DNA of 64,000 bases from Octopus sinensis (taxonomy: Eukaryota). Positions 1-64,000 of this stretch are shown here, one piece after another. Under the pieces are notes generated by a model. That model ran no database searches and had not been told where the DNA came from. It saw only the letters and a program-made list of their open reading frames with translations. Position 1 is the stretch's first letter. Each line of letters starts with the position of its first letter. Location: contig NC_043009.1 in the NCBI RefSeq assembly GCF_006345805.1, positions 72,044,001 to 72,108,000 of the forward strand, written 5' to 3'. A program made the translations under genes and the position numbers.

Positions 1-808
1 TGGGAGTATGTCAGTTTGGCCACCTTTTGGATTGAAATGATCTGAGTAGCTTTTATATTTGGCCAGTGTGTGTACATGATGGGGAGACATGTAGAGTTGT
101 GTGTGTGTTTGTATGTGTGTGTGTGTGTTTGTATGTGTGTGTGTGCACGTATGTATGTGTGCGTATGCATGTGGGTGTGTGGGTGTATGTGTGCAGTATA
201 AGCTTGAAAGTAAAACAGGCCGAATGAAGACCAGTGTTTGTGTCTCAAAGAAATATATTTCTCATATGTCTAACACTATGGGAATCAAAGTTGGCAAATG
301 GCATTCTGGATCCTTAAAATCTGGGAAAGATTCTCTTTCTGAGCAAACTCAGTTAGACAAATGACCAAATCTAACGATAAAACAAAAAATATAAATATTA
401 AAACAATGAAAAAAAAAGAGTTTCAAAATAAAAAGAAACAAAGAACTGATTTGGATTGGAACAATTTCAGCATTTTATTTCTGCAGAAAGGAAAACATTG
501 ATTAAAAGAAGACAGTGAAGAGAGGAATTGTCTTCTTAAAAATGCTCCAAGCTATTAAGACAGGCAACAGAATTGGTGAAAAATAGGATAGAAATAACTT
601 GAAGAGAAGGAGATGGAATAGAATTACAGAAAATAGTAATTTGTTTCTTTTTCTTTTTTTTTTCTTCATTTGTTTCTAATTCTTTAAATTATAGGTTCCA
701 ACCAATTCTTTCAATGTCACTCAGTCCTGGAGCTCGATTAAGTCTGTTATAACCCTCCTCTGGAATGTACGATTTTGTAGCTATGTTATAAGAACCATTA
801 TAAGAACC

Positions 809-847
<39 letters not shown>

Positions 848-930
848 GTAATAATAATGATGATAATAATTATCATCATCATCATCATCATTATCATTAT
901 TATTATTATTATCATTATCATTATTATTAT

Positions 931-1745
931 TTGAGGGAACCTGTGGAAGAGGTAGACCCAGGAAGACCTGGGATGAAGTGGTGAAGCACGACCTTCGAAC
1001 TTTAGGCCTCACCAAGGAAATGACTTGTGACTGAGACTTTTGGAAATATGCTGTGCGTGAGAAGACCCGGCAAGCCAAATGAGACCATAATCTCATGGCC
1101 TATGCCAGGGGCAAAACCAGCCCACTTATACATATATTTTCCTTCTTTGGACACTAAAACTCTGCTTGCGAAGACCTGTTGAGGCAAGTGAAATCAAAAT
1201 CAAATTCGATGACTGGCGTCTGTGCTAGCAGGGTGCAACGAGCACCATACAAGTGTGATCATTGACAGAGCGGCCAACCGGCTTTCATGCCAGTGGCACC
1301 TAAAAGGCACCATTCGAGTGTGATCGTTACCAGCATCGCCTTACTGGCACTTGAGCCCTGTGCTAGTAGGGTGTTAAGAGCACCATCCAAGCGTGATCAT
1401 TGCCAGAGCAGCTATCTGGCCTCCATGCCGGTGGCATGTAAAAGACACCATCTGAGCCTGACCGTTACCAGCATTGCCTTACTGGCACCTGTGCCGTTGG
1501 CATGTGTAAAAGATTCGAGCAAGGTCGTTGCCAGTACCGCCTGACTGGCCCCATGTCGGTGGCACGTAAAAGCACCCACTACATTCTCAGAGTGGTTGGC
1601 GTTAGAAGGGCATCCAGCTGTAGAAACTCTGCTAGATCAAGATTGAAGCCTGGTGCAGCCATCTGGTTCGCCAGCCCTCAGTCAAAATCGTCCAACCCAT
1701 GCTAGCATGGAAAGCAGACATTAAACGAAGACGATGATGATGATT
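931..1745 (+). mobile_element. 5'-truncated RTE-clade LINE: ORF C-terminus, tandem-repeat 3' UTR and (GAT)n tail
   Basis: From 933 reads EGTCGRGRPRKTWDEVVKHDLRTLGLTKEMTCD*DFWKYAVREKTRQAK*, the GRP..W..D..W C-terminal motif of RTE ORFs. Followed by GTGCC..GGCAC sub-repeats and the end CCCATGCTAGCATGGAAAGC..TTAAACGA(TGA)n seen in many copies in this window. Confidence 0.85.
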
Positions 1746-2029
1746 ATTATTATTATTATTATCTAACAGATCTGAATCGTCAGGCGACATTGCATGCTTG
1801 AGTCAAGTAAATCAAAATCATATCAAAATCACAAACAAATGGAAATTGAAGTTGTGGCCATCCCAAGTGCTGGTGGCATGTAAAAAGCACCATCTGAACA
1901 TGGCCAATGCCAGTGCTGCCAGACTGGCTCCCGTGCCAGTGGTACATACCAACCACTTTTCCCCTGCCCATACCATTGGCATTTGTGAGGTCACCAAGTA
2001 ACTTCCAAGACATGAACAGCAAAAGGGAA

Positions 2030-2556
2030 AAAGGAAAGAAAGAAAGCTGCCATGACTAAGCTGTGCAAATAATTAGGGGGAAGGGTTATGCCAGGTGTTG
2101 AGAAGCCAAAGTATGCTGGCAGGACAGACATAGGTGTGTTGCTATGAAGGAGATACATGGCTACCCTACATAATGATGGTGGTGAGGTGACAGGACATCT
2201 CAAGATACAGGATGAATGGGTGGGAGGGGAGAGAAGAGGGATAGTGTCATAAGAGAGGGGAGGGAGAGTAATAGACATCTAGGGATGAAGGAGTAGAGGT
2301 GAATGTAGAGAGCGATGAACGAGGGTGCGGAGTGTGGTTGATGGGAAATACCAGTATGGAGGGAGGGTAAGGTGAGGGAGATAGAAATGGGTCTGGGAGG
2401 AGAATGGGTCAGAAAGTAAGAGGATGATGCGCAAGGTGTAGTGGTGGTGGGGAGGGAGATGTAGATGTCTACAAGAGTGGCTATGGTAGGGGCTGGGGGT
2501 AGGGTAGGAGTGGGGCTTGATCACTGAGGGCTCACTAAAAGTCCTGTCCATGTCCT
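2030..2556 (-). mobile_element. Degenerate Penelope-like element fragment (region downstream of RT)
   Basis: Minus-strand translation (..LSDPFSSQT..LPPYWYF..TLRTLVHRSL) loosely resembles the PLE linker 'L..DP....F...P..AF....LR..LV.S.L'; heavily decayed. Confidence 0.4.
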
Positions 2557-2610
2557 GAATTTGAATTCTGCAAATGTAAATTTTACCTTTTATTCTCCCA
2601 GAGTCAATGA

Positions 2611-2821
2611 AAGCAGCAAGCTGGCAGAATCGTTAGCATGCCGGGCAAAATGCATAGAGACATTTCGTTTGTCTTTACGCTCTGAGTTCAAATTCCGCCA
2701 GGGTCGACTTTGCCTTTCATCCTTTTGGGGTTGATAAATTAAGAACCAGTGAAACACTGGGGTCGATTGAGTATTCCCCTCCCCACAAATTTCAGGCTTT
2801 GTGCCTTCAGTAGAAAGGATT
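2611..2821 (+). mobile_element. tRNA-derived SINE, family B (~210 bp, Meta-domain-like core)
   Basis: Pol III A/B boxes (AGCTGGCAGAATCGTTAG; GAGTTCAAATTCC), core GACTTTGCCTTTCATCCTTTTGGGGTTGATAAATTAAG..CCAG, end GTGCCT..AGTAGAAAGGATT. Further copies at about 10125-10328(-), 13744-13956(-), 19780-19975(+), 22667-22882(-), 29725-29892(-), 42510-42718(-), 48537-48758(-), 55240-55455(-), 55525-55742(-), 63915-64000(-). Confidence 0.85.
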
Positions 2822-3359
2822 CTTTCAGAGTCAATAAAATAAGGATTTCACAGACTGAGGCTGGGAGGGGAGAAGAATCTCAGTCATAGTGGCACTTCAC
2901 TTCTCCCTTTCACATTTAGAATGTTGCGTTAAAGTTAGAAATCAATATTGTTGGAAGCTTCAGTAGACACACAAATAGACAGACTATATGACAGTTTGTA
3001 TGTATGTGTATATATATATATATATAGACTAACAATACACACATATATACATGCACATACATAGATACATATAAAACCTCTCTCTCTCTCTCTAAAACGT
3101 CTTAGATACTTAAATGTTTAAAAACCTTTACTTTGCAGAAAAGATTATTTCAGTAGGATTCCCTTCAAAGATAAATCAAAAACACCAAACAAGTAATGCT
3201 GAATTTCCCATTTGGTTTTTTTTCTATGTTGTTGAAATTCAAATAAATTTTATTCGGTTTCTTTCTTTTGCAGATTCTGTATTTTACTCCTGAAACTTAA
3301 ACTAATCTAATTAATGTGTTTCATTTTTAGCTAATAAGTTCATAATCTGGTTTTAGTCA

Positions 3360-3530
3360 ATGTTATTTACCCCCAGGTTAGACCTGATCCATCAGATTTA
3401 TGGTCAAAGATATTCCAGCTATGATTATAAAGTATTAAAAGCTACACTTTCCAATGTATCCTTCTTTATTCAAGATGGTAGGTACAATGTATCTTGAAGA
3501 TTTTGCTGCCATTTTTAGCAATAGAGGTGG
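3360..3530 (+). repeat. Old dispersed repeat family (..ACCCCAGGTCAG..TGATCAAAGGCATTCCAGCCATGACC..GATTTGGCTGCTATTTCTAGC)
   Basis: Diverged copies recognisable at about 8080-8270(-), 20190-20520(-), 24100-24260(+), 36395-36580(+), 40640-40770(-), 48180-48370(+), 58050-58230(-), 63660-63835(-). Confidence 0.6.
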
Positions 3531-4584
3531 CTCTTTCATTGGCTCAAGACTCTTTTGGTTTTTTTGCACTGGAAATATTTGGTCCTCATTTTCTAGGAAA
3601 ATAAAAAGAAAGTCCAGGAATTGAACTCATCACCCTACAATAATGAGTTCAACAACCAATCCACCACTGGGTCACATATCTTTGTTCTTGCCTTAAACTT
3701 GTTTATTATGGTTTATCCCATTATCTCAAAAATGATCTGCATCTTTGACTTGTTAAACTTCTCCAAAGTGCTGTGCAACAGGATTGAAATGAACTTGTAA
3801 CCATGTGGTTGGGAAGCTGACTATTTAACCACACACCCATTGTGTTCCAGTTCTCCCTATCCAGGCTTCAAATCCTGTTCAGGCCAGTTTTACTGTTCAT
3901 CTTTTTAGGGTTGATAAAATATCAATCAAAGGTTGTGAATTCACAAAATTGGTAGAGCATCCAATGAGATGCCTTGTGGTATAAATCCCTGCTCTTTGTA
4001 TCTAGACTAAATCTATAACCCAGATTAATACCTCCATCTGGTCGTTGGGTACCGTTAGCAGAGTTCATTCTGTTGCAAGCATTCAAGTCAGGTCTCACTT
4101 TCAAGATAATTTCCTCTCTTCCTCTCACCAATCTTGAAGGATTGGTAAAGAATAAAGAGTCACAAGTACTGACTCTGCTTCTCTGAGTGATTTTGGTAAA
4201 TGTCAGAAAGTTTGGTTGCCATGAAGAATGGAAAATAACTGATGTTTTTGGTTAAAGTGCTTCATGATTAAGTGTTGGCCAGCAGAAATGAAGACAGTGA
4301 ATAATTCATTTGGTTTGGATCATAAGTGGATGAGGAGGTAAGTGTAGAGGGTTGTGTGGAGGTTGATCTGGAAGAGAAGATGAAGATCTTGTAAAATTTC
4401 TTCCCACAACTTGAAATATTTCACATCTTTATCAGATTGGAAACTGCTAATTGGCTAAAATTACATAAATATAAATACTTGTACCTTCTTTATTATTAAT
4501 TCCCAGAAAAGTGAATGCAATTTTTGTCATCAGCATGAAAAACTTCATAAAAACTACATAAATGAAAAAAATAATAATCGGCTA

Positions 4585-4635
4585 ACCAAAAGCCTTGTGG
4601 GTGGATTTAGTTGATAGAAACTGAAAGAAGCCTGT

Positions 4636-4709
<74 letters not shown>

Positions 4710-4925
4710 TCCTCTTGAAATTACATGATGTCATAAACAAGCATCACCTTTATATCATTCTTTTCCAATCTTCCACAAAAACATGTCTGGCCTGTAGGGA
4801 AATCCTACCTTGCATGGAAACAGGTGAGGGCTGGTGACAGGAAGGGCACCCAGCCACAGAAAATCTGCCCAACCAAACTCTGTCTGATCCATGCAAGCAT
4901 GAGAGAGTAATCATTAAAAAAACAG
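4585..4925 (+). mobile_element. SINE with family-A body, internal (GT)n and RTE-like 3' tail
   Basis: AAAGCCTTGTGGGTGGATTT..GAAACTGAAAGAAGCC (family A), (GT)n, then GGAAGGGCACCCAGCC..ATCCATGCAAGCATG matching the RTE 3' end. Related tail on - at about 60680-60820. Confidence 0.6.
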
Positions 4926-5208
4926 CAGTGAGGATAATCTTGTCCAAAGTCCTAATGGCTACCAGCATGCCACTATTTTTACCAATGTAGTTCTTTCATC
5001 AGTTTACAGGGATTCTGAATTCTAGTCCATATTGAAAATATGGTCATAAGTTCTGATTTTTACAAGTGTTATTATGTAATGTCCTTCAAACGAGGCTTGT
5101 CTTATCTCTGTTCCATTCCTACTCCCCCCCCCCCCCGTGCCAGTGATTACTGGCAGGAAATGGGGCTTCTACCCAGCTGTGGAAACAATTGCTTCTACTA
5201 ATAACACT

Positions 5209-5239
<31 letters not shown>

Positions 5240-8200
5240 CAACAGAGAAATGAATGCAAAACACATTTACTATTTAAAGAGGTGATAGAGGAGGGGCTGA
5301 TGGGGGGGAGCAGATGGGGAGAAGGGATGAGGTGGGGAGAAGATGAGAGGGATGGGGAGTAGATGAAGAGCAGCACCCTATTGTGATGAGGGTAACAAAT
5401 TGATGTTCAGCTGGAACTTTCATAGGTGGATTATCTGGAGAGAGAATGTGATTATGGAGAGGCCTTAATGGATTGTTGGATTATCACAGAAGGGATTTAG
5501 GATGAGGACACCTGAACCTGGTGGAAGAAACTCGTCCCATCCCTCCCCTACCCCCACCCTCCATGCTTCACCATTCCTCATCTGAGTTAGAGACTAAAAC
5601 AACAGGAAATCTAAAAGGAAGACGGTAAAAGAAGGATTGAACCTACATTGCAGGTCTAGCAGACTGGAAGCTTTCAAACACACACACACATATATATATA
5701 GACATATGTATTACATACATATACATCCATACACAGACACATACTCATGCCTGTTATACATAAATATTCACATGGATATACACACACACTCACACATAGA
5801 TATGCACAGACATACATACATATACACAGATAAACACACACACACACACACACACACAGCTCTGAAGAACTGTTCCAAAATGTCATTGGGCCAGACAAGT
5901 AAAGCTAAATTCTATGATAATGGCACTAAAAGTTTACCATTCTGGCTGAGATTCTCACTGAATCAGGACAACGACTACAACATTAACCTTCCACGGATGA
6001 GAGAACAACATTACTGGTTTGCTAGCAGAAACAGGAGACTGGCAATGGAACAAAGGGGTTTCCAATATTTCTTGTATTGTAGTGTAATGGGAGAGAAGAG
6101 GGGGAAGGTATGGAGAGAGGCTGAAGAGGAGAGAAAGAGAGAGGAAGGAAGGAGTGGAGAGGGTGGGGAAAATAAGGAGGAGAGGAAGAAAGGAAGAGAG
6201 AAAGAAACAAACAAGAGAGAGAATGACAATGGGTGTGAATGAGTGTTGTAGGGGTGAGGAGTGGAAAGTAAATTATAAACAACTTTAACAATAGCAGCAA
6301 CAACAACAACAACAAAAGCAGTAAACAACAAGTACAAAAGTAAGAGTAAAGAAGCAATGTTGTACCTACATCTCCAATAACAACAGCAACAACCTCAAGA
6401 ACAATGACAACAACAATAAGTAAACAACAGCTGCAACAATGACAAGAGAAGCAACAATAGTTGCAGCAGCAGCAGCAGCAGCAGCAGCAACACACATGAG
6501 GTGGGTGGGGAGGGGGGGAAAAGAGAATTCGAGAAATAAGAAAACATACAACAAAAGCCTTGTATTGAATAATAGAAGTGGTGGGAGTGGGGGTTATTTT
6601 TGTTTTTGGTTTTTGTTGTTTTTGGAGACCCAGGAATCATGATTAGTTGGAAAAGGATACATTGACCAATTTTGTTTGACCTTAGGCTATGAAGGTCAAC
6701 TTTATTAGTGACATTACTCCCTGTCTGAAGCAACAAGGGGGTAAGCAAACAAAGGAGCCTCTGCGTGATCAATCAGCCTGCTAGAAACAGCAGCCATACA
6801 TCCTTCAAATACATCTTTCTGATTTAAAAAAAAAGAAGGGGCAGTTGTATGATATAGTCTGAGATATACTAAGCTTGAATAAATGATGGGACAGGCAAGG
6901 TTGGAACAGCTTTGATCGGGAACAGCTTTGATGTCTGGGGTTAAAAAAAGCAAGTTGAATCAACAAGAAAGTATTTTTGGTAGATTATACTCAACCTACT
7001 AGAAATAACAAACAAATCTCCCTCAAATTACATTTAACCTTCTTGAAAAAGAAAGACCACCCTGCATGCAGTGTGTCTGCAAAAGCTTGTCATGGCTGGA
7101 TTGGCTTTGGTCACTGGTCTAGCAACAACAACAACCAGAAATGTGAATTTGATTCACAAATTTACATGGATTTAAACATTAATGGCTAAGCTTGCATTAT
7201 GCTTATCTCCTCCTTTGTGTCTCTATGATCATCCCTGATTAATTAATTAGTTTTTAGATAAAACTCAAAGAAGTGGTAAACGCTGGAAATATTTCAATGT
7301 TCCATGCTATTTTTTGTCAAATTTATTTTTGTCAAATTTCTGCCAGACATTTTCAGGACAATGTTTTCATCTACAAAGATGGTTTTTTTGTCTTTATGAA
7401 TGGTCCAGTTACCGTTTCATTGTTTTTTTGTTTTGTTTTTTTTTCATGTGAGAATGGCAGAAGAGTACCTGTGCAACTTGGATGGAAAAAATATTAAAAG
7501 GTATTTTTGGCAAATTCCAGCCACAAGGCATTTCAAAATTTTCAACTGCTTTATCAATCTTTTCCACCTCCCACAGTAGTTAACTCATGCAGAACATCTT
7601 GAATTGTGACATTCTATCCGTTCTTTGGTACTAGATTCAGACATTAGTCAATGGCCATGCCAGGTCACCAATTTCAGAACCTTTTTGTTGTATGGATATG
7701 TGAGTGTGCATATATCTATGTTTATATACATATATGTGTACGTGTGTGTGTGTGTGTGTAATGGAATCATTACTGAGACTCCTGCCTATCTATAAAAACA
7801 GGATGGAATCAAGATATATGTTAACCAGCTGTAATCAAACTTGTTTTGGTTGGAGGGGAGAGAGAGAGAGAGAATGAAAAAAGGGTACAATGAAAATTAT
7901 TATTTCAATTCTTTTTTAAAAAACAAAATTCGGTAATCACCCCAACCCCGCTTAGTTGCACCATCAAAGAAAATTAGATACAATCAAAGCGTTTTATAAA
8001 TACTGCCTTCAGAGTAGGAGGGTTTACTCAACATTGTTTTAATAACCATTCACACACACAGAAGCCTCTATGTAGTCTCCCACCCTGGAAATAGCAGTCA
8101 AAACCTTCCTTAAATCACACCCTACAATCTTACAAAAAAAAGACCATGTTCGATAATCTGGCCCCAAACTTCCCTACACAGAGGTTAAAAAAGGAACAGG

Positions 8201-8451
8201 ATGGTCTCTGATGGAATGCTTTTGATCATGAGTGTGCTAATGATCAAAGGATTGACCCGGGGTTAAGCAACAACACACAGACAGACAAAACAGAAATTCT
8301 AATATCAAAAACCAAACACAGAATGTAGGATGGAGGGGCAGTGTGGGTGAGGATGGGGTTGGAGAATAAAAATGGCAAAAGTTTGGTTTCAGACTCATTA
8401 TATTCTGATTAATAGAGTAAAATGTCATAATCAAGTAGTTTGAAGGGTTGC

Positions 8452-8768
8452 ATCATCATCATCATCAGCAGCAGCATCATCACCATCACCATCACCACCA
8501 TCATCATCACCATCACCACCACCATCATCATCATCATCACCATCACCACCACCATCATAACTATTACTATCATTATCACTGTTATTATCGTTATTATCAT
8601 CTTCATCATCATTATTATTGTTACTAATATGATCATCATCAACATCATCATCGTTATTATTATCATTATTATTATTATTATCATTATTATTATTATTATT
8701 ACTGTTATTATTATTATCGTTATTATTATCATTATTATTACTGTTATTATTATTATCGTTATTATTAC
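8452..8768. repeat. Compound (CAT/CAC)n-(TAT)n trinucleotide microsatellite
   Basis: Direct reading; explains the poly-I/poly-M ORFs at 8409-8958. Confidence 0.95.
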
Positions 8769-8863
8769 TTTGTTGAGGGTCTATTTTATTAAAAAGTTCT
8801 TTTCATATTTTATGAAATGCTTGTCTTTGCATTTTAGCTACTTCTCTGTTTCTCTCTTTATGC

Positions 8864-8920
<57 letters not shown>

Positions 8921-11245
8921 ACACATACACACACACGTACATATATAATATTTTTTAATGTTTTGTTTCCATTTAGGTATTGTTTTATTTGTTGCTGTTT
9001 ATTGTTTTTTGTTTTTGCGCATTGGCACACTTTATGCATTGTGTGCAACGGAACCAGATAAAAGCTAATAGCATTTGATGGCCAATTGCTCAAAAAGAAA
9101 AAAAGAGATGGAGGGTGTCGGTTAGAGAAAGAGAGAGAGTAGAACTTAAATACATATACACACACACACACACACACATATCTAAACAAAAGAGCTGGAA
9201 TATTCAAATTGTCTGTCTGTGTATTGGTTGTTTTTCAGGCATTCAATACAGAAATAAGTTGTCTTTTAGGGGCAAAAGTATATAAAAAAAAGTGTGTATG
9301 TATGTATGCATATATGCTTGTACATGTGTGTGTGTGTGTGTGTGTATGTGTGTGTTTGTGAGAGAGAGAAAGTGTATACAAACACCCCACACACATAAAC
9401 ACTATTTTTTCTATAAAATCTATGTATACTTTTATATTTTATATAAATAGAAGTTTGCAAACATGTTTGTGCTCCAATAATGAATCAAACAGACATTACA
9501 TATACATGTGTGTGTATGTGTGTGTGTGTAAACTTAGGGATATGTAGCAAAAACTGAAAGCAAAACAACCACACATTCATACTCACACATGAAAACACCC
9601 ACACAAAGATATACAAATATATGCACTCATGCATGCATGTGCACGCATGCACACACACACACACACACACACACAGAGAAATAAATAGAAAGAAAGAAGA
9701 AGACAATGGTGAAAGAGACGGGTAATGAAAAAACATCCAATATGAGCAAAAAAAGTAAAGCTATAAAAATATATATATAGATATTTAGTATGCTGTAGAA
9801 GCAATAAATAAATTAATCAATTAACGAAATAATCAAATGAGAGTCAAAGAGTCAATGACTGCGGCAATGCCATGCTAAACATGTTCGCATCAATTCCCAC
9901 GCTTCATGTTCATGTATCATCAATACACTTTGAAGCGGACTAAAGTCAAGAGGCAGTAAAATGAGACTCTCTTCTGGTAATGGATGACAGCCACAACACT
10001 TCCAAGCAGATGAAAATATGAACAGTAAAAGCAAAAATATATTTTTAAAGTGAGTTCCTCTGTTGCAAAGATGGAGACATTCAAATGTTTCTTCTTCAGT
10101 GAGAAACAATAATTGTTTCAAGTGCTGACGCAAGGCCAGCAATTTCAGTGAAGGAGATAAGTCGATTACATCAACCCCAATATGCTACTAGTACTTATTT
10201 TATCGACCCCGAAAGGAAGAAAGGCAAAGTCAACCTCGGTGGAATTTGAACTCAGAACATAAGGACAGATGAAATGCAGTTAAGCATTTTGCTTGGTGTG
10301 CTCATGATTCCGCCAGGTTGCTGCCTTCAGTTTTAGAAAAGGGAATGAAAGAGAAAAAAAAGGTAGCTGCACCATTCTGGTCTCCAGCTTTTGCTTGCTT
10401 CTAACTAAGTTGTTTATTTCTTTGATGTTTGTCCCATTTCTGACCACCAGTGGCTCAACATGTTTTTACAGCAGACATAACCAACGACATCCTCCTGCCT
10501 GAATGGTGACATTGGTTTTACATCCGAGTAAACAATGTCGAGACAGAAACGGCAAGAAACACAATCACGCACAAACGCACTGACACATAGAAACATAGCT
10601 AGACTTAAAAGAGATTTCATAGATTTTCTATCAGACAGAGTTTCTCTCACAAAGTATAGATTAGCAGGAACAAATCCAAAGCTGTATGAAGAGAACTTAA
10701 CTACACAATCATACTTGCATGGAACTAAATGTACAAGTGCGAAGGTGCTTCCTTTCATATACACGTCGTCCCCACTATCTCACTCCCTCTTTCTCCACAC
10801 ACTCATAGAGAGTATCCAAAAAATGCATACACTCTTTAAAAATTGATAACTTAATTTTCTTTCTTTTTAGATTTAATTCATTAGAAATAATGAAGAAAAC
10901 AATTTCCTTATAACAAAGGAAATTTATCGTAAAATGCAACTGAAAGTTTGGAAACAGTATTGAAGTGTGAAGGTGGTTTAGGAGTTTCAACCAAATCCAT
11001 GTCTGTCGCTTACCATCATTTGAATTAGAGATAAGTTTGAAACAGATGCAACTGTTCAGAATGCCAAAAGTCAACCATGAAGAATTGGAGAAAGAAATCC
11101 ACAATTTCTGTCCAAAACTACAATTGGTTGAGCTTTTCATCCTAAAGTGCAGAGGATGAATCTCTGACAAGGACTGAGTCAAAACTGACCCCACAAAAAG
11201 GAAGAAAGGATCACCTGATAAAATATATTAATACAGGACATATGC

Positions 11246-11366
11246 AGTGATGTGTATAAATACAAATTTGTTAGCAGTTCAAATTCAGTGAATGGCTTTG
11301 TTACAGGTTCAAATAAACCTCAAATATATTTGAACTGGTAACAAGTTTGCATTTGTACACATCACT
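11246..11366. mobile_element. ~120-bp MITE-like element with ~38-bp imperfect terminal inverted repeats
   Basis: AGTGATGTGTATAAATACAAATTTGTTAGCAGTTCAAAT at the left end; the right end reverse-complements to AGTGATGTGTACAAATGCAAACTTGTTACCAGTTCAAAT. Confidence 0.65.
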
Positions 11367-11389
11367 TCTGTCAGACAAAAAAAAAACAG

Positions 11390-12480
11390 CTTCTAAACAA
11401 TGAAACAATAATCATCAAACGCGCAGATAAAGGTGTTGTCATAATGGATGCTGAATATTATCAAGATTTAGCTGAGAATCAATTGAAAAATATAAACTTT
11501 TAGTCTGAAATATCTACAAATATAAGTCATGGCATTGTGAAACAGCTTAGCAATCTGTTTTCAAACACCATGATTTGCTAATTACTAATGAAAATAATTA
11601 CTTTATGAATTTTGAACTCAAACCTAGCAACTTTATGGCCTGCTAAAAATGCAAAAACAAAGTGGTGGATATGTCAAATTGCTCCACCCACAAAACTAAT
11701 AGCTTAGGTCTGTCATGACTGGGCCAACATCTACAACACATCACCTAAGAGAATTTAGTGACATTATTTTGAAACCATTGTGCATTTTCATATTGAGTTT
11801 CATTCAAGATGATATTGGATTTTCTGTCCCATCTACCGTAAGCAAGAGATCCTAATTTAGTATTTGTTAGTTTTGATGTAGTAAGTCTCTACAAAAATAC
11901 TTCACATGATATAGGAACAATCAAATATTGGGGTGAAAATCATAGAGGGGTTATTCCCAATAGATTTTCCTTGGACTTCGTAGGCTGTTAGTTTTATTCT
12001 AGAGGATACATTCTTTAGCAATGAGAAAATTATCTACAGTGTAAAGGTACTGCCATGGGAACTAAATTTGCCCCAGTATACATGAAATCAGTAATGGGAT
12101 AACTGAAGCAAAAACTATAAAAGAAAACTATGGCACTAGTTTTAGAAAATATAAAAGGGCTCATAGAATAGATTTCTTGATAACTGTTTTTGAATCTAAA
12201 GAAAATCTGTAAATAATTTAGAGGAATTCAGTATCCTTTTGATCAATTTATATCAAACCCTAAAGAAGACTGGCAACACAAAATTAACTTTTCTCAACAT
12301 AATGATAATTAAAAATAACACTGACATACAATGGATCAACATTATAAAGACATGGATATGCATCAATATCTGAGCAGTGAACCATGTCACCCAGCATATA
12401 TAAAATGCAATATCCCGTATTATCAAACCTAGAAATTTGTACAGTTGTTGATGATATCAACATCAGAAAAGAATGATTCA
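11390..12480 (+). pseudogene. Penelope-like retroelement reverse transcriptase, decayed
   Basis: Ordered motifs across frameshifts and stops: IIKRADKG.VIMD..YY, FYGLLKMQK, DIILKPL..SFIQDD, FVSFDVVSLYKN, YLQCKGTAMGTKFAP, RFLDNCF. These match the PLE RT consensus (PADKG, FYGLPKIHK, DV.SLYTN, GTAMG..AP, RYIDD). Confidence 0.85.
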
Positions 12481-13020
12481 CAGAACGTTGTTGTTCACAT
12501 CTCCTTCTCTAGCTCATGCCCCGCCCCCACACCTCCATCACCTTCTACCTACACTCAACCTCTCTCTCTCTATCTTGCAAACCACAACCCCCTTTCCATA
12601 TTCCCCTCCCAACTCTATCCACATTATTACTCTCCCCACTATCACCTCCACACACCCACAATGATAAACTCATTCCTTTCATTATACTTTTCATCAAAAT
12701 CATCATCCTCTCGTATTCTTGCTTCAGGGTGGCCCTTCTTTAATCTTGCCAGTGACAAGGTGACCATCACTAGCAAGATAACACTTTGTGATATGGATGG
12801 CATTAGGAAGGGCACCCAGCCAGGGAAACCATGCTGGAACTGAGATGTTCACAATAGCAAAAGAGATACTTTGAAGAGTACATCTTTTATCCTTTACTTG
12901 AAAGTCTAGTCAAAATGATCAATCCCTGTATTTAATTCTTAAAGTCTGATGCTTATTCTGTCAGCCTCTTTTGTTGGACTGCTAAGTTACAGGGACATGT
13001 GCAAGCCAGCCTTGGTTGTC
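12031..13020 (+). repeat. Source copy of a local duplication (copy 1)
   Basis: Near-identical to 14828-15689 apart from 12426-12553 and a handful of substitutions. Confidence 0.95.
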
Positions 13021-13213
13021 AAGCAGTGGTGGAATAAACACAAACACACACACATGCAACAGGCTTCCATACAGTTTCCACCTACTAAACTTATTCACAG
13101 AGCATTGGTCATCCTGGGGATATGGTAGAAGATTCCCAAAGTGACAAGCAGTGGGACTGAATCCCCAAAAAGGCCTTGTGGTTGCAAAGCAAGCTTCTTA
13201 ACCACACAGCCAC
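12883..13213 (-). mobile_element. SINE family A, diverged copy
   Basis: Matches 41873-42291 (GCAGTGGGACTGAA..CTTAACCACACAGCC). Confidence 0.75.
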
Positions 13214-14091
13214 ACTTTTCTGCCCCAAAATAAAATTTTAACAAAACAAAAAATTAAAATCATAAATATTTCAATGCTAAGAGAACTTGTCAATCACCTG
13301 TGTGTACACGTGTGTGCGTGCATGTGTGTGTGTGTGTTCATGCAGGAGTGTGATATTCTACATATGGTAATATAGTGTTAAAGCACCTAAAGGCTGGCTG
13401 GTAGACGTGAGTCAGTCAATTAGGCCAGAGCTGAAACTAATGTAAAAAACGAAGAGAACTATTTTTAATATTCAATATTTTAATTTAATTTTGTTTAATT
13501 TTACACTAGAGACATGTCGAAGAATTTTCCAAAAATGGATATTTAAGTACATATTTTAAGCCACTGAAGACTCAAAGACATTATAAACATTTTTGGCAGA
13601 ACAAAACAAATGTTGCTTTTTATTTAATGAGGAAAAAAAACTATAAATAACATAATGTGGACATGTGTGTGTGTGTGTGAAAGGAATAAGTACAACTAAG
13701 GTTAAGAAGCTGGCAAGTTCAATCAATCAATAATAATACTAAGAATCCTTTTTACTATAGGCACAAAGCCTGAAATTTGGTGGGAGAGGATAAGCCAATT
13801 ACATCAACCCCAGTGCATAGCTGGTACTTATTTCATTGTCAGCAAAAGGATGAAAGACAAAGTTGATCTCAGTGGAATCTAAACATAGAATGTAAAAGAT
13901 GGATGAAATGCCACATTCTGTCCAGCATGCCAACGATTCTGCCAGCTTACTGCCTTAATAATGATAATAATAATAATAAAAATGATGATAGTAGTAGTAG
14001 TAGTAGTAGTAGTAGTTAAACAGGAAGAAGAAAAGTAAAAAGAATGACTGAATAAGAAGAAAATGAAGAAGATGAAGAAACAAGCGCTTAC

Positions 14092-14200
14092 CATCTTCGT
14101 GATGTGCGGTTTTTGCATTAAGAAGGGGGGAAAAAATAAAGAAAGAGACCAAAAAGTCTAAGGAAAATGTGTTTAGTTGTTTGTGCAAGATGGCAGCAAA
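14092..14200 (-). other. Candidate first exon of a minus-strand gene (ATG..MQKPHITKM|GTAAGC)
   Basis: ATG at 14118-14116, 9 codons, then the strong donor ATG|GTAAGC (intron from 14091). YY1-like GCTGCCATCTT just upstream (14187-14197). No downstream exon identified. Confidence 0.25.
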
Positions 14201-14827
14201 GTTTGTGAAAATATAAAAGTAAACAGTGGAGTTAGATATCTTTATATTCCTGACAAACAGCTTTGAGCAGTTTTCTTCATTAATGAAATACAGCTTTTAA
14301 TACAGCAGCACTCCTTCAGCAAACAGTGTAGGCAGAACTTATACGTGGTGGAACTGCGCCCATGTATGTTCATATATATATATAAAACATACTTAACCTA
14401 AATCATTGGAAAGCTGCAGCTTGTCATCCAGGGAAAATCTCTTCATAGACATTGGGTTAAAAACCAAAATATACATCAAACCTACATCATCATCATCATT
14501 GTCGTTTAATATCTGCTTTCTATGCTGGCATGGGTTGGACGGTTTGACTGAGGACTGGCAAGCCAGAAGGCTGCACCAAGGAATTCAGTAATTTGTCTGG
14601 AAATATATTTAATCCAAAGTGTTTCTAATCTTTTAACAGATTAAATCATTGAGATGGAATTCTATGGAGATAGAATTGGCTGGGAATGAGTGAGGTTTTG
14701 ACCATTTGATCATGGACTACATTCCAATGACACAGTTTGGTACCCAACCATCAGATCTGAGAAGAAAAAAGATGAAGAGAGAGAGGAGACAGACAGACAA
14801 ACAGAGCAAGGGCAACAAGAGATTGAG

Positions 14828-15689
14828 TATCTACAGTGTAAATGTACTGCCATGGGAACTAAATTTGCCCCAGTATACATGAAATCAGTAATGGGATAAC
14901 TGAAGCAAAAACTATAAAAGAAAACTATGGCACTAGTTTTAGAAAATATAAAAGGGCTCATAGAATAGATTTCTTGATAACTGTTTTTTAATCTGAAGAA
15001 AATCTGTAAATAATTTAGAGGAATTCAGTATCCTTTTGATCAATTTATATCAAACCCTAAAGAAGACTGGCAACACAAAATTAACTTTTCTCAACATAAT
15101 GATAATTAAAAATAACACTGACATACAATGGATCAACATTATAAAGACATGGATATGCATCAATATCTGAGCAGTGAACCATGTCACCCAGCATATATAA
15201 AATGCAATATCCCATATTATCACTCAACCTCTCTCTCTCTATCTTGCAAACCACAATCCCCTTTCCATATTCCCCTCCCAACTCTATCCACATTATTACT
15301 CTCCCCACTATCACCTCCACACACCCACAATGATAAAATCACTCCTTTCATTATACTTTTCATCAAAATCATCATCCTCTCGTATTCTTGCTTCAGGGTG
15401 GCCCTTCTTTAATCTTGCAAGTGACAAGGTGACCATCACTAGCAAGATAACACTTTGTGATATGGATGGCATTAGGAAGGGCACCCAGCCAGGGAAACCA
15501 TGCTGGAACTGAGATGTTCACAATAGCAAAAGAGATACTTTGAAGAGTACATCTTTTATCCTTTACTTGAAAGTCTAGTCAAAATGATCAATCCCTGTAT
15601 TTAATTCTTAAAGTCTGATGCTTATTCTGTCAGCCTCTTTTGTTGGACTGCTAAGTTACAGGGACATGTGCAAGCCAGCCTTGGTTGTC
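14828..15689 (+). repeat. Duplicated segment (copy 2) inserted between AGATTGAG direct repeats
   Basis: 862 bp = copy 1 (990 bp) minus 128 bp. AGATTGAG at 14820-14827 and 15691-15698. Confidence 0.93.
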
Positions 15690-16989
15690 TAGATTGAGAG
15701 AGAGAGAGAGAGAGAGACAAAGACTGATAGAGAGAGATAGAGAGATGATAGTAAGATGAGACAGAAAGGCAGAATGATAGAGAGAGAGGGGGAGAAGGGG
15801 AGTGAGGGAGAGAAAAAGACAGATTATTCCTAAAAACATTTTACCAGAAAGGTGATATGATCTGAAAATAACATTTGCAGACAGTTTATAAATTGTGTTG
15901 CCATCACTAGGCAACAGCATCGCTTAGCAACAAATTTTGGATGGTCAGAGATTATGATCATCATTATCATCATCACTACCACCATCATCATCATCATCAT
16001 CAACACCATCATCATCATTATCATCACCAACAGCAACAGTGTCATTGATGTAAAGTCCATTTCTCTCTGTTAGCAGGAACTGAATGAGTCTGCAGAATAG
16101 TGAATCACTTATTCTATCACCTCATTGTAAAGCCAGGATGAAACCTTACCAATTCTCAGGCAGTTCTGCTGTTAGACATGTTTTATTGCATTCAGATTAT
16201 TCGGTCAAATTTAATGCTTATTTCTTTCAAATTAATTATTTTTAATTAATCATGCATTAACTCATGATTTTGAGATTTCAATGATGTGAGTGTATATTTT
16301 TAGACTGACATTATAGGTTAGGTGTGAGAAGCTGGATATGGCCAATCTGAACATAAAACAGGGACAATATCTTCACCAGAAATGGTCGGATTAAAAGTTA
16401 CAGGATCAATCCTTGGCACCCGCAGCTCCAATAGATCTCCAATCAAAGATGTTCCACCTGCAATTATCTTTCCTTCTATTCATACTGGAATCACATCTGG
16501 AACTATATTACTCAATGTGTTCTTCCTTTTTTAAGGCAGCAGAGTGTGTGATTTGAAGAAAGCTTGGCTGGTATTTTTATTAAGTGAAGCCACCATGTCG
16601 ACGATGCTTCACCGGCATTTATGGCAGTCTTTTAATACTGCCATCAACCAGCTACCAGCTAAGACTTGCAGACAGTTAATAAATTTGAATAAATCTTTGA
16701 ATCTGATTCAAATAATGCTGAAGAATGGTCCAATTGAATAGATTACCATACTTCCCACAGAATTTGTATTTTGTATTTAAAATGTCACCTCTGCACCCCA
16801 TAAAAACAACAATAACAACAACATAAAAACACACGTACAGAGACAGACAGATACATCCTTGATCTCCAAAACAGTTTAAGAAATATTTCAATAGGAAAAT
16901 ATAATAATATTCTCTCTTCTTTATGATTATTACAACCATTAACATTTGTTTTGGTTTAGAGTTCTTCAAAAGATGTATTTGTATGTGTA

Positions 16990-17114
16990 TGTTAATATAT
17001 ATATATGTGTACATGTGTGTGCATGGGTGTGTGCACAGTGTATGTGTGTGTGTGACTATGTGTAGGTACACATGGCTGTTGCAAGTTTATATTGTGTGTG
17101 TGTGTGTGTGTGTG

Positions 17115-17162
<48 letters not shown>

Positions 17163-17283
17163 TATATATATATATACATATATATTTACATATATATATA
17201 TATACACACATATATATATATATACATATATATTTACATATATATATATATACACACATATATATATATACATATATATTTAC

Positions 17284-17319
<36 letters not shown>

Positions 17320-17533
17320 ACATATAAAGTATGAAAGTACATCTAGATATGGGTGAGTGTGTGCGTGTGATTAGATATGTGTATATTATATGTGTATTTA
17401 TATGTATGTGTGTGTACATATGTATGTTCTTACAAATAAATATGTATATATGTACATATATGTGTGTTTATATATATATATATTTATATATCTATGTTTA
17501 CACATATGCATACACATATACATATGAGTGTGC

Positions 17534-17583
<50 letters not shown>

Positions 17584-17771
17584 ATGCACACACATACATA
17601 TGTTTATACACATACATAGATAGGGGTTGAGTGAACATTTCAGGAGTGAAGGTGTGGGGAGGAAGAAGGACTCAGGAATGAAATCAGACGTAAAAACAAC
17701 CCACAAAAACAATTCCCTGGTTAAATAATAAATAGACTGCATTAGAAATGGAGCTTCCTGTATTTTGTCAC

Positions 17772-17813
<42 letters not shown>

Positions 17814-17977
17814 TACATACAAATGTACATGTACTTATTTCTATTACATACATACTGATACACACACACATACATACAAATATACACATATATAGCAATA
17901 TATATATATATTTATATACCAACACTATCAGCAATATAAACACACACATGTATAAAAGCATATCACATTCTCATACA

Positions 17978-18036
<59 letters not shown>

Positions 18037-19210
18037 ACCATATTACAGCCTCACATATACATACCTATACACATACATATTACATACTCACTCACACACA
18101 CAAGCTTATTACATTGACACATGTAAAAAGCAACAAGTAAATACAGGCATATACATACATCCAGCAGCACACAGATTAAGGGATCTACACACTCTCACAA
18201 TGACACACATATGCACACACAGCAACTAAGAAATACACAAGTGCATATATACACATATACACATTTGTGCAAATAGACACAGTGTAACAGATATGAACCA
18301 ACATACTCACACACACAAACACAGTTGCACTGTGACACACAAATACACACACGGCAATGCTGCAGTATATATATATATATACCAACGTAGCAAACACACA
18401 CACGCATATATATGAATATACATGCATACATATGCACGTGCATGCATGCATGCACACATACAGACACACACACACACACAAACAAACATACACATGAACC
18501 AATGAAAGAATATCGTTAATAATTTATTAGTTTCAGGCATGAAAATATCTGGAGATCAACTGACAGAACCATGAATATTCAGAAGCAATATGGGTTATTT
18601 GCAGGCAAATGAGTCATTAGGCACATGAATACACACACATACGCGCACACACACACATACACACACACACATATATATACATACACACTCATACATATAC
18701 ACACACACACACATATATATATACACACATACATATATATATATTACATAGGCACACATACATATACACACACACATACATATATATATATACACACACA
18801 CATACATATATATACACACACACATATATACACACACATACATATATATATACACACACACATACATATATATACACACACATATATATATACACACACA
18901 TACATATATACACACATACATATATATATACACACACACATATATATATACACACACACATATATACACACACATATATACATACACATACATATATATA
19001 CACACACACAAATACATATACATACACACACACACATATATACATACACACACACACAAATATATACACACACACACACACATAAATATTTACACACACA
19101 TACATATATACACACATGCACATATATACACACACATACATATATATACACACACACACATATATATAGAGAGAGAGACATATATGTACGTACATACATA
19201 TATGTGTGTA
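16990..19210. repeat. Long compound (CA)/(TA)/(TG) low-complexity microsatellite field
   Basis: Direct reading. Includes a ~40-bp higher-order unit repeated about three times at ~17155-17295 and a dense CA/TA tract at 18625-19200. Confidence 0.9.
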
Positions 19211-20639
19211 TAAAGAAACCTCCGTCTCCTCCTTTGCCTCCTTCTTCTCTCAAGGGACAACAAAAACATCAACAACATGAACCATGCCAGTATCAACACC
19301 AAGAGTGAAAAACCGAAATGCAATAAGCGAAGGCGCCATTCTCTAAGTAGGCTGCCTCTCATTACAACCCAATGTTGCACACAGAACTAAAAGAACATGG
19401 CCTGGCTGATTTCTGGTGGAAAGATGCCTGGCAGAAGACCAATTTGGTTGAACTTTTTGGAGTCAATGGCTTTTTTTCTTTTTTACAGCCACAGATGGTT
19501 ATAATGAAAATGACAGGAGTGTGTAAGGGCGGGTGTGTGTGTGTGTTTGCAGCTTATTGTATTCTGTTGCACAGAGATAATGAAATATATAGACTACGAC
19601 AGATTAACAGTTTCAGCAACAGATTAACCACAGAAACAGCAGATTCATTACTATAACACCACATTAACCTGTGTAACTAGTGCAACCATAGATTCTAGTA
19701 TAACTAGTACCAACTATAGATTCACAATACAGTGGAAGGGGGGGAGGGATCTAATTTACTTTTGATATTTTGCTTGAGTACGAAATGGCAGACTCATTAG
19801 CACAAGGGGCAAAATGCTGAGTGGCATCTCGTCTGTTTTTATGTTCTGAGTTCAAATTCCACTGAGGTCGGTTTTGGCTTTGATGAAATAATTACCACTT
19901 GAAAACAGGGATCAATGTACTTGGTTTACCCCCAGCTCCCCAAAAATTGCTGGCTTTGTGCCAAAATGTGAAACAAATATTTTGCTTGAAAATTTTGAAG
20001 TTCAATATTTGTCAATAGCATTGATTACCATCTTCTTGGAAACATAATACACACACACACACATGCTCTGTAAGTGTAGAATTGGTCAATTCTGATTGGT
20101 TAGTTGCTTTATGGCTGCTCCAAAGTCGAATCTTTCTAAATGAAAACTGTAATCGATGCCTTTGCCTCTTCACTTAGAACAGAAGCCATCCACATGGTCG
20201 GTCACTTTGCTAGAAATAACAGTCAAATCTTACTTCCATTTCAAACAAGAAAGATAGTTAATATTGCCCAAAATGTTGTCTGAAAATAAGGCTAAATAGT
20301 CATGGCTGGGATGTCAGTGACCATTGGGCAGAGCAGAGGCTAAACAACAACCACCACAGGTCATAGCCTTACCTGCTAGAAAAAACACCTCATAGAAAGA
20401 AGAAAGGTACACTGAATAATTTGCTCCTTGATGCACTACACCTGAATATATGATGAGATGGTCACGGTTGGAATGCCTTTGATCACAGATCAATAACATA
20501 GAGCTGAACAACAGTAACAAGAGCAGCAGTTTAAGCCAGTGAGTTTCCTGGTAGTCTCTCAACTTGCTAGAAATAGGTGATAAATTTCACATTCATTAGA
20601 AAATGTGGCCTTAAATAAGAAAAAAAATATCTTACAGTT

Positions 20640-20868
20640 TTAACCCTTTAGCATTTAAGCCAACCATTTATGGCCCTAATATTCTCCCTGTTTTAATGTT
20701 CAAACTGGCGAGATCTGGCCTCTCACACCTACTTGACAATGTTATTCTAAAAATAAACAACCACATCATCAAAATCTTGAAGCTATGAGAGAATGCAAGA
20801 TTAGTTCAAAGCAATGACACTAAATAAACATTATATTTGACAGAGTAATCTGAATGCTTAAGAATTTA
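20640..20868 (+). mobile_element. piggyBac-type MITE family 1 (TTAA-CCCTTTAGCA..TGCTAAAGGG-TTAA)
   Basis: TTAACCCTTTAGCATT start; ~225-bp body shared with copies at ~16186-16410(-), ~39441-39660(+, ends AAAGGGTTAA) and 43097-43323(-). CCC/GGG ends with TTAA are piggyBac hallmarks. Confidence 0.75.
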
Positions 20869-21194
20869 GGGTCCTTCATTCTATCTGTACCAATTCAGCC
20901 TCATTTCTAACTTCCCAGCACTTCTTGTGTCTTCTCTTTCAAAAGCATCCTGTGTTTAAATGATAGAATTCTTTCCTCCTCCTCCTCCTCCTCCTCATGG
21001 TACATAAACTTATTCCATTTTATGCAATTCAGTTTGGTCCCTGAGTCAAGAGTTCAATTTCTATCATTGGCACTGCACCATGGCAGGTTGTGAGTCACCA
21101 AATAAAGCCTCACAATATCAGCACTCTCTTCCTCAGTCTCAGGTGAACCAACGTCTTCTGAGTAGAATTTGGTGAAGGGAAACTTACGGACGCT

Positions 21195-21258
<64 letters not shown>

Positions 21259-21624
21259 AAACAATGTCTATGTTTACAAGCTAAAAGCTGGTGTCAATGT
21301 TCCCTAAGTGTAGCAGTTCAATATACAGAAATCAATAAAACAAACACAAGACTGAAATAAATAGAGGTATTGATGTGATTGATTAAAACCCATCAAAACA
21401 GTGTCCCAATATGTCTTCAACCCAACAAGTGAAACCAGCAAAAGAATAAAAGAATATTAATGTGGCTGTGTGATAAGAAGCTTGCTTCCCAACCACATGG
21501 TTCTGGGTTCAGTCCTACTGCATGGTACTTCTCTTCTACAATAGCTTCGGGCCAACTAAAGTCTTGTGAGCAGATTTGGTAGATGGAAACTTAAAGAAGC
21601 CTGTTGTACATATATAAATATGTG

Positions 21625-22002
21625 CCGGTAGCACATAAAAAGCACCATCCGTATGTGGCCGATGCCAGCACCACCTCGACTGGCTTCTGTGCCGGTGGCA
21701 CATAAAAAGCACCATCCGAACGTGGCCGATACCAGTGCCGCCTTGGCTGGCTTCCATGCCGGTGGCACGTTAAAAGCACCAACTGATCGTGTCCGATGCC
21801 AGACTCCCCTGGCACCTGTGCAGGTGACACGTAAAAAGCACCCACTACACTCGCGGAGTGGTTGGCGTTAGGAAGGGATCTAGCTGTAGAAACACTGCCA
21901 GATCAGACTGGAGCCTGGTGCAGCCTCCTGGCTTCCCAGACCCCAGTCGAACTGCCCAACCCGTGCTAGCGCAGAAAACGGACGTTAAACGATGATGATG
22001 AT
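21625..22002 (+). mobile_element. RTE LINE 3' end with sub-repeats, directly after a partial SINE A (21460-21620)
   Basis: GTGGCACATAAAAAGCACCATCCG units, then GGAGTGGTTGGCGTTAGGAAGGG..GGACGTTAAACGATGATGAT. Confidence 0.85.
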
Positions 22003-22239
22003 ATTTATATATATATATACATATATGTATATGCACTTTAAGGTCCTCATGGAAAAACCCACAAAAGCCACAGGTGCCTGAACAACAGGGTAAGAGCCCT
22101 TCTCCTTTGATTCCCTTTTTACAGGGGCACACTCAGAACTGGTCCTTTCACACTGGCCATTCTTCCAACATTCACCAGCCTTTCAATAAACTTGCTACAA
22201 GGCAACACTTCCCTCTCCACCTTCAATAATTTTTTTCTT

Positions 22240-22607
22240 TTTATTTCAGTCATTTGACTGTGGTCATGCTGGAGCACCACCTTTAGTCAAGCAAATCGAC
22301 CCCAGGATTTATTCTTCGTAAGCCTAGTACTTATTCTATCGGTCTCTCTTGCCGAACTGCTAAGTGATGGAGATGTAAACACACAAGCATCGGTTGTCAA
22401 GCAATGTTGAGGGGGACAAACATATGCACACAAACATATACATACATATATATATATATGATGAGTTTCTTTCAGCTTCCGTCTACCAAATCCACTCACA
22501 AGGCTTTGGTCGGCCCAAAGCTATAGTAGAAGACACTTGCCCAAGGTGCCACGCAGTGGGACTGAACCCAGAACCATGTGGTTGGTAAGCAAGCTACTTA
22601 TCACACA
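22240..22607 (-). mobile_element. SINE family A, near full length
   Basis: Colinear with 41873-42291. Confidence 0.88.
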
Positions 22608-22894
22608 ATAATAATAATAGTAATAATAATAATAATAGTAATAATAATAATAATATTAATAATAATAATTCTTTCTACTATAGACACAAGGTCTGAAATT
22701 TTCAAGGAGTGGGATTAGTCAATTACATCAACCCCAGTGTTTCACTGGTACTTAATTTATCGACCCCGAAAGGATGAAAGGCAAAGTTGACCTCAGTGGA
22801 ATTTGAACTCAGAGTGTAAAGATAGGCAAAAATACTGCTATGCATTTTGCCCAGTGTGCTAATGGTTCTGCCAGCTCACTGCAGCAGCAGCAGC

Positions 22895-22921
<27 letters not shown>

Positions 22922-22925
<4 letters not shown>

Positions 22926-23370
22926 TCGATATAAACGTATCTGTCAAGACCTACCAAAAACTGAGCAAATATAAAGATCTTGAAATAGAAATCAGCAAAA
23001 TGTGGAAGCTGAAGACTAAAACAATACCTGTTGTCATAGGTGCCCTGGGAATGATAGCGAAAGGGACTGATTGCTACCTAACTCAGATACCAGGAAACCC
23101 AAAAATGGCAGAAGTTCAAAAGATAGTGCTCATGGGAACTGCTCATATCCTACGCAAAATACTCTCTATGTAATCTCAAGGTTTAAAACAAACATAATTT
23201 TCGGTTTAAAAAAAAAAAAAAAAAAAAGACATTCATTAGTACAACATCACCCCCACCACCACCAAATATATGGCACACTAGGCATAACAACAACATGAAC
23301 TTCCAACCCTGTTGTCTCTTGAGGTCTCTGGGTGAGACTTGGAGCCAACTTGTACAAATATAAAGCAAAA
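22922..23370 (+). mobile_element. R4/Dong-like RLE-LINE 3' fragment
   Basis: DINVSVKTYQKLSKYKDLEIEISKMWKLKTKTIPVVIGALG..VQKIVLMGTAHILRKILSM*, the K..KY..L C-terminus of restriction-like-endonuclease LINEs. Preceded by (TAA)n, followed by (GAA)n. Confidence 0.85.
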
Positions 23371-23697
23371 GAAGAAGAAGAAGAAGAAGAAGAAGAAGAA
23401 GAAGAAGAAGAAGAAGAAGAAGAAGAATATGTATGGATATGTTTATGTAAGCTATTAGTAGAAATATGAACTGGGCTAATTTAGCTATTTCTTTGAAGAT
23501 TGACGAAATAACAAACAACCTTACTTGATTTTTAAATCTTATTGGACTTTCATGAGAGGCACCTACATCAACCTGATTGATTCCAGAGAAACAAGCAGCT
23601 AATTTGTTGATATACTCAACAATTTCAGAAGCTACGGCAAAATGGAGCTACTAATTTGCATACCATAACATGTTAACAGTTTATTTAATATCAAGGA

Positions 23698-23885
23698 TCA
23701 TCATCATCATCATCATCGTTTAACATTCGCTTTCCATGCTAGCATGGGTTGGACGTATGACTGAGGGCTGGCGAACCAGATGGCTGCACCAGGCTTCAAT
23801 CTTGATCTGGCAGAGTTTCTACAGCTGGATGCCCTTCCTAACGCCAACCACTCCGAGAGTGTAGTGGGTGCTTTTACATGCCCCA
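23698..23885 (-). mobile_element. RTE LINE 3' tail
   Basis: Reverse complement of ~1560-1745. Other short tails at about 14484-14580(-), 41550-41625(-), 43585-43690(-), 49800-50065(+), 51155-51335(-), 59225-59275(+). Confidence 0.85.
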
Positions 23886-25438
23886 TGCCGATCTGATATA
23901 TATATATATATAAAGTAGTGGAAGAAAAATGGGTCAGTGCTGATGACCTTCTAAGCTCTCTTGGACTGATGAACTTCATGTAGCTTAAACCCAATCCAAA
24001 AGAGATGAAGTTAATATCTTCCTAAAACTCAAAAACCATCAATGACGAAGGAACAAAATATCCAAAACATTAAAATGGCAGTCGGGGGTGGGGAGGATTA
24101 TTGGTCAAGTGAAATCAGACCTATGATTAAAGATGTTCCATCCATGAACAATCTGATTTCTTGTAGATCTAAGACATATTATACAACATGTTCATTCTTT
24201 TATAAGACAACGGTGCGAACTGAAGAAATTTGGCTGCTATTTCTAACAGAATCAAAAGCCCACAAAAAAGGCTCCATGTTGTTTCATGATGGCATCATTA
24301 CTAGAGAGAATAACTAAGAATCTCAGACAATGATTATTTTTCTGTGAGGGCAACTCATTTGCAATTCAGACTGGCCATGGTGCCTAGACAGGTTGCCTTC
24401 TCTGTGAATGCAGAAACCGCATCTCTTTTGAGATATTTTATAGATTTCAAGACAACTGGTAATGTATTGGGGGATAAAGCAATATCCCGTCAGAATTATT
24501 TAATTCTGATCTGATTTTATAGAATATTTTAAATAATGATATCAGAGAATTCCCAGTAGTAAAAGAGATTGGTGATGGTAACCTACTGAAACAGAAGAAA
24601 AAAAAAATTTGGTTTCACAAATATGTTAAAATATCTAAATAATTGCCAACAAAAACCATTTTGGTATCATTTGATTTAATGTAATTTGCGGTAAGGAAGA
24701 GAGAGAGAGAGAGCATGCCAAAAATCAAAAGAGGATAATTTGATTAAATAAAAACAAACGTTTATTTTCACCTTTGACTTTTTTTTTTTTAAATAAGAAC
24801 TTGTATATTACAAGTTTTATTTAATTAAACAACAAAACTGCAATAACATCAACAAATCAGGAAATTAGGGTAGCGAGAGAGAGAGAGAGAGAGAAGAATG
24901 CCAGACCAAATCCATTAAAACAGTTTAGTTCTGCTCTTTAGTTTCAAAGTTTTGAGTCTGTTGGGATGAGTTTTATTTTTTGGTTTCTCAATTCTCCAGG
25001 TTCAATAAAATGTGTATAAGTAATACACTGGGGTTAAAACTGATCAACTGTGCAATTTTCCCCAATATCAAAAACCAATCAACCATACTATTTTGCTCAA
25101 TACCCAAACTGGCTTCAAGCCAAGTGAAAAGGAAATCGGTATTAAAACTAGATGCCAGCAACTCGGTTTTTGCTATTGTATTTAAGATAGAAAAGGAAAA
25201 GTAATTTAGGAAACAGTTTTATTTCTTAGACTCCACAATGGCATCAATAGTTTTGGAATAATGATCTGTTGTTTTTCTCATGAGAAATCACAGAGAAATT
25301 TCAAGACAAAAGAAAGCAAGACATACACACACATATTCATAAAATGTTGTATTATGTTCAATTAAAGAAGGAAAAGAGAAATCTTTGACAAAAAATATGA
25401 ATGTATACATGTATATTTATGTATGAATACATTGAAGC

Positions 25439-25492
<54 letters not shown>

Positions 25493-25811
25493 GAGAGAGA
25501 GAGAGAGTATTGAACAGTATTACATTTTTAAGGAAATCTTATTCAATGGTTACAATTCTGTGTAGGTGTCGTGTATTATGTGGTGTGCGTGTGTCCATTT
25601 GTGAATGCTGTAGAGACGGCTCCATTGCTGTGTGGTTAACAAGACTGTTTCATGACAACATGGTTCAGGGTTTAATTTCACTGCATAGCATCTTCAACAA
25701 CCATCTTCTACGACCATCATACTGACCTTTACTGACCAATAAACCTTGGAAATGAAATCTGGTACATGTAAATAACATAAAAGTCTGCTGTGTGTGTGTG
25801 TATTTACATGT

Positions 25812-26128
25812 GAAGGAATGTGGCCAAGTGGTTAAGGTATTCAGCTTAAAATCAAAAGGTTGTGAGTTCAATATCTGGCAGCACATTGTGGCCTTAAGCA
25901 AGGCACTTCATTTCACATTGCACCAGTCTACTCAGCTGGCAAAAATGAGTTGTATTTGAAAGGGCCAGCCTTGTCACATTCTGTGTCATGCTGACTCTCC
26001 CTTTCAGTTATGTTAAGGGAATGCATGTCTGTGGAATACTCAGCCACTTTGCATGTTAATCCCATGAATAATCTATTCCATTGATTGGATTAGCTGGAAC
26101 ACTCACTGTTGTAACCAACAAAGTGCCA
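25812..26128 (+). mobile_element. tRNA-derived SINE, family C
   Basis: TGGCCAAGTGGTTAAGG (A box), GAGTTCAATATCT (B box), TTGTGGCCTTAAGCAAGGCACTTCATTTCACATTG core. Related head on - at about 59420-59570. Confidence 0.65.
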
Positions 26129-26156
26129 ATAACAATAATGATATGTTTACAGTCAG

Positions 26157-26195
<39 letters not shown>

Positions 26196-26751
26196 AGACA
26201 TGGGTCTTGTGTTTTGCAAGGACAAATGAATAATGTCGTTTAGAACATATTTATGTTAATGAAATCCAGATTCGTTTCGTCTGGCCATCCTCCTGTCCAT
26301 ATGGCTGAGAAACAAAGGTTAAAAGAGGACAAAATTCAAATCTAGGACATGAAACAGATTTTAATCTCCAACAATCATGTCCTAATTTATAGAAATATGC
26401 ATACACAAAAGTACATTGGTATTTTTGAATAATGTAAATATAGAATCTTCGATTTTGTTTATATTTTTTCCTAGCAGATAATTAATGGCATCAAAGTAAA
26501 GGCAATGTCAAGAAAGAACTGAAGTGAGAGAGGGCAATGTCAACATCTACACAACAGCCACACACACACACACACACATACAATGGCCTCATACTTACAC
26601 ACAAATATAGCTACGGGCAAGTCATTTGGCATAAATTTTCTGCAAATGAACAAAATCCAAAAATAGAGCAATTTTTATTTGTTTTTTTTATTAATTTTTT
26701 TGTTTGTTTTTTTAGTAAATAAATAAATAGACTTGAAAGGAAAAAACTCAC

Positions 26752-26826
26752 CAATTGAATGATCAAACAAAACTCTGATAGATGTAAAAGATTTACTCAC
26801 CTGAAATAGAAGAGAAACAAAAATGG
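26752..26826 (-). promoter_or_regulatory. Candidate recursive splice site (3'ss immediately followed by 5'ss) with 49-nt cryptic exon
   Basis: Minus strand: CCATTTTTGTTTCTCTTCTATTTCAG|GTGAGT (junction 26801/26800); second donor TTG|GTGAGT at 26752/26751. Confidence 0.55.
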
Positions 26827-26908
26827 TAAATAAACACATCAAATGGAAAGACTAACAAGAAACTAGAGAGAGAGAAGGCTTTGAGAATTAATTTGGTGAT
26901 GTTTATGT

Positions 26909-27780
26909 TCATCATCATCATCATCATCATTTAGCGTCCGTTTTCCATGCTAGCATGGGTTGGACGGTTCAACTGGGGTCTGGGGAGCCCGAAGGCTGCA
27001 CCAGGCCAGTCAGATCTGGCAGTGTTTCTACAGCTGGATGCCCTTCCTAACGCCAACCACTCCGAGAGTGTAGTGGGTGATTTTATGTGCCACCGACACA
27101 GGTGCCAGACGAGGCTGGCGAACGGCCGCGCTCGATGGTGTTTTTATGTGCCACCGACACAGGTGCCAGACGAGGCTGGCAGACGGCCACGCTCGGATGG
27201 TGTTTTATGTGCCACCGACACAGGTGCCAGATGAGGCTGGCAGGTGCCAGACGAGGCTGGCAGACGGCCACGCTCGGATGGTGTTTTTATGTGCCACCGA
27301 CACAGGTGCCAGATGAGGCTGGCGGACGGCCACGATCGGATGGTGTTTGTTACGTCCCCAAAGCACGGAGGCCAGTCTATGCGGTACTGGCTACGGCCAC
27401 GTTCGGATGATTTTCTTGTGTGCCACCGGCACTGGTACCACAAAGATACAAATTCCATTTATGCTCATCTATTTTGATTTGTTTTGATTTGATTTGATTT
27501 TCACTTGCCTCAACAGTCTTCACAAGTGTCACTTGCCTCAACAGGTCTTCACAAGTGTCACAAGAAGGAAGGTATGCACAGGTGGACTGTCTACGTCGCC
27601 GGGTCTTCGGATGGTGTCTTTTATGTGCCACCGACACAGGTGCCAGATGTGGCTGGCGAACGGCCACGATCGGATGGTTTTCTTGTGTGCCACCGGTACT
27701 GGAACCACAAAGATACAAATTCCATTGATGTTCATCTATTTTGATTTGGTTTGATTTTCACTTGCCTCAACAGGTCTTCG
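26909..27780 (-). mobile_element. RTE LINE 3' UTR with expanded ~57-bp tandem array
   Basis: (CAT)n tail, conserved end, and about five units GTGCCACCGACACAGGTGCCAGACGAGGCTGGCAGACGGCCACGCTCGGATGGTGTTTTTAT, plus an internal duplication of the upstream block. Confidence 0.9.
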
Positions 27781-28197
27781 TTTATAATAATTATCATTGT
27801 CATCACTATCATTTTCCTCCACGTCATCATCATGACCATCATCATCATCTCTGTCATTAGTCATCAATCAACACAGTCATCAACATCATTATCATCACTG
27901 TTATCGTTATTATTATCATCAGCACCAACATCCTCATCATCACTATCATCACCACCATCAGCAGCAGCAGCATTATCAGCAACATCATGCTGAGTCAATA
28001 GTAAACTGGGGTAGGAAGGTCGAGGCTTTGTGTGGTTCATATGACTTGCTGAAGATAGCAGCCAATATTCCATTCAAAATTCTCTCTCCCACTCTCTAAA
28101 ATGAGGATCACACATTTTAAGATATTAATGAGAGGTGGCCATGGTTTGTTGAGACAGCTGACACCTCTCAGCTATTATGTCTTCTTCGTATTGAAGC

Positions 28198-28231
<34 letters not shown>

Positions 28232-28232
<1 letters not shown>

Positions 28233-29684
28233 TATGATAAAGATGAAGCCCAAGTCATTTCCCTCGTTGATACGGTGTATACCTTCAGTGCTGATAACAG
28301 AATGGAGTTCGGACTAAAAAAGTGTGGTGTGTTAGTCTTGAAGAGAGGCAAAATCAAATGTATGGACGGGCTAACGATACCGTCGGGGGAGGATATGAAG
28401 CAGATAAAAGAGACGGGCTATAAGTACTTGGGGATTTTGGAAATGGATAAATTGATGGAGAAAGAAATGACAGAAAAATTTAAGGTGGAGTACTTGCACA
28501 GACTGAGACTGATCCTTAAGTTGAAATTAAATGGAAGGAATAAGATCAAAGCTATCGACCCCTGGGTGGTTTCACGCCTTAGATATGGAACTTGCATGGA
28601 CAGTAGATGAACTAAACAGCTTAGACATAAAGACAAGGAAGTTGCTAACAAGATATGGGTCACACCACCCAAAAAGTGACACAGACAGACTGTATGTACC
28701 AAGAAAAAGAGGGGGAAGAGGACTTATTGGAAGCGAACACAGTATTAGAGTAGATGAAAACAACATAGCATGGTATGTAAAAAATGCCACAGAACCGCTA
28801 TTATTAGAAGTAGGAAGGTCAGGCTTGTGTAGGATGAAAGACTGCAAAGATAAAGCACTACACAAGAAATTGGAAACGAATGATATTGAAAATAGGTGGT
28901 TAAAGAAAAGAATGCATGGTCAATTTCATAGGGATGTTGAAGATAAGACAGAAAAAGAAAAAAGATGGCTGTGGATGACTAAAAGTGATTTAAAACCAGA
29001 AACAGAGGCTCTAATCTGTGCTGCCCAGGATCAAGTGCTAAGAACAAACTACATAAAATACAGAATAGACAACACAGCAAAAAGTGCAGTCAATGTACAC
29101 TACTAGCCCAGAAGGAATATAAGAGATGCCACAACAATATAGCCAGGCTTGTTTGTCCATTGGACACTTTGCAACAAGTATGGACTTGACAAAGCAAAAA
29201 ATTGGTATGACCACAAACCTGAAGGCATCGTCGAAAATAGAAATACAAAGATCCTATGGGATTTTATGATTCAGTGCGACCATGAGATAGAGAATAAGAA
29301 GCCATACATAGTCTTAATTGAGAAAGAAAACAAACTATGCTGGATCATAGATATAGCATGCCCAGCTGACAACAAGGTAGGCGATAAAGAAGGAAGAAAA
29401 GTCGAGAGATGACAGGTTAGCTTGGGAAGTTAAGCAGTTGTGGTTGATGAAAAAGGTAGCAGTAGTACCAATAATTGTCAGAGTCCTGGAACAGTGAGCA
29501 AAAATCTCTACGTGGAACAAATAGGGGCTGGAATATGGGTGGAGCACTTGCAGGAAACAGCACTGCTTGGAACCACTCGAATACACCGGAAGGTGCTCGA
29601 AAAATAAGAGGTGTTACCTTAGTTCACTGGTAGTGAACAGCTAACACTGTAGTACATCTCCAGTATTAGAAGCTGTGCAAAAGC
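28232..29684 (+). mobile_element. R4/Dong-like RLE-LINE, 5'-truncated (RT C-terminus, thumb, RLE), frameshifted
   Basis: MEFGLKKC..YKYLGILE..LNGRNKIKAI; HHPKSDTDRLYVPRKRGGRGL; MHGQF..LKPETEALICAAQDQ; KILWDF..PYIVLI..IIDIACPAD..KE. The CCHC knuckle is deleted. (TAA)n on both flanks (28200-28231, 29685-29706). Confidence 0.9.
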
Positions 29685-32499
29685 AATAATAATAATAATA
29701 ATAATAACAATAGAAGAAGAAGAAGTCAATCACATCAACCCCAGTACTCAGCTGGTACTTAATTTATCGATCCTGGAAGGATGAAAGGCAAAAGTGATTT
29801 TGGTGGAATTTGAACTGAGAACATAGTAGCAGACGAAATACTGCTAAGCATTTTGCCAAGGGTGTTACCGATTCTGCCAGCTTACCACCTTCAATAATAA
29901 TAATAATGATAATAATAATAATCTTTCTCATTGGCCATGTTAGCCAAGGGGTTTACAAAGAAGAACATGGAGAAGGAACAGATAAGTGATAGAAGGACAA
30001 GTAGAGGGGTGGAAGACATTAAACAGTACAGAAAGGGATAATTAAACTTTCAAGGCACAAATATTTTGCATATTAATGAACAAAAAAATACAATTAACAT
30101 ACAAAACAAGAAACAATAAAAAGAAGCAACCATAACATTTTGTGGGTTAAGTGATGTTGGAGGACTCCACTTGCTATTGTCCATATTATTGTCTTGTAAA
30201 CCCAAAAGAACCCGTTGGCATTTTAAATCATTTGGGATTGCAAAACACCAAACATTTTCAGAGTAGAATTGTTTTAGCTCACTATGGTGTCTTCATTCCG
30301 TTTTTACTGCCAATCTATCTTTTCTATGTTGCCAATATTCCAAACCTAATTATGCCTGCATTATTTTTACTTTATTGGAAAATCCATAGCACCACCACAG
30401 ATGTATGATTCTTATCTATAAGTTGTCCGATTTTCAAAGGATGGTGAATCTCAGTTCTTCATCATCTTCATTATTTTTCCAAAGAGTGGAATCATTGTTG
30501 TTCTGGTTTACTTGTTTTATGTTCACTTATTTTTTTTTTTTTTAGATTTTTGTCTTCTTGATTGAACTTAAGACCACGTGGTTAGTAAGCAAGCTTCTTA
30601 ACCATACAGCCATAAAGTACCAGTCAAGTACTGGGGTTGAGGTAATTCATTAACCCTCCCCCTCTCACCAACATTGCTGACCTTGTGCCAAAATTTGAAC
30701 CAATCGTTTTTGTTGTTGCTGTTGTTTCTTTTATTTGCTGCCAGATGACTCGTCTGCCGAATGAATCGTCCCCTTCTACTATGAGACTTCTTTTTTTATT
30801 ATTTTCATTTTATCATCACTAGAGGGATGAAAAGTAAGGTCAGAATGAGTTTTAATTAATTAAATGAATGCCTAAAAGGGGAATTAGCAGATGTCACTGA
30901 TACAATTGGAACACAAGAGAAAATCTAAAGGCATAGTCTCCAGTGCGATGTAACAATGATGGCAAGAGAAGCCTTTTACATCAATATTCCTCAAAATAAA
31001 GAACATACAAATTGAATGCTTTGTTTAATCAGTTATCTCTGAGCCACCTACTTATTTCTCGACCATGGCAATCCACCACCATCAATAACAACAACAACAT
31101 TCATTAATTTCATAATCCCTTTTAATTCCAGTAATCATAAACAAAATTCTAAGAACTGGATAATCTTTTAGTAAACCAGTCAACAGAATATTTTTACTAG
31201 TTGTTCTTTTTTCATTTTTTTAAAGATAAGTTAACAGTGGATAATGTAGTCCTAGATAGAATGTGCTTAAAATTAAAAGAATGGAATTGGTAACATCAGG
31301 AATATCTTTTATTATAAGTTTGCTTAGTCAAGTCTGATGTTGGATTAAACAACATGATTTCAACTTAGAATAGTAAATGATGGAACTGGATACATTTTGC
31401 CAGTTGCTCAATGTAATCAGGTGGATTTTTCTCATTGATACAAAGTCACAGATCTTCATGGCTGACTCCAGTACTTGGCTGATATTAATGCAGAAGCATG
31501 AAGGACAAAGTTAACTGGTTGGATTTGAATTCAGAATGCAAAGCACCATAACAAAATGCTGCAAGGAATTCTACCAATTCTTTGCATGTGCAAATATTAG
31601 CATGGAAGTTCTTCGGTTACTTAAGCCAACCTGAATCCCAAACATGCTTAGTTCATTCAAATAGAATCTGAACAAAAATGGTTTAACTTCTAGATAATAA
31701 AACATCTATTTTAATAAAACATCTATTTTAAGGTGAGACATGACGATGAAGAATTTCGCTACTTTTTCCCAATGGCGCCAACTTGTTAAGCTTAATTGAA
31801 CTGAATCTGTGTGATGTCACATCTCATTCATTTCATTATCTTTCACTGCCTGAAGATCTCGAAATTTATTGCTATGAAAGATTCTCGTTGACCGTATCAA
31901 TAAGATTGCTTTCTGCTGCTATTTGTATCTATTCATCATAATTTGATAGTAAATATTGTTGTTGTTTTTGTAATTAGCTCATTTCTGGCCAATCAATCAG
32001 CTGATCAAAAGAAACACTAAAAATATTGATAAATCGATTCTTCAGAATTCTTCAATCTATTTTATTCACCATAAATATGACCACTAAAATCTCAAAGATT
32101 ACAAAGTGGAACTCCATAGTCTTAATATTGAAATGTCTGTTGTTAAAAATTCTTGACACTTCAAATACAATGGTCTTAAGGGAAGAAATCAACCCTATTG
32201 ATAATTCGGATGGGCTCCAAAGATTCTTTACATTTGAGCATTTTGTCGGTTCTTGCAGAATTATTGATATTTCAATTATTTGTATATTATTCATTTACTG
32301 ACGTCGGTCATTAGACTACAGCCATGCTGGGGCACTGCTTTCAAGGGTTGTTTGGGTATATTAATATAATACTTTGTATTACTTATTCTGTTAATCTTTG
32401 TTTGCCAGACCCCTAAGTTATAGAATACAAACAAAAGCAATGGTTTTTAAGTGATGTCATCATAGAAACATACACACCATTCGTAATGTCTGTCAGTTT

Positions 32500-32596
32500 G
32501 TATGTATGTATGCATGCATGGATGGATACATGTATGCATGCATGCATGGATACATGTATGCATGCATGCATGGATACATGTATGCATGCATGTACA
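32500..32596. repeat. 24-bp minisatellite (ATGCATGCATGCATGGATACATGT), about 4 units
   Basis: Direct reading. Confidence 0.85.
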
Positions 32597-34407
32597 CATG
32601 CACATAGAATACAATCGCTCAATGGCTCAATGCCAAGCGTGTGTGTGTGTGTGTGAAAAGGGGGAGAAACAAACGTCTCTGATTTAAATCACCCCAAGTA
32701 ATGAATGAATGGAGAAGTGAAAGGCTGTTTCGTGCATTCCAGCCCCTGAAACTTACAGGGGCTGAAACTAAATATGGGAGAGAGCAAGAGACAGAGATAA
32801 GGAGAAAGGAAAGAGAGAGAGAGAGAGATGTATAGGGGAAAGGATGTAGTGTGTAAAATGTGTGTGTCTGTATAAAATATGTGTGTCCGTGTAAAATGTG
32901 TGTGTCTGTGTATGAGAGAACACAAGTTTGTGTTTAGTATGAGTTTGGCTCCAAATGTGAGAGCAAAATTTTCATGGAGGATCCCCCTACGTGAACTTTA
33001 AATCACACTTTGAATATTGTAGTTCCTCTTATGCAGTAATATGGGTTAAACATCATAATGGTTGGAATGCCTTTCATCAAATAGTAGGGTGTAAGTTTAG
33101 AGTTATGTGATCTTTATAGTTTAATGTTGCATTAGTGAGGTAGATGACAGAAGTGTGTTGAATGAGAGACAAGACTCCAATCTTACAAAAATTTCTTTTA
33201 AATTCCTTGTTTTGGATTTTACATTGATTTTGTCCTCAAACACAGGTTACTAGGTTCTGTACCATCATGACTTCCACAACAAATGTTATGTTCTTATCAT
33301 TAAATTTTCATGAGAGAATGCTAAGATGATTTCCTATTGCCATCTCTGAGTAATTCTTACACGACCAGCTGAAAACCAAGACTGTAAACGGCTGGAACAA
33401 ATTCCACAAAATGCTTTGTGCAAAGTTCTTACAATTCTACCAATCTACCTCTTTTCAATGGAACTTTATCAACTGCAAAATGTTGAAAAGCAAAGTTGGC
33501 TTGGAACATAAAGAACTAATTCACTGCTTAATACAGGTTTAGATATTGGTTTATTTGAGAATGGATTGTTCCAAAATGTTTCAACAACTGAATTAGAAAA
33601 TTTGATAAAGAACTGTGCTTTATTTAGTTACTGTCTACGAGAGGGGTGCAGCGCCATTGTGGCTGTTATAGAATTTGAAATCATGGTTAGTAATTCAATC
33701 ATTTCACCTACAACCACAATATTATCTATTTCACTTTTTAATAATTCCATCATTTGAAAGAGCTCTTACACACACACACACACACAACACAGAGATATAT
33801 TTTCCCCACTCTTTCTTTCTTCATTTTGTCATCTGCCTCTTCCTTATCTCTTTCTCTCCCTCCCTCCTATCTCTGTCTTCTCAGGCTTTCTCTCTCTTTC
33901 TTCACCATTACTCCCCTCTCTCTAAACGATCCTCTCCCCACATCCCAAACAATTTCTCTTCCATTCTATGTTTATTAAATCTCTCTCTGCCTCATCACTC
34001 TACTTCCTTCAGCCTCTCTTTCTCCTCCACTTTCCCTCTACCTACTTCTCTCAGTCTCACCTTTATCTTGCTTTATATCTATAAAACTTTCTGCCATTTA
34101 TTCCAACTCTCCCTGCTCTATCTATCTATCTGTTTGCCTGCCTGCCTGCCTGCCTACCTACCTACCTATCTATCTATCTCTATCTATCTATCTCTATTTA
34201 TCTATCTATCTCTATCTATCTAGCTAGCTAGCTATCTTTCTCTCCCTCTCTCGATATTATCTACCAAACTCTCTTCTTCCATATCTCTCTCTCTCTATAA
34301 ATATCTCTCTCTATAAATATCTCTCTCTTTCTCTCTATTACCAACCAAGCTCTCCATCCATGCATCTCTCTTGTCATTTCCTCACACTCTCTCCTTTCAC
34401 CACCACC

Positions 34408-34449
<42 letters not shown>

Positions 34450-34942
34450 CCCAATTCCACAAGCCAATATTTTGGTTAGAAGGAGATCTGTAAAAACTCT
34501 AGAAAGAAGGGTTAATTCAATTATTTATTCATAAACATCAAAGTCGTCAAACAGATGAAATCAATTCCACAAACGGTAAAGCAGCATTGTATCAGATTCC
34601 CAGTTTCTCACTTAACAACAGATTCTTATTTTGTCCTTTTTTTCTTTTGATTTCAAAAACTAAAAAAGAAACAATTCTTACAAACAAACAAACAAAAAAA
34701 GACATACAAGTCCAATACAATTGAACATCTTTTATTAATGTTTAGTTTTTATCTGTGCAACTTGCAGTGATTGCCAGCTTCTTGTCTCTGTTTCTATTCT
34801 CCTTGGTGTCCACTCAACCTATATGATTAGTTCTCAATAGAAATATGGCTCAAAAGAGTTTTGAAAAGCTTTTATCAAACCCTGTATTCTTGCTCCACAA
34901 ACCTACCCCTAAACCGCAATCATTTTTATTTCCATTCCCCAA

Positions 34943-34992
<50 letters not shown>

Positions 34993-35669
34993 CCATACAT
35001 ATATCAGTCTCACTACTTACTTACCAGTCCTTTCTCTTACCTACCTTCCTACCAACCTGCATGTCTGTCTGTCTGTCTGTCTGTCTATACTGCTATCTCT
35101 ATATATTGGTGGATTTATTTGTCAACCAGTTTGTCCTTCTATTCATCAATGTATCTATCTGTATCTACCAATACACACACACACATATATATACAAACAT
35201 ACACAAAGAAATAGACAAATAAATGAATATTACATATACACACACACACACACATATATATATACACAAATACATATGTATATGCATATATATGTACATA
35301 CATATATGCATATACATATATATATACATACATACAAACACACACATATGTATATACACACTCATATATATAAATACACACAAAGAAATAGATAAATAAA
35401 TAAATATATATATAAATAGGTATGTGTGTACACAGACACACACACACACACACACGTATATTTACAAATTTGCTTCATTCATGATTGAATTCTTAAGAAC
35501 TCTGAAGAAGTCAATGATGAACCTCTGCAAATTTATCAAAATAAATAAATATCAAAGTATCGAGATCTTTAGTTTGTGACCATTCTTATTCTCACAGACA
35601 AACATCCTAATGTGTAAATTTACTTCTTCATATCATCATCATCCATCCATATCTATCTATCTGTCTATA

Positions 35670-35706
<37 letters not shown>

Positions 35707-35975
35707 ATCTATCTTTCTAGCTATCTTTCTATCTGTCTGTCTGTCTCTTTTTATCTATTTATCTATTTCCCTATCTGCATATGTATGTCTATCAATCAAT
35801 CAACCCATCGCCAGTGTTCTTTTCGCTTTTTGCAGCTTTAAACTGGAGCCAAAAGCTGAAGTGTAACAAATTGAGAGACAAAGAATCCATCAATTTAATC
35901 GATAATTCAACTGGGTCAATACATTTGAGAGCAGGTCAACAGGAAAAGAAGGGGTAAGAGAGAAAAAGGGAGAAA

Positions 35976-36012
<37 letters not shown>

Positions 36013-37524
36013 AGGGGAAAAGGGAAGAGAGAAGAAACAGTTTAGGAAGTAGGAAGATCTAATACCAAAATCTATAGAAATACAAAATCTCAACTAAGGA
36101 TCAAAAACTAAACAAAAATCAAAAACAAAATTGAGGTGGGGATTGAAGGTTCTGTTTTGTTTTTGTTTTTAATCTATTATGAATCCAATAATTGGTTTAA
36201 CATGAGAAAATTGGTTCTGTTATCTGGCATCAAATAGCAGACATACATATGGCATTCACAAATGATTGATTGGTGATGCTGTCTAACACTAAATGATCCA
36301 AGGGTTCAAATGAAAAGTTGCAAAGGAACAGTTATTCTACAGAAATGGTAACAAACAACTTAGCTTACTTGAATGGTTTTTTTTATTGAAATGTTATTGT
36401 TTAACCTGAGGTCAGCTCTTATCAAACAGACCTTATGATCAAAAACATTAAAACTATGGCAGTTCAAACGTGGTTTATCAAAAATTGACATTTCTTTTTT
36501 TTTTTTTTTTTCTAATTATTATTCTATGACAGTACAGAAAGGTTTGAGAGACACTTGGCTACTGTTTATAGCAGACTGAATTAATGTCGCATTCAGATAA
36601 TCAATAGAGTGTTGGACATAATAATTCTTGGTGTTGATTGTATGCTATTACATTCTGAGTTCAAATCCTGCCAAAATCAACCGTACCTAACATTATTTTA
36701 TAAAATAAATACCTATCATATACTGGGGTTGGTTGATATAATTAAATACAACTCTTCCTTAAAATTTGGGGCCTTTGTTAGGAATCAATGCAGAAGATGT
36801 TTAACATAGTTTTGAGTTCAAACTTTACTTCTTTCAGCCAAATTTGTTGTAAAGTAATGGATATAACACCATTTTCTTCAGTCTACTTGGCTGGTAAACA
36901 GTTCCCTCTCCTACTTTACAGTTAGGCGCTATAAAATTTAACACCTTTGTGATCATATTTCTAATGAAATATTTGAAAAAATACTGTTCATGCTTTCATT
37001 CTTTTTCTTAAATAATCAGGAATTTGGAGAGATTTAATGGAATAAATTTTCCACTCTAAAGTCGGTATTTAACATAAGACTGATGGATGATTCTAAATTA
37101 ATACAATTTAAAATAGCTTGTCTGTCACAGAATGAGAATCAGTCCCAAGTGGTTTGGTTTCAAAAGATTTAGATCTTTCCAGAGGTCATCTTACTCCTGC
37201 CATTGTGTTATGCTTTTTTGTAAAGCATAGAACTCACTTTCACCACAACACAAAAACAGCACCCTCCCCACTCCCAACCATAAAAAAACTATTAGTTGAC
37301 TTTGTCTATCCAAACAAACATAAAATAAATTATATAGCAACACATCTTCTAGTCCAGAGATTCTCAAACTTTTGGGGGCCCATGCCCTCCCCCTCATGGC
37401 CACATAATATCCTCAGTGCCCCCACCCCTATTTTTATGTATAAATAAATATTTTATATTTTACTAATTTGTATATACTATGAATCATTTGATATTTAATA
37501 TATTATTATATAATTTGTATGGAG

Positions 37525-38098
37525 ATAAGCTGTGCTTGAGAAGGCCTGACAAGCCAAGTGAGACCATAGCGCATGACCTGTGCCAGTGGGTGTAACCAGC
37601 CCACTTATGAGTACCTTTCATTCATTGGACAATAAACTTTGCTTGCAAAGACCTATTGAGGCAAGTGAAATCAAAATCAAAATCGCTGATGTGACCGATG
37701 ACAGTACCGCCTGATTAGCACTTGTGCCAGTGGAACATTAAAAGCACATCCGAGCGTGATCGTTGCAAGGGCCATGGATTGGCTCCCATACTGGTGGCAC
37801 ATAAAAAGTACCATTTGAGCCTGATCGTTGCCAGCATCGCCTTACCGGCACATGTGCCAGTGGCATGTGAAAAACAACATTCAAGCGTGGTCATTACCAG
37901 TGCTGCCAGACTGGCACTTGTGCCAGTGGCATGTAAAAGCACTCTTGGAGTGGTTGGCATTAGGAAGGGCATCTAGCTGTAGAAACTTTGCCAGATCAGG
38001 TTGGAGTCTGGTGCAGCCTTCTGGCTCACCAGTCCTCAGTCAAACCGTCAAACCCATACCAGTATGAAAAGAGGACGTTAATCAATGATGATGATGAC
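37525..38098 (+). mobile_element. RTE LINE 3' end (older copy)
   Basis: Colinear with ~1050-1745, from GCTGTGCTTGAGAAG to the (GAT)n tail. Confidence 0.85.
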
Positions 38099-38904
38099 TA
38101 TAATATTATTATAATAATTTCATAGTGGTCCCCCAATCCACTGCCTTCCTCCCAATGCCTCCTTTTTCTCTACTACCCCTTTAGGCACCAGCACGCACCT
38201 GGACCATCTCAACACCCACCGGTGGGTGGTAGCACCCACTTTGAGAATCCATGTTCTAAACAGAAATTTCTTTCATGACTTTAGAAGTGTAAATATATTC
38301 CAATGAATATTCCTATTATTTTCAAGGGTAACAGACATTCCAACCCAGTACCTGCTGTATAATGGGGCTTATTGTACTTGTCAGGATTTGAACTCGGGAA
38401 GTAATAGAATGCCTGAAGAACACAAGATATTATACTCAAATGTTCTACCAATTTTGCTATTCACACTTCATATATTCAATTATTCTGTAGGAAAAGACAA
38501 AAAAAATAAATAATAAATAAAATGATTTGCATCCAAAATACTTCTGATCAACAAAAGACATTAAATGATGTAGTCGTGAATAGATTATGTCATAAAAAAT
38601 AATAAAAAAAGAGGGGATTGGTCAAACGTTGAAGTCTGGACAAAGGCTGAAAATTCAACAAAATTTGTGAGTTTCACATTGTCATTGGACTGCAGACATG
38701 ATTATGGGTCTGTTCAATGTGGTCTGAGTTGGGTGTTAATTGTTAACCACAACAACAAACAACTACAATAATATGTCTAAGTGCAAAGAGTAAGATAGAC
38801 AAAGCAGCAACATTCTACAACATTAGTGAAATACCATTCTAAAATCACTTTTCTTCTTATCAGATTCAGACAAACACAGCATCTTCACACTCATACAATA
38901 TCAC

Positions 38905-38936
<32 letters not shown>

Positions 38937-40202
38937 ACAGCCAATATCTCAACACACATCAGATACATACAGAAGAAATATACCAAAATAGCAACAGAAT
39001 CATTTGTCCCATTAGATTTCAATCTAGTTGTGCTGATCAAGTCTATCTTTTATTTTTGCCAATATCTCTGTTGAGGAGGTCATAACCAGATCTCTTCAGT
39101 GAACAGATGGACAAATTAGACAGAATGCATTAGACCAGAGTGTAGAAGAGATTGCAGTAGATGTGGTAGTAGCCATTGTTATAGTTCAGTGGTGGTAAAT
39201 GTAGTGGCGTTGTAGTAAGCATAGGAGATGCAGCGGTGTTTAGAGACATAGCAGGAGCTGTGGCCACCAATTGTTGGCACCTCCCGTGGGTTTTGTGGTA
39301 GTCACAATGGTGTTGGTAAATGTCAGTCCAGGATAAGCAAATCAAATTATCAAAAGTATTTCAGCTGCGTTCATCCGGTCTATGTGTATCTTGAAGTACA
39401 CTGATTTATAAGCCCTTTGTTGAAATGATGGAAAGTGATTTCAGCCTTTAGCATTAAAACTGGACATATCCAGCCTAAACAATCTCCCAGTTTTATGTTA
39501 AAACTGGCCAGGTCTGACCTCTCACACCTAACCGGAAATGGCTTTCTAAAACTAAGCAATCACATTATGAAAATGTCTTAGCTAATCCATGATTAATTGA
39601 AAACAATGTGAATAAATATGGATTACAGTTGACAGAACAATCTGAATGAGAAAGGGTTAAGAGATTTTAGATTTCCGTACATTCCAAACAGATTGAGTAA
39701 CTTTGTAGAGGTTTCTTCAGTAGCTCATAACAATGGCAATGGTGACAGCAGAAGCAGTAGCAGTAGTGGTGGTGGTGGTGGTGGTGGTGGTGGTAATGGT
39801 ATAGGTTTGAGCAAAAGAGAAAATTTCTCCCTTGACTTGATTCACCTAAAATCAAGCCAAATCATTCACCGACCGTTGCCAAAATAACAATAAGGTGACA
39901 TGTCTGGGGGTGTCCAATGCCAAAACAAACCTTCCTGCAGGGTACAAAAGTACAAAAAGGAGGGAGAAAAATTCTGAGATTTTTTTTTTTCTTTTTATAT
40001 AATTCAAACAAGTCTTTCCAATTTATCTTTACATAACTTAGCAGAGAAGGAAGGGTAGCACCCACCCATACTGAATTAAACTCTTTTGATACCAATCCAC
40101 CCAAGACCACCACTGATGTTCCAAACACCAGCTTCATAATGACAAAGTTCTTTTAATGAATTCTTCCATTTTTAAAAAATTTATCAAAACGATGTCAGTG
40201 AA

Positions 40203-40336
40203 CATTATTTACATTATTTACATTTGACGGATATTTGTCCTCATCTTGTTTGTTGTTAACTCAGCGTTTCGGCTGATATACCCTCCAGCCTTGTAAATAA
40301 TGTACATAATTCCTCATCTCTTGAATATAGAACTGA
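40203..40336. mobile_element. Short internally inverted copy of the hammerhead-bearing element, with 11-bp TSD
   Basis: ATGTCAGTGAA at 40192-40202 and 40337-40347. Left part matches 48933-49015; right part starts GTAAATAATGTA, the reverse complement of TACATTATTTAC on the left. Confidence 0.75.
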
Positions 40337-40769
40337 ATGTCAGTGAATTTCAACAAAAATTTGGAAGCAAAAGGATTAAGAATATCAAGGAGTGTCAGGT
40401 GGAAATTATTCCCAGACAGGTGACCTGGTCCAAACGAAAGCAGAATGGATTCTACTAAACATATTAATTAACCATGTTAACGATATTAAACCACTGGCAA
40501 GTTAAAATGCAAAGTTAACCTGGGTATGATTTGAACTTAGAACATAAACTGCTGCAAAGAATTGCTATCAAGCACCTTACCAATTCTGTCAAGCGACTGT
40601 CCTCAAATAGAATGTTTTAAACAAATGAGGGAATGTCTATGTGTTCACTTGACTTGCTGAAAACAGCAGCCAAATCTCTCCCTCAAATCACAAATGGTCA
40701 TGGTGTTATATACATTTGATCAGAGGCTCAGCTGGATGTGAGCCAGCCTAGGGCTAAACAGCAACAACA

Positions 40770-40827
<58 letters not shown>

Positions 40828-41130
40828 TAGTAGTGTTTCTTGGTATAGAACCCCCTCCCCACCACACACACATCAACGATTAGAGAGAAATCTAGGATTT
40901 CTTTAGATTTCTCTAGAAATAGAAAGACCAGAGTAAAAGAAGAGGAAGAAGAATCGAAGAGCAGAGGAAGACGGGGAATAAGAAAATATAACTGAAAAAA
41001 GAAAAGAAATAACATCTAGAAAACCAAAATTAATTTTGATTCAATAAAGAGATTGCAGAAAACTGACACAAAGAATTTCAGTAACAGAATTAAAAAAATA
41101 TACATACACACAGATATATATATATATATG

Positions 41131-41162
<32 letters not shown>

Positions 41163-41872
41163 TATCTATATATATATATCTATATATATATGAAATGAGG
41201 TTGTGACAGGTGTTAGCGTTTTCATGGTAGCAGAAGAATTTGTTGTCTAAAAGCCAGTAAAATTGAGGAGTGGATTGCTTAACAACAAAATATTTCAGTT
41301 TAAGAATTAAAAGTTTCCTTTACTAATAATTCCCATTTTCTCCTATATTTTTAAATCTGTTTTCGTTTAGCACATAAAATACATTTCTTTCTAATTTTAG
41401 CACAAGGCCAGCAATTTGGGGGGGGGAGGGGTAAGCTAATCACATTAACCCTCGGTGCTCAACTGATATTTATTTTACATCACTCAAAAGTTTCTAAATT
41501 CTTATAACATCAACATACACACATATATATACATGTGTGTATATATATATATCATCATCATTATTGTCGTTTAATGTCCACTTTCCATGCTGGCATGGGT
41601 TGGACAGTTTGACTGAGGACTGGCAATAATAGAAATAATAATGTGGTAACATTGTTCTGTATGGAACAACTATGGTGAAGTGGTGACAACCATTACTTTC
41701 CAAGTAGAGTTACTACTTACATCTCTTGTAGAGATTTTAGAACTAGCAACTTTGCTTTAATAATAGTGTGATAAAAACTGACCATTCCTTCTGCTTGTCA
41801 ACTATTCATTTGAAGGGATCTGAAGGAACCCCTCCCTGTTACACCAGAATCGGTCACTATACATGACTCTCT

Positions 41873-42291
41873 CTCTTTACTCTTTTACTCTTTTACATGT
41901 TTCAGTCATTTGACTGTGGCCATGCTGGAGCACCACCTTTAGTCGAGCAAATCAACCCCGGGACTTATTCTTTGTAATCCTAGTACTTATTCTATCGGTC
42001 TCTTTTGCCGAACCGCTAAGTGACGGGGACGTAAACACACCAGCATCGGTTGTCAAGCAATGCTAGGGGTACAAACACAGACACACAAACACATACACAT
42101 ACATATACATATATATATACATATATACGACAGGCTTCTTTCAGTTTCCGTCTACCAAATCCACTCACAAGGCATTGGTCGGCCCGGGGCTATAGCAGAA
42201 GACACTTTCCCAAGATGCCACGCAGTGGGACTGAACCCGGAACCATGTGGTTGGTTAGCAAGCTACTTACCACACAGCCACTCCTGCGCCT
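41873..42291 (-). mobile_element. tRNA-derived SINE family A, full length (~420 bp)
   Basis: Minus strand GGCGCAGGAGTGGCTGTGTGGTAAG (A box), GGGTTCAGTCCC (B box), internal TA/TG tract, tail GACTGAAACATGTAAAAGAGTAAAAGAG. Also at 56808-57165(-) and partial at 21460-21620(+), 25625-25790(+). Confidence 0.9.
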
Positions 42292-42774
42292 GTCTAGTTT
42301 TTATATACTTTTTTAAGCCCTTTAGAAAAATAAATTAGTAGGTAAACTCTTCCTAACATGCATACATATTCTGCCATATACTCACATACAAGGTAGTGTA
42401 TATAAATTTATATATATATATACACACATATATCTATTTATATGCACACGTATATACTGCTTACATTCTTATCATTGTTGCTACTTATATTAATATACAT
42501 TTTAAAATATTTGCACAAGGCCAGCAATTTCAGGGGCTGTTGGGGCTAAGTCAATTAAACTAACCCCAATGCTCAACCGGTATTTATTTTATTGACCCAG
42601 AAATAATGAAAGGCAAAGTCAACCTCGGTGGCATTTGAACTCAGCACGTAAAGATAGACGAAATACTGCTAAGCCATTTGCCCAGCATGCTAACGATTCT
42701 GCCAAGTTGCTGCCTTACCATTTATGCTAATATTAATATATGCTGAGTTTTGGAATACATTTCACAAGCTCCTT

Positions 42775-43390
42775 TTGTACCTCGATAATAAATGTCAGGG
42801 ACTTCATTACTGCAGCTGGTGACTTCAATGAATTTCATGGTGCGCAGCAGGGAGGTTCCAGCTTGGGCTCAAGAAATGAGGAGGCAATGAGGCTGCTGGA
42901 CTTCTCTGATGCAAATGACCAGATGACTGACCTGCAACACTAATTCCAGAAAATCAAACATCTGCCTGATCAACAGTTAGCGTGGGGTGGAGAACACAAG
43001 CCAGATCGACCAAATCTTTACCAGAAAAAGAGATAACAATAGCTATTAGTAAATGCAAAGTCTCTCAACATCGGTGACTGGTTAGTGGCTTCAGCATTAA
43101 CCCGCTTCGTCTTCAGATTACTCGATCAAATGTAAGACTCATTTATTCACATTGTTTTTTTATCAATCATCCATTATCTTGTAACTTTGAGATTTTGAAG
43201 ATGTGACCATATTTTCAGACTGACATGTAGGCTAGGTGTGAGAGGCTGGATCTAGTTGGTATGAATATAAAACTGGTACAGTATTTTGGCCTGATATGGC
43301 CAGTTTAAATGCTAAAGGGTTAAAGCTAGAAGGACTCAGGGGAAAAAAACCATGGAAAAGAAGAATGTGGAAGCTGAAAGAGACAGCAAT
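42775..43390 (+). pseudogene. RTE-type AP-endonuclease fragment interrupted by a TTAA MITE
   Basis: AAGDFNEFHG..GSRNEEAMRLLDF..FQK..SQIDQIFTRK, resuming after the MITE (43097-43323) with KKPWKRRMWKLKE. GDFN, RN.EG..LL.F and QID are APE motifs. Confidence 0.7.
43097..43323 (-). mobile_element. piggyBac-type MITE family 1 with TTAA on both sides
   Basis: TTAACCC..TGCTAAAGGGTTAA; reverse complement of 20640-20868. Confidence 0.8.
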
Positions 43391-43531
43391 CGGCCATTTA
43401 GAGTGCCAATGCCCAATGCCAAACTCAACTTGGTTTCTACAGCTGATGTCTTTCCCAATGCCAACCACATCACAGTGTGTGCCTTTTCATGCCACTGGCA
43501 CTAGTGAGGTTGCTGAGTAGCCTCACACATA

Positions 43532-43570
<39 letters not shown>

Positions 43571-43758
43571 ATATATATATATATCATTATCATTGCCATT
43601 ATTTAACATCTGTTTTCCATGCTGGCATGGGTTGGACGGTTTGACTAGACGTGGAAAATTCGAGAGCTGCACCAGGTTCCAGTCTGATGCATTTACATGA
43701 ACATTATATATAGATGGAGGCGTGTGTGTGAATTTATATAAACATATAAATGTGTATG

Positions 43759-43796
<38 letters not shown>

Positions 43797-43824
43797 CATA
43801 TACTTACATATACATATACATACA

Positions 43825-44210
43825 TATCATCACCATCATCATCATCGTTTAGCGTCCGTTTTCCATGCTAGCATGGGTTGGACGGTTCTACTGGGGTCTG
43901 TGAAGCCAGAAGGCTTCATCAGGCCCAGTCAAATCTGGCAGTGTTTCTACGGCTGGATGCCCTTCCTAACGCCAACCACTCCGAGAGTGAAGTGGGTGCT
44001 TTTTACGTGCCACCCGCACTGGTGCCAGACAGAGCTGGCAAACGGCCACGAACGGATGGTGCTTTTTATGTGCCACCGGCACGAGGGCCAGGCGAGGCTG
44101 GCAATGGAAACGAAACGGGGCGGTGCTGGCAACGGTCGCGAAACGGAAAGTTCTCTTACATGCCACCGGCACTGGTAACACATCTGCAATTTCCATTGAT
44201 CGATTTCAAT
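43825..44210 (-). mobile_element. RTE LINE 3' end
   Basis: (CAT)n, conserved end and sub-repeats. Confidence 0.88.
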
Positions 44211-44354
44211 ATACATACATATATATATACATACATATATATATACATACATATATATATACATACATATATACATACATATATATATACATACATACAT
44301 ATATACATACATACATATATACATACATACATATATACATACATACATATATAC

Positions 44355-44419
<65 letters not shown>

Positions 44420-44476
44420 CATATACATACAGACATATACATCATCATCATCATCATCATCATCGTTTAGCGTCCG

Positions 44477-44519
<43 letters not shown>

Positions 44520-44555
44520 CATACATATACATACATATATATATATATATATACA

Positions 44556-44943
44556 TCGCCAGCCTCGTCTGGCACCTGTGTCAGTGGCACATAAAAAACA
44601 CCAACCGAGCGTGGCCGTCTGCCAGCCTCGTCTGGCACTTGTGTCGGTGGCACATAAAAACACCATCCGAGCGTGGCCGTCTGCCAGCCTCGTCTGGCAC
44701 TTGTGTCGGTGGCACATAAAAAACACCATCCGAGCGTGGCCGTTCTCCAGCCTCGTCTGGCACCTGTGTCGGTGGCACATAAAATCACCCACTACACTCT
44801 CGGAGTGGTTGGCGTTAGGAAGGGCATCAGGCTGTAGAAACACTGCCAGATCTGACTGGCCTGGTGCAGCCTTCGGGCTCCCCATCCAACCCATGCAGCA
44901 TGGAAAGCGGACGTTAAACGATGATGATGATGATGATGATGAT
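44556..44943 (+). mobile_element. RTE LINE 3' end with ~4 tandem ~57-bp units (same subfamily as 26909-27780)
   Basis: GCCAGCCTCGTCTGGCACCTGTGTCGGTGGCACATAAAA units, then conserved end and (GAT)n. Confidence 0.9.
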
Positions 44944-45022
44944 ACATATATATATACATATATATACATACATATATACATATATATGTGTGTGTGTGTG
45001 TATATATATATATATGTGTGTG

Positions 45023-45062
<40 letters not shown>

Positions 45063-45285
45063 GGCGCATATCCGTCTGTGCGTCTATGTAGCTCTTAGTG
45101 ATAATCCCTCACTACATGACAGTGACACTTGCTAGTTTGCGTTTGTGCCTCTGTAACTCAGTTGTTTGTCAAATATTACCCAACAGAAAATGTATTAGAC
45201 TTAAAATATGGAGCAGGTTCCATTTGATAAACAAAACCCTTCAACCTAGTGCCTAACCATGGCTAAAGTTCAATGACTGGAACAG

Positions 45286-45328
<43 letters not shown>

Positions 45329-45357
45329 GGAATAATTACTATGAAGCATTGTGTAGG

Positions 45358-45672
45358 ATATCTTGTATAAAGGATCGTGGGTAGGGCCAGAACAATGCGA
45401 AGTAAATGCAAGGCAAATCCCAAGAAAACAAATATATGAATTAATGTAGACTTTCCTTGCATTCAATATGACCCCATTTTCAGGAAACTGACAAATGTTG
45501 CCGATGTGCACATATCAGCAATATTCGTCAATTTCTTGAAAATGGGGTCATAACCCCAAAATATTGAATGCAAGGAAAGTCTACATTAATTCATATATTT
45601 GTTTTGTTGGGATTTGCCTTGCATTTACTTTACATTGTTCTGGCCCTACCCACGATCCTTTATACAAGATAT
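45358..45672. repeat. 315-bp near-perfect spacerless palindrome
   Basis: Arms 45358-45508 and 45509-45672, centre ATGTG|CACAT; about 8 mismatches plus 2-nt and 11-nt indels. Confidence 0.95.
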
Positions 45673-45951
45673 ATATATATATTACACACACACACACATT
45701 TTATATTAATTCATAATTATATAATATAATGATATTGAAGAGTGCAGATAAACCACATCAACACGCTAGAAGCAGATACCAAATGGCTCTAAAAACCACA
45801 TCTACACTCCATTAGCACAGGTTGTAAGTGGGCAGAAGAAAAATAAATAAGAATTTTTTTTATAAAATTTGATCACCTGTATGGTTTTTAATTTGACGCT
45901 GGCCACTTGATGAAATCATTAAAGTGGCTTTTATCCATAATTTTGTATAAA

Positions 45952-46240
<289 letters not shown>

Positions 46241-48929
46241 TACATATTCTTTTATTCTTTCACTCATTTCAGCCATGTGGCTGCAGTCATGCTGGAGCAA
46301 TAAGTTTGTAAAAAAATACTCAATCCAGTCACAATGTTCAAAGAAAGATTTCTAAAAAGTTATTAAATCTTTACGAAATTTTTCTTATTTAGAAAATAAA
46401 ATGAGCTGAACCTTTTGGAGAGAAGTTTTCTATTGTTCGTTACACACACACACACACACACATACAGTGTCTGGTATTTGTTCTATGAGTCTGTTTTGCT
46501 GGACTGCTAAGCTATGTGAATATAAACAAACCAACTCCCTGCAAATGATTAGGAAGAACTAACAACCATGATGACATAGACACATACCTAAAGAAACACA
46601 CACACACGCGCGTGCGCGCATATATGTATGCATATAAATACACATGCAAACATATGTATACATATATATGTACACAGACACACACACACATACACGCACG
46701 CACACACTCACACACGAGAGAGACAGAGAGAGTCTAGTCTTTTTGTGCTCATTACTTATTGTGTGAATATATATATATATATATATACACACACATGCAT
46801 GCATACATACATACATACATAAACAATGATGAAATGATAACAAACCAGTGCATGTGTTATTATTAGCATAATGACTCTCCCAAGACTCAACAATATATAT
46901 CTATATATTAAGATTTGCACATAAGAAAGGCTTCTATCCAGTTTCTCTTGACCTTGTACATAATTTTATAGGCATGTATGTGTTCAATATAAGTAATGTT
47001 ATTTGAATATAAGTATGTATGTATATACATAGTCACAAATTTATAAATATCCATTTGTATGCATGCATGCACATATATACATAAGATATTGTATATATAA
47101 AAGTACAAATAAATTATATATACACGCGCACGCGCGCGCGCGCACACACACACACACGCGCGCGCGAGCACACACACACACATGCGCGTGCAAGCACACA
47201 CACACACACACACTTATATGCAGATAAATACATGTATATATATTCATATATATACTAATTCATTATATATATGTGTGTGTGTGTGTGCTTGCATGCACAC
47301 ACATGTGTGCAGGCTTATAAGTCTGTGTATACTATACGTATGTCAGTGTACGTATATGAATATATATAATATTATGTATACATGGAGTGTATGTGCGAGT
47401 GTGTGCATGCATATATATATATATATGCATATATAGAGACACACACACACATATACACCTATTGAGACACCCAGGTATAGACACATAAATGACCGTGCAT
47501 GCATGTGTAACCAAAAAATTTATTAAATCAAAAAAGCAAGGAAAAGATAGTCAGAAAATCTTACCTTTGATATGTGTTTAATATAATAATAATAATAATA
47601 ATAATAATGATGATAATGATAATAATAATAACAATGATGATTTAACAAATTAAGAACATTAAGCAACTGTAGATAATAACCAAATTCATGATTTTAAAAT
47701 TTCCTTTTTTCCAAATTAAAATTAATTAATTAAATGATATGAGATACTTATTGCAAAGGAGCTTTTTTGTTTGTTTGCTTTTTCTTTTTTGCCTTTTTTT
47801 TTTTTGGTGGAGAGGCTTTTTTGTTTGTTGCTGTTGGTGGTGGTTGTGTTGGTGATGGAGTTATTCCTTTGGCGTTTCGACTACCAAAACAAAACTAATG
47901 GAACATCTCTTAAGAGGGGAACCAGTTGCAGGCAGGCAACTTTCTCTCCCTAGCTTCCTTCCTTCCTCCTTGTCTCTAGTTCAAGTAAATCATCCGCTGA
48001 AAATAACTGGAGATGCTGCTGTTGTTGTTGTTGTTGTTGCATTGAGCTTCATTGGTAGCAGACCACACTCCCCTTCACTGCAGTAAACAACACTCTTTTT
48101 AACATTCTCTTCTTTGTTCTTTAATTCTTTAGTATTATGATCAATCATTTCAATCGTACTCAAGCGTAACACATTAAATGTTGTTGTGTGTTTAGCCCTA
48201 GGTCAGCTGGTCAAACAGACAGGCCTATCATCAAAAGCATTCCATGCCTGATCTTTTGTCCCCCATCCAGTTATATAAATAGGATTGTCTACATCACACC
48301 CCTACATTTTTCACATAGCAATGTAATTTGAAGGAGAATTGGCTGCTCTTTCTAGCACATGAAGCAACCAACTCAAGACTTCTTCATTAACTCAATAAAT
48401 ATTTACTCGGTGTTGTTGTTGTTGTTGTTGCTTAGCCCCAAATCAGCCCAGAATAAATTGGTAATTCCAGTGCAGGGAATACAAAGACGGGTCTCCCATT
48501 CCTGCATAACTTACACACAACTGCCATCCATTATTGTTTTCAAATTTTGACACAAGGCCAGCAATTTGGGGGAGGGGTGTAAGTCTATTACACTGACCCT
48601 AGTATGCAACTGGTACTTATTTTATAGACCCCTGAATGAACGAAGGGCAAAGTTGACTTCAGCGGAATTTGAACTCAGAAAGTAAAAATGGACAAAATGC
48701 TGCAAAGCCTTTTGCCTGGCACAGAAACAATAATTCTGTGGCCAGCTTGCCACCTTACCACTACTGAATATTACAACAGATTTCACACAGGACCCTATAC
48801 AATCACCACCCACAGAATAAATACAACTCACACAAAAATCAATAAAGAAACTTCTTAATGTCTTCTAGATATACTAACCAAAATCTTTCTCAAAGAATGT
48901 TATACTGCCTTCAAAAGAAACGAAACATT

Positions 48930-49150
48930 AATTACATTATTTACATTGGATGGATATTTGTCTTCATCTTGTTTGTTGTTAACACAACGTTTCGGCTGAT
49001 ATACCCTCCAGCCTTCATCAAGTGTCTTGGGGAAATTTCGAACCTGGGGTCTTATTCCTAAGGTATTTTTCGATGATATTATTATTATTCAGGTCATTGC
49101 CTGGAATTGAACTCAGAATCTTGGGGTTAGTAGCTCATACTGTTAACCAT
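48930..49150 (-). mobile_element. tRNA-headed short retroelement carrying a minimal hammerhead motif
   Basis: Minus strand: TGGTTAACAG..GCTACTAACCCC..GAGTTCAATTCC (tRNA-like head, B box), then GACAC-TTGATGA-A-GGCTG-GAGGGTATAT-CAGCC-GAAACGTT-GTGTT. Confidence 0.7.
48981..49026 (-). ncRNA. Type I minimal hammerhead-ribozyme-like motif (this copy has C3->U)
   Basis: Stem I GACAC/GUGUU, core UUGAUGA (consensus CUGAUGA), stem II GGCUG/CAGCC, GAAA, palindromic AACGUU in place of stem III, as in Penelope-associated minimal hammerheads. Confidence 0.55.
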
Positions 49151-50587
49151 GAGATTGAAGACGCGATGATGGTGATAATAATGACCATTTCTGATTTAAG
49201 CACGAAGCTAGAAGTTTTAAGGGGAGGGGATGGTCAGTTACATCAACACCCCCACTACTTGACTGGTACTTTTTATTGACCATGGAAGAGTGAAAGGTAA
49301 AGTTGGCTGTGGCATGATTTGAACTACAAGACATTGCTTTGATGCTCTATTCAGTCAGTTTGTTCTTCTTAAATAATTATTTCTAACGAAAGTAAAGGTT
49401 GAAAATTTGGGGGAAGAGGTCAGTCAGTTATCCTGACCTCAGCACTTGATTGGTACTTATTCATCTCCAAAATGATAAAAAAAAAAACAAAGTTGACTTG
49501 AGCAGGATTTGAACTCAGGAAGTAAAGAGTTGGATCATAAACTGTAGGGGATTTAGTTCAACATTTAAACAATTCTGCCAGCAGAAAGCCGTGAAGGGGA
49601 GAGTGAAGTTGGTCATATTCACTGCAGAACTTGGCCAGTATTTATTTTATTGACCCCAAAAGAATGAAGAACAAAGTCAACCCAGCCAGAATTTGAACAC
49701 CAAACATCGGTAAGGAAATTGGATTGCAGAATTAGCAGAGCATCTGACAGAATATAGTCTTTGGCAACATTACTGTACATTGCTTTTTATTCTGAAGCCA
49801 GCACCAGCACCTGTGCCAGTGTCATGTGAAAAGCATCCATGTTGGTGCCACCACATATAAGGCACTCATGCTGGTGCCATGTAAAAAGCATCCAGTACAG
49901 TCTGTAAAATGGTTGGCATTAGAACAGGTGTCCAGCCATAGAATCTGTACCAAAACAGACAACTGGAGCACGGTGCAGCTCTCCGGCTTGCCAGCTCTTG
50001 TCAAACCATCCAACCCATTCCAGTAGGAAAATAGACACCAAATGATGATGATGATGATGATGATGACAATTCTGCCAATAAAATAAGATGGTGTTCAGGA
50101 ATTTGTTATTGGATTTAAATTCTTTATGGCACTTAAGAAAGGCATCCATTTGTAATGGCTGCAGGTATGGCTTATCACTCAGAAGTATGCTTTGCAGTTG
50201 TAGGGTTTTGGTGGTTGGTCTTCTGTTGTAGGCTTCCGATAAACACAAGCGATGTAGGTGTAATTTGGTTGACAGAAACTATATGGATGCCTCTCCAAAG
50301 GTGGACATTGGGTGATTTAAGTGGTGTGCACTCGGTGAAAAACATTCAACTTAAGTTTCCAATCTGACGGCCAAACTTGGAATATATTTAACTGAAATAA
50401 TGCATAATTAATTCTCTAAACACATTGACAGATTACACATTAATGTAGACGTAGGCACATTCTTGAAATATAGCAAAGCTGTGGATATTGTTGGGGAAAT
50501 TGTGACATAGTAGCCGTTAGCTTTGAATAATTTCCAAGATGTATATAAGAAAGAAAACCATTAGGTACCTCTCAAACCAGGATTAAT

Positions 50588-50627
<40 letters not shown>

Positions 50628-50699
50628 TTAATAATAATGAGGAGGAGGGGGATGGGGAGGAGGAGGGGGAGAAGAAGAAGAAGAAGAAGAAGAAGAAGG

Positions 50700-50907
50700 C
50701 AACAACGATGATGACCATCCTGTATCAGACCCTAACCAATATTTTTGTAAGGCTTGATGGAGAGCAAGTAAACCAGTGTGAAAGTCAACAATGGCTGAAA
50801 AGTTCTCCATTGGAACAGAAACAGGTGTGATTCTAGCTGCAAAGAGCAATGTCTATCCAGAAAAAGGCTAAAAACCCGTGAAAGAAGATGCAATGAGTAG
50901 AAAGAGA

Positions 50908-50963
<56 letters not shown>

Positions 50964-51960
50964 ACCAAATCGTATCTGACTGCTTAGTTGTTGCCAAGTG
51001 TGAGTAGATACAAAAAGTACAATAAAGTTGGCAGCCATGTCCAGTGGGTAAATATATTAATATTGCAATGCGGAAATGGACAAGAGATGGATTAAACAAA
51101 GGACATGACAAATCAGCCACAAAGGGATCAAAGTAAACTGTTTTATCATTAGCATATCATCATTTGACGTCTGTTTTTCATGCTGGTGTGAGTTGGACGG
51201 TTTGACAAGAGCTGGCAAGGCCAGCAACCGCAACAGGCTCCACTGTCAGTTTTGGCATGGTTTCTACAGTTATATGACCCTTCTAATGCCAACCACTTTA
51301 CAGAAATGTACTCAATGTTTTTTATGTGGCAACAGCACCAAATTTTCGATATAATAATCAAGGACAACATTCAAGTGTGGTCACTGCTAGTGCCACCGGA
51401 CTGGCGCCCATGCAGGTAGCATGTAAAAAACACCTGAGCGTGGTCTTTGCCAGTACTGCCTGACTGGCCCTCGTGCCGGTGGCACATAAAAAGCACTCAC
51501 TACACACTCAGAGTGGTTGGTGTTAGGAAAAGTATGCAGCTGAAGAAATTTTGCCAGATCAGATTGAGGTTGGTGCAGTTTTCTGGCTCGCCAGTCCTCA
51601 GTCAAACCGTCCAACCCATGCCAGCATGGAAAGCGGACATTAAACAACGATGATGATGATGATGATGGACTGGAATGAAGATACTTGCATTCAGGAGATG
51701 GACATAATGATAATTTCTGGCCAAAACATTGACCAAAAAGAAGTGGAGAAACATTAAAAATATAAATATAAAAATAAAACAAGTTCTAATAATTTCATGA
51801 TGGAAAAGGAAAACCTGAACAACAATAAACACACCATACCAGGGATCAAAACATTGTATGCAATCAAATATGGTAAAAGCCGAACAAAAGAAGAAACAAA
51901 AACAGAAACTTGCTTAGATTCAATCTACATCAACCACAAGGCACTCAGTGCAACAACACA
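50700..51960 (+). mobile_element. Old R4/Dong-like LINE fragment interrupted by (GA)n and two RTE tails
   Basis: SQQWLKSS..ET..ILAA, RCNE.KESV..IVSDC..AK.E.., then after 51670 ..NIDQKEVEK.*KYK; parallels 53953-54673. Preceded by (TAA)n and (GAA)n. Confidence 0.55.
51370..51667 (+). mobile_element. RTE LINE 3' end
   Basis: Matches ~1450-1745. Confidence 0.85.
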
Positions 51961-52832
51961 ATTCAAAGGGTGCAGTTACTGCACTCAGCACAAACCCTAC
52001 ACAATAACCAGCCAATCAAATAACAACTCACACAACACAAACTTTCCATGACCAACACCCAATAAAATAACACAATACACAGTCCTCTACAACACCAGTA
52101 ACCCAAATAATTCATGTTTTATCCACAGCCGCAACCCATTAATGCAACACAAACCATTCACTGTACACACTTAGTGTCTGACATGAAAAGCCACGACACC
52201 AGTCACACAGCACACACGAAACATACCAGCCACCCATCAAAATAATGTGACTCACATTGTACATACTCTACACTTACATACTCTATGTTTGTGTTGTATA
52301 TATTCTACGCTTACCGAAGAAACTCTAAAACACCATCAGGAACAAGCTAAATACCCTAACCAAACAAACCTTTCAGGAAATACAGATCTACATTCCAAAA
52401 CTATAAAGATGCAAAAAGCAGAGGACTACAGAGTCAGACTTGATGGAGTCACAGAGATTCCATAAAGATTCCACTGGGACTCATATAATTCCTAATATAT
52501 GCAGAAAGCCATATATTTTGGCAAGATGACTACAAGTGATTAATATTTGAAATGGATATTTATTCTAATGATCCTGAAAGAATGAAAATTAAAGTCAATC
52601 TTGGTAAGATTCAAATTCTGTACATGAAGGAGTGTAGCAAAATGCCACATGGTGTCTTGTCAGACATTCTATCAATTATACCATCCCACAATACTATGAA
52701 AGATTTTGTCTTTCACTTTACCAATTATAACTTCCAACACTAGCAGAAGACAATGCTTTACGGATTCTACAACCCACTGCTTCCACAAGACATTCTGTCT
52801 CTCAATTTATTGAATCTTACAACCTACCTTGC

Positions 52833-53927
<1,095 letters not shown>

Positions 53928-54862
53928 AAACACAACAAAAGCTATAAAGCAAATGAAATCAAAACTAAAACTAGAACAGCAACGGACCATGATAAAACGA
54001 TGGCAAGAAAAGCCCCTTCATGGTAAATACTGGACTAAACTAAATGCAAAAGAAATAGACAAAGAAAAATCCCAGCAATGGTTGAGAAGCTCAGGACTCA
54101 AAGCAGAGACAGAGGGATTTTTAATTGCAGCACAAGTCCAAAGCCTCCCCCATCAGAAATTACCAAAAACATGTAATGAAAAGAAATATTACAAGTAACT
54201 GCAGAATATGTGGAGATGGACAAGAAACAATAAATCATATTATCTCTGGCTGCCCAGTCCTGGCTAAGAATGAATATATTCACAGACACGACAGAGTTGG
54301 AACCTACATACACTGGAAGCTATGGCAACATTATGGAATAACAACAGAAAAAAGATGGTATAGGCACACACCTGAAAAGGTCACAGAAAACAAGAAAGCA
54401 ACCATACTCTGGGATATGCCGATACACACAGATAGAGAAATTAAGGCTAACAGACCAGATATAGTTGTCAGAGATCATGAAGAAAAAAAATGCTTTCTAA
54501 TTGATGTATCAATACCAGCAGATGACAACGTGTCTCTAAAAGAAATGGAGAAACTTTCAAAATACAAAGACCTGGAAATAGAGGTAACTAGAATGTGGAA
54601 TCGAAAAACAGAAACAATTCCTATCATAGTAGGTGCATTAGGCATGATAAAAAATATTCAGACAAATACATAACAAAAACACCAGGACTTACAAACACAT
54701 ATAACATAGAGAAAATTGCACTACTAGGCACTGCACACATCCTACGCACAACACTTTCAATACAGTAACCATCAGAGCATCACAACAACTCACAGCACAT
54801 ACCCAAGGCACACAGAGCTGCACTCGGTAGTGAAGTGAAAGCACGCTATAAAAATAAAACTA

Positions 54863-54865
<3 letters not shown>
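53928..54865 (+). mobile_element. R4/Dong-like RLE-LINE 3' fragment (CCHC knuckle plus PD..D endonuclease)
   Basis: WQEKPLHGKY..LKAETEGFLIAAQ; CRICGDGQETINHIISGC..RHD; NRPDIVVRD..LIDVSIP..KEMEKLSKYKDL. 3' UTR ends AATAAAACTACTG then (AAT)n. Confidence 0.92.
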
Positions 54866-54898
<33 letters not shown>

Positions 54899-54899
<1 letters not shown>

Positions 54900-55211
54900 G
54901 GTAGGGAGCATCATAGCCATGTGTTGAGAGGAATTCTCTGAGATTTGAATAATTTACCTCTGGAAACATGAGTGTTTCATTCAACATCCTTAAACAACCC
55001 TGGGCCACTTGACCTGAAGAAAATTCTAACTGGACCCCACCTGCAAGGTCATACACTGTTAATCTTATTATGAGATCACCATGTCACGCACATGTGGTTA
55101 TGATGCATGTGCCTGGTGCACCCTTATCAGACGGGTAGTCATGATGAGTATGCTGGGATTAGTAGATTTTACCCCAGTATCACTCTGATGGCATGCACTG
55201 CTCGCTCACTC
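54899..55211 (+). mobile_element. Probable 3' UTR of another non-LTR element ending in (AAT)n
   Basis: Non-simple segment bounded by TAA tracts on both sides, ending CTCACTC-AATAATAAT. No coding evidence. Confidence 0.4.
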
Positions 55212-55488
55212 AATAATAATAAGAAGAATAACAATAATAATCCTTTCTACTAAAGGCACAAGGCCTGAAATTTTGAGGGGAGGGATAAGTCGATTATGTC
55301 AACCCTAGTGCTTAACTGGTACCTATTTTATTGACCCTGAAAGGATGAAAGGCAAAGTCAACATCAGTAGAATTTGAACTCAAAACATAAAGATGAACAA
55401 AATGTTACTAAGAATTTTGCTTGGTGTACTAATGATTCTGCCAGCTTGCTTACTTAATAATAATAATAATAATAATAATAACAATAAC

Positions 55489-55525
<37 letters not shown>

Positions 55526-55761
55526 GTTTTGAATTTTGCCATGAGGGTAGCAATTGTTGGGGGGAGAGGATGAATCAATTACATCAATCCCCAGGGTTCA
55601 AATGGTATTTATTTTATTGACCCCAAAAAGGATGAAAGATAAAGCTGACCTCAGTAGAATTTGAACTCAGAATGTAGCAACAGGCAAAATACTGCTAAGC
55701 ATTTCATCTGGCACGTTAACCATTTTGCCAGCTTTCCGCCTTAATAATAATAATAATAATA

Positions 55762-55792
<31 letters not shown>

Positions 55793-56499
55793 CGCCGACG
55801 CTGACGATGATAATCCTTTCTTCTATAGATACAAGGCCTGAACATTTTGATGGGACAGGACTAGTTTTTTACATTTCAAGCATATGCTCTTTAACAGAGA
55901 GAATAGATGAGGAAGAGGAAAGAAATGGAGAGAGAAAAGTACAAATGTACCTCAATCAGACAGTCAGCACATACTGAAATGCCCAGTTGAGGAAGGGGTC
56001 TCTAGAGGTGTGAGTGGCAAGGGGGATAACTGTGATCCCGATGTATACGTGTGAGCATGCATGTGCTCGTGTGTATGTGTGTCCATGTTTTGTGTTTTTG
56101 TATGTGTATGGTGCTATCAGACATCTGCATATGAGTGTGTATGAAGTTATAGTGTGCATGTGTACTGTTTGTGTTTATGCCAGTCTAAATGTATGTACAT
56201 GTGTGATGAGGATGTTATGTGTGACAGAAGTGGTAAGGGTTCAGAAGTGTAGATGGGTTATTATATCCCTGCTGCTATAAGTGTAAAGATGGACAGTGCA
56301 GAGACTGTAATGGAAATGTCCATTCTAGTGTGAATGAACAAGAAGGAGGGAATGTGAAGGTGTATGTATATGCTGTTTGATTCAGTTGTTGTGTGTGGGG
56401 TTGGGTAATGAGTTCAACAGAGTATTACAGGTACGTGTAGAGTAGAAGATGAGGGGACAGTAGGAATTTAAAAGGTGGATGGTGTGTGTGAAAGAGGAG

Positions 56500-56805
56500 T
56501 TTAAATGAAAAGCAAAAGAGAATTTAGGCCATAAGGGACTCAAGTACGGAGGAAGAAAATTAATTCCTACTCCAGATGGAGACAGGAGTCTGAGTAGCCT
56601 CTGTGCAAGGCCAGTCTGAACACAGATAGATGTTGCTGAGAATAACCAGTTGAGTGTGATACAAGACTGGGATGTCATTACCAAGTCTGATGTCCCAAAG
56701 ATGTTCAGCAAAATGATCGACCAAATATTGACCAGTTTGTCCAATGTATGGGGAGTGGCAAAGCAAACAGAAGATGCAATAAATCAGATTACTGGAGGTG
56801 CAAGA
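56500..56805 (-). pseudogene. Penelope-like GIY-YIG endonuclease fragment
   Basis: Minus strand SSNLIYCIFCLLCHSPYIGQTGQYLVDHFAEHLWDIRLGNDIPV fits the PLE pattern 'N.IY.I.C..C...YIGQT...L..R..EH'. Confidence 0.85.
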
Positions 56806-58753
56806 GGAGTCATTGGACTGCAGCCATGTTGAGGCAAGACCATGAAGGGTTTAGTAAACAAAGAAAGAATAAGTACCAGTAAGCTTAGTCCTTGATCATT
56901 GATCTCTTGTGCCAACCTGCTAAGTTGCAGGACATAAACAAACCAATACTGGTGTCAAGTAGTGATGAGGACAAACAGAAAAATACACACACATATGCAT
57001 AAATATATACATAACGGGATTCTTTCAGTTTCCGTCTTCCAGATCAATTCACAAGGCTTTGATCAGCCTGGGGTTATAGTAGAAAACACTTGCCCAAAGT
57101 GACATGCAGTGGGAGTGAACCTGGGACGACATAGTTGGGAAGCAAACTTCTTACCACACAGCCACTCACACACACATAAGCAGAGTATATGATGTGCGGG
57201 TTTGGTTAAACGACGATGGGGATGGAAGATATAAAAAATAGCATTTTAGAAAAGACGACGAACAACAAAGGACTTTTAGATTAAAAGATAGAGTGAGAAG
57301 GGAAACATAAAATGTTTATGGGAGACAAAAATTTCAGTAAACAAACAGTATATTCCTATAAAGCTTTTAATGAGCGAGAAAAATTGGTTGAGAGAGCGAG
57401 AGAGAGAACGGATAAGATGAAACCGCGTAGAAAAGAGTTATCTCCCCTGCACTTGGCACTTTAAAAGACTTGGTTTTGTAAGAGTGTGTGTGTGTGTGTG
57501 TTTGTAAAAAGACATGATGCGCGCTTACGTAAAAATAGCTTTACTCGCCACTAACTCTGCAATGTTCAACGTGTAGTAAGCCCTGCTGTAGTAGAAATAT
57601 TGAAAAAGGCTTCACAATCACGGCTTTTCTTTTTGAGACATAGTGTATCTAGGACTGCACAATGTAATGTATCATTCTTTCGGTTTTTTTTTCATTTTAC
57701 TTGCTTGTTTGCTTGTTTTTAAGACAGTAGAGTCGAGTGTCTTCTCAGATTAATTACTTATAACAATTAAAAGTAACTCAATAACCGAGAAGTGACTAAA
57801 CTATTTCTCTGGTTTAGTAAGAGATTGAGCTAAAATGGTCCAAACACACTCATAATTCCCTACGGTTTCCACTAATACTTCCACACCTCTATTCCTTCAC
57901 GACCTTCAACATCACTAAAGCCACCACCATCACTTTGTCGAGAGCCACTGGAAGGATGCTTGAGAGCCGCCTGCTGCGCTGTGTGCCATGGTTTGCAACT
58001 ATTGTTTGTAGACTAAACACCACAACCAATATATCATCACTGAAACAACTATGAACCAAAGGAGAAGATGATAGATATGCTAGAAATAATAGTCAAATCT
58101 CCACATTATCTACCAGCTATGTTATAAAGAAAAAGGAAGGACTCAGCCTGAAATCTGTAAAAGAAAAGACAATCACAACAGTGCCTCTTTGATGATAGGT
58201 TTGTTTACTAAGATGAGACTAACAACAATAACATCACAACCATTCCACTACAGTTGCACACTTTTACCATGTCGGTGGGAGAGGTGACACAGCCAGTGCT
58301 TATTCTAGCACACTGGTCAAGCCATTACCGTAGCCTCAGAGTTCCAGGTCACATTCTTCCCCATTTGATGTCAGTTACCCCCAACCCTACTCTTTTTCCT
58401 CCCCACTCCAGCTTCTTTTCATTTGTGTTTTAGAAAATTTTTCCATCATTATTCTTTTACAGAGGCAATTATTGAAACAATTCATGAAACCAGATTAGTT
58501 TATTAATTACAATTAAATGAAAAAAAGAAATCTTATTTCATTAGATTTAATTTAAAAGCAAATAAATATACTTTTGGGAAGGCTAAATGCTCTTAATTGT
58601 CATGAAAACGAAAAACACAGAAGAAGACATTAGCAAAATGTTTGCAAACCAAAACCTCCACTTGGTTTAATGTCCAGAGTGGCCTGCATGCAAAGAAACT
58701 AAACTAAGGAATAAATCCAAATCAGTTTTGCTTCAAGGTTACCATGCTCGTGT

Positions 58754-58982
58754 TTAACCCTTTCGTTACTGAATTCATTTTGAGAATCCCTGTGTTTCTC
58801 TCAATTATTTTAGATATCGCAAAGAATTTAGTAAAATAACTTAGTCATCATTAAGTAAGTGTTAGGAACATTAATTGTGGTAAATGTTTGGTGGAAGATT
58901 TTAATTCAAACCTTATGAAAACAAGACATTTGTACTACAGAGCCAGGACCGGGTTCAGCCAGGGTGGTAACGAAAGGGCTAA
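58754..58982. mobile_element. piggyBac-type MITE family 2
   Basis: TTAA-CCCTTTCGTTAC..GTAACGAAAGGG-CTAA: perfect 12-bp TIR, one TSD mutated. Confidence 0.8.
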
Positions 58983-60344
58983 GAGACATCCTCATGTTTA
59001 AGTCAATTTCTCCACAACACAACTAAAGACACTTTGAACCAAACATGTTGTTAGAGAAGACAAAATCACTTGCTGGGACTACATATCATAATACTAGATT
59101 ATTTCTAAAAGCCCAATAATTGAGCCAAATGGGATTAGGTCTGAAGCAGAACTGAATTAAGTGTTAATTCATGACCCCCTCTATACAGTTGTGTATAAAT
59201 GGTAATTCATTTGATATGTATGTCTCCAACCCGTGCTAGCGCGGAAAACGGACGTTAAACGATGATGATGATGATGTGTGTGTGATGTGGTCACATGATC
59301 AACCAATGTATTGGATGTTATACATCCCTGGTCACAATGCACTTTACATTGTTTTTAGCTTCTGAACAATGCCACCCCACTGTCAAGGCAAGTAGACCAG
59401 CATTCCCCCTTGTGGCAGTGTTACCCATTTACAGCTGACTAGACTGGGGCAATGTGAAATGAAGTGTTTTGCTCAAGAACACAACACACATCCCAGTCGG
59501 GGAATCGAAACCAGGATCACATGACCATTCATACAGTAGACCTGACCACTATGCCTCGTACCTTTGCATACATACATCATCATCAACATCATCATCGTTT
59601 AACCTCCATCACTACTAACTTGGTCTCCTTGGTAACAGAAGCTGTCTACTGCTTCTCAGGATCTCCTGAGCATTTGCGGGAGAGCCTGCATGTGAAGATT
59701 TGTCTTTCACTGAAATTCTTCCCTAATCACACTGACATGGAGTTAGATAACAAAAACAGAAGCCAGTCAGTGACAAACTATAGACAGAACCATTTAATTG
59801 ATAGCCAAACCAATCTCTTTAACACTAAACCAACATTGTCCTACCTTCCTTGAGACCTTAACTGCTGCGAAAGCATTGAGCTTCTGTCATGACACAGTTG
59901 TCCAGGTCATTTAAATCTAGTGGAGCCAACCATGACCGTCCTGCCTGTTTCCAGGCTTAGAGTACCCCGACCCCCACTTTGGACCGCATTAATCAGTCTC
60001 CTTCTATTTAAGACAGTAGAGTATGATTAAAAGTGATCTGACAGCTATTTCTAGCAGGCTGAGCAACCTTGTAGTGGCCCTAAGTGGGGGAGTGTCAAGA
60101 ATAAATAAATAAAAAACCACCAAAGGTGACAATAGAACATTTTGCCAATTCGGTGGAGATTTCCAGCTCTTAGCCTCCACTTCTCCTTCCACCCTCCCAT
60201 TCCTCCTCTCTTGAAAGATAGCAGGAATTGTGATGGGAAGGGAGAGAGTGGACAGCAACAAGGAATTGTTCTGGAAATATTCCAAGAGATATTAACAGCA
60301 CTCAGGCGTAATACAGTGATTGATGTAGAAAGTAAGTGGGGAGG

Positions 60345-60391
<47 letters not shown>

Positions 60392-60961
60392 GGCAGTGAG
60401 TGTGAGAGTGTGTGTGTCAAAGGGAGCGAGCATGATATGGAATGAAGGAGATAAATGATCAAAGTATGGAGATAATTCTAAAGCAAATTGCAACCAAGTT
60501 TTAGAGAGAAAAAGTAATAAATAAATAATATCTTAGGAGAGAGGCTGAGAGATATAGAGTGAGAGAGAGAGAGAGAGAGAAATAGCAAGAGATGGGTGAT
60601 GTATAATAATGTGTATATGTAAGTGAAAATGTTGTAGTATTGAAAACTGTGATTATAACAAAATAAAAGGTTAATGTGATATCATCATCATCATCATCAC
60701 CATTGTTTAACATCCATTTTTCCATGCTTGCATGGGTCAGATGGAACCTGTTAATATAGCGTTTTTTTCTTTAACAACCGGATGCTCTTCCTGTCACCAA
60801 CCCATACCTGTTTTCAAACAAGTTAATATCCACCCCACCCCTTGACTAGACTTGTTCTTATAAAAAGACAGAAAGTAAATCAGAATCAATTGTATGACAA
60901 TGATGCCAAGACAAAGGTATGCACAACAATGCAATCACACACACAAACATACAAACATATA

Positions 60962-61261
60962 TAACACACCAGTAATTTTATGTTTGAAACAGCTGTCAAG
61001 AAAGTGTTGAATATGCAAACTGGTCTCCCAAGTTCACTTAAACCCATTAACATTAGCAGTTTGAGGGTGGTTAAGGAGGGAGTATTGCAGGTGAGGAACT
61101 TCTTAACTTGTATTGGAAAGTGTGGTAGATTCATCATAACATACAATGTCAGTTATTAAATCTATGAATTTGGTCTATAATATGTTATAGCAATGAAAGA
61201 AAAACATTGTTAACACACCAGTAATTTAATGTTCGAAACAGCTGCCAGGAAAGAGTTAAAT
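60962..61261 (+). repeat. ~50-bp direct repeats bounding a 300-bp segment
   Basis: TAACACACCAGTAATTTTATGTTTGAAACAGCTGTCAAGAAAG (60962) versus TAACACACCAGTAATTTAATGTTCGAAACAGCTGCCAGGAAAG (61211). Confidence 0.75.
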
Positions 61262-62084
61262 TTTATTCTCACAATTAGACTTGAAAAGAAAATATTTACA
61301 ATATCCAAATGAAAATTCTTTATTTTTTATGGAATCTTAAAGATGCAGGAAAATTTAAAAAAGAAAAGGTTTCCTGTCTTAAAATATTTCCGTTTCATTT
61401 GTAATAATTTTTAGTAACTTCTTTTTTTTTCTATTTTCACCTCTCCATCATTTACTCTTCTTTTATTCTCATTATCCTCCTTCACCTACCTTTCACTCTT
61501 TCATTCATTCATTTACTCTTCCACTCACTTTCTCTTTCCCACCTCATTTGTCTCTTTCATTTACTTGCTCCCTTCTCCTTGCCCCCACCCCCGATTCACT
61601 TTCTCTTTCACTCACTCTCCCTCCACACATTTTTATCTTACATGTCATACCCCAAACACTGTTTCGTTGTCTCTCCTGGAAATACCTCCATATATGTCTG
61701 CCTATTTACATAATAAACAAGAACAAAAGGAATGGATGCTTCAGGGTGTCACTACCCGTGCCTCCACAGCATGTTCGTTCAAAATACAAGTTCAACTGTG
61801 TAACTTAACAAATAGCATTATGTAGGTCCATAATTTCACAAACTGTCATTTCTTCAAGCAATACTCTGCCAAATATTTCTCAGGTGATACAGCACCAAAT
61901 ATTTTGGTGACATATAACAATTCCATGAGGGAAGCAAAAGTTTTGTAGTAAAACACAACAAACAAGAAGAATTTACAGTTTGAAGATTTTATGTTCAAAA
62001 TCAAACTTCTTGATTTCATGGTCAGCCAAATTTATACATGCCTTAAAAGGAGATCAGTTAGATATTCTCTCTCTCTCTCTCTCT

Positions 62085-62122
<38 letters not shown>

Positions 62123-64000
62123 AACTTCCACGGGCACACAACATAGCAGATAAAGACATTGGTTAATACAGTACAATCACCTAGAGTTTCTGAGTTCAAT
62201 CCCAGGCAAGGCACTGAAGAAATTCACATTATTCAAAAGTGTCATGAAGTGCAGAGAATGGAATGAGAAAAGTGTACCCTGTGGATCAAATAAAGGGTTA
62301 GGTTTGAAATTCTGGTACAACAGCCGATTTCAGCACAGGAGCCTTACAGCAGCCGAAACATAGAAAAAAACCCAGTCAAGATGGGGACACCAGTCCAAGT
62401 AATGTAAATTCTTCATCACAGAAATATAGAATTATGAATTGCAATAAAAGTGTTGGAAGATTGAGGACTGCCTTTTTGGGTCTCTTTTTATCAATGTGAG
62501 CCTGAAACTGAATGGTCACTATAAATTGGAAACTGTCTTTGGACAGAAATCATTTTTGATGCCATAACATCTTTGATACCTGGACAAAACCAGACAGATG
62601 ATTCTTGCTTTGGGGATATCATCCTACACTTGCTTGATAATCCGATGAAATTGCACAACTGTGGTTGGTTGGGGGCTGATGGTGATTCAACCATCTTCCT
62701 AGTTTATCCCCGAAATATTCCCTAGGGTTTAGATATGGATGGAGGAGTGGTAAGAGCATCACATCCACATTTTATTGCTATGGAAAATGTTGGGTGATCC
62801 TGGTAACGTGCAGCCTTGGGTTACCCTGAGCTGAGAAATGGAATCTGGCAAACAAGCTAAAAGAAAAACGTGGGTGGGGAGAGAGTGCGGTCTCCAAACT
62901 TGGTCAATGTAATCTTCTTGAAGAAGACTGACCTGCAAATTTAGACCAATCCCAACCCAAGTCATTATATTGGCACCTCTCCATTAGCCTCTCTATATCA
63001 CACAGGTATCATTCAACTGCTTTCCAAGTCAATGTCATATTATAACCCAATTATCAGTTCTGCTGACATTAGTGGCTCTCATCCAAGAGCAGTACACATC
63101 CTTGCTGCCACCTATTCTGGTTTATTCTCAATGTCATTTAGTCTGCTGATGTCTTCCAATGAGAATTGCAGATGACCAACAGTTCCATGACATTCTGCTG
63201 AACTTACTCTTGGCATTGTTGTTTCCTAAAACCAGCAAGAATATGAAATACTATCAGAGTGCCTATTTATTCATGGTTACCTGTGGAGGTGGGGGTGCTG
63301 GTATTAAATTGGGCTATAGATTAAGTCGACAATTCAAGAATAGGAATGGTCCAGCATACAGCTTCCTCACAGTTTCTGCCACATAAATTTTACTGGTGTG
63401 GCATTGATTGTCCCAATACAGGATTAAAAAAAAAAACGTTTACCTTAAGTGTTGCACAGTGGAATGAAATCCCAAATTCCCAAAGTTGTAAAGCATTCTT
63501 CCTAATGCCACAGTTATGTCTGCAGACATTGTTATAATTAGTAGAAGGGCCCCAGAGTCAATCAGCACAGAACTGTGTAGAAGTTAGCACCTCAAATGCA
63601 AAAGGAACCTGAGATAAGGAATAAAAAAAACCTCCAAGTGGTCAACTGTCCAGTTAGCATTAGTAATGAAATCTCTCTCTGAAATCACACCCTGCCATCT
63701 TAAAAGTAAGGAAAGGACACCTGAAACAGCATAGTTCTACATATCTTTAGAAAGAAAGGATGATTCAGGCAGGAATACCTTTCATCAAATCAGTCTACTT
63801 GATTAGAACAGGTGTGAGACCAAACAACAACAACATTACCGTCATCATCATCATCAGCAGCAGCAGCAACATCAAAAGACAGATGGCTTCTTAACAAAAA
63901 CAATTTTAATATACTTTTCTACTGTAGGCATTTTGGGGGAGGGGGAAGTCAATTAGATCAACCCCAGTATGCAACTGGTACTTAATTTATCCATCCCGAA

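What the first reader, a model, noticed from the sequence alone, without database searches (positions are those of the whole stretch)
26746..26855. Recursive-splicing (ratchet point) signature with a cryptic exon
Seen on -: a ~49-nt AG-free, pyrimidine-rich run ending TTTCAG is directly followed by GTGAGT, so splicing regenerates a consensus donor. A second donor (TTG|GTGAGT) 49 nt downstream defines a frameshifting exon with immediate stops in two of three frames. Established: this is the architecture of Drosophila ratchet points and vertebrate RS-exons in very long introns. I know of no functional description in cephalopods. Inference: the window is inside a giant minus-strand intron removed stepwise.
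Basis: partly seen in the sequence, partly recalled or inferred. Interest (0 to 1): 0.72.

Follow-up and report, generated by a model that had tools for sequence, protein, structure and literature searches.

The report
Octopus ratchet point in KLHL8 intron
Inside a 166,000-base first intron of the octopus KLHL8 gene, whose two ends are joined in spliced RNA, sits a fused "end-of-intron/start-of-intron" signal that likely lets the cell cut the intron out in two steps as flies do, although the halfway product itself has not been seen.

Summary
The motif is real: on minus, 49 AG-free nt, TTTCAG|GTGAGT (26801/26800), and a second donor TTG|GTGAGT 49 nt on. The host gene is now identified. Contigs from two studies splice an upstream exon (window +75524) straight to exon 2 of kelch-like protein 8 (window -90283). 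The site therefore lies on the sense strand of a 165,806-nt first intron, would split it into 48,723 and 117,083 nt, and its 49-nt exon is absent from those contigs. Splicing into it would rebuild the same 9-mer as the first exon's own donor. Genome-wide the pattern occurs 178 times against 36-49 for four controls. Its members cluster, share strand (8 of 9 close pairs) and often carry a second donor 25-65 nt on (18 of 55, background 6.5%). Not shown: the splicing intermediate, sawtooth coverage, conservation. The scan noted similar sites on other octopus DNA before (unreviewed notes). Searches of the held literature found no mollusc report.

The parts
26803..26851 (-). AG-free, T-rich polypyrimidine tract of the internal 3' splice site; a TTGAT branch-like word lies about 42 nt upstream of the junction (branch point not tested)
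26795..26803 (-). Candidate ratchet point CAG|GTGAGT: acceptor AG 26802-26801 fused to donor GT 26800-26799. After joining to exon A the donor would read CTG|GTGAGT, identical to exon A's native donor
   Evidence: matches the genome-wide pattern
26752..26800 (-). 49-nt cryptic (RS) exon, no ATG, would be 5' UTR; absent between exon A and exon 2 in the contigs of runs X1 and X16
26746..26754 (-). Second (RS-exon) donor TTG|GTGAGT, followed by T/A-rich intron-like sequence
1..64000 (-). The whole window lies in intron 1 of the long kelch-like protein 8 (KLHL8) transcript. Donor of exon A: G000:C13:72119523 (L012; window +75523). Acceptor of exon 2: G000:C13:71953718 (L001:9718; window -90282). 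165,806 nt including one 100-N run. An alternative upstream exon B ends at G000:C13:71988369 (L005; window -55631) and gives a 34,651-nt intron that does not contain the site
26899..27780 (.). Interspersed repeat (SINE-like; name recalled) starting about 100 nt upstream of the junction; the site itself lies in a block with no repeat hit within the 264 kb (26061-26898) and gives one genome hit

Best explanation
The site is likely a recursive splice site (ratchet point) with a normally skipped 49-nt exon, lying on the sense strand of the 165.8-kb first intron in the 5' untranslated region of octopus KLHL8. Shown: exon A is spliced to exon 2 across this intron without the 49-nt exon in two RNA-like data sets, and the site has a strong acceptor fused to a consensus donor plus a second donor 49 nt on. 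Inferred mechanism, by analogy with Drosophila: (1) during transcription the acceptor at 26801 and the donor at 26751 define the short exon; (2) exon A is joined to 26800, removing 48,723 nt; (3) the joint rebuilds CTG|GTGAGT, the same 9-mer as exon A's donor, which outcompetes TTG|GTGAGT; (4) the remaining 117,083 nt, including the 49-nt exon, leave in a second step, so the mRNA equals that of one-step splicing. Transcripts that use exon B start downstream of the site and would not need it.
For: Host intron and orientation: 2 of 4 runs laid (X1, study P1; X16, study P7) carry exon A's 3' end directly on the exon-2 acceptor; 1 of 4 (X3) carries exon B; 1 of 4 (X4) had no contig. The boundaries are GT-AG. 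Class enrichment: Y9H3YNCAG|GTRAGT 178 matches against GTRATG 49 and GTRGAT 36; with CTG for CAG it is 39 against 41; Fisher p = 1.5e-6; local background GTRAGT:GTRATG is 408:504. About three quarters of matches are therefore excess. Second donor of 6.5 bits or more at +25 to +65: 18 of 55 test sites (12 of 36 discovery, 6 of 19 held out) against 6 of 48 controls (p = 0.02) and 194 of 2996 random positions; later 41-nt bins hold 4, 5, 1 and 4 of 55. Among the first 100 listed sites, 9 neighbour pairs lie within 200 kb (8 on C1-C12, where at most about 1.4 are expected), and 8 of 9 share strand. Sequence downstream of test sites is AT-rich like intron (median GC 31% against 37% for controls). 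Fly precedent: PMC8605326, PMC6110457.
Against: No read or contig of the intermediate (exon A joined to 26800) and no sawtooth were seen: the site itself was not covered by a read-laying run. A mature exon A to exon 2 joint is what one-step splicing also gives. Conservation was not tested. The site is at 29% of the intron, not near the middle, and leaves a 117-kb segment with no comparably strong second site, whereas fly segments are typically about 9-15 kb (PMC6110457, passage). About a quarter of pattern matches are expected by chance, and 37 of 55 test sites lack a strong second donor in the window. AG-exclusion length did not separate test from control sites (medians 54 and 42.5, p = 0.10), nor did flanking strand skew or CpG level. 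The two donors share GTGAGT, and the 2.5-bit advantage of the rebuilt donor rests on the -3 base in a recalled matrix.
Confidence: 0.78

Rival explanations
1. The 49 nt form a real alternative 5'-UTR exon, included in some tissues or stages (an expressed RS-exon or an ordinary cassette exon that happens to begin with GTGAGT). Inclusion would lengthen the two upstream ORFs that start in exon A (20 to 32 and 13 to 25 codons) and move their stop from 30 to 43 nt before the main ATG.
For: It is the best-scoring minus-strand exon-like unit in the window. The two donors are close in strength. The frame entered from the exon A uORFs is the open one. Assembled contigs drop rare variants, and only 2 runs showed the long isoform.
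Against: Both exon A contigs skip it. Ordinary exons starting with GT are covered by the GTRATG and GTRGAT controls, which are 4-5 times rarer. Candidate exon lengths show no frame preference (6 of 18 hand-copied lengths divisible by 3).
Confidence: 0.1
2. A chance, unused juxtaposition in an AT-rich, microsatellite-rich intron; the intron is removed in one step or at many weak, stochastic sites.
For: Controls show 36-49 chance matches genome-wide. No direct RNA evidence or conservation at the site.
Against: The prior from class excess is about 0.75. The site is also on the sense strand of a very long transcribed intron, has a 49-nt AG-free tract and a strong donor at +49 (seen at 6.5% of random positions), and outscores every other AG|GT on both strands of the intron.
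Confidence: 0.08
3. The acceptor is engaged but unproductively, as a decoy or dead-end pseudoexon that slows or lowers output from promoter A, not as a stepping stone.
For: Strong splice signals with no inclusion seen; decoy exons exist in large introns (PMC7373989, search listing and start of abstract only).
Against: A decoy needs no perfect donor exactly at +1 of the acceptor, yet the genome-wide excess is specific to that fusion.
Confidence: 0.04

Closest known systems
Drosophila Beadex (Bx) intronic ratchet point with cryptic RS-exon (PMC8605326; introduction, section 6 and passages read)
   Same: Fused acceptor and donor; cryptic exon of about 50 nt with its own downstream donor; located in the 5' UTR; present only in the longer isoform of a gene with different transcription starts; exon skipped in mRNA.
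   Different: The Bx intron is about 31 kb and its use is proven by RT-PCR and CRISPR alleles. Here the intron is 165.8 kb with SINE/LINE content, the segments would be 49 and 117 kb, and use is inferred.
Drosophila ratchet points genome-wide (Pai et al. 2018, PMC6110457; abstract and passages read)
   Same: AG/GT core in very long introns, enriched in first introns.
   Different: Fly sites are near midpoints, give segments of about 9-15 kb, are conserved and are seen in nascent RNA. This site is off-centre with much longer segments; conservation and intermediates are untested.
Computational RP-site enrichment in insects and sea urchin (Shepard et al. 2009, PMC2773006; passages with Table 2 read)
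   Same: Motif-level excess of fused sites in invertebrate genomes (4- to 22-fold over the antisense strand); about 4-fold here over permuted controls.
   Different: That study covers no mollusc and uses antisense of annotated introns as control. It reports negligible SINE/LINE content in invertebrate large introns, whereas at least 25% of this intron is interspersed repeat.
Mammalian RS-exons (Sibley 2015, Blazquez 2018; known here only through the introduction of PMC8605326 and a search listing)
   Same: Exon definition followed by competition between two donors.
   Different: In mammals few sites are fully suppressed and many RS-exons are expressed or poison exons; this one is 5' UTR and skipped in the contigs seen.

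Membership tests
Intronic ratchet point with cryptic RS-exon (Drosophila type) | Strong 3' splice site directly fused to a consensus 5' splice site (YAG|GTRAGT) | tested here: met
Intronic ratchet point with cryptic RS-exon (Drosophila type) | On the sense strand inside a very long transcribed intron | tested here: met
   165,806-nt KLHL8 intron 1 defined by spliced contigs of two studies
Intronic ratchet point with cryptic RS-exon (Drosophila type) | Downstream donor defining a short (about 50 nt) cryptic exon | tested here: met
   donor at +49; class-wide peak at +25 to +65
Intronic ratchet point with cryptic RS-exon (Drosophila type) | Cryptic exon absent from mature mRNA | tested here: met
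   2 of 2 exon A contigs join exon 2 directly; contigs cannot exclude rare inclusion
Intronic ratchet point with cryptic RS-exon (Drosophila type) | Rebuilt donor stronger than the RS-exon donor | tested here: inconclusive
   11.0 against 8.6 bits with a recalled generic matrix; the scored 9-mers differ only at -3
Intronic ratchet point with cryptic RS-exon (Drosophila type) | Splicing intermediate: upstream exon joined to the site; sawtooth coverage; two lariats | not tested
   no reads were laid on the site; all listed runs are assembled contigs, which cannot show level or sawtooth
Intronic ratchet point with cryptic RS-exon (Drosophila type) | AG|GT motif conserved above flanking intron in related species | not testable with these tools
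   no relative genomes held; no look-alike window in the scan
Poison (frameshifting, NMD-inducing) RS-exon | Lies between coding exons so that inclusion breaks the main ORF | tested here: not met
   ATG is 63 nt into exon 2 with in-frame stops before it; database proteins P0001 and P0002 start there

The most novel reading that the evidence does not exclude
Octopus runs a fly-like, genome-wide programme of recursive splicing: at least about 130 strict-consensus ratchet points, defined by hidden 25-65-nt exons and chained along giant, SINE/LINE-laden introns in segments of 50-150 kb, far longer than in flies. That would put hard-wired stepwise intron removal in the third main bilaterian branch. 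KLHL8 is a clean test locus, with one promoter that needs the ratchet and one that bypasses it.
Probability: 0.62. Interest if true: 0.65.

Novelty: new member of a known kind. Interest (0 to 1): 0.52.

Why it matters
Recursive splicing is proven in flies and vertebrates and predicted from motifs in other insects and sea urchin; the searches run here found no report for molluscs. Octopus has very long, repeat-rich introns, the kind for which a repeat-pairing route was proposed instead of ratchet points (PMC2773006), so a working ratchet point here bears on how giant introns are removed and on how old the mechanism is. Both intron ends are defined by spliced RNA, so one RT-PCR or a junction query in total RNA tests it. 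The mechanism itself is known, which caps the interest.

Tried and rejected
1) Coding micro-exon (one frame is open): rejected because the intron is in the 5' UTR and mRNA contigs skip it. 2) Ordinary exon end CAG|GTGAGT with a pyrimidine-rich exon tail: rejected at class level by the CTG control, 39 against 41; no such exon is in the two exon A contigs. 3) Repeat-derived motif: the 201-nt stretch gives one genome hit (that search skips common words) and no hit within 264 kb. A small repeat family does inflate the genome count: 4 of 59 test loci and 1 of 49 control loci were dropped as near-copies before the donor counts. 4) Search for RNA runs on 24500-27000: no RNA holder listed; neither for nor against. 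Run X4 gave no contig on exon 2; no evidence either way. 5) AG-exclusion length, flanking T/A skew (test 23 of 36 positive, control 24 of 29) and CpG ratio did not separate test from control sites. 6) Further ratchet points in the intron: none comparable; next best are 54371 (CAG|GTGTGT) and 20372 (CAG|GTAAGG with a poor tract). 7) Pfam on five window ORFs: 0 of 5 hit. 8) Paper search (any two of six terms) was swamped by unrelated papers. Joseph 2018, Duff 2015 and Sibley 2015 are not held. No supplements were opened; site tables or species lists in them could bear on the claim of no mollusc report.

Full report
OBSERVATION. On the minus strand an AG-free, T-rich run of 49 nt (26851-26803) ends in CAG (AG at 26802-26801) and is followed at once by GTGAGT. 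A second donor, TTG|GTGAGT, closes a 49-nt exon (26800-26752). Two of its frames stop at once and one is open. CAGGTGAGT occurs once in the window on either strand. The 201 nt around the site give one hit in the 2.72-Gb genome, at G000:C13. A SINE-like repeat begins about 100 nt upstream, but the site lies in a block with no repeat hit in the surrounding 264 kb.

HOST GENE. I fetched 100 kb on each side. A minus-strand ORF starts 90 kb beyond the window's low end and encodes BTB and BACK domains. Its best database match is 100% identical, lies on a contig of the same length as C13 and is named kelch-like protein 8 [Octopus sinensis]. That protein and the O. bimaculoides one begin at this ATG, which lies 63 nt behind a splice acceptor with in-frame stops between. 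Contigs of four public runs (RNA by the tool's guess) were laid on that acceptor. Two of four (X1 and X16, different studies) stop at the acceptor and continue with letters that map to an exon ending at window +75524 before GTGAGT (exon A). One of four (X3) continues with an exon ending at window -55631 before GTAAGT (exon B). One of four had no contig. Only 30 loose letters per contig were shown, 18 of which I used for the search. CpG ratios peak at both exons (1.24 and 1.19 against about 0.37 in the intron), which fits two promoters (inference). So the long transcript has a GT-AG first intron of 165,806 nt, including one 100-N run, that contains the whole window. The site is on its sense strand, 48,723 nt from the donor and 117,083 nt from the acceptor. 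The 49-nt exon is not in either exon A contig.

MORE THAN CHANCE? The pattern Y9H3YNCAG|GTRAGT, shaped to admit this site, has 178 matches genome-wide. Swapping the donor tail gives 49 (GTRATG) and 36 (GTRGAT). Destroying the acceptor (CTG) gives 39 and 41. CAG against CTG gives odds ratio 3.8, p = 1.5e-6. In 427 kb of background GTRAGT is rarer than GTRATG, 408 to 504. So about 130-140 of 178 are excess. I examined 59 test loci (51 of the first 100 listed and 8 from the tighter pattern) and all 49 GTRATG controls, dropping 4 and 1 near-copies. A donor of 6.5 bits or more lies at +25 to +65 in 18 of 55 test sites, 6 of 48 controls (p = 0.02) and 194 of 2996 random positions. The window was chosen on the first 36 sites (12 hits) and held on 19 new ones (6 hits, p = 0.001 against background). 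Among the first 100 listed sites, 9 neighbour pairs lie within 200 kb (8 on C1-C12, where at most about 1.4 are expected) and 8 of 9 share strand (p = 0.04); within 400 kb it is 12 of 14. The one discordant close pair are repeat copies, and one concordant pair has identical 23-mers and may be a duplication. Results that did not help: AG-exclusion length, flanking strand skew and CpG ratio did not differ between test and control. All donor and acceptor scores use matrices typed from recalled generic animal frequencies.

MECHANISM. Shown: the intron, its two ends, the orientation, the fused signal, the second donor and skipping in two contigs. Inferred from the Drosophila model (PMC8605326): the acceptor and the +49 donor define a short exon; exon A is spliced to 26800; the joint reads CTG|GTGAGT, the same 9-mer as exon A's own donor; this donor wins over TTG|GTGAGT and the remaining 117 kb leave in a second step. 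The two donors differ only at -3 in the scored 9-mer, so some inclusion is plausible. Inclusion would not break KLHL8. It would add 49 nt of 5' UTR and change two upstream ORFs from 20 and 13 codons to 32 and 25, all ending before the main ATG. Transcripts with exon B start downstream of the site.

WHAT IS MISSING. No reads were laid on the site, and all listed runs are assembled contigs, which cannot show intermediates reliably or a sawtooth. No related genome is held, so conservation is untested. One-step splicing gives the same mRNA. The site is off-centre and leaves a very long second segment with no comparable site.

COMPARISON. It works like a Drosophila intronic ratchet point. The nearest case is Beadex, whose RS-exon is in the 5' UTR of the longer of its isoforms (PMC8605326). 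Fly sites favour very long and first introns but sit near midpoints with 9-15-kb segments (PMC6110457). Motif enrichment was reported for fly, mosquito, bee, beetle and sea urchin, with no mollusc in the table (PMC2773006). For membership, four sequence and mRNA features are met, donor ranking is inconclusive, and the intermediate and conservation are untested. Poison-exon membership fails.

NOVELTY. Full-text searches: 'recursive splicing' with 'octopus' gave 0 papers. With 'mollus' it gave 2 reviews on other topics with one mention of each term (listing only). With 'cephalopod' it gave 1 paper where both terms are in the reference list. (listings) added nothing on molluscs. Subscription papers are mostly not held. 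Earlier unreviewed notes of this scan report like sites in other octopus genomes without RNA; they are not independent evidence. What this locus adds is a host intron fixed at both ends by spliced contigs, and exclusion of the exon from them.

VERDICT. A likely ratchet point (0.78) in KLHL8 intron 1; a new member of a known kind in a phylum where I found no report; interest 0.52.

Noticed in passing
L005, G000:C13 about 71988369 (window -55631) and L012 about 72119524 (window +75524): KLHL8 has two alternative upstream 5'-UTR exons 131 kb apart, each at a CpG-rich patch; exon A carries two upstream ATGs in frame with the main ORF that stop 30 nt before it.
   Followed up: partly
L014:5598-6060 (window +99598 to about +100060), plus strand: Apparently intronless ORF with a CS domain, resembling NUDCD2 (name recalled), 24 kb upstream of KLHL8 exon A on the opposite strand.
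   Followed up: partly
window 52834-53928: About 320 copies of TAA followed by 49 of AGA, next to a decayed non-LTR retrotransposon-like ORF (53809-54646); similar fragments at 28236-29600. No Pfam hit; the element type is judged by eye.
   Followed up: partly
window about 12030-13023 and 14828-15692: A recent local duplication of about 0.87 kb at 99% identity, one copy interrupted by about 127 extra nt.
   Followed up: no
L039, L042, L058, L095, L096: A small dispersed repeat family carries a perfect fused acceptor-donor (tract, CAG|GTAAGT); it could seed or mimic ratchet points.
   Followed up: no
P0001 residues about 570-630: The database model of this KLHL8 has an aberrant stretch where the O. 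bimaculoides protein has two normal kelch repeats, likely a gene-model or assembly error.
   Followed up: no
window 54371 and 20372, minus strand: Two weaker AG|GT sites in the same intron (CAG|GTGTGT with a fair tract; CAG|GTAAGG with a poor tract) that could be minor recursive sites.
   Followed up: partly
G000 C12:6497239, 6632319, 6998727; C8:24376244, 24506579; C8:57541085, 57678793; C3:50377053, 50491803: Co-oriented chains of strict-consensus sites 115-370 kb apart, likely marking other giant introns.
   Followed up: no
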